Made by a program: the position numbers and the translations under genes. 64,000 nt of DNA, taken from Anaerolineales bacterium UBA5797. Its GTDB lineage: Bacteria > Chloroflexota > Anaerolineae > Anaerolineales > Villigracilaceae. Of this stretch, positions 1 through 64,000 are shown piece by piece. Below the pieces are notes generated by a model. It made no database searches. It had not been told where the DNA came from and saw only the letters and a list, made by a program, of their open reading frames with translations. The stretch is from NCBI GenBank assembly GCA_002418205.1, contig DIDP01000008.1, positions 129,123-193,122 of the forward strand, in the 5' to 3' direction. The number at the start of each line of letters is the position of its first letter. The first letter of the stretch is position 1.

Positions 1-657
1 ACTGAAGAGTCCCACGATCAATGACCACTGGATGCTCCTGCTCAGGTTCCTTTCTCTTGCGGCAGTGATCAGTTTGTAGGACGCAGCCATGGCAAGCACG
101 GTGAAAAAGAGAATGGATGCTTCGCTCATGGCTCTGCGCAGATTTGTCAGAAAATAACCGTTGAAACCGATCCACGTAAAAGCATAGGCGGAAAGCCTCG
201 AATGGTATCTCGCGAGGAACAGGGTCGTAAGCAGCAGGCTGAGGGTGGAAATGATTGCCATCGGGAGTCTCGACCACCATAAAGTCACGTAGCCGGGCAT
301 GGCGCCCCGGACAATGTTTTCAGCCTCCGTCAATCCCCAATTCCAGTAGACCGGTTGGTCGTTGGGTGGAACGCCCCCGAGTCTTTGACTGAAGCCCGTA
401 AGATAACTTGGAACGGGGCGCACCTCAAACGCGATGACCTGGTTTTCCGTCCAAATATGCGAGTCGAAATCGGCAGACAGGAGTTTGTCGAAGCGTATGC
501 TGGATGCGGTCCAGAAATTTTCGTCCGGAAAAAAGACCACCGAGCCCAGATCTCTCGTATATCCCCAAAACAATAATATTCCAAGGATTAATATCTCAAT
601 GGCTTTCAGGGATTTATCGGATAAATACCACCGGATGTTTTTGAGAAATGATTCCAT
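1..657 (-). CDS. Polytopic membrane protein, N-terminal 219 codons (putative GT-C-fold glycosyltransferase); 3' end lies outside the window
   Basis: Own minus-strand translation from the ATG (rc of 655..657): MESFLKNIRWYLSDKSLKAIEILILGILLFWGYTRDLGSVVFFPDENFWTASSIRFDK... It stays open for all 219 codons down to nt 1. It is missing from the ORF track only because no stop falls in the window. Hydrophobic helices, and a D-E pair just after helix 1 as in PMT/ArnT-type GT-C enzymes (function is inference). Confidence 0.55.
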   Translation of the reverse strand, partial: MESFLKNIRWYLSDKSLKAIEILILGILLFWGYTRDLGSVVFFPDENFWTASSIRFDKLLSADFDSHIWTENQVIAFEVRPVPSYLTGFSQRLGGVPPNDQPVYWNWGLTEAENIVRGAMPGYVTLWWSRLPMAIISTLSLLLTTLFLARYHSRLSAYAFTWIGFNGYFLTNLRRAMSEASILFFTVLAMAASYKLITAARERNLSRSIQWSLIVGLFS

Positions 658-687
658 ACGAAGGATTCGATTTTGTATCAGGAAGCG

Positions 688-1596
688 TCAACTTGATTCT
701 TTTTTTCCGACCACCAGCATCTTGTTTCGTATTCTGAACACTTTGAAAAACAATTTCACCAGCGGCAGCGACAACCGGACGATCGCCTTCGACCTGAATA
801 GTTTCCTGAGATAAAAATCATACGGAAACGAAAGCTCGTGGAACTTGTTCAATTCGATAACTTCAAGACCAGCCGACTCGAACAGATCTTTCATCTCGCC
901 CGTGGAAAAGATCTGCTTGTGACCGAAGAGATGCGACGAATACATCGCATTCAAAAACGTGGGAGCTCTGCCGCGCGTGACGCGGTACGTGAATTCGCCG
1001 AAGCGGTGATAGAAACCATCGCGGCAGGGTGTATCGATCAAGAGGAGTCCGCCGGGTTTCAAAACATTTGCCGCGGACCGCAGGGTCTCGAACGGATAAT
1101 TGACATGCTCGATCACATCCCAAAGCGTGACCGCGTCGAAATGCCCGGCATATCCTTTCTGCCAGAAATCGTGTTCGATGGGGTGTTTATCGATCAGAAG
1201 ACCGTGTTTTGTTTTGGCGTATTGGGCGCGGCTGTCGCTTAATTCGATGCCGGTCACATCCGCCCCCTGCTGTTTCAGCAAAGATAAAAACAGTCCGCCG
1301 CCGCAGCCGATATCCAGCACTCTGGCGTTTTGAAGCGGGAGATGCCTCCGGACGATCTCCACCTGGTTATTGAATTTCTGCGCGTTCGCCTGCAACTGGG
1401 TCTCGATGTAAGCGGACACTTTCTCTGTTAATTGCGATGCATCGATCCCGGGCGCGATCTCCTCGACCGGGTCGAGATAATCTATGAAATGAAACCCGCC
1501 GGTCGAAACATATACGTTTGCGTTCTTTAACTTGTAGGTGAGTTTTGCCTCTTCATGCGGATGGCGCTTCAGCGCGTCGATGTTTTCGTTCTTCAT
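688..1596 (-). CDS. Class I SAM-dependent methyltransferase
   Basis: 302-aa ORF with SAM motif I VLDIGCGGGLF followed by DVTGIELSD. Same strand as, and 30 nt upstream of, the membrane-protein start at 657. Confidence 0.85.
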   Translation of the reverse strand: MKNENIDALKRHPHEEAKLTYKLKNANVYVSTGGFHFIDYLDPVEEIAPGIDASQLTEKVSAYIETQLQANAQKFNNQVEIVRRHLPLQNARVLDIGCGGGLFLSLLKQQGADVTGIELSDSRAQYAKTKHGLLIDKHPIEHDFWQKGYAGHFDAVTLWDVIEHVNYPFETLRSAANVLKPGGLLLIDTPCRDGFYHRFGEFTYRVTRGRAPTFLNAMYSSHLFGHKQIFSTGEMKDLFESAGLEVIELNKFHELSFPYDFYLRKLFRSKAIVRLSLPLVKLFFKVFRIRNKMLVVGKKESS

Positions 1597-1744
1597 AAGG
1601 GATGATTTTACCCGAAAGCAAAATCGCCCGCACTGGACGAACTGCTCTCCCGCTTCGATAATGGATCAGCCTTCACACCGTTCGCATCTCCCGGACGTAA
1701 ACCTGAATCCGCCATCGATGGTTTATCCGCGCTGACGCCTTGAT

Positions 1745-4700
1745 TTAAGTCTCGCGTTTGGTGAGGCTTCGAATGATCCTATCCAGTTCCTTCAGGCTGA
1801 CGGGCTTGCTCAGATATTCGTTGGCGCCTGCCTCGAGACAACGCTCCCGGTCGCCGGGCATGGCAAGGGCGGTCAGGGCAATGATCGGCGTGGATTCGAA
1901 GCGAGGATCCGAACGCAGGCGGCGGATCGCCTCCAGTCCGTCCAGCGCGGGCATCTGAATGTCCATCAGGATGATATCCGGATTCATTTCCTTCGTCAGT
2001 TGAATGGCTTCAAGCCCATCATGCGCGTTCACGAGTTTATGGCCGTGAACTTCGAGGTATTCGCCGATGGTCAGGATATTCGCCATGTTGTCCTCAGCCA
2101 GCAGAACCAGGCTTCCGTCCGGGTCCTGCCCCGAAGGCGCGCGGGATTTGGCTGATATGACGGAGGGGGGTGGTTCCCCGCCCGCTTCGATGGATTCCTG
2201 TTGCGCGATCAGGTCTTTTCCCCAGGGGATATTGACCGTAAAGCGACTCCCATTGCCGATCTCGCTCTCCACCTCCACGCTGCCGCCGTGCATGTCGGTC
2301 AATTTTTGGACGAGAGCCAATCCCAGCCCGGTGCCTTCATATAGACGGTTGAGGGCGCTATCCACCTGCACGAAGGGCTGGAACAGCCGTTTCAGGTCGC
2401 CCGGCGCGATGCCGATGCCGTTATCCATAACCGAGAACCGGATTCGCCCCTGTTCCGCATCGGCGCGGACCTGAAGAGTAACCTGTCCGTTTTCGGAGGT
2501 GAATTTAACGGCGTTGGTCAACAGGTTGACGAGGATCTGTTTCAGTCGGCGCGGGTCGGCATGGATCCTGGAAACCTCCGGTTCCTCTTCATAAACGAGG
2601 TTTATGGATTTTCGAGTCGCCTGCTCCTTGACGAATGCCAGGCTGGAACGGCACAACGTCTCCAGATCGACGACCTGCGGATAATAATCGAACATGCCCG
2701 CTTCGATCTTGGACAGGTCGAGGATGTCGTTGATCAACTCGAGCAAATGCCGCCCGCTGGATTCGACGATCTTCAATGTGTTTTGCTGGTATTCGTTCAG
2801 CGTGCCGTGCCTCTGTTCCAGAAGGGTTTCCGACATTCCCAAAATACTGTTGAGCGGCGTCCGTAATTCGTGGCTCATGTTTGCCAGGAACTCATCCTTG
2901 GCGCGGTTGGCATGCTGGAGTTCGAGGTTCAAACGGTTCAATTCCGCGGTGCGCTCTTCCACGCGGCGTTCGAGTTCTATATTGGCGCGTTGCAGGCTTT
3001 CGAACAATTCAGCATTATCGATGGCGATGGCTGCCTGACCTGCCAGCGTTTCCAGGAAATCCAGCCAGTCCTGTTCGGGTTCCGAGGGCGCGCGCCGGAA
3101 GATCTCGAGCACGCCCTTGATCTCACCCTTTGCGATCAACGGCACGCCAAAATAACTTTCGAAACCTTCCATTGGGAAATCGGGTGAGCGCTGGAATTCG
3201 TTCCCATGCGCCTGCAACTGCGGGATGTGCACGGTCTTCATCGCCTGCGCCGCCCTGCCTGCATACCCGTCTCCCAATTTCAGGTGGGTGAATTTGAGCG
3301 CTTCCGTGTGCATCCCGGCGCCGAGTTCGAATTTCAAAATTTGTTCCACGGGATCGTACAGAAGAATGACAGCGGCATCCACTCTCAGTTCGTCGAGTCC
3401 ATTGCTGAGGATGATCTCCAGGACGGAATGCAGGTCCATGCTTCCGGCAATGGCTTGATCGATCTTCCTCAGGATGGTCATGCGGTCGAGCTGTTGACGT
3501 GTCTTGTTCTCGGCGAGTTTGCGGCTGGTGATGTCGTGATAGTTGATGACGATGCCGCCCACGCTCGATTCGGCGATCAGGTTGGTGCCGACCGCCTCGA
3601 CCCAGATCCAGGCTCCGGTCTGGTGCCTGAGGCGGAACTGGTCACGGATCTGCAGGTTCGGTTCCCGGATCAGTTGTCCGAAAAGAGTCTGGACGCGTTC
3701 CAGGTCATCCGGGTGCAGCAATTGGAAGATGTTCTGTTCACGGAAGGCATCACGCGGGTAGCCGAGCGTGGGGTTGTTCGTGGGGCTTTCATACAACAGC
3801 CTGCCATCGGCAGTGATGATGGAGATCTCATCGGAACTGTTTTCGACCAGCGTGCGGAAGCGACTCTCTGCAGACTGGAACGCCTCCTCCGCCTGTCTGC
3901 GCTCGGTGATGTCGATGGATACACCGACCATTCCCTTGATCAGACCGTTCCCATCTATGATGGGAGCAAACCGGTTGTCAAAAAAGGTTCCGTTTAGTTC
4001 TGTGATCCCGGATAAGGTCTCCCCTGCAAAAACCCGGGCCAATAATTCCTCACCGGAAATCGAATTCCCATCCGGCAGGATAATTTTAAGTGAACCGTAT
4101 AGATCAAAAGCGGATTGTCCCACCACCTGACCTGGTTTGAGACCGGTTCGTTTCAAGCCTGTGCCTTCCGAGAGGGTGAATGTGCCGTGCTTATCGGTGG
4201 CAATGATCACAATCGGCGCGCTGTTCAGAATGGCTTGGAGATGGGCTTCGCTTTCGCGCAAGCGTGCCTCGGTTTGGCGGCGCTGGGTTACTTCGGCTTC
4301 GAGCGCTTCTGTGCGATCAGCAACTGCCTGCCGCAGCCACTCCGTCCGTGCCCATGCCCGGTTCAGGATGAAGAGCAGGCTCAGCAATAAAGCCCCGCCG
4401 CCGCCCCAGATCAATACCAGCACAAAGGGATCAGGTACAGGCGGCGCATTCCGCCAGCCTATGGTGAGGGTCCAGCGGTTATCTCCCACCGGGATGATTG
4501 CATTCACGGTTCCATCGCCCAGGGTCTCCGGTCCCCAGAAGAGGGCGCCGGTCGCATCCCGCAATTGGAATTGGAAACGTTCCCCCAGGCTTTGTGTGGC
4601 ATCCTCCAACAGCGGATCGATCTCCACGACGACCTGCACCAGCCCAAGGAACTCATCGCCGCGATAAAGCGGCGCGCGGGGAATCACCGCCAGCGGTCCC

Positions 4701-5167
4701 TGCACCGTTACTGTTGGGTTGTTCACGGTCAGCCGCCGTTCCCGGATCGCTTTTTCCACAAAGGGCGCCGCCGGGCGGGTGGTCAGGTCCAAATCCAGCG
4801 CGGACTCGTTGCCCTCCAGCGGGTGGATGTGACGGATGATAAGATCCGGATCAACGTATTGAAAGGCGAGTGCCTGCGGGTAGTGATCCAGCAAAAGTTC
4901 GGCGAAACGGTCGAAGGTTTCATAATCCGGCAGGGAGGTGGGCGCCAGCATGAAGGCTTGCAGATCCTCGGCAACCGTGATCTGGGCGTTGATGTTCTGG
5001 CTGAGTTCGTCCTGCACATTCGCCGCGGTCCTTTGCAGTTCCTGGGCGTTCGCCTGGCTCACACTGCCGCGGTAATAACGGTCTGTGAGCGCGAGGGCGA
5101 TCAGCCCAATGGCGGTGATCAGCAGGGAACTTGCCAAACGCTTCCAATCAAGAGATGTGAAAATCAT
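1745..5167 (-). CDS. Hybrid sensor histidine kinase (TM-flanked extracytoplasmic sensor domain, PAS repeats, GAF, HisKA, HATPase_c, C-terminal receiver)
   Basis: 1140-aa ORF. H-box FLANMSHELRTPLNSI; ATPase boxes LLTNAVKF, DNGIGI, GTGLGLALV; receiver LVLLAEDN...DIILMDIQMP...KP. Two hydrophobic helices bracket a roughly 230-aa N-terminal domain. Confidence 0.9.
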   Translation of the reverse strand: MIFTSLDWKRLASSLLITAIGLIALALTDRYYRGSVSQANAQELQRTAANVQDELSQNINAQITVAEDLQAFMLAPTSLPDYETFDRFAELLLDHYPQALAFQYVDPDLIIRHIHPLEGNESALDLDLTTRPAAPFVEKAIRERRLTVNNPTVTVQGPLAVIPRAPLYRGDEFLGLVQVVVEIDPLLEDATQSLGERFQFQLRDATGALFWGPETLGDGTVNAIIPVGDNRWTLTIGWRNAPPVPDPFVLVLIWGGGGALLLSLLFILNRAWARTEWLRQAVADRTEALEAEVTQRRQTEARLRESEAHLQAILNSAPIVIIATDKHGTFTLSEGTGLKRTGLKPGQVVGQSAFDLYGSLKIILPDGNSISGEELLARVFAGETLSGITELNGTFFDNRFAPIIDGNGLIKGMVGVSIDITERRQAEEAFQSAESRFRTLVENSSDEISIITADGRLLYESPTNNPTLGYPRDAFREQNIFQLLHPDDLERVQTLFGQLIREPNLQIRDQFRLRHQTGAWIWVEAVGTNLIAESSVGGIVINYHDITSRKLAENKTRQQLDRMTILRKIDQAIAGSMDLHSVLEIILSNGLDELRVDAAVILLYDPVEQILKFELGAGMHTEALKFTHLKLGDGYAGRAAQAMKTVHIPQLQAHGNEFQRSPDFPMEGFESYFGVPLIAKGEIKGVLEIFRRAPSEPEQDWLDFLETLAGQAAIAIDNAELFESLQRANIELERRVEERTAELNRLNLELQHANRAKDEFLANMSHELRTPLNSILGMSETLLEQRHGTLNEYQQNTLKIVESSGRHLLELINDILDLSKIEAGMFDYYPQVVDLETLCRSSLAFVKEQATRKSINLVYEEEPEVSRIHADPRRLKQILVNLLTNAVKFTSENGQVTLQVRADAEQGRIRFSVMDNGIGIAPGDLKRLFQPFVQVDSALNRLYEGTGLGLALVQKLTDMHGGSVEVESEIGNGSRFTVNIPWGKDLIAQQESIEAGGEPPPSVISAKSRAPSGQDPDGSLVLLAEDNMANILTIGEYLEVHGHKLVNAHDGLEAIQLTKEMNPDIILMDIQMPALDGLEAIRRLRSDPRFESTPIIALTALAMPGDRERCLEAGANEYLSKPVSLKELDRIIRSLTKRET

Positions 5168-5564
5168 GATAATGCACTTGATCTGAATATTTCAGGAATC
5201 AAGAACTGCAACAATCCGCTTTCGGCTGGTACAGGTGTCGAATAATTGCGGTTTCCCCCGTCCTGCCTGTTTCGTGGAATGCCGACATGGTCAGCATGGA
5301 TGCGCTCCTTCTGCCCGACGACCAATAAAAAGACGATAACCGATAAGATGGTTCGAGTATAACATGCCTCATGTTCATGACAGTTGCAATACCCTTATCC
5401 CTTGTGGGATTGTTTTTCTGACCGAAACATTAACGGATCAAAGCGGATCTTGTTATGGCATCCGCTTCCGTTGATTTATCCCCGCCTGGACCGTGATCAG
5501 TACCCGCTTTTTCGTAACCATTCCGTTCGTTGCACGTCTTGTTATTTAGCGCAGAGGAGAGCGC

Positions 5565-6458
5565 ATGGAAAGACCATTTGCACTGATCGTCGAAGATGAC
5601 CGCGACATCGTCGCCCTGTTCCGTCATGTCCTGGACCTGGCAGGCTATCAGACGGAGATCGTTCTGCACGGCAAAGCGGCGGTGGAGTACCTTGCCACCA
5701 CCACGCCGGATATCGTCCTGCTGGATTTGAACCTGCCGGGCGTTTCAGGGGGCGAGATTCTCAGGATGATGAGAGCCGACGAACGGCTGAAGAGCGTCCC
5801 TGTGGTTGTGATCACGGCGCATGTAAATCTGGTCGAGACGCTGACCGAAAAGCCGCAACTCGTCCTGATCAAACCGGTCAATATCGAACAGATGACCAAC
5901 CTCATCCAGCGGATCTGCCCTGCCGAGAAAGCCGTGGAAAGCCTACCCTGGGACCTGCTGACCGGGGTCTACAGCCGCTCGTTCTTTATGGCACGCCTCA
6001 ACTATGCGCTGGAACGCGCCAAGCAGCTCCCCCAGAACAAATTCGCGGTCCTTTACCTCGACCTCGGACAATCCGTCAAACTCGAGTTCCTGTTCGGCAG
6101 CGAGTACAACAAACGGGTCCTGAAAGATGCGGCGGGATTGTTGAAGACGATCCTGCGTCCCACCGATACCATCGCGCGGATCGGCGAAGGCGTCTTCGCC
6201 ATCCTGATCGAGGATATCAGCAACCCCGATGCGCCGATCATGATCGCATCCCGCATTCAGGGAAAGATCAGAAAATATCTCGCGAGAAAAGAGAACGAGT
6301 TGCAGGTGCGGGCGAACGTGGGGGTCGCGTTGTGCGGCGGGGAATACGACACGATCGACGACATCCTGCGCGCCGCAGACGATGCCCTGTCGCTGGCAAA
6401 ATCGGACCGCAGGAAGATGCTGCAGCTTCTGCGCGAGCAATCCATGAACGTTGTTTGA
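5565..6458 (+). CDS. Response regulator: receiver domain plus degenerate GGDEF-like domain
   Basis: 297-aa ORF with RBS GAGGAG upstream. REC motifs (IVEDDRD, DIVLLDLNLPG, KP). The C-terminal domain aligns to GGDEF, but the signature reads RIGEGVFAIL instead of RxGGDEF and the tail reads AKSDRRK instead of AKxxGRN. Confidence 0.85.
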   Translation: MERPFALIVEDDRDIVALFRHVLDLAGYQTEIVLHGKAAVEYLATTTPDIVLLDLNLPGVSGGEILRMMRADERLKSVPVVVITAHVNLVETLTEKPQLVLIKPVNIEQMTNLIQRICPAEKAVESLPWDLLTGVYSRSFFMARLNYALERAKQLPQNKFAVLYLDLGQSVKLEFLFGSEYNKRVLKDAAGLLKTILRPTDTIARIGEGVFAILIEDISNPDAPIMIASRIQGKIRKYLARKENELQVRANVGVALCGGEYDTIDDILRAADDALSLAKSDRRKMLQLLREQSMNVV

Positions 6459-6505
6459 AGGATGTGTGGGTTGACCAATGACAGGCGGAGACCGATCGGT
6501 CTCCG

Positions 6506-6910
6506 CTAACTGTTTTCCCGTTCCCAACGCCGGATCGCGTTTTGGATGCAGACCAAACGCGTCGCACCGGGGGACAACTGTTTCTCATATTCGATCAGCC
6601 TCTCCGCCACTGACCGGTCTCCGCCCGCCTTCTTGAGCAGATCATCGAACAACGCCGCCTCCCGTAACGCGCCGGTGAACAACTCTTCGGCAACGTGCGG
6701 CTCTCCGCGCAACTTCCGCATCACGGATTCAACCCACAGCGCCAATTTACTCTTCGGTCGAAATGCGGGATGTTCCTCCTCCGCCTCGCCCGGTTCGATC
6801 AAATACACGCTGCAATTGGGGCAACGCACCAGATCATGGTAGATGTACGCGCCGCAATTGCCGCATTCGATTTCATCGTCTTTGGGTGGGGGAGTGAGGC
6901 TGGTGGGCAT
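6506..6910 (-). CDS. Zinc-ribbon domain protein, function unknown
   Basis: Start re-picked at MPTSLTPPPKDDEIECGNCGAYIYHDLVRCPNCSVY (CxxC...CxxC). The longer track ORF (to 6997) would overlap the upstream gene that ends at 6933. Confidence 0.6.
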   Translation of the reverse strand: MPTSLTPPPKDDEIECGNCGAYIYHDLVRCPNCSVYLIEPGEAEEEHPAFRPKSKLALWVESVMRKLRGEPHVAEELFTGALREAALFDDLLKKAGGDRSVAERLIEYEKQLSPGATRLVCIQNAIRRWERENS

Positions 6911-6932
6911 GAAAGGATCGTATCGCGTCGCA

Positions 6933-7286
6933 TCACTTCTGGATGCGTTCTTCCAAAAATGACTTGAGCGCCAGCGCGCTGTTGTGTTCTGTGTCACGGG
7001 CGCTGTAGGTCAAAGTCACATCGTTATCCCGGGCTGCCTCGAGGATGGGTTTCCAGGCGTCCGGGTTGGCTTCCAGTTCCGCCCGGTAACGCTGTTGGAA
7101 CTCCCGCCATTTATCGATGTCGTGCGCATACCACTTCCGCAGGCTGGGGCTGGGAGCGACATCCTTCAGCCAGGCTTTGACCTTCAGTTTTTCCCTGGTC
7201 AACCCACGCGGCCACAGCCGTTCGACCAAAAAACGGATGCCATCATCGGCTTCCGGCTTTTCGTACACGCGTTTTATCTTTAACAT
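6933..7286 (-). CDS. DUF488 family protein
   Basis: 117-aa ORF. MLKIKRVYEKPEADDGIRFLVERLWPRGL...W..D.APS..LRKWY is the typical DUF488 (YeaO-like) N-terminal pattern, recognised from memory. Confidence 0.75.
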   Translation of the reverse strand: MLKIKRVYEKPEADDGIRFLVERLWPRGLTREKLKVKAWLKDVAPSPSLRKWYAHDIDKWREFQQRYRAELEANPDAWKPILEAARDNDVTLTYSARDTEHNSALALKSFLEERIQK

Positions 7287-7312
7287 GATGTCTCTTTCTC
7301 TTGAATTAAATT

Positions 7313-7783
7313 CTACACGCGTTTCACGAAGATCTTCAAATCATCGCCGGGTTTGTAGAAATCCTTGATCGTCGCCTCGTTGACATACCCCGTGCGGACG
7401 TAAAACTCCCGCGTCGATGCGTACTCCGCCGTCCCGGAAGTCTCCGCAATGAGCATTCGCCCGCCCAAGTCACGGACAGCCTCCTCACACGCAGTGACCA
7501 GCGCCCGCCCCACTCCTTTGCGGCGGGCATTCGGGTCAACGGCGATCCAATACAGGTCATACACGCCCTCGGTCAGGTCACGATAGCCGAAGATGGCATA
7601 CCCAAGGACTTGCTCTCCTTCCCGATATACAAGGAAGTTGTACCCATCGCCTTCCGTGCCATATTCGAGATATTCATCGAACATCACAGGGACAGAGTCG
7701 ATCTCCTCCTGGCTGAATACCCCCGCCCGGGCTGTGATGTCCGTGATTTGTGCTTTGTCTGATAAGGATGCTGTGGAGATCAT
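7313..7783 (-). CDS. GNAT family N-acetyltransferase
   Basis: 156-aa ORF with acetyl-CoA motif A: VDPNARRKGVGRALV. Confidence 0.85.
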   Translation of the reverse strand: MISTASLSDKAQITDITARAGVFSQEEIDSVPVMFDEYLEYGTEGDGYNFLVYREGEQVLGYAIFGYRDLTEGVYDLYWIAVDPNARRKGVGRALVTACEEAVRDLGGRMLIAETSGTAEYASTREFYVRTGYVNEATIKDFYKPGDDLKIFVKRV

Positions 7784-7847
7784 GAATTATTCCTGGTGAA
7801 ATTAAGTATTACAATATTCTCAATTATCCCACATAGGAGCCATGCCC

Positions 7848-9371
7848 ATGACCATCACCCTGAACGGATCATCCCTCACGATAGAAAAACTTGTCGCGAT
7901 TGCACGAGATAATGAGAAAGTAGAACTTGCTCCCGAAGCCCTGGAGCGCATCAAAGTCTGCCGCGCCATGTTGGAGGAGAAACTTGCCAGGAAAGAAGTC
8001 ATGTATGGCACGAACACGGGCATTGGCGAGTTTTCGGAGACCATGCTCAACGATGAGCAGGTGAAGGAATTTCAGAAGTACCTCATCTACAACCATGCGG
8101 CGGGCATCGGTGACCCTGCGCCCATTGAATATGTCCGCGCGGCGCTGGCGGGACGCATCAATGTTCATGCGCATGGGAATTCTGGTTGCAGACCCGAGAT
8201 CACACTGACACTGGTGGAGATGCTGAACAAAGGCGTCACACCAGTTGTTTGTCAGAAGGGGTCGGTGGGCGCGAGCGGCGACCTCGCTCCGATGGCGCAA
8301 GCGGCGCTGTTACTCATGGGGGAGGGAGAGGCTTTTTATAACGGCGAACGACTCGCAGGTCACGAAGCGATGCGGAGGGCAGGGATCGAAGTCCCAGGTT
8401 TACAAGCACGCGATGGTCTTGCCGCCATCAACGGCTCCAACCTCCTCACAGCCATGTCCGCCCTCCACATCTACGATATGGAACGTTTCCTCAAGCAGGC
8501 AGAGATCGCGGCGGCGATGTCCATTGAGGCGTTGCTCGGCAACATGAAACCGTACAACACCAAACTGCATGAACTGCGCGGCTTCAGTGGCGCGGTCATG
8601 TCTGCGAAAAATATCATGAAGGTCATCGAAGGCTCCGACCTCACCACGGGCAAGATGAAAACCAAGGTGCAGGACGCTTATTCGATGCGTTCTACTCCGC
8701 AGGTCATCGGCGCAGCGCGGGATGCGATTGCGTATGCGCGTTCGCAAGTTGAAATTGAATTGAATGGCGTGGGGGATAACCCGATCTTTATTCCAGAAGA
8801 TAAATTGACTCTCACGGGCGCAAACTTTCAAGGGACTCCCGTTGCCTTGCCAATGGATATGGCGGGCGCCGCGATCACGATGGTGTGTGTCATGTCAGAG
8901 CGACGCATGAACCGATTGACGAACCCGGCTCTTTCTCAGGGACTGCCTGATTTCCTCGCCCATGAGCCTGGTTTCTACTCTGGGATGATGCTCAGCCAAT
9001 ACACCGCCGATCACTTGATCGTCGAACAACGGATTTTGTCCACGCCTGCCAGCATTCAATCCATCCCTGCCGCGGCGGACCAGGAAGACTTCGTCTCGAT
9101 GGGCATGAACACCGCCATCAAAAACGGACAGATCCTTGATAATGCCTACGGTGTTATTGGCATTGAATTCATGGCTGCTGCACAGGCGCTTGACTTCCGT
9201 GAGTTCAGTCCTGGCAAAGGATCAAACAAAGCGCGCGAAGTGATTCGCAAGTATGTTGAACATTTGCATGTAGATCGTCCGCTGTATAACGACCACAATT
9301 CCATGAAGGAACTGGTGAAGCGATGTGAGATATTGAGTGAAGTGGAGAAGGTGGTGGGGGAGTTGGGGTAG
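7848..9371 (+). CDS. hutH: MIO-dependent aromatic amino acid ammonia-lyase family, histidine ammonia-lyase-like
   Basis: The MIO-forming triad sits in GSVGASGDLAPMAQ, and the length (about 507 aa) is typical of HutH. Start chosen at the second ATG (7848), which has GGAG 8 nt upstream; the track start is 7842. Substrate not established (see findings). Confidence 0.85.
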   Translation: MTITLNGSSLTIEKLVAIARDNEKVELAPEALERIKVCRAMLEEKLARKEVMYGTNTGIGEFSETMLNDEQVKEFQKYLIYNHAAGIGDPAPIEYVRAALAGRINVHAHGNSGCRPEITLTLVEMLNKGVTPVVCQKGSVGASGDLAPMAQAALLLMGEGEAFYNGERLAGHEAMRRAGIEVPGLQARDGLAAINGSNLLTAMSALHIYDMERFLKQAEIAAAMSIEALLGNMKPYNTKLHELRGFSGAVMSAKNIMKVIEGSDLTTGKMKTKVQDAYSMRSTPQVIGAARDAIAYARSQVEIELNGVGDNPIFIPEDKLTLTGANFQGTPVALPMDMAGAAITMVCVMSERRMNRLTNPALSQGLPDFLAHEPGFYSGMMLSQYTADHLIVEQRILSTPASIQSIPAAADQEDFVSMGMNTAIKNGQILDNAYGVIGIEFMAAAQALDFREFSPGKGSNKAREVIRKYVEHLHVDRPLYNDHNSMKELVKRCEILSEVEKVVGELG

Positions 9372-9399
9372 ATTTTATATGTCGTTGTGAACTGACGCT

Positions 9400-9503
9400 C
9401 GCACTGCATGCAAGTGCAAGTGAGGCGAAGCAATCTCCTCGAACCAGAAGTATGGCAGGCAAGAGGAGATTGCTTTGTTGCCTTGCGGGCTCCTTGCAAT
9501 GAT
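9400..9503. repeat. Small nested-palindrome intergenic repeat, copy A (same family as 24774..24854)
   Basis: 13-bp perfect inverted repeat AAGCAATCTCCTC (9428..9440) / GAGGAGATTGCTT (9463..9475). The right flank CTCCTTGCAATGAT resembles ATCCTCGCAATGAC of copy B. Lies between the convergent genes hutH and the beta-helix protein. Confidence 0.7.
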
Positions 9504-9512
9504 ATGGCAGGC

Positions 9513-10376
9513 TTAACGAACGAACCTGTTCCCGTGGACCTTGTTGGTGGGCGAGAGAGGCGGGTCACCCACACTGACGATAAGGCAGTCCGTACCCGGC
9601 AGGCAATTGATCTTATTCGCCAGCACGCTGTTGTATTCGTTATTCCCTTCAAACGAAATGCCTGCTTGTTGAACAAACTGGATCGTGTTGTTAATCACGC
9701 GGTTGCCCGACGAGCCCGATCCAATGAGGATGCCCTGCCAGCCATTCCCGATTATGTTGTGGCTGACCGTATTGCCATCTGATTTTTCGAGGAAGATGCC
9801 AAGTCCCTGACTTGAGCCGATTAGTGAATTGTCCGAGATGATTGTCTCTGTGGACTCAAGTAGTTGAATGACTGTGGCATTCCCTGCTGCGTGGTTGCCG
9901 GTGATGATCCAACCGTCCGCGCCGCGTGCTCCGATCGCATAGCTGTTTGCGATGAAGACATTGTCCCTGATCGTGACGTTCCTGTGCGTGCCATATGAGG
10001 CAATGATCCCGTTCTCACAGACGAATCGAATGCCTTCGATGACGACGTTGTCTGTCACAAAGTCGTCAAAGAAGATGCCATCGGCGCAATTGGTGATCAT
10101 GGCTCCGTTTTTGGAGCGGAGCGTGACATCAGAAAGATAGATATTGATGGAGCGATCGTCGCTGGTATATATGAAGTCCCCGGCACTTGCATCGAGTGTG
10201 ACGATACCGGGGTGCTCGCCCCGATCCGTTGCCGCCTCCATGGCAAGTTCGATATCCATTGCACCGGTCACCTGGCTTGCATTTAGGGTAACTTCTTTAA
10301 CAAATTCACCCTTCAAAGGCGCGTTGCCGAGGGTGAACAGCATCGAAATCGAAAGAAGCAAAGCTATCTTTCTCAT
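9513..10376 (-). CDS. Secreted right-handed parallel beta-helix repeat protein
   Basis: 287-aa ORF with signal peptide MRKIALLLSISMLFTLGNAPL. Repeated roughly 22-aa units with the pattern I.(G/N)N.(I/F)... are typical of PbH1/NosD-like beta-helices. Confidence 0.75.
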   Translation of the reverse strand: MRKIALLLSISMLFTLGNAPLKGEFVKEVTLNASQVTGAMDIELAMEAATDRGEHPGIVTLDASAGDFIYTSDDRSINIYLSDVTLRSKNGAMITNCADGIFFDDFVTDNVVIEGIRFVCENGIIASYGTHRNVTIRDNVFIANSYAIGARGADGWIITGNHAAGNATVIQLLESTETIISDNSLIGSSQGLGIFLEKSDGNTVSHNIIGNGWQGILIGSGSSGNRVINNTIQFVQQAGISFEGNNEYNSVLANKINCLPGTDCLIVSVGDPPLSPTNKVHGNRFVR

Positions 10377-11480
10377 GGTTCCCTCCCAGGGAATACCTTG
10401 TAGTCGGTCCTAAACCGGGAATTATGAATTGACTTTTCTCACGGCGGCAGGTTGTAACCTGCTTATTGTCAAGGTTGGAACTGTATTGTCATTTCATAGA
10501 CTCATTATGATCATGTTTTGTTTCCGATTCAAGTGGGTGACTGGTAATCCGATAATTTCAGTTCAAAATGGATGCTTTGTCTGCGTTACTGCCATCGGAT
10601 CGCTGAAACTGGGGATGGCATTGTGATACGGATTCGAACAAAACCGATTCGCTGTAGTTCTTGATGAAAGCACAAGTCTGGTCAGGTGATGATCACAGAT
10701 GAGATATTTAACCGGCGTAGGCATGGACGTCGATCTGGCTGGTCCACATAAAAAAGTAGAGGGAATGACTCCTAAGCGTGTGGTCACTGATGATTTGATC
10801 TGTCCTATTTGCAGGTGGAGAACCTCGATTTACTTTCGTAATCGTTTCAAGGTGCAATTCCTTTGATGAATTGTCCATAACAAGTCAGTTTCAAAGTCTT
10901 GTCTGAAAATCTGTGACTGTAACCCGTTGATGACAAAAAACACTTGAAATGAGTTTCGATTTGTGCTACAAAAAAATTGATGTACCACATCGCCGCGGCA
11001 ATATTTAGCGGTGGTTATTTAACTTAGAAGTTGACTGGGGGAGCATCCAGGGTTTTATACGTTCCAGGCGTGCGGCATGTTAATTTCATATTGCTTGTGG
11101 ATGGGGGTGTGTATTCATTTGCAAGGAGGGCGTATGCCTTTGAATATCAAGGTGAGTGTGGCGTGTCTCTATCGGGACACGGATCTTGAACCCTGCCGGT
11201 GACGTTGGCGGTTTTTGGCAGTTCTTGCGCTTGTTTTGGCAGTCGTCAAGCGACATAGTGTAGTCATGAAACCGAGAGGAAAGTCCATGAATTTTGGGGA
11301 TAAGGGTGGCGAATTTCATTCTGTTTGCAGCCAGTTGACGGTGCGAATCGGTATCACTGACGGAGGGCAGCCTATGAGAGAAAACGAAACCATATTCCAC
11401 TGACATCACAGGCGGCGTGATGGCTCTGTCATCGAACGCCATTTTCGTTTCTTGAAAAATTGATCACGGGAGGGATCAAA

Positions 11481-13409
11481 ATGAACATGAAACTATCAAC
11501 AAATCGAAAACTCATAAGGATGTTTGCGAACGTCCTGAGTGTCCTTGTCATCCTGGCGCTGGCGTTTCCGGTGGTGGGGAGTGCGTACGCTGCGCCTTCT
11601 TCTCCATTCCTTGGGAAATGGCGCGCGATTGATGTGGATGGGAGTGAGATGTCGCTGGCGATTGGCGGTCCTCCCGCAGGACCATTCCAAATCACATGGA
11701 CGGACGACTACATCAGTTACTGCAATGGGGAGGCTGGTATTGTGCGCGGAACCGCTTCGCTCAACGAGAATGATCCGAATCTCCTCGAGGCTGATGTGCA
11801 TCTGGAGTGCTTCAGGAGCGGTGCGACGCTCGATTTCCACGTCACGTTCCGCTACCATCCAATCACGAACACGCTTTCCATTCGCTATTGGTTTGGGCAG
11901 GTCACCATCTGGCATCGTCCCGGTGGCGGGCAGGCAGAGGAACCTCCTGCGCTTGGTTTGCGAGTCAACTATGGGCATGACTGGGTGGAGAGTTTCTACG
12001 AAGCCGGGCATACAGTATGGGTCGCTATCACCGATGGCGATGGGAATCTGAAGGCAACAGCCGAACTTGTTACAGAGCCAAAGGATTTCTGGGGCGGTGA
12101 GACCGGCTTCCAGACACAGTGGTCGGATTGGATTGATCCGGATGGAAATTCGATGGACAACCCGCCCGACATCCAGCCCTTTGACTGGGTGTATGGATGG
12201 GTGGACAACGGTGCCAGCGCCCAGGTGCAGATCGGCGACATCAGCGGGACGATCGATCTTAATGCTGATTCCATCGAAGGCACGGTCAATGCGCCGTGGT
12301 TCTCGGATGAGGTGGAGGTGGATTGTCACTCGTGGGGTGCGCCGCTGCTGGAAGAAATCCTGAAGTACGACACGGTTCTGCCGGATGGCGAAGACACATA
12401 TTCCTGCTCCTGGGCAGACGAGTGGAATATTCAACCCTATCAGGATGTGGGTGTGGGGTATTCAGGACCCGATGGGAACTGGGTGGCAAATGCAATCATT
12501 CCACCCAATCCCCGCATTGTCGCTTCAGAAGCCGGGGATTGGTTCTGGGTAACAGAATTCTACCCGGGACTGTTGGATCTATTCATCTATGAATCTGCCG
12601 ATGAGGGTGCAACGCTGTTGTGGTCGGGTCAACAGGAAGCTATAGACCTGTGGGGCATTACAGTCATTGAGCCGAATGTCCACGATCTGGATCTGGTGCC
12701 GGGCAATTATCTAGTGGTCTCTGATCGGGTGAATCAGAAAAGCCTGGTGCTGCAACCAATCTCTGTGACAGTGTTCGATACTGAAAATGAGATTATGGCT
12801 GGGTTCGCGCCTCCGGGATCGGAAGTCTGGGCGGCGGCAGGTCCACAGGATTGGCAGGAGCGCCTCATGATGACAGCCGATTCCGCGACTGGTGCATGGC
12901 TGGCTGATTTCAAGATCATTGGCTTCGACATCACTGAAGATATGCGAGAATGGAGCTATGTTCACGTCTACGACGAAGATGGAGACGCAAATGAGGGGAG
13001 CACACCTCCGCCGGGAGCCACACTGATTGTCGTCGCCAATCAGGAGGGCTGGGTAGATTCCGGGATTCCCGTCAGCGCCGGGCAGTCGTTTATGATCAAG
13101 GCGTTTGGGCTCATGAATCCCTGCTCAGATACCTACCCCAATGGCGCGGATTACTGCATCTTCTTTACACCACAGGGTGCGGAAGGCGTGGTGCCGGATG
13201 AGAATGAGTTTGGCGACTTCCCCGGACCAGGATTGCGCTTCATGGCGTTGCTGGGGCGGATTGATGACGGTGAGCCATTTTACGTCGGTGCAGGTGGCAC
13301 TTTCACTGCGGAGCGGGACGGTACATTGTGGTTCACTCCCAACGATAATCTTCGCACAGACAATCAGGGTACGTATGTTGTGCTGATCTGGCTTGAGCCA
13401 ATGGGATAA
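11481..13409 (+). CDS. Secreted protein with C-terminal PA-IL (LecA)-like lectin-type domain
   Basis: Start at ATG 11481, with GGGAGGG 6 nt upstream. Signal peptide ...VLVILALAFPVVGSAYA. The C-terminal roughly 120 aa (GQSFMIKAFG...LLGRIDDGEPFYVGAGGTFTAERDGTLWFTPNDNLRTDNQGTYVVLI) follow the PA-IL pattern G.L...IG....VG...ND....DN.G. (recalled, not searched). Confidence 0.7.
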   Translation: MNMKLSTNRKLIRMFANVLSVLVILALAFPVVGSAYAAPSSPFLGKWRAIDVDGSEMSLAIGGPPAGPFQITWTDDYISYCNGEAGIVRGTASLNENDPNLLEADVHLECFRSGATLDFHVTFRYHPITNTLSIRYWFGQVTIWHRPGGGQAEEPPALGLRVNYGHDWVESFYEAGHTVWVAITDGDGNLKATAELVTEPKDFWGGETGFQTQWSDWIDPDGNSMDNPPDIQPFDWVYGWVDNGASAQVQIGDISGTIDLNADSIEGTVNAPWFSDEVEVDCHSWGAPLLEEILKYDTVLPDGEDTYSCSWADEWNIQPYQDVGVGYSGPDGNWVANAIIPPNPRIVASEAGDWFWVTEFYPGLLDLFIYESADEGATLLWSGQQEAIDLWGITVIEPNVHDLDLVPGNYLVVSDRVNQKSLVLQPISVTVFDTENEIMAGFAPPGSEVWAAAGPQDWQERLMMTADSATGAWLADFKIIGFDITEDMREWSYVHVYDEDGDANEGSTPPPGATLIVVANQEGWVDSGIPVSAGQSFMIKAFGLMNPCSDTYPNGADYCIFFTPQGAEGVVPDENEFGDFPGPGLRFMALLGRIDDGEPFYVGAGGTFTAERDGTLWFTPNDNLRTDNQGTYVVLIWLEPMG

Positions 13410-13563
13410 TGCGTTTTTCCGCATATGGTGGGGAGGGGCGATCCTCCCCACCGCGATCTGAGAGTCTGGTTTGCGAGTTAATGTGAGCTCGAGATAGACC
13501 GTTTTGTACATGGATTTTTCCGTCTGATCCGTTAGGCGGCTTCATTCAAACGAAGGAAGAAAA

Positions 13564-14397
13564 ATGAACAATAAGGAGGAATTGCTGGAAATTGCAGCAA
13601 TTCTAGTGACAGCAATTGCCATACTCTTGGGAGCATGTGGCACATCCCCTTCTGCAGTTGCTACTGCAACAGGCATACCCGCTCTCAGCTTAACCCCTGC
13701 ACTCCAACTGAACCCGATTCCCACAGCGACGGAGACAATGAAAGAATTGGATCTTGTTATCCTTAGCGATTCCTCTCTATTGGGCGTCGGGAAATATTAT
13801 GCCGCTTACATCGAAGAGGACCTGAATGCCACGGTCAATCTGCATGACGAGTGGCAGGGGTCTTTGAGCGCGAAAACTCTGCTGAAACAATTACAGAAGG
13901 AGGAAAGATTGCGCCGCATTCTTCGGGACTCTGAAGTCGTGGTGTACTTCGGCAACCCAGTGGGTAGCGCAACAGGGGACTGGAGCTGTGTTCCTCGAGC
14001 CAATTATGTGAAGGATTGTTCGCCGGAGACCTTCTCTGAATATCAGGCGACTCTGGAGGCAATCGTCGAAGAGATTCTTGCTCTCCGAGATGGCGCGCCG
14101 ACGATCATTCGCGCCACGGATTTTTATGTGCCGGTTCTAACCCAATGGCGGGAGGCGGGCTTGGAAGTCGAATGTACCCGGTGCATCGAAAACATGGTTG
14201 CCGCGGTGCATGAAGCCGCTGCCGCACAAAATATACCCGTGGCTCGCGTCTACGATGCGCTCAATGGACCCAATCACGATGTTGACCCCCGAGATATGGG
14301 CTACATTGGGGCTGACGACATACACACCAGTGACCTTGGGCAGCAAGTGATCGCCAGCCTTTTACGCGAACTTGGATATGAACCCGTGGTGCCTTAA
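13564..14397 (+). CDS. SGNH/GDSL-type hydrolase lipoprotein
   Basis: 277-aa ORF with lipobox LLGAC. Block I LVILSDSS and block V DDIHTSDLG (DxxH). Confidence 0.7.
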   Translation: MNNKEELLEIAAILVTAIAILLGACGTSPSAVATATGIPALSLTPALQLNPIPTATETMKELDLVILSDSSLLGVGKYYAAYIEEDLNATVNLHDEWQGSLSAKTLLKQLQKEERLRRILRDSEVVVYFGNPVGSATGDWSCVPRANYVKDCSPETFSEYQATLEAIVEEILALRDGAPTIIRATDFYVPVLTQWREAGLEVECTRCIENMVAAVHEAAAAQNIPVARVYDALNGPNHDVDPRDMGYIGADDIHTSDLGQQVIASLLRELGYEPVVP

Positions 14398-14470
14398 CTC
14401 AGACCGCGAGTTAATGTGCAACGGCAAAAAGTTACGCGCGTATGCGCCAACATGACATGAGGAGCATAAG

Positions 14471-15808
14471 ATGAACATTCCAGTATTTTTGCATTGCAAA
14501 CCTGCCGTTTCAATATTGCTGATCGCATTGACCCTTGTTATGACTGGATGCGGATCGGGGATAACCGAGATTCCAGCAGCGCCCTCTGCCACCCTCGCCC
14601 AACCCACTGCGCCTCCGACCACGCCTCCAACTGATACGCCGATCCCGACAGATACCCCGACCCCAACCGATTCACCGACACCCTTCGTGCCCAAGGCGAC
14701 CATCAAGATCGCCAGTCAAAGCCCGTTGTCGGTCCAATTTGCGAACTTTGGAACAGACATCATGCGCAGCGCGGATCTGGCGGTCGGGCAATTGGCTGGT
14801 CCGTTGATGGAATTGGGATACAAGATGGAACTTGCGTCCCATGATGACCAGAGCGATTTTGGAGTCGCGGCATCGGTTGCAAAGAAAATCGTCGCCGACT
14901 CGGAAATATTATGTGTTGTCGGTCCCTTCACTTCGCGCGTTTTGAATCAAGTGAAAGAGATCTATCATCAGGCGGGGCTGGCTTTCGTTTCTCCATCTGC
15001 GACCGCCGCATTCGCAGCCGCCAGCGGATACCCTGAGGTCAATCGCGTTTTGGGGCGCAACGATGGTGAAGGGGCGGCTGGCGCGCAGTTTGCCCAAGCC
15101 CGGGGTTTTTCGCGTGTTTTCATCATCAGCGAAAACTCGGATATTGGCAGGTTCATCGCGAAGAATTTCAAGAACGAAGTGAGCCGCCTCGGTGTGACCG
15201 TTGTGGGCGATATGTCAACTGACGCGGTGAGGGATTTCGGCAAGCTCATTGAGCGTGTCTTATCGAGCAACGCCGACCTGATATATTTCAGTACTCTCAA
15301 TATTGAGCAGGCAGGTACCTTCTTCAGGGAAGTGCGCGCCGCGGGGTACACGGGCACTTTAATGGGAATGAGCGGTCTCGATACCCCTTCCCTGCCGGAA
15401 TTTGCGGGTCCGTTGTTGACTGATGGCGGAGGGATGTATTACACAAACGTTGTCCTCCCCGCCAGCGGTTATCCCGATGCCGCCAACTTCATTGAAGACT
15501 TCGAGACACTTTACAACACAGTGCCAGAGATGTTTGCCGTGCAAGCCTACGATGCGGCGGGGATATGTCTTAAAGCCATCGAGGAAGCCTCCAAAGCCAA
15601 AAGCGGCGAAATCCCCACGCGCGCCGAGGTTGCCAACGCTGTCCGCGCGCTTCAGGATTTTCAGGGGATTACCGGTATGTATAACTTCGATGAGAATGGC
15701 GACCCAAATCCGGCGCGATACTTCGTACTTCAGGTTATTTCCACTGATCCGAGTGAATGGAATCAAAATACCCTGGTTGCCTCGTTTGAGATAGCCCCGC
15801 CTCAATAA
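14471..15808 (+). CDS. ABC transporter substrate-binding lipoprotein, branched-chain amino acid (LivJ/type I PBP) family
   Basis: 445-aa ORF with lipobox LVMTGCGS and a Pro/Thr-rich linker, followed by a periplasmic-binding-protein type I fold pattern (VVGPFTSRV, YFSTL, AYDAA). Confidence 0.8.
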   Translation: MNIPVFLHCKPAVSILLIALTLVMTGCGSGITEIPAAPSATLAQPTAPPTTPPTDTPIPTDTPTPTDSPTPFVPKATIKIASQSPLSVQFANFGTDIMRSADLAVGQLAGPLMELGYKMELASHDDQSDFGVAASVAKKIVADSEILCVVGPFTSRVLNQVKEIYHQAGLAFVSPSATAAFAAASGYPEVNRVLGRNDGEGAAGAQFAQARGFSRVFIISENSDIGRFIAKNFKNEVSRLGVTVVGDMSTDAVRDFGKLIERVLSSNADLIYFSTLNIEQAGTFFREVRAAGYTGTLMGMSGLDTPSLPEFAGPLLTDGGGMYYTNVVLPASGYPDAANFIEDFETLYNTVPEMFAVQAYDAAGICLKAIEEASKAKSGEIPTRAEVANAVRALQDFQGITGMYNFDENGDPNPARYFVLQVISTDPSEWNQNTLVASFEIAPPQ

Positions 15809-15811
15809 TAA

Positions 15812-16210
15812 ATGGAAGACCTCCTCCTTGCGTGGATTCGCTCGGCGCGTAATCGCCCCTTTCTCCTCATCATTGCCGGACGGCTCTCCGGGTTTCATGA
15901 TTGGAAGCGGACGCATCTCCCGATCGCCTGTCAGGTGGTCGGCTCCACGATATTCCTCCATTTTGATGGAGAGGAACGTTTGACGATTTCCGATGCAGCC
16001 GGATTGATCGTGGAGCCCAATGGCGAGCTGTGGGTGGGAGATGCCAGCGAGGTGAGATTCATTTGGGTTTCTGACGAGAATCCGGCCAAGGATTGTGAGG
16101 AGGTCTTCACGAAATTTGGCAGGTTCATTTTATTCAATAGAACGGATGACTTGTACACCACAGGAACGGGTTATATGTCATCAGGAGACAAGTTTGTTGT
16201 GCTTCGATGA
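15812..16210 (+). CDS. Hypothetical protein
   Basis: 132-aa ORF starting 1 nt after the stop codon of the upstream binding-protein gene. Codon composition looks coding. No recognisable motif. Confidence 0.45.
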   Translation: MEDLLLAWIRSARNRPFLLIIAGRLSGFHDWKRTHLPIACQVVGSTIFLHFDGEERLTISDAAGLIVEPNGELWVGDASEVRFIWVSDENPAKDCEEVFTKFGRFILFNRTDDLYTTGTGYMSSGDKFVVLR

Positions 16211-16230
16211 TTTCCACCCGCCTGCCGCCA

Positions 16231-17460
16231 TTACGAAATTCCCAGCCATTGCAACACGCCATGTCCCGCTGAATAGCCGCTTGAGAAACAGGCTGTCAAC
16301 AAATAACCTCCCGTTGGCGCCTCCCAATCGAGCATTTCGCCCGCGCAGAAAACGCCGGGCAGGCTCTTCAACATCAAATGCTCGTCCAGCGACTCGAACG
16401 TCAAGCCGCCCGCACTGCTGATGGCTTCATCCAGCGGGCGCGGCGTGACCAGCAATACAGGTAATGCTTTAATAAACCCGGCAAGTTTTTCCGGGTTCGT
16501 AAAATCCTGCTTCAAAACAGCCTCGCGCAACAAGCCGGCTTTCACGCCTTTGATCCCCAACGTCTTATCGAGGTAACTTGCCAGTGAACGTTTGCCGCGC
16601 GGGCGCGATAATTTATCTACAAGCCATTCCAAAGTTCGATCCGGTTTTAAATCCAAATCGATGACCGCCCTGCCATTTGCCTCGATTTCATCACGGATCA
16701 TTGCCGAGGCGGCGTAGATCAGACTTCCCTCCACACCTTCTTTCGTCACGATGAATTCGCCCCGTTGACGAAAATCCTTGAACGATAAAACTACAGATTT
16801 GATCGGATGTCCTTCAAACTTCTCGCGGAAGTGCGGACTCCATGCCGCGTCAAATCCGCAATTGGAGGGACGCAGCGGTTCGACCTCTGCTCCAGCCTGC
16901 CTCAGCCAATCGACCCATGCCCCGTCCGAGCCGAGTCGCCGCCAACTCCCGCCACCCAGGGCAAGGACGACCGCATCGGCTTTGATCGTCACCTCGTCAT
17001 CGGGTGTGACGAACTCCAATAATATGCTCGAGGTGGCGGGAGCAGGTGCAGAGAACCCCCTCCATTTGTGGCGCAGGTGAAAGGTCACGCCTGAATCGCT
17101 CAATCGCTTGAGCCATGCCCTCAACAGCGGACTGGCTTTCATGCCGAAGGGAAAGACGCGTCCCGAGGTCCCCACAAAAGTATCAATGCCAAGGCTGTAG
17201 ACCCAGTTACGTAATTCGTCCGCCCCGAATTCTTTCAGCAGGGGTTCGATCTGCGGACGGCGTTTGCCGTATCTTGAAATGAACACATCGAACGGATCGG
17301 AGTGCGTGATGTTCAGTCCGCTCTTGCCCGCCATGAGGAATTTGCGGCCTACCGATGGCATTGCATCGTACACATCCACCTTCACACCGCGCGCGCTGAT
17401 GACCTCCGCAGCCATCAACCCCGCTGGTCCGCCGCCGATAACGGCTACTGATGCACTCAT
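16231..17460 (-). CDS. NAD(P)/FAD-dependent oxidoreductase, HI0933/BaiN-like flavoprotein family
   Basis: 409-aa ORF with an N-terminal dinucleotide fold VAVIGGGPAGLMAAE. Length and C-terminal pattern (GEMLDWEAPTGGYLL) are typical of this family. Confidence 0.85.
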   Translation of the reverse strand: MSASVAVIGGGPAGLMAAEVISARGVKVDVYDAMPSVGRKFLMAGKSGLNITHSDPFDVFISRYGKRRPQIEPLLKEFGADELRNWVYSLGIDTFVGTSGRVFPFGMKASPLLRAWLKRLSDSGVTFHLRHKWRGFSAPAPATSSILLEFVTPDDEVTIKADAVVLALGGGSWRRLGSDGAWVDWLRQAGAEVEPLRPSNCGFDAAWSPHFREKFEGHPIKSVVLSFKDFRQRGEFIVTKEGVEGSLIYAASAMIRDEIEANGRAVIDLDLKPDRTLEWLVDKLSRPRGKRSLASYLDKTLGIKGVKAGLLREAVLKQDFTNPEKLAGFIKALPVLLVTPRPLDEAISSAGGLTFESLDEHLMLKSLPGVFCAGEMLDWEAPTGGYLLTACFSSGYSAGHGVLQWLGIS

Positions 17461-17466
17461 GGGATG

Positions 17467-17472
17467 ATTATA
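17467..17472 (-). promoter_or_regulatory. Candidate -10 box (TATAAT) placed for leaderless transcription of the flavoprotein gene
   Basis: The minus strand reads TATAAT-CATCCC-ATG, 6 nt between the -10 box and the start codon at 17460, with no SD sequence. Confidence 0.45.
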
Positions 17473-17491
17473 TTATGCCTATGCTGAACAT

Positions 17492-17521
17492 AAAGAAAGA
17501 CTCCTGAACCGATCAGGAGTC
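17492..17521 (-). terminator. Rho-independent terminator of the DUF885 gene
   Basis: Minus-strand RNA GACUCCUGA-ucggu-UCAGGAGUC (9 bp) followed by UUUCUUUAUGUU. The TGA stop codon (17513..17515) lies inside the 5' arm. Confidence 0.7.
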
Positions 17522-18733
17522 TTTTTGAATCCACTCTCTAATCTGTCCCGGTGTAACCGGTTCTTCAAGCAGGCGTTTGAAATATTGGTCGTGATCGCCG
17601 TGTGCGAAAAGTTCTTCGAGAAGATCATACCCAATGTCGTACGTGAAAACATAGGATCGCGAAAGCGGATTGGAAACGAATCGAATGAGATGTTTCCTTT
17701 CCTTTTCAGTGGAGAGGGCGTATCTTTGAAGGTATCGCTCCGCCTCAGCCTCGCTCTTGTGCTGGTCGTAGAGCATGAACGAAACATTGCCCATGATGCC
17801 TCCTGCCTTTTTGAGGGCATTCCCGATCTCTACAATTCGTTTCGAGTCGATGTGCGACATGTTCGCCCGCGGCAGAAACTCATCCCGATACCACGCGTTC
17901 AGCGTATCGTCTGTGAACAGGGCTTCCAGCGCCGAGGTGGCGATCCCTTCCGATACAACGCAGGAGGGGGAGTTGATCAAGGCGATTGTATGTTCGTAAT
18001 AGTTTTTCTCCGTGACAAGTTTTTGTTCCTTGATCGAGAGTTCGGTGTGATGTCCAGGGTAGCCTTCATGCGCGATCAGATTCGCCAATTCATTGATCTG
18101 CAGGGGCAGGTCGGTATTGATATCGATGCGTGAGCGAAAGCCTCCAAGATACCAGTTGTAGGCACTCCAGGGTCGGTCGGAGACGAACTCGAGTGTGAAG
18201 TCCTCCGCATCGGGCAGGTTGAATTTTTGGCGGGTCAGATCCCGCAGTCTTTTTATGATGGCTGGAAGCAGTTCCTTTGCTTTCTCAACCGGGATCTCAA
18301 GTGCGCGGTTCCATTCCTGTTTGCGCTCAGCGAGGGAGCCGCCACGCGGAAGGAGGTAATCCAATTCCTTGTGTGCCTGCTCGAAATTGGATTCATCCAC
18401 CCAGACGGGTTGGACATCGTAGAGCGCCTCCACCTCTTCAGCAAGCGGGACCATTTCGCCGCGCAGTAAGCGCAGACTCATCTGCATCCCCTTGACCTGA
18501 CGCGCTAGAAAGTCTTTGCGTTGCGCGTCCATGCCGTCAGCCTGGGAGATGTCATTCGCAAGTCGGGCAGTTCTCTCGGTCAGATCTTGAAGCGGGGGTT
18601 TTCCAGCTTGTTTTGCCTGCTCCTGCCATGTCTGTGGTCCGAAATAGGCATCCACATAACCGGGCATGTGTTCCTCGATGGCGAACGCCAACAGGATATA
18701 TTCCTCAGCTAGGCTTCGGTCAACCTCTTTCAT
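17513..18733 (-). CDS. DUF885 family metallopeptidase-like protein
   Basis: HEGYPGHH motif (DUF885 HExxPGHH). Start re-picked at MKEVDRSL, which has AAGGAG upstream; the track start is 18775. Confidence 0.75.
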   Translation of the reverse strand: MKEVDRSLAEEYILLAFAIEEHMPGYVDAYFGPQTWQEQAKQAGKPPLQDLTERTARLANDISQADGMDAQRKDFLARQVKGMQMSLRLLRGEMVPLAEEVEALYDVQPVWVDESNFEQAHKELDYLLPRGGSLAERKQEWNRALEIPVEKAKELLPAIIKRLRDLTRQKFNLPDAEDFTLEFVSDRPWSAYNWYLGGFRSRIDINTDLPLQINELANLIAHEGYPGHHTELSIKEQKLVTEKNYYEHTIALINSPSCVVSEGIATSALEALFTDDTLNAWYRDEFLPRANMSHIDSKRIVEIGNALKKAGGIMGNVSFMLYDQHKSEAEAERYLQRYALSTEKERKHLIRFVSNPLSRSYVFTYDIGYDLLEELFAHGDHDQYFKRLLEEPVTPGQIREWIQKDS

Positions 18734-18790
18734 CCGGAAACTCCTTCCAATAAATACACTGAGCGGACAGTTCAACTGCCCGCTCGTGAT

Positions 18791-19846
18791 CTACGGTTCC
18801 ACGCCCACCACGCCGCCCAGGGCGTTCATCTTCAGCGTCCACGTGCTGCCCATGGTGAACTGCTGGAATTCCGAGATGGAACCCGGTGAGTATGTTTTTA
18901 TGCCGTCGTCAGTCGAGAAGTTGACCGTGTATTCCGCGGTTTCATCTCCGATCCGCTGGTCGCTGGAAATGTTCGGCGTTTCGTAAACAGGCCGCAGGTC
19001 GTTTCCTTCGAGCGTGTACGTTTGAATGGTTTTCCACTCGTCCACGGTGTACGAACAATACTGATCCGTTTCGGTATGACATTCCTCCACGACCTCGGAA
19101 TAGCCGTTGCCCTTGTCGATGGTCTTTTGCTCGCAGACATCCCTGCTTTCATCGTGACAGGAAACATTGTACGCACCCGAAGGCGGACTGCCGCGCTCGT
19201 TGGAATAATTGACCGGCTGGACCTCCTGCACTGGCACGACCGTCTGCCAATGGACGTTTGTCACTGTGGCTTCAACAGACGAAGTGGGAAAGAGGAACAA
19301 AGCCCCGATCACAACACAGCAAATGGCAAGCGCGCCCAATATGCCGCCGATCAACAACCAGTTTGTTTTTTTCTTTACTGCAGGTCTAGCCACAGGCGCC
19401 GCGGGTTTGGGAGGGGCGGGTTGTGCCGCCTGCACTTTTGGCAACGGCGAGCCGCAATTCGAGCAGACGGATTTGCTCCCCGGGTTCTCTGTTCCGCAGT
19501 TATCGCATTTCACAACTTTGGGCGCCGCGGGAGGCGCCTGCATGATCCGCCCGGCTTCACGCGCCTTGCCTTCCTTAAGGTCCGCGCCGCATTGCGAGCA
19601 GGTCGTTGCGGTGGCTGGGTTGCGCGTTCCGCAGAACCCGCAATGGATATCCGCGCCCGCCTGCGCGGCCTGGACCTGGTTTTCGTCGGTTACAAATTTC
19701 TGCTCGGACGGCAATTCGAATTTGACATTTTCCGGCTGCGGTGCGCCGCAATTTTCGCAGGTCTTCAGTCCGCCTTTATTGCGCGTATTGCAGTTCGGGC
19801 ATGTCCATTCGTTTTGCACATAACCAAGGGTTCGTCTGCGTGCCAT
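18791..19846 (-). CDS. Membrane protein with three N-terminal RanBP2-type zinc fingers, one TM helix and an extracytoplasmic domain
   Basis: 351-aa ORF. WTCPNCNTRNKGGLKTCENC, CGFCGTRNPATATTCSQC and CDNCGTENPGSKSVCSNC each fit C-x2-C-x3-N-x6-C-x2-C. TM helix WLLIGGILGALAICCVVIGALFLF. Confidence 0.75.
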   Translation of the reverse strand: MARRRTLGYVQNEWTCPNCNTRNKGGLKTCENCGAPQPENVKFELPSEQKFVTDENQVQAAQAGADIHCGFCGTRNPATATTCSQCGADLKEGKAREAGRIMQAPPAAPKVVKCDNCGTENPGSKSVCSNCGSPLPKVQAAQPAPPKPAAPVARPAVKKKTNWLLIGGILGALAICCVVIGALFLFPTSSVEATVTNVHWQTVVPVQEVQPVNYSNERGSPPSGAYNVSCHDESRDVCEQKTIDKGNGYSEVVEECHTETDQYCSYTVDEWKTIQTYTLEGNDLRPVYETPNISSDQRIGDETAEYTVNFSTDDGIKTYSPGSISEFQQFTMGSTWTLKMNALGGVVGVEP

Positions 19847-19975
19847 GATTGCTCCTCTTGCAGGTTTGTGTTCATGTTCCTGTCAATGATCCTGGATGAA
19901 GCAATTATAAAATATGACTCTGATATTTCGATCATGTTTACGCATTTGTAATTCTGTTTCGGCATTACCGGTTGC

Positions 19976-20983
19976 TCAATCGAACCCGTGCCAGTTGCGG
20001 ATCTCTTCGATGCGGGATTCGCAGTCCGGTTCCGGATACGGATCGGGATCATTCGCTTCAGACTCCCCTATGCCTGTTTCCGCTATAAAAACCGCTTCCG
20101 CCCCGTTCGCCACATTGACCGGGTCATAGCCGCCCTCCAACACGAAGACGATCTTCCCGTTGCAGTGTTCCTCCGCCAGTGCGACGACTCTTTTGGCAAG
20201 CGTCAAATACCCCTGCGTGGATAACCCGAGCATCGTGATGGGATCATTCCAATGCGCATCGAAGCCAACCGAGACGAAGATCATCTGCGGCTTGAACGTT
20301 TCCACGAACTGCTCGAAAATGCGGTCTGCAACCTGCTCATAGACCTGGTCCCCCGCCCGCGCCGGCAGAGGCACATTCACGATCCGCTTTTTGGCATCAG
20401 GGGCATCAGTGACCCAGCCTGTGCCGGGATAGATTCCCCACTGATGCGCGGACAGGAAGGCGAGGCGTTCATCTTTCAGAAACGCGGCTTGCGTACCATT
20501 GCCGTGATGCGCGTCATAGTCGATGACCATGACACGTTCCAATCCGTTTGCGAGCGCGTCGCGCGCGGCAACGGCAACGTTGTTGAAGATGCAGAATCCC
20601 ATCGCGCGGTCCGGCTCGGCATGGTGCCCCGGCGGGCGGACGATGGCGAAGGCGTTCCCTGCCTCGCCGTTCATCACCGCGCGCGAACAGGTAATCACTC
20701 CCCCTGCCGCGAGCAGGGCATCCGCATACGAGGCTCTGGTCACATAGGTGGGGGCATAGTCAATGATGCCGGGCGCTTCTTCGCGGCAAATCCTTTCAAG
20801 ACTGCTGACCAACCCCGGTTCATGAACGCGCTCGATCTCTTCACGCGTTGCAGGTTTTGCTTCGACCAGCTCCGCATCGAACGATTTTAATTTTGGCTTC
20901 AATAGATCCAATCGCCCGGGTCTTTCTGGATGGTCGGGATAAGCATGTTCCGGCGATTCCACAAAGGTATAGATGGTCGTCAT
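19976..20983 (-). CDS. Histone deacetylase-family amidohydrolase (acetoin utilisation / acetylpolyamine amidohydrolase-like)
   Basis: 335-aa ORF with RPPGHHA and DYDAHHGNGTQ zinc/catalytic motifs. Confidence 0.9.
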   Translation of the reverse strand: MTTIYTFVESPEHAYPDHPERPGRLDLLKPKLKSFDAELVEAKPATREEIERVHEPGLVSSLERICREEAPGIIDYAPTYVTRASYADALLAAGGVITCSRAVMNGEAGNAFAIVRPPGHHAEPDRAMGFCIFNNVAVAARDALANGLERVMVIDYDAHHGNGTQAAFLKDERLAFLSAHQWGIYPGTGWVTDAPDAKKRIVNVPLPARAGDQVYEQVADRIFEQFVETFKPQMIFVSVGFDAHWNDPITMLGLSTQGYLTLAKRVVALAEEHCNGKIVFVLEGGYDPVNVANGAEAVFIAETGIGESEANDPDPYPEPDCESRIEEIRNWHGFD

Positions 20984-21003
20984 GTTTTGATTATAGCCCT
21001 TTA

Positions 21004-21044
21004 AATAAAACGATCCCCCAAACCTTGAATCGGATTTGGGGGAT
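21004..21044 (-). terminator. Rho-independent terminator of the 21061..21402 gene
   Basis: 10-bp stem ATCCCCCAAA (21013..21022) / TTTGGGGGAT (21035..21044). The minus-strand transcript continues CGUUUUAUUUAAA. Confidence 0.65.
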
Positions 21045-21060
21045 GGAATGTCAGGATAAG

Positions 21061-21402
21061 TTATGGTGAGGTTTGTCCCGGTCCGAGCAGCGGGCAGAGG
21101 AAGAAGTGATCGCCTTCATCCATGTAACCGTTGCCGTTTTCATCCACCCACCAGCGTCCGCCAAGATAACCAGGATCACCAGGACCGAATTCCGTCTGCG
21201 GCTGACCGTCCACGACTTCCAGTTTTTGGAAACGGCCCTGCATGGGGAGCGGATCGGCAGCAGCGAAGGTTTCATAATACAGTCCCTGGCTGGTGACATA
21301 GATCACCCCGGGCGTTTCATTGCCGCGTCCCGCAAATGCCGGGGTCACCGAAAATAGCGAAATTGCCAGAACAAGCAGCACGATGGAAAGTTTCTTTTTC
21401 AT
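21061..21402 (-). CDS. Small secreted protein, function unknown
   Basis: Start re-picked at MKKKLSIVLLVLAISLFSVTPAFA (signal peptide), with AAAGGAG upstream; the track start is 21534. Confidence 0.6.
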   Translation of the reverse strand: MKKKLSIVLLVLAISLFSVTPAFAGRGNETPGVIYVTSQGLYYETFAAADPLPMQGRFQKLEVVDGQPQTEFGPGDPGYLGGRWWVDENGNGYMDEGDHFFLCPLLGPGQTSP

Positions 21403-21590
21403 TCTTATCTCCTTTGGATTGTTTATCTGTTCGTTTGAAATCAACCGGTCTGTGATTTGTCGAAGGCACCTCCTTTCGTTGGGATCGAAATCGATGCCTT
21501 CAGTGTAGAACGAACTTGTTACACAAACCTTCAAAGGAGATTATGAATCGGCTACATGCCGTTAAGAAATCTTAATAAACCCTGGAAATT

Positions 21591-21644
21591 AAAAAAAACC
21601 ACCGCCTTGCCAACATGGGGGGGACATGCTGGTCAAGACGATGG
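21591..21644 (-). terminator. Long-hairpin rho-independent terminator downstream of the NYN-domain gene
   Basis: The minus-strand RNA forms about 19 bp (CCAUCGUCUUGACCAGCAUG / CAUGUUGGCAAGGCGGUGG, loop UCCCCCC) followed by U8. Three of the pairs are G-U, which form only in the minus-strand transcript. Confidence 0.7.
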
Positions 21645-21775
21645 TCAGGACACCTAATACCAGTAAAGGGGAGGGCAGGTGTCAATAACACCAATATACT
21701 CCCGAATAAAACAGGTAACATTAAATAATGATTAGAAATACGATACAAATTATCCAGATTTCTCCCCCGAACTTC

Positions 21776-22243
21776 CTATTTGTTCTTTCTCTCTTTGAAC
21801 AGCCTCATCCAATCGTCCACCTCCTGCTCGGAGAGTTTACGCTCCTGTGCGGGTTTGGGGGTAGAGTTACGAACACGCATCAGTATTTTTGCAAAGCCTT
21901 CCGAAGAAAGCACCTCCGCTTGTGCAGCGCGTGCATCTGCCTGCACCTGCCGGTCGGATGAAACAACGGTCCAGTTTTTCGCGCTTTTGCCCATTCGTTT
22001 CAAGCGTTTGCGGATGGCGTTATCGGCGGTCGTTCCCAGCGGGACAAAATGCGCGGTAACGGTGCCCAGCCTGCGGGTCCCGGCTTGAGGCGCTGGCGCT
22101 CCGTCGAAATAGACCTCCACCGGTTTCCGTTCGATTCGATGAAATTCCTGAAGGATGGCGATCAGTTCCATTTCATCGTCGGGTGAATCGAGGCGCAATC
22201 CCAGTTTTGGAATCAGGTTGTGTCCATCGATGAGATAGGGCAT
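21776..22243 (-). CDS. NYN/PIN-like (YacP family) predicted ribonuclease
   Basis: 155-aa ORF. MPYLIDGHNLIPKLG... and the later VYFDG / VTAHFVP pattern match YacP-like NYN domains (recalled). Confidence 0.7.
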   Translation of the reverse strand: MPYLIDGHNLIPKLGLRLDSPDDEMELIAILQEFHRIERKPVEVYFDGAPAPQAGTRRLGTVTAHFVPLGTTADNAIRKRLKRMGKSAKNWTVVSSDRQVQADARAAQAEVLSSEGFAKILMRVRNSTPKPAQERKLSEQEVDDWMRLFKERKNK

Positions 22244-22333
22244 GTGAATATTTTACAATGAAACCCGTCCGGGTTCTTTTCGTAAATTAATCTAGGTTGT
22301 TTATAATCGTTTCATATCAAGAAGGAGAGTTTC

Positions 22334-22690
22334 ATGACCGATAAAAAGTCCAACAAATTAATGGTTCCGCAGGGTGGCATGTTGCGCGATTTTGTGGTGC
22401 GAATCAAACTGATCTGGCGGTTGATGGCAGACCGGCGCGTCAATTTCTTTTTGAAGCTCCTGCCGCTTGCATCACTGGCATATCTGATCTCACCGGTCGA
22501 TCTTGCTCCGGGGGTCGTGCTGCCGGTGATCGGCGTGCTCGACGATGCCGCGGTATTGTGGATCGGCACCAACCTGTTTGTTGAACTTTGTCCGCCAAAT
22601 GTGGTCAAGGAGATCACAGCCGACCTTCAAAACAATCTTGAGGATACAAACGATGTGGTGGATGCCGAAGCCACGGATGTAAATGACTGA
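22334..22690 (+). CDS. DUF1232 (YkvA-like) membrane protein
   Basis: 118-aa ORF with the hallmark YLISPVDLAPGVVLPVIGVLDDAAVL. Confidence 0.8.
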   Translation: MTDKKSNKLMVPQGGMLRDFVVRIKLIWRLMADRRVNFFLKLLPLASLAYLISPVDLAPGVVLPVIGVLDDAAVLWIGTNLFVELCPPNVVKEITADLQNNLEDTNDVVDAEATDVND

Positions 22691-22693
22691 TTC

Positions 22694-23926
22694 ATGAAAC
22701 GATTATCGATCCTGTTGCTGTTTTCGTTGGTTGCCTGTAATGGATTAAGTACCCCGCCTCCTTCCACGCCGACGCCTGACTCCACCATACCCACTCCGAT
22801 CCTGCCGACAACGGTCCCTGCTTCCCCGGCGCCTACCGATATTTCCGAAACCGATGCGCCCCCGCCTCCGCCGGATGTAACGGCGTTTCCTGATCCCGGC
22901 GCTTATGCCTGGCAGTTGGTTGCATCGAACCTGATCCGCCCCGTTGACCTGCAGCCCGATGGCTCCGGGCGTTTGTTCGTGGTCGAAAAACCCGGCCATA
23001 TCCACATCATCGAAATTGGACAATTGATCGAAACACCGTTTTTGAACATCGAAGACCGCGTCAACGACAGTTCCAACGAAATGGGGTTGCTGGGGCTGGC
23101 GTTCCATCCCGATTATGAGCAGAATGGCTACTTCTTTGTGAATTACACCGGAAGCGGCGGTGATACATTCATCTCCCGTTTTAAAGCGCGCGAAGATCGG
23201 AATAGTGCCGATCCATCCAGCGAAGTCAACCTGTTGCGCGTGAGTCAGCCTTTCCCCAATCACAACGGGGGGGTGCTGGCATTTGGTCCGGATGGGTATC
23301 TCTATGCCGGGCTGGGCGATGGCGGTTGGCGGGGCGATCCCAACGGCAACGGACAGAATACGAACGCGTTGCTTGGAAAAATCCTGCGTCTGGATGCCGA
23401 TCACGGCGACCCGTACTCGATCCCGGCTGACAACCCGTTTGGGAACGAGATCTGGGCATACGGCTTGCGCAACCCCTGGAGGATTTCATTCGATAAATTG
23501 ACCGGCGATCTGTATATCGGCGATGTGGGACAGAACGAATGGGAGGAGATCAATTACCTCCCTGCCGGTTCTGCGGGCGGGATAAATTTCGGCTGGAACC
23601 GGTTCGAAGGCAATCATCCATATTCCGGAAATCCCTCCGAAACGGGTATGACCTTCCCGGTGGCGGAATACAGCCATCCGGAGGGCGGTTGTTCGGTCAC
23701 CGGGGGCTATGTCTATCGCGGCTCCATGCCCGAATGGAACGGCATCTACCTCTACGGCGATTATTGCACGGGATTCATCTGGGGGTTGATCAAATCGGAC
23801 AATGGCTGGCAGGCCCAAAGGTTGTTCGATACGGATGTCAATATCACATCGTTCGGGCAGGACGCGGCCGGCGAAATATATCTCGTGGCTGACAGCGGGG
23901 GGGTGTATCAACTCGTCCGGAAGTAA
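22694..23926 (+). CDS. PQQ-dependent sugar dehydrogenase (soluble glucose/sorbosone dehydrogenase family) lipoprotein
   Basis: 410-aa ORF with lipobox LFSLVACNG. Beta-propeller motifs MGLLGLAFHPDY, HNGG, RNPWR, YGDY. Confidence 0.85.
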   Translation: MKRLSILLLFSLVACNGLSTPPPSTPTPDSTIPTPILPTTVPASPAPTDISETDAPPPPPDVTAFPDPGAYAWQLVASNLIRPVDLQPDGSGRLFVVEKPGHIHIIEIGQLIETPFLNIEDRVNDSSNEMGLLGLAFHPDYEQNGYFFVNYTGSGGDTFISRFKAREDRNSADPSSEVNLLRVSQPFPNHNGGVLAFGPDGYLYAGLGDGGWRGDPNGNGQNTNALLGKILRLDADHGDPYSIPADNPFGNEIWAYGLRNPWRISFDKLTGDLYIGDVGQNEWEEINYLPAGSAGGINFGWNRFEGNHPYSGNPSETGMTFPVAEYSHPEGGCSVTGGYVYRGSMPEWNGIYLYGDYCTGFIWGLIKSDNGWQAQRLFDTDVNITSFGQDAAGEIYLVADSGGVYQLVRK

Positions 23927-23974
23927 ATTGGTCAAGTCTCATCCACTATAGGCGGATTGTCATCTGAACTTGTG

Positions 23975-23999
23975 ACGCCTGTCACTGGCAGGCGTTTTT
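23975..23999 (+). terminator. Rho-independent terminator after the sugar dehydrogenase gene
   Basis: ACGCCTG-tcactgg-CAGGCGT followed by TTTT. Confidence 0.65.
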
Positions 24000-24038
24000 A
24001 ATTTGTCATACAATGCCTTTGTACACTGGAGGTGTCAA

Positions 24039-24257
24039 ATGGTTCAGAAACAGTGGAAGGTCAGCAAGATACGCTACTGTGAACATGTCGGGCACGAGAT
24101 TGCCCTGGAGACGCAAGTTGTGTACCCGCCGGAGGAACTGCCTGACCAGCCGCCTCGCATCCTTGCCCGCCGCTGCTCCAATGCGGCTGAATGCAACAAA
24201 ATGGACAGGATGACCTGCGCCTGGTGCGGCACAAATCCGGGTTATCTTCCTTCGTAG
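24039..24257 (+). CDS. Small Cys-rich hypothetical protein (72 aa)
   Basis: Start re-picked at MVQKQWKV, with GGAGG 7 nt upstream. Contains C-x-H...C...C-x-W-C. No family recognised. Confidence 0.5.
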   Translation: MVQKQWKVSKIRYCEHVGHEIALETQVVYPPEELPDQPPRILARRCSNAAECNKMDRMTCAWCGTNPGYLPS

Positions 24258-24425
24258 ACTGAGTGGGCTTCATTTACAGCCCATTTGGCAAACAAACTCT
24301 CTCCTCCCTCTGAGTTGGTCTTTGGCTACTCCGCGAGCGATCGCGGAGTATGCCGTTAAATGGGGAATGCTTCGCCTCTTTCCGGGTTCGGGCTTGCTCC
24401 CCTGATCCCGAATCGAATCCAAGCC

Positions 24426-24453
24426 TTGACATTGTCCCATTTTCGCAGATAAT
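24426..24453 (+). promoter_or_regulatory. Sigma-70-type promoter of the pheST leader
   Basis: TTGACA (24426..24431), a 16-nt spacer, then GATAAT (24448..24453). Confidence 0.6.
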
Positions 24454-24477
24454 AAGAGCCAACAATCATCCAAAGGC

Positions 24478-24758
24478 AATGACAGAGGAAAGTAGGCTGG
24501 CGGGAGTCGCCAGAGAGATGTAACGGAAACGCTGAAAGTTACATTCGTCCGAAACCAGTTGAAGTTCCCTCTCGAGCCGTTCATGTGAAGGCGTGTCAAG
24601 TGTCAGGTTCCACGTGTCACGGTGGTAGTATGAACCGCAGTCCCAGCGTTACCGGGGAGGCTGATGATGGTCAGCACGAGTGAGCCTGAACAGGCTAATC
24701 TGGGTGGTACCGCGGGAAGCGTAAACGCTCTCGTCCCATTTGTGGACGGGAGTTTTTT
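24478..24758 (+). promoter_or_regulatory. T-box riboswitch leader (tRNA-Phe-type) controlling pheS-pheT
   Basis: T-box sequence AATCTGGGTGGTACCGCG (24697..24714). Stem I elements: AGTA (24491..24494), AG bulge AGAGA (24512..24516) and distal hairpin ATGTAAC/GTTACAT. Candidate specifier GAA-G-TTC, with TTC at 24565..24567. Terminator hairpin plus T6 at the 3' end. Confidence 0.85.
24728..24758 (+). terminator. T-box leader terminator
   Basis: CTCTCGTCC (24728..24736) pairs with GGACGGGAG (24744..24752): 9 bp including one G-U, loop CATTTGT, then TTTTTT (24753..24758). Confidence 0.85.
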
Positions 24759-24773
24759 GTTTGTAAATTCATC

Positions 24774-24854
24774 CGTCATTACGAGCGAAGCGAAGCAATC
24801 CCCAGGTCGATAATGGGATTGCTTCGTCAGGCTAAAGCCATCCTCGCAATGACG
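24774..24854. repeat. Small nested-palindrome intergenic repeat, copy B
   Basis: Outer inverted repeat CGTCATTACGAG / CTCGCAATGACG (11 of 12). Inner perfect 11-bp inverted repeat GAAGCAATCCC (24792..24802) / GGGATTGCTTC (24815..24825). Sits between the T-box terminator and the pheS RBS. Confidence 0.75.
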
Positions 24855-24871
24855 AGATCATGGAGGTACGA

Positions 24872-25930
24872 ATGCTGGAACAATTGAAAGAGATCGAAAA
24901 GACCGCACTGGATGCACTAAGCGAGGTCACCGATCCAGCCGTGCTCGAAGCCTGGCGCGTTGCGAACGTTGGGCGCAGTTCGCCGTTGATGCAGGTCTTT
25001 GCCGGGCTGGGGAAACTCTCCAAGGAGGAGCGACCAACCGTCGGGGCGGCGGCGAACCGTGTCAAGGTGGCGCTCGAATCCGCTTTGGAGGAAAGGGCTC
25101 AGGCGATCAAAGAGGCGGCGTTGGCGAAATCCCTCGAGGAAGAATCGCTGGATGTTACGCTGCCAGGACGCGGTATCCATGTTGGACGGTTGCATCCATC
25201 CACACAGCAACTGCGCCGTGTGTTGGATATCCTTGCGGATATGGGCTTTCAGGTCTATACGTCGCGCGAAGTGGAAACGGATGAGGTCAACTTCCAGTTG
25301 CTCAACTTCCCGCCGAACCATCCCGCGCGTGACATGCAGGATACATTCTTTATCGAAGCCGGGGAACGCGGTGATAACCCGATCCTTTTGCGCACCCATA
25401 CCTCACCGGGGCAGATCCACGCGATGCGTGAGTTCGCCGCAGCTAACCCTGATAATCCGCCACCGATCCGGATTGCCCTGCCGGGGATGTGTTTCCGGTA
25501 TGAGCAGATCACGGCGCGCTCGGAAATCCAGTTCAACCAGGTGGAGGGACTCGTGGTGGGCGAGAACATTACCTTTGCCGATTTGAAGGGGACGTTGAGC
25601 GATTTCGCGCGGCGTATGTTTGGTCAGCACGCGCGAACCCGCTTCCGCGCTTCCTACTTCCCGTTCACGGAACCGTCCGCTGAGATGGATGTGGAATGTT
25701 TTGTCTGCGGCGGGGCAGGCTGCCAGGTCTGCAAGAATTCGGGCTGGCTCGAAATTCTCGGATGCGGCATGGTGCACCCTGTCGTGTTGCAGAACGGCGG
25801 GTACGACCCCAGGCGTTATTCGGGTTATGCCTGGGGTATGGGGCCGGAGCGCCAGTTGATGGTGCGCTACCGCATCGATGATATTCGATACTTCTGGGGA
25901 AACGACCTGCGTTTCCTTGGGCAGTTCTAG
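24872..25930 (+). CDS. pheS: Phenylalanine--tRNA ligase alpha subunit
   Basis: Class II aaRS motifs (FRYEQITARSEIQFNQVEGLVVG; GYAWGMGPERQLM). Start at ATG 24872, with GGAGG 5 nt upstream; the track start is 24860. Confidence 0.95.
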   Translation: MLEQLKEIEKTALDALSEVTDPAVLEAWRVANVGRSSPLMQVFAGLGKLSKEERPTVGAAANRVKVALESALEERAQAIKEAALAKSLEEESLDVTLPGRGIHVGRLHPSTQQLRRVLDILADMGFQVYTSREVETDEVNFQLLNFPPNHPARDMQDTFFIEAGERGDNPILLRTHTSPGQIHAMREFAAANPDNPPPIRIALPGMCFRYEQITARSEIQFNQVEGLVVGENITFADLKGTLSDFARRMFGQHARTRFRASYFPFTEPSAEMDVECFVCGGAGCQVCKNSGWLEILGCGMVHPVVLQNGGYDPRRYSGYAWGMGPERQLMVRYRIDDIRYFWGNDLRFLGQF

Positions 25931-25938
25931 ATACTCTT

Positions 25939-26056
25939 GGTGGTTGAGCGCAAGCAGTCGAAACCACCGGTAAGCAAAATAATTCTTGCAACAAATGTTT
26001 AATTGTTACTTGTTGGTTTCGATACGCTCGCAACAAACGTTCGCTACTCAACCAAC
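25939..26056. repeat. MITE-like pair of inverted hairpin modules in the pheS-pheT spacer
   Basis: Module 1 is GGTGGTTGAGCGCAAGCAGTCGAAACCACC (25939..25968). The reverse complement of module 2 (26012..26056) is GTTGGTTGAGTAGCGAACGTTTGTTGCGAGCGTATCGAAACCAAC. They share GGTTGAG...TCGAAACC ends and are separated by a 43-nt AT-rich spacer. Confidence 0.65.
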
Positions 26057-26079
26057 GAGTTGCTCATAAAAGGTGAAAT

Positions 26080-28611
26080 ATGAAATTACCAATTTCTTGG
26101 CTGAAAGACTTTATCGACCTTGACGGTCTCTCCGTCGAAGAAATAGCCCGCAAGTTGACCCTCGCCGGATTGGAAGTGGAGGAGATCAAGTACGTCGGTT
26201 TGCCAGTGTCCGGCGCATCCGCCGAGGGCATGCACTCCAGCGAGCGGCACGAGTTCAAGACCAGCGGCATTGGCTGGGACCGCGAAAAGATCGTCGTGGC
26301 GGAGATCCGTGAGGTCAACCCGCATCCCAACGCGGACCGTTTGACCCTGCTCGATCTGTACGATGGGCAGCAATCCCAGGTTGTTCTCACCGGCGCGCCG
26401 AACATCTTCCATTTGAAGGGTACAGGCAAACTTGCCAGGCCGATCAAAGTGGCGTATGCCAAGGAAGGCTCGACCATCTACGACGGTCACACAGACGGAC
26501 TGGTTCTCACCACCCTCAAACGCGCCAAGATCCGCGGTGTTGAATCCTACTCGATGGTTTGCTCGGAAAAGGAACTGGGCATTTCTGAGGAACATGAGGG
26601 CATCATCATTCTCGATGACGATGCTCCGGTCGGCATGCCGCTTGTGGATTACATGGGCGATGCGGTTTTGGATATTTCCATTCTGCCGAACATGGCACGC
26701 AATGCGAGCGTCATCGGTGTTGCGCGTGAACTCGCTGCGTTGACGGGGCGCGAGCTTAAAAAGCCGAGCATCGAATACAAGACCCACGGTGAATCCGTTG
26801 AAAAACTGGCGTCCATCCAGATCACGGAGCCCGAACTCAACCCGCGCTTTGTGCTTGGGCTGATCCGCAACGTGGAGATCAAACCGAGTCCGTATAAGAC
26901 CCAGCGGCGTTTGCGGCTGGCAGGCATCCGCCCCATCAACAACATTGTGGACGCGACCAATTACGCCATGCTCGATCAGGGCGAGCCTCTCCATGCTTTT
27001 GACTACGATGTACTCAAGGAACGTGCAGGTAATAAGAACGTCAAGATCATCACCCGCGCCGCGAAAGATGGCGAAAAACTCACCACGCTCGATGACGTGG
27101 AGCGCAAACTGACCTCCGCCAATGTTTTGGTCTGCGATGAAAAGGGTCCGCTTTCGATCGCAGGTGTGATGGGTGGCGCCGAGTCTGAGGTCTCGGATGG
27201 GACGCGCAACATCCTGCTCGAAGGCGCGGCATGGAATTTCATCAACATCCGAAAAACCGCGAAACAGCATAATCTTCCGTCCGAGGCGTCGTTCCGGTTC
27301 TCGCGCGGCGTGCATCCCTCGCTGGCGGAGACCGGCGTCCGGCGCGGGTTGCAGCTTATGGCGGAATGGTCAGGTGGGGAGGTCGCGCCCGGGCTCGTGG
27401 ACGCATATCCGCTCAAACCGAAGGATTCGGTGGTGGATGTCACGCCTCAGGATGTCAAACGCCTGCTTGGCATCGATCTCACGGTTGAACAGATTTCCGA
27501 ACTGCTCACGCGGCTTGAATTCAAATGCGAAATCACCAAAGACGGACTGCGCGTTACCGCTCCTTCGCATCGCCTCGATATTGGCGAGGGCGTCGTCGGT
27601 CTGGCGGATGTGCTCGAAGAAGTTGCGCGCAGTTATGGCTACGATAACATCCCCGAAACGCGCATGGCTGATGCGCTCCCGCCGCAGATCGGCAATCCGG
27701 TCCACGAGTGGGAGGAACACCTGCGCGATATTCTCGTCAGTCTTGGCTTGCAGGAGATCGTGAGTTATCGACTGACCTCGCCCGAGCGTGAAAGCCGCGT
27801 GGCGCAATATGACGAATACGTCACGCTTGCCAACCCCATCACGCCTGACCGACGCGTCATGCGCCGCAACCTGGTTGCGTCCGTGCTGGAGGTGGTGGAA
27901 CACAACGCCCGCGCCGAGTCGAATGCCTTGTTCGAGCTCGGTCCCGTCTTTGAGCCTGTTGAAAACGATTTGCCGGACGAACCGCGCAGGCTTGTCCTTG
28001 CGATGACCGGATCAAGAGAGGCGCTGGCGTGGGATGTGAAGGACTCCCCGAACTTCGATTTCTACGACATGAAGGGGCGCGTCGAACTCCTTTTGAGCGG
28101 TCTCCGTTACACGGACGTTGTCTACGCTCCGACCGACACCGTTAATTATTTGCATCCCGGCAAAGCAGCAGAAGTGAGAGTCAATGACAAGGTTGTGGGT
28201 GTGTTCGGTGAATTGCATCCGCTGGTCAAGGACAGATATGAAGTCGAGGATGCTCCCATCCTAGTGGCGGAATTCGATCTGGACGTTTTGCACGCGGTTT
28301 CACCGGGCTATGAGATCAAACCTGTCCCCGATGTCCCGCCCGTCCTTGAGGATATTGCCGTGATCGTGGATGAATCAGTTCCGGCATCCAGAGTGGAGGC
28401 GTTGATCCGTCAGACCGGCGGCAGGGTGCTGACAAATGTCAGGCTGTTCGATCTCTATCGCGGCGAACAGATCGGCGCGGGCAAAAAGAGCCTCGCCTAC
28501 AGCCTGACGTATCAGTCTGATAAAACGATGACCGATGCCGAGGCGGCCGCGATCCGTAACAAGATCGTCAAGCGGCTGGAGCATGAGGTCAAAGCGAAGT
28601 TGAGAAGTTGA
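26080..28611 (+). CDS. pheT: Phenylalanine--tRNA ligase beta subunit
   Basis: 843-aa ORF immediately after pheS. N-terminal MKLPISWLKDFIDL... is typical of PheT, and the length fits the tRNA-binding, B3/4, B5 and FDX-ACB architecture. Confidence 0.95.
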   Translation: MKLPISWLKDFIDLDGLSVEEIARKLTLAGLEVEEIKYVGLPVSGASAEGMHSSERHEFKTSGIGWDREKIVVAEIREVNPHPNADRLTLLDLYDGQQSQVVLTGAPNIFHLKGTGKLARPIKVAYAKEGSTIYDGHTDGLVLTTLKRAKIRGVESYSMVCSEKELGISEEHEGIIILDDDAPVGMPLVDYMGDAVLDISILPNMARNASVIGVARELAALTGRELKKPSIEYKTHGESVEKLASIQITEPELNPRFVLGLIRNVEIKPSPYKTQRRLRLAGIRPINNIVDATNYAMLDQGEPLHAFDYDVLKERAGNKNVKIITRAAKDGEKLTTLDDVERKLTSANVLVCDEKGPLSIAGVMGGAESEVSDGTRNILLEGAAWNFINIRKTAKQHNLPSEASFRFSRGVHPSLAETGVRRGLQLMAEWSGGEVAPGLVDAYPLKPKDSVVDVTPQDVKRLLGIDLTVEQISELLTRLEFKCEITKDGLRVTAPSHRLDIGEGVVGLADVLEEVARSYGYDNIPETRMADALPPQIGNPVHEWEEHLRDILVSLGLQEIVSYRLTSPERESRVAQYDEYVTLANPITPDRRVMRRNLVASVLEVVEHNARAESNALFELGPVFEPVENDLPDEPRRLVLAMTGSREALAWDVKDSPNFDFYDMKGRVELLLSGLRYTDVVYAPTDTVNYLHPGKAAEVRVNDKVVGVFGELHPLVKDRYEVEDAPILVAEFDLDVLHAVSPGYEIKPVPDVPPVLEDIAVIVDESVPASRVEALIRQTGGRVLTNVRLFDLYRGEQIGAGKKSLAYSLTYQSDKTMTDAEAAAIRNKIVKRLEHEVKAKLRS

Positions 28612-28616
28612 ACCGA

Positions 28617-28650
28617 ACGGGCAGGCCATGACGGTCTGCCCGTTTTTTTT
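28617..28650 (+). terminator. Rho-independent terminator of pheST
   Basis: ACGGGCAG (28617..28624) / CTGCCCGT (28636..28643) followed by a T8 run. Confidence 0.85.
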
Positions 28651-28682
28651 GTGTATACTGGAAAGCAAGAAAGGAGATGTAA

Positions 28683-28973
28683 ATGAATCGCACAACTGCC
28701 ATGATCGTAACAATCGTCTCTGCGTTGGCTTGCGGCATTCCATCGTTGGTATTGATGTGTCTTGGTGTGCTGGCGCTGTTCGGGGCGCAGGTGCCGGAGG
28801 TGATGGCGCAAAACCCGGGATCGACACCTCAGGATGTCATGTTGGGGGCGGCGATGTTCCTGTGCTTTGGAGGGGTCTTGTTGGTCATTCCCATTTTGGT
28901 TGGCGTGTTCTCTTTCCGGTTGAGCAAAAAGGAAGAGGCCGACGAGATCTCATATATTCCGCCAGCTTCCTGA
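28683..28973 (+). CDS. Small membrane protein (96 aa)
   Basis: RBS AAAGGAG upstream. Hydrophobic helices (MIVTIVSALACGIPSLVLMCLGVLALF; AAMFLCFGGVLLVIPILVGVF). Confidence 0.6.
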   Translation: MNRTTAMIVTIVSALACGIPSLVLMCLGVLALFGAQVPEVMAQNPGSTPQDVMLGAAMFLCFGGVLLVIPILVGVFSFRLSKKEEADEISYIPPAS

Positions 28974-28976
28974 AAG

Positions 28977-29007
28977 CAAAAAACGGCGGACACATATCCG
29001 CCGTTTT
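28977..29007. terminator. Bidirectional terminator hairpin between convergent genes
   Basis: ACGGCGGA (28983..28990) / TCCGCCGT (28997..29004), with an A-run upstream and a T-run downstream. Confidence 0.7.
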
Positions 29008-29025
29008 CATTCATTGATAAACAGG

Positions 29026-29685
29026 TCATTTCACTACGATGGTCAGGCTGACCCGGCAGAATTCCTCCGACCCCGCCTTCAACGTCCAGTAGGTGGTGTA
29101 GGTGCCGGAATTCTTGGGCGCCTCCATGTCTGCGATCAAATCCACAATATCTCCGACTTTCGTATTCTTGCCTAGATCGTAGCCTGAGACTTTGTGGAAT
29201 TTATCGCCGCCATCATAGACGAAATCCACGCTGCCCTTATCCCATTCCTTTTTGCCGATATTCTTGACCCGCCACTTTGCATCAAAGTCTGTGCGCCCGT
29301 TGTAAACTGTCCCATTTGCCGGGCTGACACTGACAAGTTCGCAGGCGTAATTCTTATTGCTTGTGGACGAACCGCCTGTACTCGTATTGGTTGCCAGCAC
29401 GATGGGGGTCGGGCTTTTCAATATGAAGACCACGGTGTTTGTGGCAGTGGGTTCCTCTGTCTCGGTGCTGGTTGGAGTGGGCGTGAGCGTGGCAGTGGAT
29501 GTGGATGTTGGGATGGCGGCGCTCGTCTGTGTGGCTGCGGCATTCGCGGTCTGTGCAATGTAGGTATTGATCAAGCCCGGGTCGATCGTGGGGATGGAGG
29601 ATGTGGAGGGCAGGGCTGGTACACATGCCAAGACGATGACCAGGGCGAGCAGCCAGATCAGGATATTCGATTTACGCGTCGACAT
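29026..29685 (-). CDS. Secreted lipoprotein with C-terminal NBR1-like Ig-fold domain
   Basis: 219-aa ORF with lipobox-like VIVLACVPA and a Thr/Ser-rich linker. The C-terminal FDAKWRVKNIGKKEWDKGSVDFVY...GDIVDLIADMEAPKNSGTYTTYWTL resembles the NBR1/Ig-like W-x-V-x-N-x-G-x-x-W pattern (recalled). Confidence 0.7.
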   Translation of the reverse strand: MSTRKSNILIWLLALVIVLACVPALPSTSSIPTIDPGLINTYIAQTANAAATQTSAAIPTSTSTATLTPTPTSTETEEPTATNTVVFILKSPTPIVLATNTSTGGSSTSNKNYACELVSVSPANGTVYNGRTDFDAKWRVKNIGKKEWDKGSVDFVYDGGDKFHKVSGYDLGKNTKVGDIVDLIADMEAPKNSGTYTTYWTLKAGSEEFCRVSLTIVVK

Positions 29686-29723
29686 GTTTTCCTCTCACAG
29701 ATGATTCCGGGCGGGACAATCCG

Positions 29724-30371
29724 TTATTTTTCCACGATGATGCGCACATACGGGAAGCAGAAACCTCCCTCGATCACCCAGACCATGACCTGATAGCCTT
29801 CGTCTGCGGGCGCGGTCGCATCCATCACCACGCTGTATTGATCTCCGGGTTTCATTTCCGGCAGTTCGATGCGGTTGATGTTTGTCATTTGGGGACCGGT
29901 CTGATACTTGAGGTCGAGCCCCTTTGCCCAGGTTTTCGTCCCGGTGTTGACAATGGTCCATTTGACATCGAAGGTATCTTTGGGCTTGAAGTAGGTATCA
30001 TCATACGGTCTTTGACCGATGATATCGCAGGCGTACTCCGGCTTGACGGTGGTACCGCCACCGCCGCCACCGCTGGAGGAGGATGTCGGCGGCACGATGA
30101 CGAACGGGGTCGCGGTCGGGATGAGCGGGGTTGGGGTATCGACCGCGCCAATCTCGGTTTGAGTCGGAAGCGGCGTATTGGAGGGTACGATCAAAGCTTG
30201 TTGTTCGGTCGCCTGTGCGTTTTGCGCGGCAACGGTCAAGGCAACGGATTCCTGGATCTGCCGTTGGATTTCCGCCGGGTCCTGGGTGGGAGCCGGGGCG
30301 GGCGCGCAGGCGGCGATCAGGAAGATGATCGCCATCATTGGGAACAGCACGCGCTTGATTGGTTGATTCAT
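29724..30371 (-). CDS. Secreted lipoprotein with C-terminal NBR1-like Ig-fold domain (paralogue of 29026..29685)
   Basis: Start re-picked at MNQPIKRVLFPMMAIIFLIAACAP, with AAGGAG upstream; the track start at 30596 would overlap kamA. C-terminal FDVKWTIVNTGTKTWAKGLDLKY...GDQYSVVMDATAPADEGYQVMVW. Confidence 0.7.
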   Translation of the reverse strand: MNQPIKRVLFPMMAIIFLIAACAPAPAPTQDPAEIQRQIQESVALTVAAQNAQATEQQALIVPSNTPLPTQTEIGAVDTPTPLIPTATPFVIVPPTSSSSGGGGGGTTVKPEYACDIIGQRPYDDTYFKPKDTFDVKWTIVNTGTKTWAKGLDLKYQTGPQMTNINRIELPEMKPGDQYSVVMDATAPADEGYQVMVWVIEGGFCFPYVRIIVEK

Positions 30372-30390
30372 AATTGTCTCCTTGGTTTGT

Positions 30391-31728
<1,338 letters not shown>

Positions 31729-31975
31729 ATTTTCCTCCGAAATTGATTATGATTTGAACAACGCTAAATCGACAAACGATACAGGACTATTCTGCGGAGG
31801 ATCGTGATCGGGCCTGAAAAATCCGGCGAACTTTAATTTCATGTTGGTATTGTAAGAGGAAACAAAAGGCAGGTCAATGATAACTTTGGCGGGGCGGATT
31901 TTGCCCGCAAAATTGTGTTTCAATTCACAAATTGCGCCGAAAGTGGGTACAATGGAATCGAGAAAAGGAGTGCAC

Positions 31976-32839
31976 ATGGCGAACATTGCTGTTCTGACCG
32001 ATTCCACCGCAAGCATTCCCGAGGAAATTCTAAAACGCTTGCACATTCGAACTGTTGCCTACTACATCCACCGCGGACAGGAAGTCCTTCGCGACCTTGT
32101 GACCATTCAACGCGAGGAATTCCTGCGCTGGATGATGACCGCCCGTTTCGTGCCAACCACAGCCTGCCCCGGACCCAACGATTATTTCGAAGCCTATAAG
32201 GGTTTGGCAGAGGAGGGCAGGGACGCGATCGTCAGCATCCACATGACCTCCAGGGCAAGCGGCGGCTATCAAGCCGCGACCGTCGCGCAGACCATGATGA
32301 GATCCGAATATCCGGACGTCCGGATCGAAGTGGTGGATACGCAGAACGTCTCGCTTTGCCAGGGATGGATGGTGATCGAAGCGGCGCGCGGCGCCTTGGC
32401 GGGTCTTTCCCTGGACCGGATCACTGCCACCGTTAAAAAGATGATCCCCATCACTCACATGATCCAGACCGCCGACACGCTCAAGTATCTGTATCTCGGC
32501 GGGCGCATTGGCAGGGCACAACATCTGGTAGGCAGTATGCTCAACATCAAACCGTTGATCGGCATGGATGACGGTGTGATCGTCCCGCTTGGGCGCACCC
32601 ACAGCCGCGGACAAGCCTACCAGCAAATGGCAGACATGGTCGCCGAGACCATCGGCAGGGGCAAAGCCAAGGTTGCCTACGTCCACGCCGGGGCGCAGTG
32701 CGAAGTGGAAAAGATCAAGCAACTCGTCGAATCGAAAGTGGATGTGGTCGAATCTTTCTTCGCGGAGCTTTCCCCCGCGCTGGCAGTCCACACCGGACCC
32801 GGCACCGCTGGGTTGTGTTACTACCCGGTGGAAGTGTAA
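31976..32839 (+). CDS. degV: DegV family fatty-acid-binding protein
   Basis: Start at MANIAVLTDSTASIPEE, with AAAGGAG upstream; the track start is 31877. The N-terminus and length (287 aa) are DegV hallmarks. Confidence 0.9.
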   Translation: MANIAVLTDSTASIPEEILKRLHIRTVAYYIHRGQEVLRDLVTIQREEFLRWMMTARFVPTTACPGPNDYFEAYKGLAEEGRDAIVSIHMTSRASGGYQAATVAQTMMRSEYPDVRIEVVDTQNVSLCQGWMVIEAARGALAGLSLDRITATVKKMIPITHMIQTADTLKYLYLGGRIGRAQHLVGSMLNIKPLIGMDDGVIVPLGRTHSRGQAYQQMADMVAETIGRGKAKVAYVHAGAQCEVEKIKQLVESKVDVVESFFAELSPALAVHTGPGTAGLCYYPVEV

Positions 32840-32920
32840 GCGTCTACTTTGCCACGGATCTCCCGGATTGGGTCCTGGTCAGGATCATCCTGGACAATTT
32901 TGAACCGCCGAGACTCGGCA

Positions 32921-32951
32921 ACACAGAGAAAATCAAAGAAAAACTCTGTGT
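32921..32951. repeat. Intergenic hairpin element (ACACAGAG-N15-CTCTGTGT)
   Basis: 8-bp perfect inverted repeat ACACAGAG (32921..32928) / CTCTGTGT (32944..32951) with an A-rich loop, followed by CTCAGTGTCTCCGTGG. Confidence 0.5.
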
Positions 32952-33129
32952 CTCAGTGTCTCCGTGGTAAAGAGCTCATGTTCAGCAAACAATTGACCAG
33001 AACAGGATCTCACAGATTCGCCATAAAAATTTGAATTTGTGGGATCAGTGGTTAAAAGATTCTGGGGAAATGGAACCACCAACACATTACCGGTGTATAA
33101 CTAACAAATGAACTCCCCGGAGAGACTCG

Positions 33130-33690
33130 TTGGATGAATCCCAATTGATCCAACGCGCCGCAAACGGCGATACGACAGCCTGGGAACCGTTGGTGGTCGC
33201 GCATCAGGAGGCGATATTCCGCTTCGCATACCTCCTGCTCGGCGATCCGGACGACGCGGAGGATATCGCCCAGGAAACATTTTTGCGCGCCTGGGATCAC
33301 CTCAAACGCTTCGATACGGCGCGTCCCCTCCGCCCGTGGTTGCTGACCATTACATCCAATCTGGCGAGCAACCGCCGCCGTTCCATCGGCAGATACATTT
33401 CAGCTCTCACGCGTGCCTTCCGTGACGATCCCGTGCCACCCAACATTGAAGAAAAAAGTCTGCAGCGCATCGAAGCCGATCATCTTTGGAAGGCGGTAAA
33501 GCAGCTGACCTTCACCGACCAGCAGATCGTGTATCTGCGTTACTTCCTTGACCTGTCCGTTACCGAAACAGCGGATGTTTTGCGCGTTGCCGAAGGCACG
33601 GTCAAGTCGCGCTTGAGCCGCGCCCTCGATAAACTGCGGAACATCATTCAACAGGATTTTCCTGTCCTGACCGAAGGACGTGAACCATGA
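33130..33690 (+). CDS. ECF-type sigma-70 family RNA polymerase sigma factor
   Basis: 186-aa ORF with a TTG start. Region 2 (FRFAYLLLGDPDDAEDIAQETFLRAW) and region 4 (VYLRYFLDLSVTETADVLRVAEGTVKSRLSRAL). Confidence 0.85.
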   Translation: MDESQLIQRAANGDTTAWEPLVVAHQEAIFRFAYLLLGDPDDAEDIAQETFLRAWDHLKRFDTARPLRPWLLTITSNLASNRRRSIGRYISALTRAFRDDPVPPNIEEKSLQRIEADHLWKAVKQLTFTDQQIVYLRYFLDLSVTETADVLRVAEGTVKSRLSRALDKLRNIIQQDFPVLTEGREP

Positions 33691-34490
33691 CCGATATGGA
33701 ATTCGAGAAGCAGATCCGTATCCTTGCCAATGGGATGGAATATCCCCGCACTCCCAATATCGCGGGAGATGTGACAAGGCGTCTTCGCTCCTCAATCCGT
33801 CCACGCTTCATCTCCCGGAAACTGGCCTGGTCGCTGACCATCATCCTGGTCCTCTTCTCGAGCCTGATGCTCATCCCGCCCGCCCGCGCCGCGATCCTCG
33901 AATTCATCCAGATCGGGATCGTCCGCATCTTCCCGCAGCCCGCAACGCCGACGATTGAAGCGGTCACCACCGCTACACCTCAAAGCATTCCAACTCCAGC
34001 CTCCGCGCCTGGATCCGATTCACAATTGCTTTTCCCATTCCTCGATAACATCGCGGGCGAGACCAAACTTGCCAACGCCCAACTGGCCGCCCCGTACCCG
34101 ATCCTGCTTCCAACCTATCCGCCGGAATTGGGTCAACCGAATCATGTCTATATCCAGGATGCGAACGGTGTCATGACGATCCTGGTTTGGGTGGACCCTC
34201 AACAACCCGAACTCGTGACCATGAGCCTGCACTTCATCCCAACGAACAGTTGGGCGATCAACAAAATGGGACCGGTCGTGATTCGGGAAACGCAGGTGAG
34301 CGGTCAGCGCGCGATCTGGGCGGTGGGACCCTATCCAATGGCCATGAGGGATGGCAATATCGAAATCACGCGTCTGATCGACGGTCACGTGCTGATCTGG
34401 GCGGATGGGAATATCACCTATCGTCTTGAAACCGGTTTGAGCTTGGAAGAGGCGGTTAAGGTCGCCGAATCGCTCCAGCCCATCCCATAG
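33687..34490 (+). CDS. Putative membrane-anchored anti-sigma factor
   Basis: ATGA overlap with the sigma gene. Short cytoplasmic N-terminus, one TM helix (LAWSLTIILVLFSSLMLIPP) and a roughly 190-aa external domain. The role is inferred from position only. Confidence 0.6.
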   Translation: MTDMEFEKQIRILANGMEYPRTPNIAGDVTRRLRSSIRPRFISRKLAWSLTIILVLFSSLMLIPPARAAILEFIQIGIVRIFPQPATPTIEAVTTATPQSIPTPASAPGSDSQLLFPFLDNIAGETKLANAQLAAPYPILLPTYPPELGQPNHVYIQDANGVMTILVWVDPQQPELVTMSLHFIPTNSWAINKMGPVVIRETQVSGQRAIWAVGPYPMAMRDGNIEITRLIDGHVLIWADGNITYRLETGLSLEEAVKVAESLQPIP

Positions 34491-34556
34491 TCCTGGAACC
34501 GAATCTCCACAGGCGGTGTATGGATATTGAAATTCCATTCGCCAAAGGAGGTACGA

Positions 34557-35150
34557 ATGTTTCTCCGGATTCGCAATGCGTTCGGTTTGAGTTTGTTGTT
34601 AAGTCTGGTCACTTCCGTCGCGGTCTTTGCCAAGGGAGGTTTCTCGTTCATCACGGTCAGCGGACCGCAACTGAAGGAGGCAGTCCGTGTTACTGACCCC
34701 GGGTTGACAACCGATTTCTTCGCTTTCGCCAACTTCTACGAGGACAGGATCAAAGAACCGTCAAATCCCGGCGAAGCCTACGAGATCATGCGCTTTTACA
34801 TCGATGACAAACGTGAGATCGCCTTCGACCGTTTGCTGTACTATCCCGAAACCGGTTTTGTATTCTATGACGGCATCATCAACGGCGAATCTGAATATGA
34901 CGACAAATGGTATACAGCCAATTCGAAGATAAAGCCATTGTTTGAAGCCGCGCTTGCCGCGGAAATCCAATCGATCATGCCGGCGGAAAAGAATCAACCT
35001 GTTCTATCGGCGTCTCAACCCGGGAACACAGATACCCAATTCCAGCCTGCTGGCACTTTTACCCAATATTTGCCCATCCCTTTGATCGCGCTCACGATAG
35101 CGTTGGCGGTCCTGATTTTCTTATGGCGGCGCAGGCTTTCCACATCATGA
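34557..35150 (+). CDS. Secreted protein with C-terminal membrane anchor, function unknown
   Basis: Start at MFLRIRNAFGLSLLLSLVTSVAVFA, with AAAGGAGG upstream. C-terminal helix LPIPLIALTIALAVLIFLW followed by RRR. Confidence 0.55.
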   Translation: MFLRIRNAFGLSLLLSLVTSVAVFAKGGFSFITVSGPQLKEAVRVTDPGLTTDFFAFANFYEDRIKEPSNPGEAYEIMRFYIDDKREIAFDRLLYYPETGFVFYDGIINGESEYDDKWYTANSKIKPLFEAALAAEIQSIMPAEKNQPVLSASQPGNTDTQFQPAGTFTQYLPIPLIALTIALAVLIFLWRRRLSTS

Positions 35151-35171
35151 ATTTCTTTGCGACCATCTTGC

Positions 35172-35202
35172 ACGGACAGTGATTGATTCACTGTCCGTTT
35201 TT
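35172..35202 (+). terminator. Rho-independent terminator
   Basis: 11-bp stem ACGGACAGTGA / TCACTGTCCGT, loop TTGAT, then TTTTT. Confidence 0.85.
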
Positions 35203-35237
35203 GTTTAACGATACAATCGTGAAAAAACGGAGGACAC

Positions 35238-36143
35238 ATGACCGACCCCGCTTCAACTCATGGACTTTGGGCTGATCTGTATCGCCCAAACATTTCCCTC
35301 TCCGACGCCGATTTTTCCGTGATCGGCGTTCCCTATGATGGATCTGCCTCCTCGCGGAAAGGCGCCGCGCTCGGTCCCGAACGGATCCGTTTCTGGTCCA
35401 CGCATCTGACACCGTTCAGCGAGGATCGGACGAGGCTCAGGAACATGCGCATTGCGGACCTGGGCGACATCCCGGTTGAGAGTCAGGAATCAAGCTTTGA
35501 CCTGATCCGGCAAAGGATTGCGGCACTGCCCAATATACCGATCATCCTCGGCGGCGATCATTCGATCAGCATCCCGGTTCTGCAGGCGCAGCGCGAGCGT
35601 TTTAAAGGACAGCGCCTCGGCTTGTTATGGGTGGATGCGCATCCCGATCTCTGTGATGTGTTCACGGATTCCAAACTCTCACATGCCTGCGTATTGCGTC
35701 GCGCGCTTGATGCAGGATACGACCCCGGTGAGGTCTGCCTGGTGGGGCTGCGTTCGTGGGAGGACCAGGAGATCGACCTGATCGAGAACGGCGGACTCAA
35801 TGTTTACACCGCGGCTGAGGTTGAAGAACGGGGGATGCATCGCATTGCCTCGGTTGTCCGCAGTAAGTTGAGCGATTGTGACGCCGTCCATATTTCACTG
35901 GACATCGACTGCCTCGACCCTGCCTTTGCACCAGGCACGGGCATACCTGATGCTGGCGGCTTGACCACCCGTGAAGTGATCGTGCTCCTCAAGGAATTGC
36001 AGGGATTGCCGCTCGTCGGTTTGGATCTGGTCGAGGTGGCGCCGCCGCTCGATCCCTCCGAGGCAACGGTCTTTGCGGCGCTGAAGATCATCATGGAATA
36101 TATTGCGGTCATTGCGCGCGAGAAACAAAAGCAAGGAGGTTAA
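35238..36143 (+). CDS. speB: Agmatinase / arginase-family ureohydrolase
   Basis: 301-aa ORF with Mn-ligand motifs GGDHSIS, VDAHPD and SLDIDCLDPAFAPGTG. Confidence 0.9.
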   Translation: MTDPASTHGLWADLYRPNISLSDADFSVIGVPYDGSASSRKGAALGPERIRFWSTHLTPFSEDRTRLRNMRIADLGDIPVESQESSFDLIRQRIAALPNIPIILGGDHSISIPVLQAQRERFKGQRLGLLWVDAHPDLCDVFTDSKLSHACVLRRALDAGYDPGEVCLVGLRSWEDQEIDLIENGGLNVYTAAEVEERGMHRIASVVRSKLSDCDAVHISLDIDCLDPAFAPGTGIPDAGGLTTREVIVLLKELQGLPLVGLDLVEVAPPLDPSEATVFAALKIIMEYIAVIAREKQKQGG

Positions 36144-36146
36144 TAC

Positions 36147-36452
36147 ATGGAAGTCAATTTGGATGAACTCGACGTAAAACAAAATCCGGACGAAAATCGT
36201 TTTGAAGCATGGATCGACAACAAACTCTCGAAACTGGATTACATTCAGGATGACAGGAACTTTGTGATCACTCATGTGGGGGTACATCCCGCTTTCAGGG
36301 GGCAGGGAGTGGCGGGGAAGATCACGCAGGTGGGGATCGAGTACGCCAAAAGGAACTCGCTGCGGGTTGTGCCCATGTGCTCCTATGCCGCGGCATATAT
36401 CCGCAGGCATCCGGAATATGCGGAATTGACCAAACAACGCGCGGACGAATGA
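36147..36452 (+). CDS. Small GNAT-like acetyltransferase (YjdJ type)
   Basis: 101-aa ORF. HVGVHPAFRGQGVAGKI...VVPMCSYAAAYIRRHPEY matches the YjdJ-type GNAT pattern (recalled). Confidence 0.75.
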   Translation: MEVNLDELDVKQNPDENRFEAWIDNKLSKLDYIQDDRNFVITHVGVHPAFRGQGVAGKITQVGIEYAKRNSLRVVPMCSYAAAYIRRHPEYAELTKQRADE

Positions 36453-36910
36453 GCGAAGTCAGTTTTCGATTGGCACAACGCCAGGATCTGTCATCCATTG
36501 TCCGCATGCTGGCAGACGATGATCTGGGCAGTCAGCGCGAGCGATACGAAGATCCGCTGCCTGGATCATATTTTTCCGCGTTCGAGCAAATTGAGAATGA
36601 CCCGAACCATGAATTGATCGTGGCTGAGTTGGATGGGGAGGTGGTCGGGACTTTGCATCTCATGTTCCTTCCATCCATCAGTTATCAGGGTGGCTTGCGG
36701 GCGCAAGTCGAGTCTGTGCGCGTAGACAGGAAGCATCAAAACCAGGGAATCGGCAGTGAAATGATGAAGTGGTCTGTTGAACGCGCCCGGGCGCGCGATG
36801 CGCATCTTGTTCAACTGACAACCCACAGGTCCCGCGAAGACGCGCACAGGTTCTATGAACGACTCGGATTCACAAAGTCACATTTGGGAATGAAGTTGAA
36901 TCTCAAATGA
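36449..36910 (+). CDS. GNAT family N-acetyltransferase
   Basis: Start at MSEVSFRLAQ, with an ATGA overlap onto the previous gene. Motif A VRVDRKHQNQGIGSEMM and C-terminal RFYERLGF. Confidence 0.85.
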   Translation: MSEVSFRLAQRQDLSSIVRMLADDDLGSQRERYEDPLPGSYFSAFEQIENDPNHELIVAELDGEVVGTLHLMFLPSISYQGGLRAQVESVRVDRKHQNQGIGSEMMKWSVERARARDAHLVQLTTHRSREDAHRFYERLGFTKSHLGMKLNLK

Positions 36911-37035
36911 TCCTTTTACGGTAAAGAGATAAACGCGCTCCTCATGGAACGCGTTTTCTTATCTGGCGGGGACCTGGCGGCAGGATTCGACATCGTCCCC
37001 TTCAGGGGAATAGCATCCCCGGGGACCAGTGACCG

Positions 37036-37065
37036 AAAAACAAAACACGCCCTACACGGACGTGT
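37036..37065 (-). terminator. Rho-independent terminator after tRNA-Ser(GCU)
   Basis: Minus-strand RNA ACACGUCC-gugua-GGGCGUGU (8 bp, one G-U) followed by UUUGUUUUU. Begins 9 nt after the tRNA 3' end. Confidence 0.7.
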
Positions 37066-37073
37066 TCGTTTCG

Positions 37074-37167
37074 TGGCGGGGAGGACAGGATTCGAACCTG
37101 CGACCGAGGATTTCGCCCCGGTAACCGCTTAGCAGGCGGCCCCATTCGACCACTCTGGCACCTCCCC
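37074..37167 (-). tRNA. tRNA-Ser (anticodon GCU), class II with long variable arm, CCA encoded
   Basis: Hand-folded sequence: GGGGAGG-TG-CCAG..ATGG-G-GCCGC-CTGCTAA-GCGGT-long arm-GCAGGTTCGAATCCTGT-CCTCCCC-G-CCA. Acceptor 7 bp, anticodon loop CU-GCU-AA, T-loop TTCGAAT. Confidence 0.95.
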
Positions 37168-37245
37168 AATGATGTTTGAAGGTGCAAGGTTTACAGGTTG
37201 GCTTGTTCGTAACTTTATACCTTCAACCTGGTAACCTGCAACCGA

Positions 37246-37333
37246 TGGCGGAGGGAGTGGGATTCGAACCCACGTTGGTGTGACCCAAACATGTTTTCAA
37301 GACATGCGCCTTCAGCCGCTCGGCCATCCCTCC
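37246..37333 (-). tRNA. tRNA-Ser (anticodon UGA), class II, CCA encoded
   Basis: Hand-folded sequence: GGAGGGA-TG-GCCG..AGGC-G-CATGT-CTTGAAA-ACATG-variable arm-GTGGGTTCGAATCCCAC-TCCCTCC-G-CCA. Confidence 0.95.
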
Positions 37334-37368
37334 AAATCGATTCCGAATTCACCCGAGAGGCGGACGTC

Positions 37369-37377
37369 ATTTTACCA
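37369..37377 (-). promoter_or_regulatory. Candidate extended -10 promoter (TGgTAAAAT) for the tRNA-Ser pair
   Basis: The minus strand reads ATGGTAAAATGACG about 35 nt upstream of the tRNA-Ser(UGA) 5' end. No convincing -35 box. Confidence 0.35.
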
Positions 37378-37441
37378 TAAGAAAGGCAAGGAAACAGTTC
37401 ATTTGTGTAGATTCATACAGTATGTAAAGAATGTTTTTTCT

Positions 37442-38506
37442 TTAACTCCCAAGTAGCCGAACGATTGTAGCTGCAGAATGGCCGTTGCCAAACAGTTCAG
37501 GCTGCCGGTCGGCGAGTGGAAAGGTATGCTTTAAACCACCCAATATTTTCTCGAGATCGATGCCTACCAACAGATTCCATCCGCTCTGGATAGTCTCCAC
37601 CCATTCGGTCTCCGGGCGCAGTGTCAGGCAGGGAACGGCAAAAAAATACGCCTCCTTCTGGATTCCTCCCGAGTCGGTAAGGATCATCCGGGCATTCTGC
37701 TCTAGCATGAGCATGTCAAGATAATCCACTGGATCGATGAGAAACAAGTTCTTTTGAATAGAACTCTCAAGATCGTACTCTTTCAACTTCTGCAGGGTAC
37801 GTGGATGGACCGGGAATACGATAGTTTCCTTGACAGCTTGCAGCACTGAAAGAATGGTCTTTAAAGCTGCAGGATCATCGGTATTGTAGGCGCGATGAAT
37901 TGTGACTAGGATGTAGCATCCCCTCTGCAGCCCCAGCTTTTTTACAATGTTTGACCGTTCCTTGGCTTTTTGCGAGAACATCAGGACAGCATCATACATT
38001 GGGTCGCCTACTTCATGCACCCCTCTGGTCAAACCCTCCTTTGTAAGGTTTTCCACCGCTGTCTTGGTTGGGCATAGCAGTAGGTCCGCACAATGATCCG
38101 TCAGGATGCGATTATGCTCCTCGGGCATCCTACGGTTATGTGAGCGCAGGCCGGCTTCAACATGGGCAAGTGGAATATGGATCTTCACTGCCGCCAAAGC
38201 ACCTGCCAGTGTGGAATTTGTATCCCCATATACCACAACCCAATCCGGCTTTTCTGCAAGTAAAACTGCTTCGATCCCTTCCAGCATTCGTCCCGTCTGT
38301 GCCCCATGTTCTCCAGAGCGAACATCCAGATTGATATCCGGCGCGGGCAGACCGAGCCCTTCAAAAAAAACCTGCGACATGCCGTGGTCATAATGCTGGC
38401 CGGTATGCAATAAGAATTCTGTATGCCCGGCCTTGCGCAAAGCTTTGCTTACCGGAGCGGCTTTGATAAATTGTGGACGGGCACCAACGACTGTGACTAC
38501 TTTCAC
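37442..38506 (-). CDS. wecB: UDP-N-acetylglucosamine 2-epimerase (non-hydrolysing; WecB/WbpI-like)
   Basis: 354-aa ORF with a GTG start overlapping the upstream stop (GTGA). MKVVTVVGARPQFIKAAPV...HTGQHYD...DSGGIQKEA. Confidence 0.9.
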   Translation of the reverse strand: MKVVTVVGARPQFIKAAPVSKALRKAGHTEFLLHTGQHYDHGMSQVFFEGLGLPAPDINLDVRSGEHGAQTGRMLEGIEAVLLAEKPDWVVVYGDTNSTLAGALAAVKIHIPLAHVEAGLRSHNRRMPEEHNRILTDHCADLLLCPTKTAVENLTKEGLTRGVHEVGDPMYDAVLMFSQKAKERSNIVKKLGLQRGCYILVTIHRAYNTDDPAALKTILSVLQAVKETIVFPVHPRTLQKLKEYDLESSIQKNLFLIDPVDYLDMLMLEQNARMILTDSGGIQKEAYFFAVPCLTLRPETEWVETIQSGWNLLVGIDLEKILGGLKHTFPLADRQPELFGNGHSAATIVRLLGS

Positions 38507-39612
38507 GCCCGTACCTCTTCTAATATGCGCTGGATATGATCCGTGACAGAATCCAGTTGTGCCTCACTCATTTCAGGATAGAGAGGCAGGCTCAGAACTT
38601 GGCGGCTGGCCTGCTCGGCTGCAGGGAAATCCCCGGGCTGGTAGCCGAACTGGCGGCAAGGATCTGTCAGGTGAAGCGGCTGGGGATAATAAACTTCCGA
38701 TGCGATGCCGTTACTCTTTAACCCGCTCTGGACTCGATCCCGCTCTGCAAATCGAACAGTGTACAGATGATAGACGTGCCTGACGTCTTCCATTTCCCGG
38801 GGCGTGACGATCCGCATCTCAAAAAAACGCTCGTTGTACTGGGAAGCGAGCATACGCCGCCGAAGGTTCCATTCGTCCACATAGTGCAGTTTGACACACA
38901 AGATGGCCGCCTGCAGTTCGTCCAGGCGGCTGTTATAGCCAAGCATTTCGGGAAAATATTTTTTCCTCCACCCATGAGTTCGCAGAATGCGTACCTTGGC
39001 CGCCAGTTCATCGTCATTGGTGATCACCATGCCGCCGTCGCCATAGCCGCCCAGGTTTTTGGTAGGGAAAAAACTGAGACAGCCAATATCGCCTAGGCTG
39101 GCTGTTTTCCTTTCCCGGTATTCAGCACCAAAGGCCTGGGCATTATCCTCGATGACTTTCAATCCATGCATGCGGGCGATATCGAGCAAGGTGGACATCT
39201 CCGCGGGATGACCATATAAATGCACAGGGATGATGGCTTTCGTACTGGATGTGATCCTGTCGACAACTTGGGTCTCGTCCAAGCAATAGGTATCGGGCTT
39301 GATATCGACAAACACGGGCCTAGCGCCTGTCAGCATTACCGCACCGGCGGTGGCAAAAAAACTGTAAGAGGGAACGATCACCTCGTCCCCAGGACCAATG
39401 TTTAGCGCCCGCAGAGCGATCACAAGCGCGTCGGTACCTGAGGCAACTCCGACTGCGTGTTTGGCTCCCAGGTAGGTCCCGACCTCGTGCTCCAATAAAG
39501 TGACATTAGACCCCAGGATGAAATGTCCGTCTTCGAGAACCTGATGAATAGCAGCGTCGATTTCAGATTGAATAGAACGATACTGGGCAACCAAATCAAC
39601 GAGTGGAATCAT
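38503..39612 (-). CDS. DegT/DnrJ/EryC1/StrS family PLP aminotransferase (WbpE-like)
   Basis: 369-aa ORF with typical motifs (IPLVDL, GDEVIVPSYSFFATA, SFFPTKNLGGYGDGG with the PLP Lys). ATGA overlap with the upstream gene. Confidence 0.9.
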   Translation of the reverse strand: MIPLVDLVAQYRSIQSEIDAAIHQVLEDGHFILGSNVTLLEHEVGTYLGAKHAVGVASGTDALVIALRALNIGPGDEVIVPSYSFFATAGAVMLTGARPVFVDIKPDTYCLDETQVVDRITSSTKAIIPVHLYGHPAEMSTLLDIARMHGLKVIEDNAQAFGAEYRERKTASLGDIGCLSFFPTKNLGGYGDGGMVITNDDELAAKVRILRTHGWRKKYFPEMLGYNSRLDELQAAILCVKLHYVDEWNLRRRMLASQYNERFFEMRIVTPREMEDVRHVYHLYTVRFAERDRVQSGLKSNGIASEVYYPQPLHLTDPCRQFGYQPGDFPAAEQASRQVLSLPLYPEMSEAQLDSVTDHIQRILEEVRA

Positions 39613-40202
39613 GTAGTCTCTCCTAGGAGCGAGACAGTTGCCCCGTTCTTTTTATATTGCTGTCCGCAAGCCTCACAGCTGGCGATACCGGATCCTTCAT
39701 CCCGAGAAAAGCTCAACTCGATTCCGCACTGACATATCCAGCCCTTGATGCGGGCCGGGTTACCGTAGACCAGGGCATAATTCGGAACGTCGCGTGTGAC
39801 GACCGCCCCGGCCCCAATAAAACAATAACGACCCAGTGTTATACCGCACAGGATAGTCGCATTCGCGCCAATGCTAGCCCCCTTCTTGACCAAAGTGGTC
39901 TTGTATTCATTCTTTCGATTTACATGACTGCGTGGGTTGACTACATTAGTGAAAACCATGGACGGACCCAGAAACACATCATCTTCCACGATTACGCCGG
40001 TATACAGCGAGACATTGTTCTGAATTTTCACATTGTTACCAATCTGCACATCGGCGGCAACAAAAACATTTTGCCCGATGATGCAGCGTTCGCCAATCCT
40101 GGCATTGGACATTACGTGGCAGAAGTGCCAGATGCGGGTGCCTGCCCCTACCCGGGCGTCTTTATCCACATAACTGGAAGCATGCACAAAGGGTTCAGTC
40201 AT
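39609..40202 (-). CDS. Hexapeptide-repeat N-acetyltransferase (WbpD/WlbB-like)
   Basis: Left-handed beta-helix repeats and the WbpD-like core IWHFCHV...IGQNV...VKIQNNVSLY...VFTNVVNPRS...GANATILCG. Start re-picked at MTEPFVHA (40202), giving an 8-nt overlap ATGACTGA with the upstream stop. Confidence 0.85.
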   Translation of the reverse strand: MTEPFVHASSYVDKDARVGAGTRIWHFCHVMSNARIGERCIIGQNVFVAADVQIGNNVKIQNNVSLYTGVIVEDDVFLGPSMVFTNVVNPRSHVNRKNEYKTTLVKKGASIGANATILCGITLGRYCFIGAGAVVTRDVPNYALVYGNPARIKGWICQCGIELSFSRDEGSGIASCEACGQQYKKNGATVSLLGETT

Positions 40203-41193
40203 GGATGCTCTTGAGTTTTTCTGCTGCTGGGTGGAATCTGCCAATTCCGGATCGAAGAATCGGATGAGCTAAAGTGTCCAAAGGCGAAATCGCTGCAGCG
40301 CGGATATCGTGGGTCAAAATGATGGAAGGTCGCGCCTCCTCGATCCGAAACCCCCGACCGGCGAGAGTCTCTTCATAGACACGCGTATGCAAATCCGCGA
40401 ACCCTCCGGAAAATTCCACTTCCTTTCCGTCCACGGTGATCGAGCGATACGTGTTACTTCCCTTGGGAGCTTGTACCATCGCCAGGTCATCAGGATCCAC
40501 GGAAAGGAACCAGCTGACCCGGGCACGCTGCAATTCAACGAAACCTGACATCCGATATGCATCAGAGTGGTATAAACGAATATCTTCGGCGACTCCAAAC
40601 AACCATATGAGTAGATCGAAAAAGTGGATGCCGATATTGGTTGCCACACCGCCGGATTTTTCTACCTGCCCCTTCCATGAGCTTTGATACCAGTTGCCTC
40701 TTCCTGTTATATAGGTCAGCATCACCTCATGCTGCCTGACCTGCTCCAAAGCCAGGCTCTGCTTTAGCCGAATCAGCTCAGGATGGACACGTAATTGCAG
40801 CACCGTATGGATGCGATGACCGGTTTCCTGTTCCAGATCCTGCAAGGCATCCAGGTTCCAGGGGTTGATCACCAACGGCTTTTCACAAATCACATCCGCC
40901 CCCAGCCGTAATCCCAGGCGACAATGCGCATCGTGAAGATAATTGGGTGAGCAGACAGTGAGATAGTCCAAGCGTTCGTCCACCGGACCGCGGCGCAACT
41001 TTTCCAGATGGCGGTCGAACCTTTCGATCTCTGTGAAGAATTTTATGTTGAAGTCGTATTGGTCCAATACCCCGACAGAGTCCTTGGGATCCACTGCGGC
41101 GATCAGCCGGTTCCCGGTATGTTGTATCGCTTTAAGATGCCGAGGGGCAATATAGCCCCCGGCGCCGACAATTGCAAAATTCTTTGATTTCAT
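40195..41193 (-). CDS. Gfo/Idh/MocA family NAD-dependent oxidoreductase (WbpB-like sugar 3-dehydrogenase)
   Basis: 332-aa ORF. N-terminal Rossmann fold FAIVGAGGYIAPRHLKAI and the EKPL motif (VICEKPLV). Confidence 0.85.
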   Translation of the reverse strand: MKSKNFAIVGAGGYIAPRHLKAIQHTGNRLIAAVDPKDSVGVLDQYDFNIKFFTEIERFDRHLEKLRRGPVDERLDYLTVCSPNYLHDAHCRLGLRLGADVICEKPLVINPWNLDALQDLEQETGHRIHTVLQLRVHPELIRLKQSLALEQVRQHEVMLTYITGRGNWYQSSWKGQVEKSGGVATNIGIHFFDLLIWLFGVAEDIRLYHSDAYRMSGFVELQRARVSWFLSVDPDDLAMVQAPKGSNTYRSITVDGKEVEFSGGFADLHTRVYEETLAGRGFRIEEARPSIILTHDIRAAAISPLDTLAHPILRSGIGRFHPAAEKLKSIHD

Positions 41194-41260
41194 GATATCA
41201 CCGAGTTCCGATTATAACCGGGAGTGCGTAGTAGAGTCGGATTCGTGCGTGCTCATAATC

Positions 41261-41269
41261 GTTGATATA
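41261..41269 (+). promoter_or_regulatory. Candidate extended -10 promoter (TGaTATAAT) for the membrane protein/SDR/GT2 operon
   Basis: TGATATAAT at 41261..41269, about 27 nt upstream of the first ATG (41296), in the divergent intergenic region. Confidence 0.45.
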
Positions 41270-41295
41270 ATGCATCAATTTGTTTTTTGACAAAT

Positions 41296-43320
41296 ATGCT
41301 CAGGCTGTACAACATGGATATGAGTATTCAAAACATCGAAGCGGATAAAGATGATGGACTGATTCCCATCTGGGTAAAACTCGCGGCAACAATTTCCGCG
41401 CTAAGCACCGGAGCCATCTTTGTCCTTGCATTGTTAAGTGCCCAGGAGGCGCTTTTTGGCATCCCGACCGGGCTGATCTCTGCGCTTTCCTTTGGGTCCA
41501 TGTTGTTTTCATTTGCTGTCGTAGCCGTTTTTTGGTTCTTTCCCAATCATCCGTTCCCCATCTTCATTTACTGGCTGATCAGGTTTTTCAGGGAGCTGCT
41601 CTGTGTATTTGCTCTACTGGGGATCGTTACGCTACTAACGGTCCGGATTCCACTAGCTTCCCTGCGCGGAGGCATTCCTTTTATCGATTTGCTTCTTTTA
41701 TTTTTTGTGGGCTTATTTCTTCAACCTGTAAAACTGGATCATTTCCCGCTTCCCTGGATGGAGCACTTTTTTATTTTCTGGAAAAAGGCGGTTCAAAAAA
41801 TAAATTCGGTCCCGGCCTGGATCCCGGGGATCATCGTTGCATTTCTTCCAATTGTGATCATTTGCTTGGTAATCTACCTGGGATTGGGTGCGCGCCTGTC
41901 GGACTATGGTCCCAAGTCCTTTTGGAATGATGAGTTAAGTTATTGGATTTGGCTCCGGTCTTTTAGCCAGGCGGGTTTTAATTCCGGTTACAATGCCCCC
42001 AATGAATTGCTGGCCCGTGCTCCATTCAATCATTATGGGGAAGGCAGTCCCCTCTATATTTACCTGTACGGTGCAATCGCTCAACTGACAGGCTGGCTTC
42101 CGCAGCTTCCCCTTCTCATCAATTTTGTGATTCTTGTCCTAGCGATCTTTTGTTTTGTTCACACTACCGGACTTGATTCCGTACAGATTATCTTTGTAGG
42201 TCTCGTCGCCGTCTTGATCTGGCCTATTTTGTTGTATCTCCCCATGACCACCCATGAGACATTAAATCAGGCAATTGGGTTTATCCTCGCAATCATATTT
42301 TTTCGCTTTCTTACCAACCGTGAAAAGGTCAGGCTGCCTGCACGCATCCTTTTTGTTTTCTTGGTTTTTCTGGCAGCCCTGTTCCGTTTATCGTGGGGAT
42401 TGTTTCTCGTGCCGGTTCTGTTTTATTCCCTGAATGGTAGACTTCTCCGCCGCGTTCTTTTGTCAGTTGTTCTGGGAGTGGGCCTCTACATTTTGGCGGT
42501 TCTGATCACGAACTACCTTGTTCCACCCGTTAACAACTCGATCTTTCAGAATTTACATGGCAGTCTCACTGATGGCCCTCGAGTCTTGATTGACTACATA
42601 GCCTTCCAGCTCAAGCGGATGTTCAAGTTCAAGCAGTTGAATCCGAATATCGCCATCATGCTCCAAATCCTGATCATCTTGGGCTGGAACATGAGCCGAG
42701 TGATCCGAATGATAAGGTCAAGGCTTTCGGCCGAATCCATTTTAGGATCCCGGGCTGTGTTGGACATGTATAATGTTGTTTCCCTGACAGCCGCCGGCTT
42801 CCTGTTTTACATCCAGGAAGCTTTTTATCGCACATTTACCCCATCCTTATTAATTGTGTATTTGCTGCAGGCGGCAAAAAAAGATTACCGAATGCTTCTA
42901 TCACTGCTGGCGATCAATATCGTATTTTTCCATTCTTATATGAGCTTCTATGCCCACACGGGGGACGCCGCCATCATCAAGGCAGATTTTGCTAACGGGT
43001 CTTTAGAGGACGCGCAAGTGCAGGCAGAGATTGCAAAGTGGATCACCTTCAATGAAACCAACCAAAATCCATGGTGCAACACTTTGCTTATTCCATTACA
43101 TTTTTATGATCATCGATTGACCATGATTCCTCCCGGAATCGGCATTTCTTATATTTTAGACGCGGATAATATGCAGACACCTGTAAAATCGAAGTACCTG
43201 TTGATGAACCGGGAAGCACGCGATTTGTTGGGTGACCGCCTGCATACGAGACTTTTAGGCTCCTTCTCCATTGGAAATCTCTACTATAACCTGGATTCAG
43301 GTTGTAAGTTGACTCAATAA
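41296..43320 (+). CDS. Large polytopic membrane protein, putative GT-C-type glycosyltransferase or glycan polymerase
   Basis: About 675-aa ORF (track start is TTG 41287; first ATG is 41296; start uncertain, no SD). More than 12 hydrophobic helices. The loop motif FWNDELSYWIWLRSF resembles the DE motif of PMT/ArnT-type enzymes. More AT-rich than its neighbours by eye. Confidence 0.65.
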   Translation: MLRLYNMDMSIQNIEADKDDGLIPIWVKLAATISALSTGAIFVLALLSAQEALFGIPTGLISALSFGSMLFSFAVVAVFWFFPNHPFPIFIYWLIRFFRELLCVFALLGIVTLLTVRIPLASLRGGIPFIDLLLLFFVGLFLQPVKLDHFPLPWMEHFFIFWKKAVQKINSVPAWIPGIIVAFLPIVIICLVIYLGLGARLSDYGPKSFWNDELSYWIWLRSFSQAGFNSGYNAPNELLARAPFNHYGEGSPLYIYLYGAIAQLTGWLPQLPLLINFVILVLAIFCFVHTTGLDSVQIIFVGLVAVLIWPILLYLPMTTHETLNQAIGFILAIIFFRFLTNREKVRLPARILFVFLVFLAALFRLSWGLFLVPVLFYSLNGRLLRRVLLSVVLGVGLYILAVLITNYLVPPVNNSIFQNLHGSLTDGPRVLIDYIAFQLKRMFKFKQLNPNIAIMLQILIILGWNMSRVIRMIRSRLSAESILGSRAVLDMYNVVSLTAAGFLFYIQEAFYRTFTPSLLIVYLLQAAKKDYRMLLSLLAINIVFFHSYMSFYAHTGDAAIIKADFANGSLEDAQVQAEIAKWITFNETNQNPWCNTLLIPLHFYDHRLTMIPPGIGISYILDADNMQTPVKSKYLLMNREARDLLGDRLHTRLLGSFSIGNLYYNLDSGCKLTQ

Positions 43321-43338
43321 ACATTGCAAAGGTGCGTT

Positions 43339-44355
43339 ATGGAAATATTGATCACAGGAGTGGCAGGTTTTATCGGATCGAACCTGTCAAAAGGATTGCT
43401 CGAAAGGGGACACTCGGTGGTGGGCTTGGACAACCTCTCCCAGGGATTCCTCCTGAATATCGAGGAGTTCAAAGATCATCCGAAATTCCAATTTGTCGAG
43501 GGAGATGTTCGGGATGACCGTGTTTTGGATGAAATTGCCACCGGATGCGATCTGGTGATCCATCTTGCTGCGTTTAAGATTCCCCGTTATAGCGATGCAT
43601 TGGACACACTGCTGATTAATTCGATGGGCACAAAGGTAGTCCTGGATGCAGCGGTTAAGAACAAGGTTGCCAAGGTCATGATCGCCTCGACCTCGGATGT
43701 ATATGGCAAGAATCCAGCTGTGCCCTTTTCGGAAGACTCTGATCTAGTAATTGGCCGGCCGGAGGTCAAGCGCTGGTCTTATGCAATCTCCAAAATGTTT
43801 GAGGAGCAACTGGTCTTTGGTTACCATGAGCGACATGGAATCCATGCTGTTGCCTTGCGTTTCTTCGGTGGATACGGACCCAACCAGCATCTGACGTGGT
43901 GGGGAGGTCCCCAGTCGGTGTTCATCAGCGCCGCCCTCGACGATGAGCCGATCACATTGCACGGGGATGGGATGCAGACCCGCTCCTTTACATACATCAG
44001 CGATCACGTTGACGGGATCATTGCCTGCGCTGAAAAGGATGATGCAAATAACCAGGTATTCAATATCGGCAATACAAATGAGATCACGATCAGGGACCTT
44101 GGGATGAAAATCTGGAAAATGATTCGGCCAGACAGCAAGCCCAAGCTGTCTCTGATCCCATACGAGACCTTTGGTAAATATGAAGATGTTCAACGGCGGA
44201 TACCGAACATTGAGAAGGCGCATACTTTGCTTGGCTTTAAGCCTAAGGTGGATCTGGATGCCGGGTTAAGGAAAACGATCCTGTGGCAGGTCCAACGCCG
44301 GCGGGCGCTTGGCATGGAAACGCCTGATGTCCCGATTGAGAGATCGCTTCCATGA
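43339..44355 (+). CDS. NAD-dependent epimerase/dehydratase (extended SDR, UDP-glucuronate decarboxylase-like)
   Basis: Start at MEILITGVAGFIGSNL (GxxGxxG). Catalytic YAISK. The track start is TTG 43324. Confidence 0.9.
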   Translation: MEILITGVAGFIGSNLSKGLLERGHSVVGLDNLSQGFLLNIEEFKDHPKFQFVEGDVRDDRVLDEIATGCDLVIHLAAFKIPRYSDALDTLLINSMGTKVVLDAAVKNKVAKVMIASTSDVYGKNPAVPFSEDSDLVIGRPEVKRWSYAISKMFEEQLVFGYHERHGIHAVALRFFGGYGPNQHLTWWGGPQSVFISAALDDEPITLHGDGMQTRSFTYISDHVDGIIACAEKDDANNQVFNIGNTNEITIRDLGMKIWKMIRPDSKPKLSLIPYETFGKYEDVQRRIPNIEKAHTLLGFKPKVDLDAGLRKTILWQVQRRRALGMETPDVPIERSLP

Positions 44356-45140
44356 ACAAATTGTTTGTCTTGATTCCCATTCTCAACGAAGCGGGAAATA
44401 TTGTCAGGCTTCTGGATGGCCTGAGGAATCTGTCCACGGAGTTGCAAAACAAATGGGATGTCCAGGTTGTATTGGTGGATGACGGCAGCCGAGATCAGAC
44501 TTCCTCGCTCGCACAGCAAACAGCCAAGGATACAGGCCTCCGATTAACTGTGCTCAAGCACGAGACGAACCATGGTCCTGGCAAGGCATTTGCCACGGGA
44601 TTTAGTCACCTTGCTACTGCCCTTGGCAAAGATGACCTGGTGGTGACCATGGAAGGGGACAACACCTCCCGGCTGGAATTGGTCAAGCAGATGCTGGTTC
44701 GCATGAATGAGGGCTATGATTTTGTTCTTGCAAGCCCGTATATGTACGGAGGCAAGATCATAAATACCTCAGCCTACCGGATTTTTCTCAGCAGCGTTGC
44801 CAATCTATTTATTAAGGAATTTCTCGGCATTCATGGTATCCTGACCGTCAGTTCCTTCTTTCGCCTCTATCGATCGACTGCATTAAGAAGGCTACAGGAT
44901 GTTTACGGATCTGGTATTGTCGAACGAACCGGATTTGAATGCATGGTCGAGATGATCATGAAGATCATGTATTTACAGATGACCATCTCGGAAGTGCCAA
45001 TGATTCTGGATACCCATGTCCGGGTGGGGAAGAGCAGGATGAAGATCATGAAGACGATCCGGGGCTACTTTAATCTGTGGTTTTATAGAAAGAGATGGCT
45101 TGAAATGGCGGCCCGCCAGAAAAAAGGCCTCCTTGAATAG
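44352..45140 (+). CDS. Family 2 glycosyltransferase, polyprenol-phosphate sugar synthase (DPM1/ArnC-like)
   Basis: 262-aa ORF with an ATGA overlap onto the SDR gene. VLIPILNEAGNI...VVLVDDGSRDQT...MEGDN (DxD-type). Confidence 0.85.
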   Translation: MNKLFVLIPILNEAGNIVRLLDGLRNLSTELQNKWDVQVVLVDDGSRDQTSSLAQQTAKDTGLRLTVLKHETNHGPGKAFATGFSHLATALGKDDLVVTMEGDNTSRLELVKQMLVRMNEGYDFVLASPYMYGGKIINTSAYRIFLSSVANLFIKEFLGIHGILTVSSFFRLYRSTALRRLQDVYGSGIVERTGFECMVEMIMKIMYLQMTISEVPMILDTHVRVGKSRMKIMKTIRGYFNLWFYRKRWLEMAARQKKGLLE

Positions 45141-45265
45141 CGCCAGTACATGAATAACTGTCAACAAATCTTGAGATGAGCCTATTCATGCACTTCGCAT
45201 CTCAAATCTGCTGGCTTAAAACCTCTTTAATCCCAGCTCCCGACCAGCATGAATCCTGACACACT

Positions 45266-45274
45266 TGGTATAAT
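45266..45274 (+). promoter_or_regulatory. Extended -10 promoter (TGgTATAAT) placed for near-leaderless miaB transcription
   Basis: TGGTATAAT at 45266..45274, then 9 nt (TCACCCCCT) with no SD, then ATG at 45284. Confidence 0.45.
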
Positions 45275-45283
45275 TCACCCCCT

Positions 45284-46621
45284 ATGAAATACCACATCTG
45301 GACCGAAGGATGCCAGATGAACGTGGCCGACTCACAACGCGTCGGCTCGTCTCTTGAGCATCTGGGATACACCTTTACCGATAAAGCCGAAGAAGCAGAC
45401 GTTATTGTTTTGAACACCTGCGTCGTGCGTCAATCTGCGGAGGACAAGGCGCTCGGACGCCTTTCCAGCCTGCTTCCGTTAAAACGACAGAATCCCAACC
45501 TTGTCATCAACCTGATGGGATGCCTCGTCGGCGTGCGTGGTGCGGAAAAACTGCGAGAAAAACTCCCCTACGTGGACGTCTTCTCGCCGCCCTCCGACCC
45601 GGGACCGCTGGTCTCGTTCCTCACGCAGGGCGAGATCCGTTCGCTGGAGGATACCGAAACGACGCGCCGCTTCCTCATGATGGACGACGAACTCATCCTG
45701 CCGCAGCACGAACGTGGACAACTGGTCAGCGCACACGTGCCGATCGTGTATGGCTGTTCGCACGCCTGCACCTTCTGCATCATCCCGTTCCGACGCGGCA
45801 TCGAACGCAGCCGCCCGGTGGTCGATATCGTCTCCGAGATCCGTTCGCTTGCCGTTCAGGGTGTCAAAGAGATCACTCTGCTCGGTCAGATCGTGGATCG
45901 CTACGGCAAGGATATCCCCGATGGCCCCAATCTTGCAGGTCTGCTGCGTGTGGTGCATGAAGTGGAAGGCATTGAACGTATTCGTTTCTTAACCTCACAC
46001 CCGAATTATTTTGGCGAAGATTTGATGGAAGCCGTTGCAGAGCTTCCCAAAGTGATGCCGCATATCGAAGTTCCCATTCAGGCGGGGGACGATGGGGTGT
46101 TGGCGAACATGAAGCGCGGCTATACCCAAATGGAATACCGCGACCTCGTGGACCTCATCCGCAAGAAAATCCCCGACTGCTCCATCGCAACGGATATCAT
46201 CGTGGGCTTCCCCGGCGAAACCGAGGAACAGTTCATGGAAACTTACCGCGTCCTCGCGGACCTGAAACTGGACGTCGCGCATTTGGCCCGTTACTCCTCC
46301 CGCGAAGGGACCGTCGCCACGCGCCGCATGGAAGACAACGTGACCGACGAGGAAAAAATGCGCCGCTTCCGCATGTTGGAAGAGTTGCAGGAAGGGATCG
46401 TCGGCGAGATCAACAAGAAGTATCTCGGTCAAACCGTGGATGTGTTGTTCGAGGAAAAGGTCAAGAACCGTTGGAAGGGACGCACCCCCACGAACAAACT
46501 GGTCTTCGTCGAATCGGACGAAGACCTGAAAGGCAGACTCCTGCCGGTCACCGTCACGTGGACGGGACCGTGGTCCATGCAGGCCAATCTGCAAAAACAG
46601 CCTGATTTGATTCGTGTGTAG
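45284..46621 (+). CDS. miaB: tRNA-i6A37 methylthiotransferase
   Basis: 445-aa ORF. N-terminal UPF0004 cysteines (TEGCQMN, LNTCVVR, GCLVG), radical SAM CSHACTFC and a C-terminal TRAM domain. Confidence 0.9.
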   Translation: MKYHIWTEGCQMNVADSQRVGSSLEHLGYTFTDKAEEADVIVLNTCVVRQSAEDKALGRLSSLLPLKRQNPNLVINLMGCLVGVRGAEKLREKLPYVDVFSPPSDPGPLVSFLTQGEIRSLEDTETTRRFLMMDDELILPQHERGQLVSAHVPIVYGCSHACTFCIIPFRRGIERSRPVVDIVSEIRSLAVQGVKEITLLGQIVDRYGKDIPDGPNLAGLLRVVHEVEGIERIRFLTSHPNYFGEDLMEAVAELPKVMPHIEVPIQAGDDGVLANMKRGYTQMEYRDLVDLIRKKIPDCSIATDIIVGFPGETEEQFMETYRVLADLKLDVAHLARYSSREGTVATRRMEDNVTDEEKMRRFRMLEELQEGIVGEINKKYLGQTVDVLFEEKVKNRWKGRTPTNKLVFVESDEDLKGRLLPVTVTWTGPWSMQANLQKQPDLIRV

Positions 46622-46651
46622 AGCGAGAGACCATCTCGCTCTACTTTTTTT
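46618..46651 (+). terminator. Rho-independent terminator of miaB
   Basis: 11-bp perfect stem GTAGAGCGAGA / TCTCGCTCTAC, loop GACCA, then T7. The TAG stop codon (46619..46621) lies in the 5' arm. Confidence 0.9.
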
Positions 46652-46717
46652 GGGGAATGAGAAGCGCTCAATCGACTGAAGATGGTTTCCAACCTCAATG
46701 ATTTATCGCTTCGCGGG

Positions 46718-48316
46718 TTATTTTTTTACAGGGAACCAGCGTTGGATGTCACGCCTGTTCAGAAAGAAGAAGAACGCCATTGCGGTGATCCCAAGGAAGT
46801 AGATCAAAAATGGCAGGAAGGACGCGACGCTGGTCTGTAAATTGTTGCCGGCGGCTTGCAGTTCCGAATCCGCATCCAGTGAGAGGCTGAATTGCCATAA
46901 GGTCAATATTCCAATTCCGAAAAATCCGGCTACCACCCATTTGAACGAGGAAAACCATCCAGTGCGTCGTGTGATTCCACGGAGCATCAGGTAGAGCAGG
47001 ACAAGGAAGACGATCCCATGGAAGATCAACCCGAAGAACACATTCCCGAACATGTTGTCGGACAGACTCAATAAGGCATCCAGGGACGTTTCGAAATATT
47101 TGTAGGAACTCCCGATGGTGAATGCACCCAGGAAGATCAGGAAGTAATACATGGTGGTGATGATCGGGGAATAAACCGTCTGGGAACTGACGGGTCGCAT
47201 GCCCAGCGCCTTGAGTAATTTGGATGGTTCCGGCAGTAACTTTGCAATCACATCCAGTTTCCGGACGCCCGGGCGGAAATCGATCCATTGAAGTTTTGAC
47301 AGCTTCTCCGCCAGGTTGGGGTTGGTCTGGATAAGGACGGGATAAACGACTTGTTTTTCGGGGTCAGCCTCAGTGTCCGATTTGAAGCGGGAGATCAGGA
47401 CAAATACCGCTTTTGCGCTGTGGATGTCCTGTGTGAGGATATGTCTGTGTGCTTTGAGAGCGGCGATCAAATCCTCAGCGGCGTGCCGGTCCTGGATAGC
47501 ATAATCCACGAAAAAGGAGACGGGCGCAGGTGCAAGATCATCCGGTTTGTATGGGTTTGCGAATTTTCTCATGTTCGCCTCCGGTTTGCCCCATCGCTGT
47601 AAAGCCGGGGAGCGGAGGACGAAGAAAAGTAGAAGCCCCGCAATGACGGAGATAAATATGTAGACGATCAACCTGTCGAGGTTGTTCGTTTCTGATTCGG
47701 TGATCACCGCTTCGAAGAACAATGAAAACGGAAGCATGAGCAGGGCGGCCTGCACCTGGGCAAAATTGAAGCTTCGTTTAAAAATGCGGTATGGGAGAGG
47801 AATGAGAATCCATGGCAGGAATAATGTCCATAATAACGGCAGGGTGCAGATGGCTGTGACAACGCTGACTGCAATGGTGAACCAGACGATCAGCGGCGCC
47901 TTGAACCCGGTCTCAGGGACGGGATGCTCCTCCCGAATGGGTTGTTTGAGTTGGGAAAATAGTTCCTGCAACCCAGCCTTGTAACTGCCACGGAAATCCA
48001 CCCATTCGTATTTTTCCAACTCCTTTGGCAGATCTACAGCCTCGAAGATCAGGAGGATGACGCGCTTGTTTGTTTCGAGGAAGTGTTGCCATTCCAATGT
48101 TACGTATTTTGAAGCCAGGGAAGCCTTCGACACGACCAGAAGAACCGTATCCGAGTTGTTCAACCCCTTGTCGATCTGCTCCTTCCAAGGAGTACCCGGA
48201 ACGAGGACGCGATAATCGAGCCAGACGTTGTACCCTTCGCCCTCAAGTTTGCCGACGAGGTCGTCCACGAAGCCCAATTCGCGGCGGGAATAGCTCATAA
48301 AGATGTTTTGGGTCAT
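46718..48316 (-). CDS. Membrane protein with two tandem TIR-domain plus transmembrane-block modules
   Basis: 532-aa ORF with AGGAG RBS. The N-terminal TIR_2-like pattern IFMSYSRRE..FV..L...L...GY.VWLD......G..W...I.....SD.VLLVVS..SL.S.YV..EW includes a conserved Glu (aa 75). A second, degenerate TIR-like region follows (aa about 272-375). Each is followed by about 4 hydrophobic helices. Confidence 0.8.
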   Translation of the reverse strand: MTQNIFMSYSRRELGFVDDLVGKLEGEGYNVWLDYRVLVPGTPWKEQIDKGLNNSDTVLLVVSKASLASKYVTLEWQHFLETNKRVILLIFEAVDLPKELEKYEWVDFRGSYKAGLQELFSQLKQPIREEHPVPETGFKAPLIVWFTIAVSVVTAICTLPLLWTLFLPWILIPLPYRIFKRSFNFAQVQAALLMLPFSLFFEAVITESETNNLDRLIVYIFISVIAGLLLFFVLRSPALQRWGKPEANMRKFANPYKPDDLAPAPVSFFVDYAIQDRHAAEDLIAALKAHRHILTQDIHSAKAVFVLISRFKSDTEADPEKQVVYPVLIQTNPNLAEKLSKLQWIDFRPGVRKLDVIAKLLPEPSKLLKALGMRPVSSQTVYSPIITTMYYFLIFLGAFTIGSSYKYFETSLDALLSLSDNMFGNVFFGLIFHGIVFLVLLYLMLRGITRRTGWFSSFKWVVAGFFGIGILTLWQFSLSLDADSELQAAGNNLQTSVASFLPFLIYFLGITAMAFFFFLNRRDIQRWFPVKK

Positions 48317-48433
48317 GGTCTGCTCCTAATTTGGCAATTGGCAAACATAAACAACGAACAATGAAACCCGCCGGAGTGGGTTTCGTTTCGGTCTTGGCTG
48401 ATTTTGGCAGGGTACCAAGTGTCCGATATCAGG

Positions 48434-48943
48434 CTAGAACACAAAGTATCTTGCGGTTGCCATGAAGATCATGGCGAGGATCATGCTATATACATGAAAG
48501 GGGGAGACAGTTTTTATCCTCTTTTGGATGGCCTGGATTTGAGAGAGTTGCTCGCCGGTCGGTTTCCCCTGAATTTGTGAACTTACCATGGCAAGTTTGG
48601 CATTACTGGCTCCAAAGATGGCGCCAAATACAAATGCGATAAGACCGAATGTGGCGCCAATCGTAAACCCGATGCCCGTATTCGACTTTATCCAGGCGGA
48701 GGTAAATCCGTCAGAGTCATGCCAGTAGAGCAGGGCACCTGCAAGGATCGTGGAGAGTGCCATGGCTGTCATGAATTTATGCATGCGCAGGCGGACCAAC
48801 AGGTATTGCGCGAACTCTTTTCCCGATTCACCGGTGGCGGCGATGGAGCGACCGATAAAGAACTCCATAATCAAGGCGCCGCCTCCCCAAATGATCCCTG
48901 TGACGATGTGAACCAGCCGCAGGACGAGCAGATAAACGCTCAT
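48434..48943 (-). CDS. Four-helix membrane protein, function unknown
   Basis: Start re-picked at MSVYLLVLRLVH, with GAAGGAG upstream; the track start is 48961. Four hydrophobic helices. Confidence 0.6.
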   Translation of the reverse strand: MSVYLLVLRLVHIVTGIIWGGGALIMEFFIGRSIAATGESGKEFAQYLLVRLRMHKFMTAMALSTILAGALLYWHDSDGFTSAWIKSNTGIGFTIGATFGLIAFVFGAIFGASNAKLAMVSSQIQGKPTGEQLSQIQAIQKRIKTVSPFHVYSMILAMIFMATARYFVF

Positions 48944-48977
48944 TTCATACTCCTTCATCACCGATAATTTTGACTAC

Positions 48978-49009
48978 AAAAAAACGAAACCCGCATAAAC
49001 GGGTTTCGT
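48978..49009 (-). terminator. Rho-independent terminator of acnA
   Basis: 10-bp stem ACGAAACCCG (48984..48993) / CGGGTTTCGT (49000..49009). The minus-strand transcript continues with U7. Confidence 0.85.
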
Positions 49010-49039
49010 TTCGACCAAATTGGAGAAATCCGAGGCAAA

Positions 49040-51733
49040 CTACTTGACCAAATTCCTCAACACCGTATGGAGGATGCCTCCATTGCGATAGTAGTTCACT
49101 TCCACCTCGGTGTTCAGCAGGGCGGTGACCTTGAACTCGAACGAAGAGCCGTCAGCTCTTGTGGCTTTCACATTTAGAACCGGCTTGGGTGACATCTCAT
49201 CGGTCAGTCCCGTGATGTCATAGACTTCGTCGCCTTTTAAGCCAAGCGTCTCGGCATTCTGGCCGTCCATGAAGGTCAATGGCAGGATGCCCATGCCCAC
49301 CAGATTCGAGCGGTGGATGCGCTCGAACGATTCGGCAATGACGGCTTTCACACCCTGCAGGTTGGGTCCCTTTGCCGCCCAGTCGCGGCTGGAGCCGGTG
49401 CCGTATTCCTTGCCCGCGATAACAATGCACGGCATGCCCTCCTCTTTGTATTTCATCGCCGCATCATAGATGCTCATTTCTGCTCCATCAGGGAAGTGTT
49501 GGGTCAGGTTCCCCTCCTTCGGTTCGACGAGCAAATTCTTCAGGCGGATGTTCGCGAACGTACCACGCGCCATTACCAGGTCATTGCCGCGGCGCGAACC
49601 GTATGAATTGAAGTCCCTGGGCTGGACGCCGCGTTCCTGCAGATATCTTCCTGCCGGGCTGTCGGCTGCAATGTTGCCTGCCGGTGAAATATGGTCGGTC
49701 GTGATCGAGTCGCGGAACATCCCCAGCACGCGCGCACCTTTGATATTGCCGACAGAAGGCAGGTCGAGATTCAACGTTTGGAAGTAGGGTGGGTGATGGA
49801 TATAGGTTGAAGCCTCATCCCATTCGTAAATGTCGCCGCCAGAGACCTTGATCTCCTTCCACATGTCCGAACCTTCGAACACGCTGGCATAGCGATCCTC
49901 AAACATCTTCACATCCAGGCTGGAGGCGATGGTTTCGGCGATCTCCTTTTGTGTGGGCCAGATGTCCCTGAGATAAACGGGACCCTCCGTCCCTTCGCCG
50001 AGCGGTTCCTTGTCGAGATCAATATCGACGGTTCCAGCCAGAGCGTAGGCAACGACCAGTGGAGGCGAGGCGAGGAAGTTCGCCTTGACCAGGGGATGGA
50101 CGCGCCCCTCGAAGTTGCGATTCCCTGAAAGGACTGCCGCGGCGACGAGATCGCTTCCCGTCACAGCCTTCGCAACTTCTCCCGGAAGTGGACCTGAGTT
50201 GCCGATACAGGTGGTGCAGCCATAGCCGACAATGTTAAAGCCGAGCTGCGCCAGCGGGTCGATCAGGTTTGCCTGTTTGAGATATTCGGTGACCACGCGT
50301 GAACCGGGCGCGAGGCTCGTCTTCACATACGGCTTGACGTTCAGCCCTTTTTCGAGCGCCTTCTTCGCAAGCAGACCCGCGCCGACCATCACCGTGGGAT
50401 TTGAAGTGTTGGTGCAGGAGGTGATCGCGGCGATGACGACCGCGCCGTGCTTCATCTTCATCGAGCCGCCGTTCGTCCCGAACGTGGCTTCGGTGTTCAA
50501 GGCTTCGGGTTTGAGTTCAAAGCCGCGTTCTTTGACAGGTGCAACGAGCGTCCTCTGGAATGTCTCTTTGAGTTCAGACATTGGCACGCGGTCCTGCGGA
50601 CGCTTGGGTCCGGCTAATGAGGGCACAACAGACCCAAGGTCCAGTTCGAGCGTATCGGTGAAGTCAGGATCAGGCGTGGAGGAGTCGCGGAAGAGTCCCT
50701 GGGTTTTCATGTAGGCTTCGGTGCGCTCGATGACTTCCTTTGAACGTCCCGTGAGTTTCATGTAGCGCAGCGTCTCCGCATCCACAGGGAAGTAGCCCAT
50801 CGTCGCGCCATATTCGGGAGCCATGTTGGCAATGGTGGCGCGGTCGGTAAGGGACATGCTGTCGAGACCTTCGCCATAAAACTCGACGAATTTATCTACC
50901 ACGCCTTTCTTGCGCAGCATCTGCGTGACGGTGAGCACGAGGTCCGTCGCAGTGACGCCATCGCGCAGTTTGCCATGGATCTTGAAGCCGATCACATCGG
51001 GCAGGAGCATGTCCATGGGCTGACCGAGCATGACCGCCTCGGCTTCGATGCCGCCCACGCCCCAGCCAGCCACCCCGAGACCGTTGATCATGGTGGTATG
51101 TGAGTCAGTGCCAACGAGCGTATCAGGGAAGGCAAGGGTCTCCGTGCCTTCGAGTTTTGCCATGACCACACTGGCAAGGTATTCCAGGTTGACCTGATGG
51201 ACGATGCCCGTCATCGGCGGGACGACCCGGAAATTGGTAAAGGCGCTTTGTCCCCATTTGAGGAATTCGTAGCGTTCACGGTTGCGCTGGAACTCAACCT
51301 CGGTATTGCGTGCCAGCGCGTCGGCTGTGGCGAAGAAATCCACCTGGATGGAATGGTCGATGACCAGGTCCACAGGCACAAGCGGATTGATCTTCTTCGG
51401 GTCGCCGCCGAGACGTGCCACTGCGGAGCGCATCGCGGCGAGGTCGACGACCGCGGGCACACCGGTGAAATCCTGCATCACCACGCGCGCCGGCAGGAAG
51501 GGGATGCCGGGGCGTGTGCCTTTGGCGGTCCAGGCGGCGATATTCTTTACGTCTGCCTGGGTGATTTCCTTGTCGTTGCATTGACGGAGTGCCGCCTCGA
51601 GCACGATGCGGATCGAAAACGGAAGCCGCTTGAGGTCCGTGAGACCCGCTTTTTCCAGGGCATCGAGGCGGTAGATGACGTACTCTTTATCCCCAACTTT
51701 CAAAGTGTTGCGTGCTTTAAAGAAATCGTTCAT
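49040..51733 (-). CDS. acnA: Aconitate hydratase A
   Basis: About 897 aa. Fe-S ligand motifs [11 protein letters not shown] and [12 protein letters not shown]. Start at [11 protein letters not shown], with AAGGAG upstream; the track start is 51760. Confidence 0.95.
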
Positions 51734-51843
51734 AGGATACTCCTTTGGTGATTTGCCCACACCAATGAGGTGGGGGATTTGTCACCACAGCCGTGCGAAA
51801 GACATAAAGGAGCGCCTTTTCTATCCTTGCTGTGTGGTGCGGT

Positions 51844-52884
51844 TTACATTTTCAGGTCTGTCTTGAGGAGTTGGATCAACTTATTCTTTTCGTCCTCAGG
51901 CAGAAAGCCGGCTTGTGCCGCGGCGACGATTCTCTCTTTCAAGGTAAATTGCGGCATTTGCAGATCTTCGCAGGCGGTATAGTATTCGTGACTCAGTGTG
52001 ATGCGGGAGATGCTCGGGTCATCTGTGTTGATGGTCACGTTCAGGCCGTTCTCGAACATCTTCATCAACGGATGGGTATCGAGCGATTCGACCACGCCCG
52101 ATTGATAGTTGCTGGTGATGCAGACTTCAAAAGCCGTGCCGCGTTCCCGGGCGAGCGCGATGATCTTATCGTCTTCCAGCACGCGCACGCCATGACCGAT
52201 CCGTTCCGTGCCGAGTTGTTCGATGGCTTCCCGGATATGTTCCGCCGGTCCCCACTCACCTGCATGGATGGTCACGTGCAGACCTGCCTGCCGGGCTTCC
52301 TTGAATATGCCGAAGAACGGCTCGGTTGGAAATTCCGCTTCGTTGCCAGCCAGATCGAGCGCGACCAGCCCGTCCTTGACATGCTCTGCCGCCAGCCAGG
52401 CAACCTGCTCTGCAAGTTCGGTGCTCTCGTGCCTGTTGACCGAGGCGATCAATTTCACGTTGATGTTATATTTGCCGGCGGTCTCCCGGGCGCTGGTAAT
52501 GACCCAGTCGATCACATCGTGCAACGGGAAGCGTTCCGCCCGGCTCAAAGCCACAGGCGTGAAGCGCAGTTCCAGATATTTCACATTGTCCTTGACCGCG
52601 TCCTCGATGGCTTCGCGCGTGATGCGATGGATCACATCGGGGGAACGATAGAACAATCTTAACGTATTGAATTTTGAAAGGAAATTCTGGAAGGTGAATT
52701 TATCCTCTTCCTGGATCTGGACCAGCGTACTCAGCCTCAACACGTCCGCGGGAATGGTGATGCCGTGTTGCTTCGCAACCTCGACCATCGTATCCAGCCG
52801 CAACGAACCCTCCAAATGGCGGTGCAATTCCACCTTTGGGAGCGCACGGTACGTGTTGAGGGAAGCTGTGACTCGTTCCTTCAT
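51844..52884 (-). CDS. add: Adenosine deaminase
   Basis: 346-aa ORF. VELHRHLEGS, HAGE (TIHAGEW) and TINTDDP metal/catalytic motifs. Confidence 0.9.
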   Translation of the reverse strand: MKERVTASLNTYRALPKVELHRHLEGSLRLDTMVEVAKQHGITIPADVLRLSTLVQIQEEDKFTFQNFLSKFNTLRLFYRSPDVIHRITREAIEDAVKDNVKYLELRFTPVALSRAERFPLHDVIDWVITSARETAGKYNINVKLIASVNRHESTELAEQVAWLAAEHVKDGLVALDLAGNEAEFPTEPFFGIFKEARQAGLHVTIHAGEWGPAEHIREAIEQLGTERIGHGVRVLEDDKIIALARERGTAFEVCITSNYQSGVVESLDTHPLMKMFENGLNVTINTDDPSISRITLSHEYYTACEDLQMPQFTLKERIVAAAQAGFLPEDEKNKLIQLLKTDLKM

Positions 52885-52896
52885 ACATCTAAAATA

Positions 52897-55800
52897 TCAG
52901 TTTCGTCTTCGCCTTTTTTTTCTGCCACTGCCTGCCGGTTGGGTGTTGGGTTGTATTTGAGGTTGTTGAGGCTGGTCTGTGGTCTCGACTGGATTGATCT
53001 CGATCGGTCTCCGTTGAGCAATGAATGCACGACTGACGACAAGTCCGCGAATATCTTCCACCAACTGCGCGAACATCTCGGACGCTTTCGTCTTATATTG
53101 TACCAGTGGGTCGCGTTGTGCGTAAGCCTCCAAACCGATGGAAACCCTCAAGGCTTCGATGCGGGTCAGGTAATCCACCCACAGTTCGGACGTGGCGCTC
53201 AGCAACAACTGCCTGCGGATTTCGTTCAGGACATATCTGCCAATGGCTTCGACCAACGCCTCCCGGTCGGACTCACCGAGGCCTGCCGCCGTTTCATTGA
53301 GTCTTTCCTCCCCGAAAGCCTTCTTCGCCGCCTCGCCAAAATCTGCGAGCCGTGTGGCATTCGCGGAAAGGCGGTTGTATTCGCTCTGTCCCATCGCGAA
53401 GACCAGCGCTTCCTCCGCCTCTTCGAGGTGTGCCAGCACATCTTCGGTCAATTGCTCGGCTGTGATGCCTTCCAGCAACTGCGCGATCAGGAAGATGTAC
53501 GTGAAGCGGTTGAAGACCTGCCTTACCTGCCGATGGGTCCTCTGGTCGAAGACGGTCCGTGCGCCCTGTGAGATCGTAATGAGCAGTTTCAGGATGTTCG
53601 TGTCGGTAGGTTCCGAAGGCATCAGGTTTTCAAGGTCGCGCCCGATCTGACCCTTCTCACCGACCAGACGTTCGCGGCGGCGTTCGAGGGCGTTGTCCGC
53701 GGCTTCCTGGATCATATCCGCCGCGTCGTCCCAATCCTTGACTTCGAACTTTTCCCCGAGTGATTCGCCGACGCGGTTCGCCACTGAAGCGATCAACCGT
53801 GAGGCGTAGATACCGGTCAGCTGCGCGGAAACGAAATTCCGGATGAGGTCCCTGGCTTCGTCGATATCTTCATCGAACTTCCGCAGTTGTTCGCCGTTGA
53901 GCCTGATCTGCATGCCGGTGAGGGCATTGATCTCCTCCAGTATCTTTTGCGGGCGCGGCGTCTCTTCCATGTCGCGCAAGCCATCGAAGTACGCGTCGAG
54001 CGCGTCCGTGCGGGATTCGACCTGCGCTTCGTATGCCTCTTCGGTGCGATCGATCATTTCCTCGATCGCGCGGGAATGATGAGCGTTCTCCGCTTCGATG
54101 GCGCGGGTGATGAGTTCATGGGCAGCCTGTTGAAAATCGTCGGCGTTGGACAATTCTTTTAGCAGCAGAGACAAGCCGAAGCTTGGGAAGAGCCGCTCCC
54201 CGGACATGAACGGCGGCTGGACCTGTTCGAGCCAGGCGATGAATTTCCACGGTCCCTCTTCGTCTGCCAGTCCGGTCTCCACGCGTTGTTTGATCTCGAG
54301 GTCCAGCATCTCCTGAATGTCGTCGCTCAGATCCTCCTTCGAGAAGATGCGGTCGCGTTGACCGTAGATCTGGCCGCGTTGTTTGTTGAGCACATCATCG
54401 TATTCGAGCAGATGCTTGCGGACGTCGAAGTTCGCGCCCTCCACACGGTGCTGTGAATTCTCGATGATGTTGCCAACCATGCGCACCTCCAGCGGAAGCG
54501 AATCGTCCACCTTGAGGCTTTGCATGAGGTTGCTGACGCGGTCGCCTCCGAACAGGCGCATGAGATCATCTTCGAGGGAAAGGTAGAAACGCGATGAGCC
54601 GGGGTCGCCCTGACGCGCGGCACGACCGCGCAGCTGGTTGTCGATGCGGCGGGCTTCATGGCGCTCGGAGCCAATGACGTGCAGACCGCCCAGTTCCTTG
54701 ACGCGTTCCATGTCCTCAAAGTATTGCAGGAAAAGTTTGACCTCCGCCGCGTAGATGCCATGGTTCGCGGGATCGGCGTTCTTCAACGCGACGCGGCGTT
54801 CTTCGTGGGTCATATCGAAGGGATTTTCATATCCCGATTTGCCGAGCACGCGGTTGACCGCCGCGATGACCTCCTCGGCGAGTTCGCCGCCGAGCTTGAT
54901 GTCCACGCCGCGGCCCGCCATGTTGGTGGCGATGGTCACCGCGCCGAACGCGCCGGCATCCGCGATGATCTGTGATTCCTCGGTATGTTTACGGGCGTTG
55001 AGCACCTGATGAGGCACGCCGCCCTGCAACACCTTCTTGAGCCGCTCCACATGACTTTCATCGAGCCGCAGGATTTCAAGCACGATCGGGAGGTTGGATG
55101 GGTCTTCAAGACCGATGGTGGTAACACCGAACGGCTGGATGAACTTGCGGAGTGTATCGGGTGAGACCCTGTCGAGCGGTTCGTTGAACTGCGCCAGTTC
55201 CGGGATCACGCGCCCGTCCTCTTCGCGGTTGTTCTCGCGCATCCAAATGTGTCGGACGAGGGTGATCTGAAGCAAGCGGCGGACAGGTTCCGCCTTGAGT
55301 CGCTGCGAAAGGACCTCGGAGGATTCCACGGAAGTTGTGCCGACCAACAGAGGCCGCCCGCGTACATGTTCGCGCACGATCTCCATCACCATCGAGCGCA
55401 GTTTGGCTTCCACGGTGCGGAAGATGACATCCGGGTAATCCTGGCGGCGATAGAAAAGCGGGTTCTGTTCGGGATCGTCGCGCTTTGCGAAATAGGAGTA
55501 GGCATAGCCTTCGTCATCCTTGGTCTTGATCTCGGTGAGCGGCGCATCCTTGCCGAACGCCTGATACTCAAGGTTGGGCGGAATTGGCGCAACTTCGAGT
55601 TTATAGATCTTGTCGAACTCCTCCGCTTCGGTGAGGGCGGTGCCGGTCATGCCCGAAAGCTTTTGGTACATGCGGAAGTAGTTTTGCAATGTGATGGTCG
55701 CGTAGGTGACGTTTTCCGGCTCGATCTTGACGCCTTCCTTGGCTTCCACCGCCTGATGCAGACCATCGCTCCATCTTCGTCCCGGCATGAGACGCCCGGT

Positions 55801-56907
55801 GAATTCGTCCACGATCACGACCTTGCCCGCCTGCACAAGATAATCCTTGTTGCGCTTGAACAGGAATTGGGCGCGCAGCGCCTGTTCGAGGTAGCCCCTC
55901 AAGCGTGCCTGCTGCGGAGTGACATCCTCCGGTCGTTCGGGATCCATCAGAGGCTGCCCCAGCATCTGTTCGACGCGCGCCAGCCCGATCTCCGTGATCG
56001 AGACGTTGCGGTCCTTTTCGTTGACCTCATAATCTTCAGGCTTGAGTTGCTTCATGATCTGCGCAAATTTGCCGTACCATTCCAGATCCCCTGATGAAGG
56101 ACCGGAGATGATCAACGGCGTGCGCGCTTCATCGATCAGCACGTTGTCCACTTCGTCGATGATCGCGAAATGATGACCGCGCTGCACCCGGTCGCTCAGG
56201 CGCATGGTCATGTTATCGCGCAGATAATCAAAGCCGAACTCGGAATTGGTCCCATAGGTCACATCGGCTTCGTAGGCGTAATGCCGGTCCACCAGGCGTA
56301 AATGGTGCTGGTCCTCGTGCGGCGACTCACGCTCCAGATCGACCAGAAAAGCCTTTTTCCCGTTTTCGGTTGCGGCCGCCATTTGCAAAACGCCCACGGT
56401 CAAACCGAGCATGTCAAAGATCGGCGACATCCAGCGCGCATCGCGCCTGGCAAGATAATCATTGACCGTAATGAGATGGATGCCTTTTCCGAGCAGTGCA
56501 TTGAGATAGATCGGCAGTGTCGCGACAAGCGTCTTGCCTTCGCCCGTCCGCATTTCGGCGATCGAGCCGCGATGCAGGATGATCCCTCCGATCAATTGGA
56601 CATCATAATGCCGCAGACCGATCGTCCGTTTGGATGTCTCGCGGACGGTGGCAAACGCTTCCGGCAGGATCTCTTCCAGCGCTTCCTGCTCAGCCTCGAA
56701 CTGCTCCCGTTCATCGAGCCCATCCAAATTCCCAAGCGACTCGGCAACGCGCGCCCGGAACTCCTCCGTTTTTGCGCGTAACGCATCATCACTCAAAGCC
56801 TCGAACTGCGCTTCAAGCGAATTGATCTGGTCCACAACACCACTCAATTGTTCGATGGCTTTTCTGTTGGGGTCTCCCCCGAAGATTTTGACAAAATTCT
56901 TTAACAT
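52897..56907 (-). CDS. secA: Preprotein translocase ATPase SecA (unusually long, 1336 aa)
   Basis: Canonical SecA blocks: [10 protein letters not shown] (Walker A), [69 protein letters not shown] and [28 protein letters not shown]. Several long inserts (see findings). Confidence 0.95.
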   Translation of the reverse strand: [1336 protein letters not shown]

Positions 56908-56972
56908 TTGGCGCCTTTCGGGGAGGGATTATAGCACGACGGCATAATTCCCAAATATTTGACTTTCATTAG

Positions 56973-57003
56973 AAACAAAAGGGACGGCGGAACATCCGCC
57001 GTC
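56973..57003 (-). terminator. Rho-independent terminator of the sigma/anti-sigma-like operon
   Basis: GGACGGCGG (56981..56989) / CCGCCGTCC (56995..57003). The minus-strand transcript continues CUUUUGUUUC. Confidence 0.75.
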
Positions 57004-57032
57004 CAGCCTTTTGACGTTTTTATTCGAGTGAT

Positions 57033-57722
57033 TTATTTTTTATCTTTGTCTTTATTGTTGTTTCCGTTGCTACCATTGTCACCGCCATTGTCGCCTCCGT
57101 CATTCGAGTCGTTCTTCGGCGCCTTGGTGGGTTGTTTTGTCTGTCCAAGATGCAAGCCCGGATTGTCGTCCGTGGGATTCGGCGTGGACGGGGCCTGAAC
57201 CGTCCCGGCACCACTGCCTGAAGCATCTATAACCTGCGATGGAGCCACCGGGGTATCGTACGGCGAAACTGTCACCGTGACGATCGGCGTTTCGGTAACG
57301 GGCGTATCGGTGATATTCACATCCCCGGTAACCGGGAGACTCAGATCATCAGAAGGGTTTGTGACGACCTCGGAATTGGGCGATAAAAACGAATTAAAGA
57401 AATCTGCGATTTTCTCCCTGTAGATGTAAGCGGCGACACCCGCCTCGGCAACGATTGCAACCACGAGAGCCACTTCCAGAATTGTTCCGATCGAAGAGCC
57501 AATGGCGGTGGATGATGCTGCTGTTCCCGCGCTCCCCTGACCCGCCCCCGCTGCAGATGAGCCTCCTCCGTTCCCGGCTGAATGCGTCAGGATGGCTGCA
57601 GACGCGACCTGTTTTGCAAACAGGTCACGACGCGTCTGCAGCAATTCTGAAGGATAATTATTTTCCGCCTGTTTCAGACTCTTCAATAGGTTGAGAACAT
57701 GCTCTTCATTCGGTTTTGACAT
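57033..57722 (-). CDS. Membrane-anchored low-complexity protein, putative anti-sigma partner
   Basis: 229-aa ORF starting 9 nt after the sigma gene's stop codon. Gly/Ser/Ala-rich tract, one TM helix (ILEVALVVAIVAEAGVAAYIY) and a Gly/Asn/Asp/Lys-rich tail. The role is inferred from position only. Confidence 0.5.
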   Translation of the reverse strand: MSKPNEEHVLNLLKSLKQAENNYPSELLQTRRDLFAKQVASAAILTHSAGNGGGSSAAGAGQGSAGTAASSTAIGSSIGTILEVALVVAIVAEAGVAAYIYREKIADFFNSFLSPNSEVVTNPSDDLSLPVTGDVNITDTPVTETPIVTVTVSPYDTPVAPSQVIDASGSGAGTVQAPSTPNPTDDNPGLHLGQTKQPTKAPKNDSNDGGDNGGDNGSNGNNNKDKDKK

Positions 57723-57731
57723 TATTTCTAC

Positions 57732-58289
57732 CTATTCATCGCCGAGTTGCAAACCAAGGGCGTTCCGTAACTTGGCGATACCGCGATTTTGGATGACCTT
57801 GACGTTATTTACCTCCTTGCCGATGATTTCCGCTGTCTCCTTGAGGCTGAAATCCTCCAGGAACCTGAGGATGATCACATGACGTTGATCTTCGGTCAAT
57901 TCCGTATTCATCGCTGAGATCAATCCTTCCATCAGCACCCGCTCCTCGATCTGGGTCTGTGTCGGAATGGACTGACCTCTCTCTTGTAAGTTGATGGCGA
58001 TCTCCAACGGCGCAGTGTGTTTATTCTCACGCGAACGATCCACAACGAGGTGGTAGGCTGTCTGATAGAGATAGGAGCGGAGGTTCGTGCGAGGTCCTCT
58101 ACCCGCGGCAAACTGCTCAAGCAGTTGTGAGAACACATCGCCAACAATGTTGTCAGCTTCGATGGCATCATGGCAGAGCCTCAATGCGTACTTGTAGATC
58201 GCGGGCGCAAACTCATCGAAGATGGCGGTAAGCGCCTCCTCATCGAGTTTTTGCGCGGCTTTGAGTAGAGCAACACCATCTTTTACCAT
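57732..58289 (-). CDS. ECF-type sigma-70 family RNA polymerase sigma factor
   Basis: 185-aa ORF. Region 2 (IYKYALRLCHDAIEADNIVGDVFSQL) and region 4 (VIILRFLEDFSLKETAEIIGKEVNNVKVIQNRGIAKL). Confidence 0.85.
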   Translation of the reverse strand: MVKDGVALLKAAQKLDEEALTAIFDEFAPAIYKYALRLCHDAIEADNIVGDVFSQLLEQFAAGRGPRTNLRSYLYQTAYHLVVDRSRENKHTAPLEIAINLQERGQSIPTQTQIEERVLMEGLISAMNTELTEDQRHVIILRFLEDFSLKETAEIIGKEVNNVKVIQNRGIAKLRNALGLQLGDE

Positions 58290-58562
58290 GGCTGGTGTCC
58301 TCGGTATCCGCGTTCCATATATAAGACGTTATCCCTGGCTAAAAGGTTACCATGCGACATTGTGAATGCGGGTTCTAACATAGTATTATAAACCTGTGTT
58401 GCTGTCCAGTGCACAAAATGGATGCCCTATTCATACGTATAGTCATGATATTGACACGAAAATCTTTTGTTTAAGGAAAAAGTAAGGATTTTCCTGTAAC
58501 ATATATCGGTTTCGGGAGTCAGTACTATCGAGATCAAAATAAATTGGTTTGAGGAGCAGAAT

Positions 58563-59207
58563 ATGTTTTCATCAATTGAAGGTCCCGACCGCCGCAAGGA
58601 GGAAGACCGTGTCCGCATGGAAGGACGTTTGCCTCCCGGCCAGGCGTTGACTTTTAAATTTCCCGTTCTGCATTATGGGCCGGTCCCGCCTTTCAATCCT
58701 GCCACCTGGGATTTCCGTGTCTGGGGTGAAGTGGAGGAGGAGAAGCGCTGGACATGGGACGAGTTCAATCAACTGCCGCGCACCAAAATCCAAATGGATA
58801 TCCATTGCGTGACGCGTTGGAGCAAGTTCGATACCACCTGGGAGGGTGTTTCGGTCAAGTCCATGCTGGAGAACGGACTATTCAAAATCAAGCCAGACGT
58901 CACACATGTGATGCAACACGCCGAATACGGCTTCACCGTCAACCTGCCTCTCGAAGTCGTGTTGCAGGATAACTTCCTGATGGCGACCCATTTCAATGGT
59001 GAGCCGATCACGCCGGATCATGGTTATCCGTTGCGCGGTGTCGTCGGATTCTTACCCGGGCGTGAAGACCTTGAAACGCCCTATTTCTGGAAAGGTGCAA
59101 AGTGGCTGCGCTCACTCGAATTCATGCCGCGTGACCGGCGTGGATTTTGGGAACAGGCTGGTTATCACAACCGCGCCGATGTGTGGCGCGAAGAACGGTT
59201 TGGTTAA
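58563..59207 (+). CDS. Sulfite oxidase-like molybdopterin-binding oxidoreductase domain protein
   Basis: 214-aa ORF. GRLPPGQ, DIHCVTRWSKFDTTWEGV and GYPLR fit the oxidoreductase molybdopterin-binding family. The true start could be the internal MEGRLPPGQ. Confidence 0.8.
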   Translation: MFSSIEGPDRRKEEDRVRMEGRLPPGQALTFKFPVLHYGPVPPFNPATWDFRVWGEVEEEKRWTWDEFNQLPRTKIQMDIHCVTRWSKFDTTWEGVSVKSMLENGLFKIKPDVTHVMQHAEYGFTVNLPLEVVLQDNFLMATHFNGEPITPDHGYPLRGVVGFLPGREDLETPYFWKGAKWLRSLEFMPRDRRGFWEQAGYHNRADVWREERFG

Positions 59208-59243
59208 AAAATCGGACGGCAAATCGCCGTCCGATTTTTTTTT
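59206..59243. terminator. Bidirectional terminator between convergent genes
   Basis: ATCGGACGGC (59211..59220) / GCCGTCCGAT (59226..59235), flanked by A5 upstream and T9 downstream. Confidence 0.85.
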
Positions 59244-59245
59244 GT

Positions 59246-60379
59246 TTACGGCCGTTCGCCGAGTGTGATCGTCACATCCACAGTTTGACCATCCCGCAGA
59301 ACGGTCAGCACCACCGTATCACCCGGGGATTTGTTGACGATGAGGTAACTCAATAACTGGTCGAAGGTTGAGATCGGTTTGCCGTCGAAGGCGACGATCA
59401 GGTCGCCGCCCGCGTTCAGACCCTGGAGTCGTGTGGGGGTTGTGCCTGCCCTTATGCCAGCCTTGTCTGCAGGACCTCCCGACGCAACATCGAGCACATA
59501 GGCGCCAGTATAGGTGTTCAATCCCAATGCTTCGATCTCGTTCAGGCTGAGGTCGCTCGAGGAAGTGATCCCCAGATAGGGATACTTGTATTCCCCGTCA
59601 CGGATCAACACCGGGACGACGCGCTTGACCAGGTTGATCGAGACAGAAAACCCGACACCCGAATTGACGGCATTGCCGGTCACCTGGTTGAAGCTTTCCG
59701 TGCGAATTGACTGGTTGATCCCGACCACTTCACCGTTCAAATTGAATAACGGACCACCTGAGTTGCCGGGGTTGATCGCCGCGTCGGTCTGGATGATATC
59801 GGCGGTGCTGAAGAAGCCTCCGCCGCCCGGCGCCTGGTGCGCGGGCTGTGTCCTCCCGAGTCCGGAGATGATGCCAAGTGTCATCGTGCCGCTCAAGCCA
59901 AAGGGATTGCCGATCGCAACGACCGGCTGACCGACATTGAGCAGATCGGAATTACCGATATTAAGCGGGTGGATCTGTTCGGTAGGCGCGTCCACTTTGA
60001 TCACTGCAACGTCGGCATCCGCGTCGGAGCCGATGACCGTGCCGTAGGCTTTATAGCCCGATGCGAAGGAGACCTCAACGGTGCCCGCACCTTCGATCAC
60101 ATGCTGGTTCGTGACAACATGACCTTCATTGTCGAACACAAAACCGGAGCCAAGACTGCCGTTATCCGTTCCTATTGCGACAACGCCCGGAAGCACATTT
60201 TGATAGAGCACCTCGAGCGAGCCATCCAGCGGGATGGTTGTCTCGGATTGCACTCGAAGGGTGGGAACGGCCTGGACCGCTGGTGAAGGCGTCGGTTGGG
60301 AAAGAGGCGTGAGTCCGGGGAGTTGGCACGCCAGGATCGCAAAGGTCAAGACCAGAATTGCCGAAATGATTCTTTTCAT
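59246..60379 (-). CDS. htrA: HtrA/DegP-family serine protease with PDZ domain (lipoprotein-type signal)
   Basis: 377-aa ORF. Triad context TNQHVI, DADVAVIKV and GNSGGPL. C-terminal PDZ (GAYVLDVASGGPADKAGI). Lipobox FAILAC. Confidence 0.9.
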   Translation of the reverse strand: MKRIISAILVLTFAILACQLPGLTPLSQPTPSPAVQAVPTLRVQSETTIPLDGSLEVLYQNVLPGVVAIGTDNGSLGSGFVFDNEGHVVTNQHVIEGAGTVEVSFASGYKAYGTVIGSDADADVAVIKVDAPTEQIHPLNIGNSDLLNVGQPVVAIGNPFGLSGTMTLGIISGLGRTQPAHQAPGGGGFFSTADIIQTDAAINPGNSGGPLFNLNGEVVGINQSIRTESFNQVTGNAVNSGVGFSVSINLVKRVVPVLIRDGEYKYPYLGITSSSDLSLNEIEALGLNTYTGAYVLDVASGGPADKAGIRAGTTPTRLQGLNAGGDLIVAFDGKPISTFDQLLSYLIVNKSPGDTVVLTVLRDGQTVDVTITLGERP

Positions 60380-60390
60380 TCGTACTGCTC

Positions 60391-61281
60391 CTAAAACTTT
60401 ATCTTTGAAACTTCCTCAAGGAGTTCGCGTTGTTTGGGCGACAGGTAACGCGGGATCTGTACTTTGAGTTTTACAAACAGGTCGCCCTTTTCCTTCGAGT
60501 TTTTGACGTGCGGCATGCCGCGTCCCGCAAGCCGGAAAACCTGCTCAGGCTGGGTGCCTGCCGGGACATTGAGCTTGACCCTGCCTTCCATCGTTTCCAC
60601 ATCGGCTTCACCGCCGAGGATGGCTGTGAACACATCCACGGTTGCCGTGGTGTGCAGGTCGTTGCCGCGGCGCTCGAAGCGCGGGTCGTCCTTAACGTCC
60701 ACGATCAGATACAGGTCGAGACCATTGGGCCCCGCGCCCGCCACGCGCACTTTCGAACCGGTACGAACACCGGCGGGAATACGCACTTGTTTCTGCTTGC
60801 CGTCCGTTTGCAATAAGCGGGTTGTGCCCTTGTAGGCTTCCTCGAGCGTAACCCCAAGTTCCTGTTGATAGCCCTGTGGCTGCGATCGCGCCGAAGCGCG
60901 TCCGCCTCCCATGCCGAAGATGGTCTGGAAGAAATCGGAGAAGCCGCCCCCACCGCCGAACAGATCGTTGAGGTCGTCGATGTTGACGCGCGTGCCGCCG
61001 GGGAAACCGCCGTATTGGTCCCAGTTGAAATTGCCGGGCGCGCCGCGTCGCTGCCAGCTCGAGTAGTCACTGCCAAGCCGGTCGTAATGCGAACGCTTTT
61101 TGGAATCGCTCAACACTTCATAGGCTTCGTTGATCTCCTTGAAGCGCTCCTCGGCGTCCTTGTTGTTCGGGTTGTAATCCGGGTGATATTGTTTTGCCAG
61201 TTTGCGATATGCCTTGCGGATCTCATCATCGCTGGCTTTACGGTCCACACCCAGGATCTTGTAATAATCCTTGTACTCCAT
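60391..61281 (-). CDS. cbpA: J-domain co-chaperone without zinc-finger region (CbpA-like)
   Basis: Start at [35 protein letters not shown] (HPD motif), then a G/F region and DnaJ C-terminal domains. No CxxCxGxG repeats. Confidence 0.85.
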
Positions 61282-61288
61282 ATTATCA

Positions 61289-61317
61289 ATTGTCACACCG
61301 CGGGATAGGCGAGTCAA
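61289..61317 (-). promoter_or_regulatory. Near-consensus sigma-70 promoter placed for leaderless transcription of the cbpA-like gene
   Basis: The minus strand reads TTGACT (61317..61312), a 17-nt spacer, GACAAT (61294..61289), then 7 nt (TGATAAT) and ATG at 61281. No SD. Confidence 0.55.
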
Positions 61318-61401
61318 GCACACGCATGCAGGTCTAACACAACTCTAATTCATGGATGATGGGATGGAGCCGCTTCTTTCCCCGCCGACGGCTGATTCCG
61401 T

Positions 61402-63108
61402 TTAAACGATTTGTTTTACCAGATAAAGCTCCCCGCGCTCGAAGCCGCGGTCGAGATAGTAGCCGCGCGTGCCCACCGCCGAAATGACCGCCATCCGCTC
61501 GAAACCGTTCGCCCTGGCGAGGCGTTCCGCCTCCTCGAGCAGGCGCGTCCCCAGCCCGGCGTGCTGCGCCGCGCCCTCTTTTTCCATGCCCACCTGCAGC
61601 GACTGTCCATAGACGTGCACTTCACGGATCAATGCCGCGCCACCGAGATCGGAAATCCCTGTTTGCGGAGAATTTTCACCCGGCAGCGACAAGCGGATGA
61701 ATCCCGCCAGTTTATCGTCCGGCGTCACGTACGAGATGAAGTGTTCCTCCGCCGCGCCCGCCTGATAGACCAAATCATCCAGTTTCAAGGAGTCGATGCT
61801 CACGGGCTTGCCGCGCACCTCCCGACAGCGCACACACTGACATTTTGTGCCGCGCCGCTTCATCTCCTCATGCACATCCTGCCGCAGACTTGTACGGCGG
61901 TTCCCTTCGACGACGTTCGTTGACGGAATATCGCGGATGACGCGGTTGACGCGGCAATACCTCGGGATGGTCGGCTTGACGTCCGCGATCAGGTCGATGA
62001 GCTCCTCGGTGGTGTAGGGCGTGAACTCGCCCCGCTGCCAGTATTCATATAATTCGGCATTTGCTAGCAATTGATTGGGATAGATCTTGATCTCGTCCGG
62101 GCAGAAGCCGTTCCACAGGCGGGCGAAATCTTCGCGGTCCGATTCCGGTGTCGCGCCGAGCAGGTTGGGCATCCAGTGCAGGACGATCTTGAAGCCCGCC
62201 GCGCGCAATAACGCGACTGCCTTGCGCGTGCATTCCACATCATGCCCGCGCTTGTTGAGTTCAAGAATACGGTCATCGAGACTTTGCGCGCCCATCTGCA
62301 CCTTGGTCACACCGAGGTGGCGCAGCCAGCGGATCTCATCCGGCGTGATCTCATCGGGCCGCGTCTCGATGACCAGTCCCACATTGCGGTGGTGGGTGGT
62401 TTCGTTGATAGAGTGGTCTATCTCCAACTCGCCGCCTTCCACTTTCTGTTCGCCTGTGCTGCCCCCCTCGGTCCCCCCATTTTGCGGAGCAGAATAGGGG
62501 GATGAAGGGGGGGGATTCATCGCATCAAAGCAGCGCTTGACGAACCATTCCTGATAATCCCGCCGATACGAGGACCACGTCCCGCCGAGGATCAACAACT
62601 CGATCTTATCGGTGGGATGTCCCAAACTCTGCAATTGTTCGATGCGCGAGCGCACCTGCGCATACGGATCGAATTGATGCTCGACCGCGCGCATCGCACC
62701 GGGTTCGTCCGGCAGGTACGATTTGGGCATCCGCACGTCGGTGGGGCAGAAGATGCATTTGCCGGGACACGGATACGGCTTGGTCAGAACCGTGACTGTC
62801 GTCACGCCGGACAGCGTCCGCATGGGTTTCATCCGGATGCGCTCGAGCAGGCGCGCGTCCTCCTGCATCTCTCCCGCCGCGACCATTTCGTTATAGATCG
62901 TCACCAGCATGGACTTGTTCAAATATCCGCCGCCCTCCAGCGGGTGACTGCGCAGAGTCTTCGTCACGTCGCGCCCGCGCCGGATCTGTTCCAGCACATG
63001 TCGCGCAAGGTCTTTTTTATCGGGGGTCAGCAGGTGGGATTCGCGCCAGCGTTCTCTTCGTTCGGGATGCATCATTTCTGTTCCACTAAAACCATCATCT
63101 GAAAACAT
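61402..63108 (-). CDS. elp3: Elp3-type radical SAM / GNAT tRNA U34 modification enzyme
   Basis: 568-aa ORF. TVLTKPYPCPGKCIFCP radical SAM cluster, SYLPDEPGAMRA, DPY.QV..R..QL...GH..DKIELLILGGTW, and a C-terminal GNAT QHAGLGTRLLEEAERLA...AVISAVGTRGYY. The start may be internal (MMHPERRE, about 63075). Confidence 0.9.
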   Translation of the reverse strand: MFSDDGFSGTEMMHPERRERWRESHLLTPDKKDLARHVLEQIRRGRDVTKTLRSHPLEGGGYLNKSMLVTIYNEMVAAGEMQEDARLLERIRMKPMRTLSGVTTVTVLTKPYPCPGKCIFCPTDVRMPKSYLPDEPGAMRAVEHQFDPYAQVRSRIEQLQSLGHPTDKIELLILGGTWSSYRRDYQEWFVKRCFDAMNPPPSSPYSAPQNGGTEGGSTGEQKVEGGELEIDHSINETTHHRNVGLVIETRPDEITPDEIRWLRHLGVTKVQMGAQSLDDRILELNKRGHDVECTRKAVALLRAAGFKIVLHWMPNLLGATPESDREDFARLWNGFCPDEIKIYPNQLLANAELYEYWQRGEFTPYTTEELIDLIADVKPTIPRYCRVNRVIRDIPSTNVVEGNRRTSLRQDVHEEMKRRGTKCQCVRCREVRGKPVSIDSLKLDDLVYQAGAAEEHFISYVTPDDKLAGFIRLSLPGENSPQTGISDLGGAALIREVHVYGQSLQVGMEKEGAAQHAGLGTRLLEEAERLARANGFERMAVISAVGTRGYYLDRGFERGELYLVKQIV

Positions 63109-63137
63109 GACAGGATTATACCCATTATAATCGCCCC

Positions 63138-63872
63138 ATGGATTCGAGCACTGCCCGGCGCCTCATCGAACTCAACCGCGAGTTTTATACGCGCTTCGGC
63201 GATTCGTTCTCCGCCACGCGTCAGCGCATCCAGCCCGGCGTGCGGCGCGTCCTCAAGAAGTTGAACGGGGATGAAGACATCCTGGATCTGGGGTGCGGCA
63301 ACGGGGAACTGGCGCGCGAACTGGCGCAGCGCGGACACCGCGGCTCGTATCTGGGCGTGGACTTCAGCCTGCCTCTGCTCCAACATGCCGAATCCATCCC
63401 GGAAGGTTTTTCCGCCAGATTTGTGGAGGCGGATCTTACAAAGCTTTCAGATTTCAAGGATCAGCTTTCAGCGAATGGCAAGTGGTCTGTGGTTACTGCC
63501 TTTGCGGTGCTGCATCATGTTCCGTCTGTTGAATTGCGATTGGATATATTGCGAACTGTCCATGACTTATTGAAGGATGATGGTCTGTTCATCCACTCGA
63601 ACTGGCAATTCCTGAACAGCGAAAAACTCAAAGCGAGGATCCAGCCGTGGGAAACGGTATCAATTTCAGGTCTGGAGGTGGAGGCGGGCGATCATCTGCT
63701 CGATTGGCGGAGTGGGGGAAAAGGTCTGCGTTATGTTCATCACTTCAGCGAATCCGAATTGAATGAATTGGCAAGGGCTTCGGGGTTTCAAGTGATCGAA
63801 ACTTTTTATTCCGATGGCGCAGGCGGGGATTTGGGACTGTACCAGGTCTGGCAGGCTGAATCTAAACGCTGA
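63138..63872 (+). CDS. Class I SAM-dependent methyltransferase, Trm9/ALKBH8-MTase-like
   Basis: 244-aa ORF. Motif I ILDLGCGNGELA, post-II VTAFAVLHHVPS, LLKDDGLFI, and C-terminal W....G.GLRYVHHFSESEL, which resembles the Trm9-family RYYHVF.EGEL block (recalled). Confidence 0.8.
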   Translation: MDSSTARRLIELNREFYTRFGDSFSATRQRIQPGVRRVLKKLNGDEDILDLGCGNGELARELAQRGHRGSYLGVDFSLPLLQHAESIPEGFSARFVEADLTKLSDFKDQLSANGKWSVVTAFAVLHHVPSVELRLDILRTVHDLLKDDGLFIHSNWQFLNSEKLKARIQPWETVSISGLEVEAGDHLLDWRSGGKGLRYVHHFSESELNELARASGFQVIETFYSDGAGGDLGLYQVWQAESKR

Positions 63873-64000
63873 CCGCCACGCGATTCCGTCCCTTATGTTT
63901 GGCGATATACATCGCCTGATCGGCGCGCGCAATGAGCGTTTCAAATTCCACCGTGTTTGCATCCTTGTGCGCTACGCCAATGCTGACGGTGATATTTATT
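63862..64000 (-). CDS. C-terminal end of a GGDEF-domain protein (partial; 5' part outside the window)
   Basis: Own minus-strand translation: ...INITVSIGVAHKDANTVEFETLIARADQAMYIAKHKGRNRVAVSV*. This shows the SiG and AD.AMY.AK..GRNR blocks of diguanylate cyclases. Stop (rc) at 63862..63864. Not in the ORF track because it is truncated. Confidence 0.65.
   Translation of the reverse strand, partial: INITVSIGVAHKDANTVEFETLIARADQAMYIAKHKGRNRVAVSV

What the first reader, a model, noticed from the sequence alone, without database searches (positions are those of the whole stretch)
46718..48316. Monocistronic membrane protein made of two tandem TIR-plus-transmembrane modules
Seen in sequence: aa 1-125 fit the bacterial TIR_2 pattern, including the S-x-Y-V-x-x-E-W block with the Glu that is catalytic in TIR NADases (aa 75). 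About four hydrophobic helices follow. The whole module then repeats. A second TIR-like region starts at about aa 272 (SFFVDYAIQDRHAAEDLIAALKAH aligned against NIFMSYSRRELGFVDDLVGKLEGE). Both TIR regions end W(V/I)DFR(G/P), and both TM blocks end (L/I)QRW. The second copy has lost the Glu-containing segment. The gene has its own RBS. It is bracketed by a hairpin upstream (48363..48384) and by convergent miaB with a strong terminator. It is also visibly more AT-rich than miaB and acnA. There is no ThsA, SIR2, Macro or STING-type partner, so it is not a canonical Thoeris or CBASS locus. A membrane-embedded pseudo-dimeric TIR could be a self-contained NAD-depleting or signal-generating defence or stress sensor. 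I am not aware of a described system with this architecture.
Basis: partly seen in the sequence, partly recalled or inferred. Interest (0 to 1): 0.72.

Follow-up and report, generated by a model that had tools for sequence, protein, structure and literature searches.

The report
Membrane protein with TIR and pseudo-TIR
This gene encodes an eight-helix membrane protein of Anaerolineales bacteria that carries one apparently active TIR (NAD-cleaving type) domain and one degenerate copy of it, an undescribed arrangement of a well-known immune/signalling enzyme domain that is inherited like an ordinary chromosomal gene, not a mobile defence island.

Summary
ORF 46718..48316(-) encodes 532 aa.
- Residues 5-119 match Pfam TIR_2 at E=3e-31, and Glu75 is invariant in every homologue examined.
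- Four TM helices follow, then a second soluble domain (aa 267-362), then four more TM helices.
- The second domain is a degenerate TIR: HHalign to TIR1 gives E=4e-12 (reversed control 0.23), and its AlphaFold model's top 23 PDB hits are all TIR domains. It has lost the BB-loop and the Glu-bearing helix.
- Homology of the two TM blocks is not demonstrable; they share only the helix count and a terminal QRW motif.
- Charge distribution puts both TIR domains in the cytoplasm.

The context changes the interpretation.
- The family is confined to Anaerolineales MAGs.
- The gene sits at a syntenic position after SecA-adenosine deaminase-aconitase, and its divergence tracks that of aconitase.
- Its GC3 is native, it is absent from phages and plasmids, and it has no conserved partner gene.
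- It does show two or three paralogues per genome, tandem duplication and hypervariable outer loops.

Most likely it is a membrane-gated TIR NADase in which the pseudo-TIR acts as a built-in regulatory partner. Whether it serves defence or physiology is open. I rate it a new variant of a known kind, of moderate interest.

The parts
46718..48316 (-). Complete ORF of 532 aa: TIR, 4 TM helices, pseudo-TIR, 4 TM helices
   Evidence: ORF; 566 homologues, the best 120 nearly all full length; AF2 model pLDDT 80.3, pTM 0.74.
47945..48307 (-). TIR1 (aa 4-124), the catalytically plausible TIR_2 domain
   Evidence: Pfam TIR_2 E=3.1e-31. Foldseek hits to SPARTA TIR-APAZ, Hydra TRR-2, SARM1, MAL and MyD88 TIRs. 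Best PDB sequence hit is 8qlo_A. Most conserved large region of the protein, 0.84.
48092..48094 (-). Codon of Glu75, the putative catalytic glutamate
   Evidence: Invariant in 121/121 and 40/40 homologues. Aligned to a Glu of the SPARTA TIR in 8qlo_A. That this position is the catalytic Glu of TIR NADases rests on established knowledge, not on a test here.
47615..47893 (-). TM block 1 (aa 142-234), four helices including the Pro/Trp-rich conserved TM2 (WTLFxPWxLxPLPY)
   Evidence: Hydropathy; AF2 helices 142-157, 159-179, 185-205 and 210-234; conservation.
47591..47599 (-). First Q-R-W motif (aa 240-242), a juxtamembrane cytoplasmic helix after TM4
   Evidence: R241 and W242 are invariant in the close set and 37/40 in the diverse set. 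The post-TM4 linker has conservation 0.84.
47231..47518 (-). Pseudo-TIR (aa 267-362), a degenerate TIR fold lacking the BB-loop and the Glu-bearing alpha-C
   Evidence: HHalign vs TIR1 E=4.3e-12, probability 97.6%, reversed control 0.23. AF2 of the domain alone gives pLDDT 87.6, and its top 23 Foldseek PDB hits are TIR domains. TIR_2 reaches only 21.5 bits.
46760..47167 (-). TM block 2 (aa 384-519), four long helices and the most variable part of the protein
   Evidence: AF2 helices 384-415, 420-450, 458-488 and 496-519. Conservation 0.43-0.58. No PDB or Pfam match.
46736..46744 (-). Second Q-R-W motif (aa 525-527) after TM8
   Evidence: W527 is invariant in both alignment sets.
48323..48327 (-). 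Shine-Dalgarno AGGAG, 6 nt upstream of the ATG
   Evidence: Sequence read directly.
48363..48384 (-). Hairpin between the upstream 175-aa membrane-protein gene and the TIR gene, a possible weak terminator of the upstream gene
   Evidence: 7-bp stem, 4 GC pairs; centroid fold. The whole intergenic region is not unusually structured (z=-1.2).

Best explanation
The gene encodes a lineage-specific (Anaerolineales) inner-membrane TIR enzyme. Its layout is N-in: cytoplasmic TIR1 of the SPARTA-like TIR_2 type with an intact catalytic Glu, four TM helices, a cytoplasmic pseudo-TIR that has lost the BB-loop and the catalytic helix, then four more TM helices.

I infer that it is a membrane-gated NAD+ glycohydrolase or ADP-ribosyl cyclase. 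TIR catalysis normally needs TIR-TIR assembly. Here the eight-helix membrane part, coupled through the very conserved juxtamembrane linkers, would control whether TIR1 is held by its built-in inactive partner (off state) or can pair with TIR1 domains of neighbouring protomers (on state). The output would be NAD+ depletion or an ADPR-derived signal in response to a perturbation sensed within or at the membrane.

Shown: the domain identities, the topology, the conservation pattern, chromosomal vertical inheritance with paralogue turnover, and the absence of a partner gene.

Inferred: the enzymatic activity, the regulatory role of the pseudo-TIR, the trigger, and whether the biological role is anti-phage abortive infection or envelope-stress or cell-fate signalling in these filamentous bacteria.
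For: Identity of TIR1 and its catalytic residue.

The pseudo-TIR is a true TIR paralogue with specific loss of the BB-loop and the Glu segment.

Topology: in the query, cytoplasmic loops carry 21 K+R and predicted periplasmic loops carry 0. The family means are 17.8 vs 1.35. There are 4+4 helices.

Conservation: the cytoplasmic TIR1 (0.84) and juxtamembrane linkers (0.84-0.90) are the most conserved parts. Outer loops are the least conserved, at 0.36-0.43 in the close set and 0.12 in the diverse set.

Architecture: it is retained in about 60 clusters at 50% identity, down to about 29% identity, even where the TM blocks have diverged beyond profile recognition.

Stand-alone unit: upstream neighbours vary, being Acn, a divergent TetR, a divergent Band7 or mp175, so the gene has its own promoter. 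No gene co-occurs with it universally.

Family dynamics: two or three paralogues in at least 10 MAGs, tandem copies in L038, L044, L061 and L063, and loci where Acn is about 80% identical but the TIR-TM protein only 45-49% identical. These are typical of sensor or immune gene families.

Related system nearby: one paralogue group lies next to a SLATT plus TPR-S pair.
Against: No biochemical evidence exists.

The neighbourhood is housekeeping (SecA, adenosine deaminase, aconitase, MiaB, LepA), and inheritance is vertical. That is atypical for abortive-infection genes and fits a physiological role equally well.

PADLOC and NCBIfam hits are confined to the TIR domain and fall far below system-level cut-offs.

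The regulatory role of the pseudo-TIR is argued by analogy only. I could not inspect inter-domain contacts or PAE in the model.

The short, non-conserved outer loops argue against a specific extracellular ligand, so the trigger is unknown.
Confidence: 0.5

Rival explanations
1. It is a chromosomally fixed single-gene anti-phage abortive-infection protein. Phage-induced membrane events (holin or pinholin action, injection, depolarisation) release TIR1 to deplete NAD+ and kill or arrest the infected cell, protecting the filament. This is the defence-specific version of the best explanation.
For: TIR NADases with an intact Glu are overwhelmingly defence-linked in bacteria; single-gene TIR systems and TIR systems with TM components do defend. 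The closest characterised TIR is that of SPARTA. The family shows paralogue birth-and-death, tandem arrays and variable outer loops. One paralogue group lies next to SLATT plus TPR-S.
Against: The window copy and its orthologues are not in defence islands. There are no PADLOC hits in 10 neighbours other than a protease-domain match. Synteny with housekeeping genes is stable and GC3 is native. There are no relatives on phages or plasmids.
Confidence: 0.35
2. It is a physiological (non-immune) membrane signalling enzyme or NAD+ regulator. It would couple envelope or membrane state to NAD+ or ADPR-derived second messengers, for example for dormancy, stress adaptation or programmed cell death within multicellular filaments.
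For: Inheritance is vertical and the slot among core genes is conserved. There is strong purifying selection on all cytoplasmic parts. There is no mobile-element signature. The family is restricted to a filamentous lineage.
Against: The gene evolves faster than its neighbours (45-85% vs 78-89% identity). Paralogue turnover and tandem duplication are unusual for a housekeeping regulator. No bacterial TIR has an established housekeeping role (own knowledge).
Confidence: 0.3
3. It is a self-contained Thoeris-like circuit in one polypeptide. TIR1 would make an ADPR-derived signal, the pseudo-TIR would bind it, and the TM bundle would act as the pore or effector that collapses the membrane.
For: Thoeris effectors with TM helices that respond to TIR-made nucleotides are now numerous. 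The dead TIR is conserved at 0.69 and tightly linked to TM block 2 by an invariant linker, KALGMRPVSS.
Against: The pseudo-TIR has lost exactly the BB-loop and alpha-C segments that shape the nucleotide pocket. No known signal receptor is a TIR fold in the papers read. The TM part matches no known pore family. A cis-fused producer and receptor would lack the amplification logic of Thoeris.
Confidence: 0.1
4. It is a non-enzymatic scaffold. The TIR domains would serve only as protein-protein interaction modules, as in animal TLR adaptors, organising a membrane complex.
For: Fold matches include the adaptor TIRs MAL, MyD88 and TIRAP. One of the two TIRs is certainly non-catalytic.
Against: Glu75 and the surrounding S-x-x-V-x-x-E block are invariant across the whole family, down to about 29% identity. 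That is hard to explain without catalysis. No conserved partner protein exists to be scaffolded.
Confidence: 0.07

Closest known systems
TIR domain of SPARTA TIR-APAZ proteins (short prokaryotic Argonaute systems), e.g. PDB 8qlo, 8isy, 8oz6
   Same: It is the closest characterised TIR by sequence (8qlo_A, E=1e-3 over aa 5-135), by PADLOC profiles (Aga_TIR-PNTD1-PNTD2, E=3e-16) and by fold. The Glu is shared, as is the C-terminal 'DLP.E...VDF....GL..L' stretch. The SPARTA TIR is an NADase switched on by oligomerisation.
   Different: There is no APAZ domain and no Argonaute neighbour. Here the TIR is fused to eight TM helices and a pseudo-TIR, and activation cannot be nucleic-acid guided.
Thoeris (ThsB TIR plus ThsA-type effector), including the newer types with TM effectors
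   Same: Both have a TIR with a catalytic Glu, and membrane-spanning components take part in several Thoeris types.
   Different: This is a single gene with no effector gene. ThsB_TIR matches only 45 residues at 22 bits, and NCBIfam ThcB4 gives 27.5 bits against a cut-off of 220. The TM helices are in the same polypeptide as the TIR.
Rst_2TM_1TM_TIR and single-protein TIR/TM defence candidates from E. coli screens
   Same: They combine a TIR with membrane-spanning segments in an anti-phage context.
   Different: Rst_2TM_1TM_TIR splits the parts over three genes in phage or satellite hotspots. None is described with an internal pseudo-TIR or a 4+4 TM layout. This family is chromosomal and restricted to Anaerolineales.
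Paired active/inactive TIRs such as plant RPS4/RRS1 (PDB 4c6t)
   Same: A signalling-competent TIR is partnered with a degenerate TIR that restrains it. 4c6t appears among the pseudo-TIR fold hits.
   Different: The plant pair is two separate NLR proteins. Here the pair is intramolecular and separated by a four-helix membrane block. The regulatory role here is an inference.
SARM1 (autoinhibited TIR NADase)
   Same: It is a TIR NADase kept off by an intramolecular regulatory domain and switched on by a conformational change and TIR-TIR assembly. It is a fold match.
   Different: SARM1 is regulated by ARM and SAM domains and is soluble or mitochondria-associated. It has no pseudo-TIR and no polytopic membrane domain.

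Membership tests
TIR domain superfamily (Pfam PF13676 TIR_2 / PF01582 TIR) | Profile match above the curated gathering score | tested here: met
   TIR_2 gives 108.8 bits vs 28, and TIR gives 26.8 vs 21.3, for aa 5-119.
TIR domain superfamily (Pfam PF13676 TIR_2 / PF01582 TIR) | Flavodoxin-like TIR fold | tested here: met
   Foldseek of the AF2 model has solved TIR domains as its top hits, with probability 1.0 and TMt up to 0.87.
Catalytic (NADase) TIRs | Conserved catalytic glutamate in the S-x-[aromatic]-x-x-x-E block | tested here: met
   The S69-K-Y-V-T-L-E75 block is present. E75 is invariant in 161 sequences and aligned to a Glu of the SPARTA TIR.
Catalytic (NADase) TIRs | Measured NAD+ cleavage dependent on that Glu | not testable with these tools
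   This needs an enzyme assay of wild type vs E75A.
Second domain as a TIR | Profile match above the Pfam gathering score | tested here: not met
   It scores 21.5 bits vs 28, covering only profile positions 81-111.
Second domain as a TIR | Homology to a bona fide TIR by profile-profile comparison and by fold | tested here: met
   HHalign vs TIR1 gives E=4.3e-12, with a reversed control of 0.23. The top 23 Foldseek PDB hits are TIR domains, with E from 1e-3 and TM mostly 0.5-0.56.
Second domain as a TIR | Catalytic Glu and BB-loop present | tested here: not met
   Both segments are deleted in the alignment to TIR1, so the domain is a pseudo-TIR.
Thoeris | ThsB-type TIR protein reaching the family cut-off | tested here: not met
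   NCBIfam ThcB4 gives 27.5 bits vs 220. PADLOC ThsB hits have E of 7e-5 or worse.
Thoeris | Adjacent effector gene (SIR2/SLOG, Macro-TM, or another ThsA-type) | tested here: not met
   None is present in the window or in the orthologous loci.
SPARTA / short pAgo systems | APAZ domain fused to the TIR, and a short pAgo gene adjacent | tested here: not met
   PADLOC Aga_TIR profiles match only the TIR part, profile positions 17-133 of 443. The neighbours are Acn, mp175 and MiaB.
CBASS / Pycsar TIR effectors | Signal-sensing domain (SAVED, STING, cNMP-binding) and a cyclase gene nearby | tested here: not met
   The SAVED_TIR profile matches the TIR only. No such Pfam domains are present, and there is no cyclase among the neighbours.
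Rst_2TM_1TM_TIR | Three separate genes (2TM, 1TM, TIR) in phage or satellite hotspots | tested here: not met
   This is a single gene in a housekeeping context, absent from phage records. I did not run the system's own profiles by name.
Internal duplication of a whole TIR+TM module | TM block 1 homologous to TM block 2 | tested here: inconclusive
   HHalign gives E=2e-3 over 20 columns, with reversed controls of 3e-3 to 5e-2. The blocks share only the helix count and the terminal QRW motif.

The most novel reading that the evidence does not exclude
An order-wide, vertically inherited membrane TIR machine that carries its own dead-TIR partner. It would be a core-genome, single-polypeptide immune or cell-fate switch of filamentous Chloroflexota, in which an eight-helix membrane sensor directly gates NAD+ cleavage or signal production. 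This would be a bacterial analogue of a TLR-like 'membrane receptor with cytoplasmic TIR' built on enzymatic rather than adaptor logic.
Probability: 0.25. Interest if true: 0.75.

Novelty: new variant of a known kind. Interest (0 to 1): 0.5.

Why it matters
Bacterial TIR enzymes are central to current work on immunity and NAD+ signalling, but nearly all studied examples are soluble proteins in mobile defence operons. This family offers three things:
- A TIR hard-wired to a polytopic membrane domain.
- A naturally occurring intramolecular pair of active and dead TIRs, useful for asking how TIR-TIR contacts switch catalysis.
- A case where a TIR gene behaves as a stable chromosomal gene with paralogue turnover across a whole order of filamentous, environmentally abundant bacteria, including Ca. 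Villigracilis of activated sludge.

If it is an NADase gated by membrane state, it would extend the known triggers of TIR activation. It would also be a tractable single-gene system.

Tried and rejected
1. Foreign origin from AT-richness: rejected. GC3 equals that of the neighbours.
2. TM block 1 and TM block 2 as homologous repeats: not supported beyond composition controls.
3. NUDIX as a functional partner that degrades ADPR: rejected. It is present in only 8 loci, always directly downstream of miaB on the opposite strand, and absent from the window.
4. The upstream 175-aa membrane protein (mp175) as a partner: rejected. It is present in 8 loci only and has no family.
5. The Band7/SPFH protein as a partner: rejected. 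It occurs in 17 loci with variable side and orientation, and is absent from the window.
6. A known family for the membrane part: none found. Pfam DUF6803 gives only E=0.3, and Foldseek and PDB return nothing beyond TIR.
7. A riboswitch or known RNA upstream: none. The 5' intergenic fold is unremarkable.
8. A sigma-70-like promoter on the gene's strand: none was found by the simple scan. This is uninformative for Chloroflexota.
9. Phage or plasmid carriage: none for the full architecture.
10. C-terminal-half-only proteins in the representative search: nearly all begin at their residue 1-4 and align to internal query positions, so they are read as truncated gene calls, not as a separate family.
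11. Literature search for '2TM-1TM-TIR' as a literal string found nothing. The system name was found as Rst_2TM_1TM_TIR.
Full report
**1. What is in the sequence**

The minus-strand ORF 46718..48316 encodes 532 aa. An AGGAG lies 6 nt before the ATG. A 7-bp hairpin at 48384..48363 separates the gene from an upstream co-directional 175-aa membrane-protein gene. Convergent miaB ends in a strong terminator at 46618..46644. No Rfam family lies in 44000-52000.

**2. The N-terminal TIR**

- Pfam TIR_2 matches aa 5-119 at E=3.1e-31 (108.8 bits; gathering score 28), and PF01582 also passes its cut-off.
- An AlphaFold2 model built on 58 homologues has pLDDT 80.3 and pTM 0.74. Its significant PDB matches are TIR domains: SPARTA TIR-APAZ, Hydra TRR-2, SARM1, MAL and MyD88.
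- By sequence, the nearest solved protein is the BabAgo SPARTA TIR-APAZ chain 8qlo_A (aa 5-135), where Glu75 aligns to a Glu.
- PADLOC agrees, with Aga_TIR profiles at E=3e-16 that cover the TIR part only.
- Glu75, Ser69 and Val72 are invariant in 121 close and 40 diverse family members.

**3. The second soluble domain is a degenerate TIR**

- Alone, it scores below the Pfam threshold (21.5 bits).
- Using close homologues only, profile-profile comparison matched just the last 31 residues.
- With a 40-sequence alignment that includes representatives down to about 29% identity, HHalign of aa 1-135 against aa 262-380 gives probability 97.6% and E=4.3e-12 over 100 columns. The reversed-sequence control gives E=0.23.
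- Each domain's HMM also cross-hits the other domain in several family members.
- Modelled alone (pLDDT 87.6, pTM 0.83), its top 23 PDB matches are TIR domains: TcpB/BtpA, TIRAP, PdTIR, SPARTA, BtTir and AbTir. The scores are modest, with E from 1e-3 and TM mostly 0.5-0.56.
- Relative to TIR1 it lacks aa 31-47 (the BB-loop region) and aa 72-80 (the Glu-bearing helix). It is therefore a pseudo-TIR.
- Both domains keep a near-invariant W-[VI]-D-F-R strand.

**4. The membrane parts**

Hydropathy and the model give four helices after each soluble domain.

In the query, the proposed cytoplasmic loops hold 21 Lys+Arg and the proposed outer loops hold none. Family means are 17.8 vs 1.35. The topology is therefore N-in with eight TM helices, and both TIR domains are cytoplasmic.

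The two blocks each end in Q-R-W. W242 is invariant in the close set and 37/40 in the diverse set, and W527 is invariant in both. Their sequence similarity (HHalign E=2e-3 over 20 columns) is no better than reversed controls (3e-3 to 5e-2). Duplication of the whole TIR+TM module is plausible but unproven.

No Pfam, NCBIfam or PDB family matches the membrane part.

**5. Conservation pattern**

| Region | Conservation |
|---|---|
| TIR1 | 0.84 |
| Juxtamembrane linkers (PVPETGFKAP; QRWGKPEA; KALGMRPVSS) | 0.84-0.90 |
| Pseudo-TIR | 0.69 |
| TM helices | 0.43-0.76 |
| Short outer loops, close set | 0.36-0.43 |
| Short outer loops, diverse set | 0.12 |

Selection therefore acts mainly on the cytoplasmic machinery and on its coupling to the membrane helices. 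TM2 has an invariant Trp/Pro-rich motif.

**6. Family and context**

The word-indexed search found 566 relatives. The best 120 are nearly all full length (485-563 aa) at 56-99% identity, from Anaerolineae/Chloroflexota MAGs, and are named only 'TIR domain-containing protein'.

The exhaustive search shows the same four-part architecture in about 60 clusters at 50% identity. It persists even where the TM blocks no longer match my profiles.

In species-representative genomes, 77 loci were found, almost all in Anaerolineales and including several Ca. Villigracilis. Clustering of flanking ORFs shows one orthologue group directly downstream of SecA-adenosine deaminase-aconitase in 32 loci. Small variable genes may be inserted between aconitase and the TIR gene. 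The far side carries either (NUDIX-)MiaB or LepA-LPG synthase-epimerase. The precomputed annotations agree.

Evidence that the gene is an old chromosomal resident:
- Identity of the TIR-TM protein to the window copy correlates with identity of the adjacent aconitase (Pearson 0.70, p=2e-4, n=23). The TIR-TM protein evolves faster, at 45-85% vs 78-89%.
- GC3 equals that of the neighbours.
- There is no integrase or tRNA at the locus.
- There is no phage hit, and plasmid hits cover the TIR domain only.
- Ten window neighbours give no defence-system hit except a protease-domain match.

The family is nonetheless dynamic:
- At least ten MAGs have two or three loci.
- True tandem copies occur in L038, L044, L061 and L063.
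- In L062, L067 and L080 the aconitase is about 80% identical but the adjacent TIR-TM protein only 45-49% identical. This suggests differential retention of paralogues.
- Other paralogue groups have their own conserved contexts. One of them lies one gene away from a SLATT_1 protein and a TPR-S protein, on the opposite strand.

No gene accompanies the family universally. Several upstream neighbours are divergent, so the gene is an independent transcription unit.

**7. Interpretation**

Shown:
- The protein is an eight-TM membrane protein.
- It has a cytoplasmic, catalytically plausible SPARTA-like TIR.
- It has an internal pseudo-TIR.
- It is encoded by a stand-alone, vertically inherited gene with paralogue turnover.

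Inferred: it is a membrane-gated NADase or ADPR-signal generator. Established knowledge is that TIR NADases such as SARM1, SPARTA, AbTir and ThsB need TIR-TIR assembly for activity. The built-in dead TIR is therefore best read as a regulatory or scaffolding partner. The invariant juxtamembrane linkers would be the transmission elements.

I give about 0.5 to this mechanism as a whole. The domain-level description is near certain. Defence and physiological signalling remain roughly balanced as roles. A non-enzymatic scaffold is unlikely, given the invariant Glu.

**8. Comparison with known systems**

The protein fails the membership tests for Thoeris, SPARTA, CBASS/Pycsar effectors and Rst_2TM_1TM_TIR. 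In each case the partner genes or fused sensor domains are absent. TIR-plus-TM combinations are known in defence screens. I found no description of a TIR-4TM-pseudoTIR-4TM protein in the papers searched. The literature search is limited to open-access text.

Verdict: this is a new variant of a known kind, of moderate interest.

Noticed in passing
L031, L036, L039, L042, L047, L082 (e.g. L042:8103-10496(-) and L031:6392-7720(-)): One paralogue group of the TIR-TM family has a conserved neighbourhood: M50-like TM protein, methyltransferase, deoxynucleoside kinase, TIR-TM, a 156-aa unknown protein, then on the opposite strand a 797-aa TPR-S protein (PF20308, E=3e-15), a 442-aa SLATT_1/DUF4231 protein (E=2e-19) and a Peptidase_C39_2+SH3 protein. 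A conflict-type SLATT/TPR-S pair therefore sits one gene away.
   Followed up: partly
P0160, P0161, P0180, P0173, P0183 and about 40 more proteins: The nearest TIRs outside the family are giant proteins (900-2300 aa) with 3-7 tandem TIR_2 domains followed by a single TM helix and, in P0160, C-terminal WD40 repeats. This is a striking multi-TIR array architecture.
   Followed up: partly
P0148 (841 aa): One relative has TIR1 plus TM block 1, followed not by the pseudo-TIR but by nine RHS repeats and DUF7948. It is either a real fusion with a polymorphic-toxin-type module or an assembly chimera.
   Followed up: no
window 48434..48961 (-): A 175-aa predicted membrane protein lies directly upstream, co-directional, with no Pfam, NCBIfam or PADLOC family. 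Homologues occupy the same position in 8 of the loci, including the window (cluster 11).
   Followed up: partly
L038:4298-7596, L044:2542-7590, L061:5890-9341, L063:4291-7665; L062, L067, L080: Tandem full-length paralogues occur at the same slot. There are also loci where aconitase is about 80% identical to the window's but the adjacent TIR-TM protein is only 45-49% identical. Together these suggest birth-and-death evolution at a fixed locus.
   Followed up: partly
L010 (Syntrophothermus sp. MAG), L046 (Blastocatellia MAG), L049 (Herpetosiphon sp. MAG): Contigs labelled as non-Anaerolineales carry the family. L010 and L049 also show the aconitase-linked synteny. These are probably binning contaminants, not horizontal transfer.
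   Followed up: no
window 59246..60379 (-): A 377-aa protein hits the protease part of the PADLOC RT-Protease_XI profiles (E=9e-15) and weakly LmuA. It is most likely an ordinary trypsin/HtrA-like protease domain, not a defence gene.
   Followed up: no
window 37074..37333 (-): Two adjacent tRNA-Ser genes (GCT and TGA anticodons) lie about 9.4 kb from the TIR gene. No integrase-like feature was noted beside them.
   Followed up: no

Follow-up and report, generated by a model that had tools for sequence, protein, structure and literature searches.

The 64,000-nt stretch of contig DIDP01000008.1 analysed here (the window), from Anaerolineales bacterium UBA5797, carries a gene for an Elp3 protein and, divergently oriented from it, a gene for a SAM-dependent methyltransferase. 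The question raised by this locus is whether the two genes form a pathway of the eukaryotic or archaeal type for the modification of wobble uridines, with Elp3 making cm5U34 and its neighbour converting cm5U to mcm5U as Trm9 does. The results described below indicate that the two genes probably constitute such a two-enzyme module.

In bacteria, Elp3 has been regarded as a Dehalococcoides curiosity, evidence for a downstream enzyme and for an in vivo product being lacking, and according to a 2020 review there was no direct demonstration of xcm5U in bacteria that carry Elp3 (PMC7663514). Earlier work recorded Trm9 orthologues in Sulfolobales and Halobacteriales alone, with no bacterial examples; similarly, a 2017 review described bacterial homologues of Trm112-dependent methyltransferases as not detectable (PMC5372719). 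A literature search found no published account of a Trm9 protein accompanying Elp3 in bacteria; one further paper (PMC10849945) mentions Elp3 in archaea only.

The Elp3 gene and its product

Both open reading frames were confirmed with the extents and orientations given by the initial annotation, and the motifs ILDLGCGNG, AVLHHVPS and GLRYVHHFSESEL, which it had read as Trm9/ALKBH8-like, were all found in the methyltransferase. The features of the locus are listed in Table 1.

Table 1. Coordinates of the Elp3-methyltransferase locus and its neighbours in the window (Sc, S. cerevisiae; Yl, Y. lipolytica).
Feature	Position	Strand	Evidence or remark
HtrA/DegP-family protease, Trypsin_2 + PDZ	59246-60379	-	Pfam/NCBIfam; downstream of Elp3
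Type II J-protein, DnaJ + DnaJ_C	60391-61323	-	Pfam/NCBIfam; downstream of Elp3
Elp3, radical-SAM + GNAT, predicted tRNA U34 carboxymethyl (cm5U) synthase	61402..63108	-	568 aa
Low-complexity insert, residues 197-229, hypervariable surface loop of radical-SAM domain	62422..62520	-	Loop lengths and model
Radical-SAM [4Fe-4S] cluster motif C114-x3-C118-x2-C121 (CPGKCIFC)	62746..62769	-	Cysteines invariant in 38-sequence Elp3 alignment
Elp3 N-terminal extension, residues 1-93	62830..63108	-	DmcElp3 alignment begins at query residue 94
Divergent spacer, 29 nt	63109..63137	.	Two back-to-back -10-like boxes
Trm9-like class I SAM methyltransferase, predicted tRNA cm5U34 carboxyl methyltransferase (cm5U -> mcm5U)	63138..63872	+	244 aa
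SAM motif I, I47-G55, ILDLGCGNG	63276..63302	+	D50, G52, G54 invariant or nearly so
D75, acidic SAM-ribose ligand (= ScTrm9 D72)	63360-63362	+	Present in 70/72 sequences
H126-H127 (= ScTrm9 H115-H116; Yl H126-H127)	63513..63518	+	H127 72/72, H126 65/72
R198-Y199-V200-H201 (= ScTrm9 R241-Y242-Y243-H)	63729..63740	+	R198 72/72; Y243 -> V200
G233, probable ScTrm9 N271 equivalent	63834..63836	+	Register from C-terminal '..N-x-Y..' block, not from structural superposition

The identification of the first gene as Elp3 was borne out by several searches. The TIGR01211 model covered residues 74-567 with 496.3 bits (cut-off, 350); Pfam recognized Radical_SAM, Radical_SAM_C and Acetyltransf_1, the last being the GNAT domain (residues 453-556); and the protein matched DmcElp3 (5L7J, E 5e-110) and MinElp3 (E 1.7e-108) in the PDB. 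Besides the cluster cysteines, the acetyl-CoA-binding motif of the GNAT/KAT domain, Q515-H516-x-G518-x-G520, was invariant in the Elp3 alignment. The conserved start of the protein is M12/M13 (63075 or 63072).

In the N-terminal extension, AlphaFold2 secondary structure and pLDDT values predicted residues 15-92 to be helical and residues 1-13 to be disordered; residues 12-93 are moderately basic (K+R, 19.5%). Extensions of approximately 72-93 residues were also found in the Elp3 proteins of Anaerolineales, CPR-like and other groups. The N-termini of archaeal and eukaryotic Elp3 bind tRNA (PMC6367351).

A low-complexity insert inside the radical-SAM domain (PPPSSPYSAPQNGGTEGGSTGEQKVEGGELE) had been pointed out as a peculiarity of this Elp3. 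The insert is present; it proved to be an ordinary hypervariable, disordered loop and not a special feature. In bacterial Elp3s this loop comprises between 18 and 104 residues (45 in the window protein, about 22 in DmcElp3), and in the AlphaFold2 model residues 202-206 and 209-225 had pLDDT values below 50, with no secondary structure across residues 198-226. The view that only scattered bacteria have Elp3 understated its spread: a genome scan with the window Elp3 as single query yielded 517 stretches encoding close relatives, all from close Anaerolineales, and 7996 of the 8000 candidates scored with DmcElp3 as query had E values of 1e-30 or lower.

Family and active site of the methyltransferase

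Pfam assigned only generic methyltransferase domains (Methyltransf_23/25/11) to the 244-residue protein. Automated annotation at JGI already names many of its homologues TRM9; other pipelines call them UbiE or simply 'SAM-dependent methyltransferase'. In order to compare the family with solved structures, an alignment of 72 diverse homologues (A1) was used as a profile against the PDB. The top match was Yarrowia Trm9 (5CM2, 5cm2_Z) with an E value of 4.5e-19 and 71.6 bits, the next match scoring 56. The alignment with 5CM2 spanned profile positions 25-220, and it was the sole match aligned through the substrate-binding C-terminal half.

When single sequences were used, the PDB search with the window methyltransferase gave weak matches, yet a near full-length alignment with Trm9, and for one distant CPR homologue Trm9 was the top PDB match (3.6e-15). 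For the partner methyltransferase of D. mccartyi, Trm9 ranked only seventh; this protein was assigned to the Trm9-like family by its profile score and signature residues. The AlphaFold2 model of the window enzyme had a pLDDT of 96.7. A fold search with this model against the PDB placed Trm9 second in a flat list and cannot assign the family, since dozens of class I enzymes obtain similar scores.

The protein was also checked against non-tRNA methyltransferase families. All named NCBIfam methyltransferase models, including those for UbiG (36.2 against a cut-off of 103), BioC (36.3 against 185), UbiE (31.1 against 216) and MenG/UbiE (26.5 against 158), scored far below their cut-offs, and the matches to these four covered the SAM-binding half only; the closest solved structure is that of Trm9. 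The CmoM model (NF008264) reached 17.5 bits (cut-off, 366) over residues 35-87 only, which hold the SAM motif. The window encodes a second class I methyltransferase (688-1596), which is not a paralogue: it has no HH motif and reached 32 bits with the profile of the family.

Six of the eight residues that mutagenesis identified as necessary for the activity of yeast Trm9 are invariant or nearly so in the family. For the yeast-essential residues R29, H116, W145, W168 and R241, the test gave R28 and W190, as well as H127 and R198, in 72/72 sequences and W156 in 71/72. The equivalents of these five residues and of D72, together with those of Y18 and H115, were kept in essentially all of 80 distant homologues. 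In yeast Trm9, the D72A mutation abolished SAM binding and the H116A mutant was inactive (PMC4678810). H126-H127 are proposed to position the carboxylate of cm5U. The Trm9 likeness that had been suggested from motifs is supported by the end-to-end alignment with the top PDB profile match and by these retained residues: as judged from its sequence, the enzyme has its best, full-length similarity in the PDB to Trm9, with conservation of the putative carboxylate- and base-binding residues.

Two of the residues that contact the uridine in Trm9 are absent from the window enzyme, which has V200 in place of Y243 and G233 in place of N271, the latter in the register given in Table 1. Alanine mutants of yeast Trm9 at these two positions retained about 10% (Y243) and 4% (N271) of the activity, and in the Trm9 model N271 hydrogen-bonds O2 and N3 of U34 (PMC4678810). 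Position 200 is V, C, A, I or L in the A1 family; the forms of CPR and Dehalococcoidia have Y there. The column of G233 has N in 73 of 83 diverse homologues; of the 72 members of A1, 35 have G, 17 have N, 11 have S and 7 have A. Since the window clade replaced both residues, base recognition may differ in detail from that of canonical Trm9.

Purifying selection acts on both genes, with dN/dS values of about 0.09 for Elp3 against its relatives and about 0.16 for the methyltransferase. A gene that changed both uridine contacts and is nevertheless under such selection could encode an enzyme that serves Elp3 on tRNA U34 in a noncanonical manner, acting on a variant of the substrate, such as 2-thiolated cm5s2U, or giving another end product. 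This reading is favoured by the loss of the tyrosine at position 200, by the G, S or A that many of the closer relatives have at position 233, where the distant ones mostly have N, and by the contact of N271 with the base. It is opposed by the putative carboxylate-holding and base-stacking residues (R28, H126/H127, W156, R198 and Y17), which are unchanged, and by the alignment-derived register of N271. To our knowledge, SAM-dependent carboxyl methylation is also the sole chemistry recorded for a Trm9-type active site, and we consider a noncanonical reaction rather unlikely.

Conservation of the divergent pair

The pairing of the two genes, put forward from this single locus, was found to be conserved. 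Elp3 lies divergently upstream of the methyltransferase in 74 of 80 Anaerolineales loci, the six unpaired loci having at most 1027 nt of upstream sequence. A metagenome scan started from a divergent alignment of five sequences gave 52 distant loci with at least 1.5 kb upstream: 46 were paired, the median distance between the two genes being about 120 nt, and six were unpaired within the available sequence. Among the Dehalococcoidia-type loci, six of seven were paired, namely D. mccartyi, where the Trm9-like neighbour lies 44 nt upstream of Elp3, and five of the six others; the remaining one was unpaired within the available sequence. The pair also occurs in CPR/Parcubacteria, where NCBI names place the most distant group, characterized by RYYH. 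These names exclude an archaeal origin for it.

The pairing persists across Chloroflexota and CPR at identities of 24-40% for the methyltransferase and 37-57% for Elp3, with other neighbours differing; in one case a 35%-identical methyltransferase homologue adjoins a 47%-identical Elp3 and the remaining neighbours are different. The divergence of Elp3 and that of the methyltransferase were correlated over 117 loci (Mantel r = 0.97; 0.87 without Anaerolineales), a value reached by 0 of 999 permutations. The linkage is strong, spans phyla, co-diverges and is more than local synteny. A Trm9-like partner almost always accompanies bacterial Elp3, the crystallized enzyme of D. mccartyi included.

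These observations largely refute an adjacency due to inherited synteny, in which a generic small-molecule or protein methyltransferase similar to UbiE/UbiG would lie next to Elp3 with no functional coupling. The generic Pfam matches, the names given by some pipelines and the non-specific fold search would agree with such an origin. With the pair kept while other neighbours change, the high Mantel correlation, the low scores of the named NCBIfam models and the invariance of Trm9-specific residues beyond the SAM site, we regard it as very improbable.

The divergent starts are separated by 29 nt, as first reported, or by 62-65 nt if Elp3 begins at M12/M13 (MMHPERRE). Each strand of the spacer carries a TATAAT box: the forward-strand box (63126-63131) and the reverse-strand box (63120-63115) each end 6 nt before a start codon, that of the methyltransferase and the Elp3 ATG at 63108, respectively. 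In 64 of 72 Anaerolineales loci a perfect TATAAT ends 6 nt before the methyltransferase ATG; when distances of 5-7 nt are counted, the number is 70 of 72. In relatives with directly adjacent genes, the box on the Elp3 side lies 7-11 nt before the ATG equivalent to M12/13. The spacer may therefore function as a compact bidirectional promoter that co-regulates the two genes and from which leaderless or near-leaderless mRNAs arise. We infer this from the geometry of the -10 boxes, since a simple sigma-70 scan of the spacer found no full promoter and no match to a -35 hexamer. A CysH-like gene intervenes between Elp3 and the methyltransferase in 44 of the 74 paired relatives, so the shared 29-nt promoter region is not universal. 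RNA-derived contigs, unstranded and without 5' ends, cover parts of both genes.

The J-protein and HtrA genes were confirmed on the Elp3 strand, downstream of Elp3, and are found there in most of the closer Anaerolineales loci. They do not adjoin Elp3 in most of loci L045-L079, nor in L081 or those Dehalococcoidia-type loci for which gene content was examined; their linkage is local synteny only, outside the conserved module. Neither the scanned ORFs of the window nor the surroundings of the pair in 170 loci contained a Trm112-like ORF, and a zinc-ribbon ORF specific to Dehalococcoidia had no Pfam match and no Trm112 match in a PDB profile search. Pfam detected no MnmA/E/G, Cmo or Trm112 protein among the window ORFs of at least 180 aa, a 64-kb sample that is uninformative about the genome. 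The window is one ordinary instance of a widespread Elp3 and Trm9-like module.

Proposed pathway and comparison with known systems

In the two-enzyme wobble-uridine module that these genes probably represent, Elp3 would act alone, like archaeal Elp3, using radical-SAM chemistry and acetyl-CoA to carboxymethylate C5 of U34 in some tRNAs, with cm5U as the product. The Trm9-like methyltransferase would then esterify the cm5U carboxylate with SAM, giving mcm5U or, in tRNAs that are 2-thiolated as well, mcm5s2U. The chemistry of both steps, the tRNA substrates and the independence from a Trm112-type partner are predictions drawn from the comparisons described here.

Action of the pair on another RNA or a metabolite, or methylation of Elp3 itself, would be compatible with the lack of a recorded in vivo product in bacteria and with the weak in vitro activity of DmcElp3 (PMC7663514), but is very improbable: DmcElp3 binds tRNA, which specifically triggers acetyl-CoA hydrolysis (PMC6367351), the window Elp3 has the full architecture plus an N-terminal extension that DmcElp3 lacks, and the methyltransferase retains uridine- and carboxylate-site residues of Trm9.

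A broader form of the wobble-uridine proposal is tentative. Anaerolineales, Dehalococcoidia, Parcubacteria/CPR and other groups not yet placed could possibly make mcm5U-type wobble uridines through a self-contained, vertically co-inherited and Trm112-free cassette of Elp3 and the Trm9-like enzyme; Anaerolineales would have adapted the uridine contacts (Y->V/C, N->G/S/A) to another form of the substrate or to another product and would express the cassette from a bidirectional promoter of about 30 nt as leaderless mRNAs.

The gene pair predicts a tRNA modification of the eukaryotic and archaeal type in bacteria that is directly testable; if the prediction is true, mcm5U-type wobble uridines, to date documented for eukaryotes and archaea alone, occur in bacteria as well. 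The purpose of bacterial Elp3 becomes a concrete and cheap experimental question. A bacterial Trm9-like enzyme that is possibly partner-independent would be of use for structural and mechanistic work and offers natural variants at two uridine-contact positions. The two genes also provide a marker pair for tracing the spread of the Elongator-type pathway between domains.

Eukaryotic and archaeal Trm9 require Trm112. The window methyltransferase resembles Trm9-Trm112 (S. cerevisiae; Y. lipolytica, 5CM2) and the ALKBH8/TRMT9B domains in being a class I SAM methyltransferase with a functional tie to Elp3. It differs from Trm9-Trm112 in its bacterial origin, in an identity of only about 19% in the fold alignment, in the absence of a detected Trm112 partner within the ORFs and loci mentioned above and, in the model, in an additional helix at the N-terminus (residues 3-26) and greater length of the 160-185 segment.

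In archaea, Elp3 alone makes cm5U and HvoTrm9-Trm112 makes mcm5U; Elp3 and Trm9 genes cluster in Sulfolobus (solfataricus), and mcm5U was shown in H. volcanii (HVO_1032) (PMC6144793, PMC5372719). Likened by description, the archaeal system shares with the bacterial pair a stand-alone Elp3, without Elp1/2/4-6, and a Trm9 orthologue, whereas the archaeal enzyme needs Trm112 in vivo. The domain architecture of the window Elp3 is that of DmcElp3 (5L7J) and MinElp3; compared with DmcElp3, it adds the 93-residue N-terminal extension, also present in MinElp3 and eukaryotic Elp3s, and a disordered loop longer by 23 residues.

CmoM of E. coli, which acts downstream of CmoA/CmoB, methyl-esterifies cmo5U34 to mcmo5U34. 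As a SAM-dependent carboxyl methyltransferase of bacteria that modifies the side chain of a wobble uridine, it is a functional analogue, but it belongs to a different family and is not Elp3-dependent. MnmE/MnmG, with MnmC, form the canonical bacterial xm5U34 pathway. Their enzymes and chemistry are unrelated to those of the Elp3 module, whereas the target, C5 of U34, and the decoding purpose are shared (PMC7663514).

Identity of Elp3 and of the divergent methyltransferase

The Elp3 gene of the initial annotation was confirmed in position and strand. Its 568-residue product scored 496 bits with the NCBI curated Elp3 model TIGR01211, above the cut-off of 350. The nearest solved structures in a PDB search were D. 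mccartyi Elp3 (DmcElp3; 5L7J, E 5e-110) and then M. infernus Elp3. Alignment of Elp3 sequences showed no variation in the cysteines of the cluster motif (C114, C118, C121) or in the QHxGxG motif for acetyl-CoA. As annotated, J-protein and HtrA genes (Pfam, NCBIfam) come after Elp3 on the same strand.

The low-complexity insert, noted before in this Elp3, does not distinguish it. The insert is modelled as disordered, and the loop that holds it ranges in length from 18 to 104 residues in bacterial Elp3s (45 in the window protein, about 22 in DmcElp3). An N-terminal extension of 72-93 residues was found in most bacterial Elp3s sampled, including the window protein. DmcElp3, in contrast, lacks it, and this absence has been linked to a low affinity for tRNA and to weak activity (PMC6367351, PMC7663514). 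The extended bacterial Elp3s may have a stronger hold on tRNA than DmcElp3; since the latter lacks the extension and is weakly active, Elp3s of Anaerolineales and of CPR (Parcubacteria-type) bacteria may be better biochemical models.

The methyltransferase reading frame and its three annotated motifs were also found. Pfam and NCBIfam assigned only generic methyltransferase domains to this protein (METHYLTRANSFERASE), and UbiG, UbiE, BioC, CmoM and other named NCBIfam families were rejected, all scoring far under cut-off. A single-sequence PDB search gave weak and generic matches: only two of the five best spanned most of the length, and of these only Yarrowia Trm9 (5CM2 chain Z; query 27-225 aligned) has a known function.

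Representatives clustered at 50% were gathered (275 at E <= 1e-30), and 72 full-length members, 34-52% identical to the window methyltransferase, were aligned as profile A1. Searched with A1, the PDB returned Trm9 first (E 4.5e-19, 71.6 bits; runner-up 56), and Trm9 alone among the matches aligned over the C-terminal, substrate-side half. The AlphaFold2 model was very confident (pLDDT 96.7), and a fold search with it gave a flat list: Trm9 came second, but dozens of class I methyltransferases had equal scores. The assignment to Trm9, which supports the resemblance first annotated, rests for this reason on the sequence profile and the conserved active-site residues. In the automated JGI annotation, 'TRM9' is already the name of many homologues, and one is called 'alkB family protein 8'.

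Mutagenesis of yeast Trm9 (ScTrm9; Letoquart et al. 2015, PMC4678810) identified R29, D72, H116, W145, W168, R241, Y243 and N271 as required or strongly needed; in the model of the same authors, H115, H116, R29, R241 and Y18 surround the cm5U carboxylate, W145 stacks on U34, and N271 binds the uridine at its O2 and N3. Residues R29, W168, R241 and Y18 correspond to window R28, W190, R198 and Y17, each conserved in 72/72 A1 members; D72 corresponds to D75 (70/72), H115 and H116 to H126 (65/72) and H127 (72/72), and W145 to W156 (71/72).

Canonical Trm9 has Y243 and N271 at the uridine contacts, whereas the window clade is substituted at both. Y243 aligned with window V200 (V, C or A in the clade); the N271 equivalent is most probably G233, a register taken from the conserved C-terminal block and not from superposition. 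In this column N occurs in 73 of 83 distant homologues, while the 72 sequences of A1 include G in 35, N in 17, S in 11 and A in 7. Yeast alanine mutants at the two substituted positions kept about 10% and 4% of activity (PMC4678810). Because six of the eight Trm9 residues are present, the window protein is best described as Trm9-like and not as a canonical Trm9; by the same residues, the bacterial family as a whole passes as Trm9.

A second class I SAM methyltransferase of the window was rejected as a Trm9-like paralogue: its score with the family profile was 32 bits, and IEH stands in place of the HH motif.

Features of the window and of related loci
Feature	Sequence and positions	Strand	Remarks
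Elp3, 568 aa	window 61402-63108	minus	Radical_SAM, Radical_SAM_C and GNAT domains (Pfam)
Elp3 N-terminal extension, residues 1-93	window 62830-63108	minus	residues 15-92 predicted helical
Divergent spacer, 29 nt	window 63109-63137		two back-to-back TATAAT boxes on opposite strands
Class I SAM methyltransferase, 244 aa	window 63138-63872	plus	three annotated motifs present
Second class I SAM methyltransferase, 302 aa	window 688-1596		Methyltransf_23
T-box leader	window 24470-24741		Rfam RF00230, 104 bits; directly upstream of pheS and pheT
pheS	window 24860-25930
pheT	window 26080-28611
Tandem tRNA-Ser(GCU) and tRNA-Ser(UGA) genes	window 37074-37333	minus
MiaB/RimO/MtaB-type radical-SAM methylthiotransferase	window 45284-46621		UPF0004, Radical_SAM and TRAM
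TIR-domain protein, 532 aa	window 46718-48316		N-terminal TIR domain (TIR_2, 3e-31; weak ThsB_TIR)
ORF, 1336 aa	window 52897-56907		C-terminal tail Q/P-rich and basic
D. mccartyi Trm9-like gene, 224 aa	L164 (CP019867.1) 5283-5957		divergent, 44 nt upstream of the crystallised DmcElp3
CysH-like ORF, examples	L021 9253-9984; L066 9226-9972	Elp3 strand	CC...CxxC and ECGLH motifs
Zinc-ribbon ORF, about 72 aa	L164 4423-4650; L165 4387-4605; L167 2967-3185; L168 2691-2909; L169 3005-3217; L170 3002-3226	strand of Trm9-like gene	Dehalococcoidia-type loci

Linkage of the two genes among bacteria

Eighty Anaerolineales genome loci with an Elp3 74-89% identical to that of the window were sampled. The methyltransferase lies upstream of Elp3 and divergent from it in 74, and the remaining six hold at most 1027 nt of upstream sequence. 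In thirty paired loci the two genes adjoin directly, as they do in the window; a CysH-like PAPS/APS-reductase ORF (PF01507, E 5.7e-42), absent from the window, lies on the Elp3 strand between the two genes in 44/74. Short CysH-like remnants are kept in the gap of two loci (L044 and L062), which suggests loss by deletion.

The pairing extends beyond local synteny. One distant methyltransferase (P0264, 35% identity) is encoded head to head with an Elp3 that shares 47% identity with that of the window, among otherwise unrelated neighbours. Distant members used as seeds in a metagenome scan yielded 80 loci, with methyltransferases 24-44% identical to the window protein, except L098 (59%); essentially all 80 keep the Trm9 signature. 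Upstream sequence of at least 1.5 kb was available for 52 loci, and in 46 of them Elp3 was immediately upstream and divergent (median gap about 120 nt). The canonical RYYH and N are seen in the most distant group, which belongs, by NCBI names, to Parcubacteria, Paceibacterales and Nealsonbacteria (CPR); for one CPR member searched alone, Trm9 was the best PDB match (3.6e-15).

A Trm9-like gene also neighbours DmcElp3 itself. Its product carries the motifs FRHR, FHH, TVW, VPW, RYYR and RNICLLLEK, and no mention of it was found in the searched literature. Further Dehalococcoidia-type loci, sampled from the Elp3 side, were paired in five of six cases. No methyltransferase was found within 6 kb of Elp3 in L166, the Dehalococcoidia-type exception, and six loci with a signature-bearing methyltransferase (L110, L135, L143, L147, L150 and L152) showed no Elp3 in 1.9-5 kb upstream and 0.5-5 kb downstream; the missing partners may sit elsewhere in those genomes. 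The pairing, first noticed in a single stretch, is kept in Anaerolineales, distant metagenome loci, CPR and Dehalococcoidia-type loci.

Methyltransferase and Elp3 distances were tightly correlated over 117 loci (Mantel r = 0.97; 0.87 without the Anaerolineales block), the observed r being reached in 0 of 999 permutations; therefore, the two genes have moved as a pair. Purifying selection acts on each, with median dN/dS against close relatives, rough because of high dS, of 0.16 for the methyltransferase and 0.09 for Elp3.

No Trm112 partner was seen among the window ORFs scanned or near the pair in 170 loci. In Dehalococcoidia-type loci a conserved zinc-ribbon ORF, with four cysteines (CPxC-x18-CWKC) and a charged tail, lies just past the Trm9-like gene. 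It had no Pfam match, no similarity to Trm112 in a PDB profile search and no homologue in the Anaerolineales loci, the CPR loci or the window. The protein it encodes is a candidate for a small partner that works with the methyltransferase.

The divergent spacer and other features of the window

Read from the Elp3 side, the spacer is CAT-GGGGCG-ATTATAAT-GGG-TATAAT-CCTGTC-ATG: each TATAAT stops 6 nt ahead of the ATG it faces (for Elp3, at 63108). In 64/72 Anaerolineales loci a perfect TATAAT stops at exactly 6 nt from the ATG of the methyltransferase, and in 70/72 at 5-7 nt; the spacing also holds where CysH intervenes. A simple sigma-70 scan of the spacer detected no -35 element. The geometry is that expected of leaderless mRNA and suggests a bidirectional promoter of about 30 nt giving leaderless transcripts, on which two RNA polymerase footprints would overlap. 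One metatranscriptome assembly, which carries neither strand nor 5'-end information, contains fragments of HtrA, J-protein, Elp3 and the methyltransferase, a faint hint of expression.

Directly adjacent relatives have GG(G)TATAAT on the Elp3 side, with 7-11 nt between it and an ATG that corresponds to window residue 11-13, which places the conserved Elp3 start at M12/M13. The 11 extra codons of the window gene are not conserved and are predicted to be disordered, yet they begin where a leaderless start would; hence either start, 63108 or M12/M13, is possible.

In L003 and L005, whose spacers are longer, GC-rich inverted repeats (e.g. AACGTTCTCTAACG...CGTTAGAGAACG) are inserted between the two conserved -10 boxes and look like small mobile or REP-like hairpins.

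Elsewhere in the window, the T-box leader precedes the pheS and pheT genes. The tRNA-Ser(UGA), with U34 in its anticodon, is conceivable as an Elp3 substrate. The methylthiotransferase is another RNA or protein modification enzyme, and the TIR-domain protein may be defence-related. The 1336-residue product of ORF 52897-56907 resembles SecA by eye and would be unusually long for one.

The proposed pathway and known Elp3-Trm9 systems

Stand-alone Elp3 would make cm5U34, and the Trm9-like enzyme would methyl-esterify it to mcm5U34, possibly mcm5s2U. This two-step wobble-uridine reading, proposed in the initial annotation, is the best supported: the family identities, the conservation of carboxylate- and base-site residues, the linkage and the selection are observed; the in vivo chemistry, the tRNAs acted on, a partner protein if there is one, and the regulation are inferred. 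The organism of the window, an Anaerolineales bacterium (Chloroflexota), was found in bioreactor, sludge and sediment metagenomes. Its gene pair is an ordinary example of a bacterial Elp3 and Trm9-like cassette that is widespread and conserved.

Eukaryotes have an established pathway from Elp3 to Trm9. Among archaea, M. infernus Elp3 alone makes cm5U, Haloferax volcanii Trm9-Trm112 makes mcm5U, and in Sulfolobus the Elp3 and Trm9 genes are clustered (PMC6144793, PMC5372719). A 2017 review described bacterial homologues of Trm112-dependent methyltransferases as not detectable and Trm9 orthologues as apparently limited to Sulfolobales and Halobacteriales (PMC5372719); another paper mentions Elp3 in archaea only (PMC10849945). 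The searched papers place bacterial Elp3 in Dehalococcoides (2016-2020) or in 'numerous bacteria' (2026), none mentioning a partner, and no description of a bacterial Elp3 and Trm9-like pair was found in this literature, whose coverage is incomplete. The result follows by analogy with the known systems and was partly anticipated by the automated TRM9 annotation. It still corrects the published picture, extends to D. mccartyi, a model organism, and opens the function of bacterial Elp3 to direct tests.
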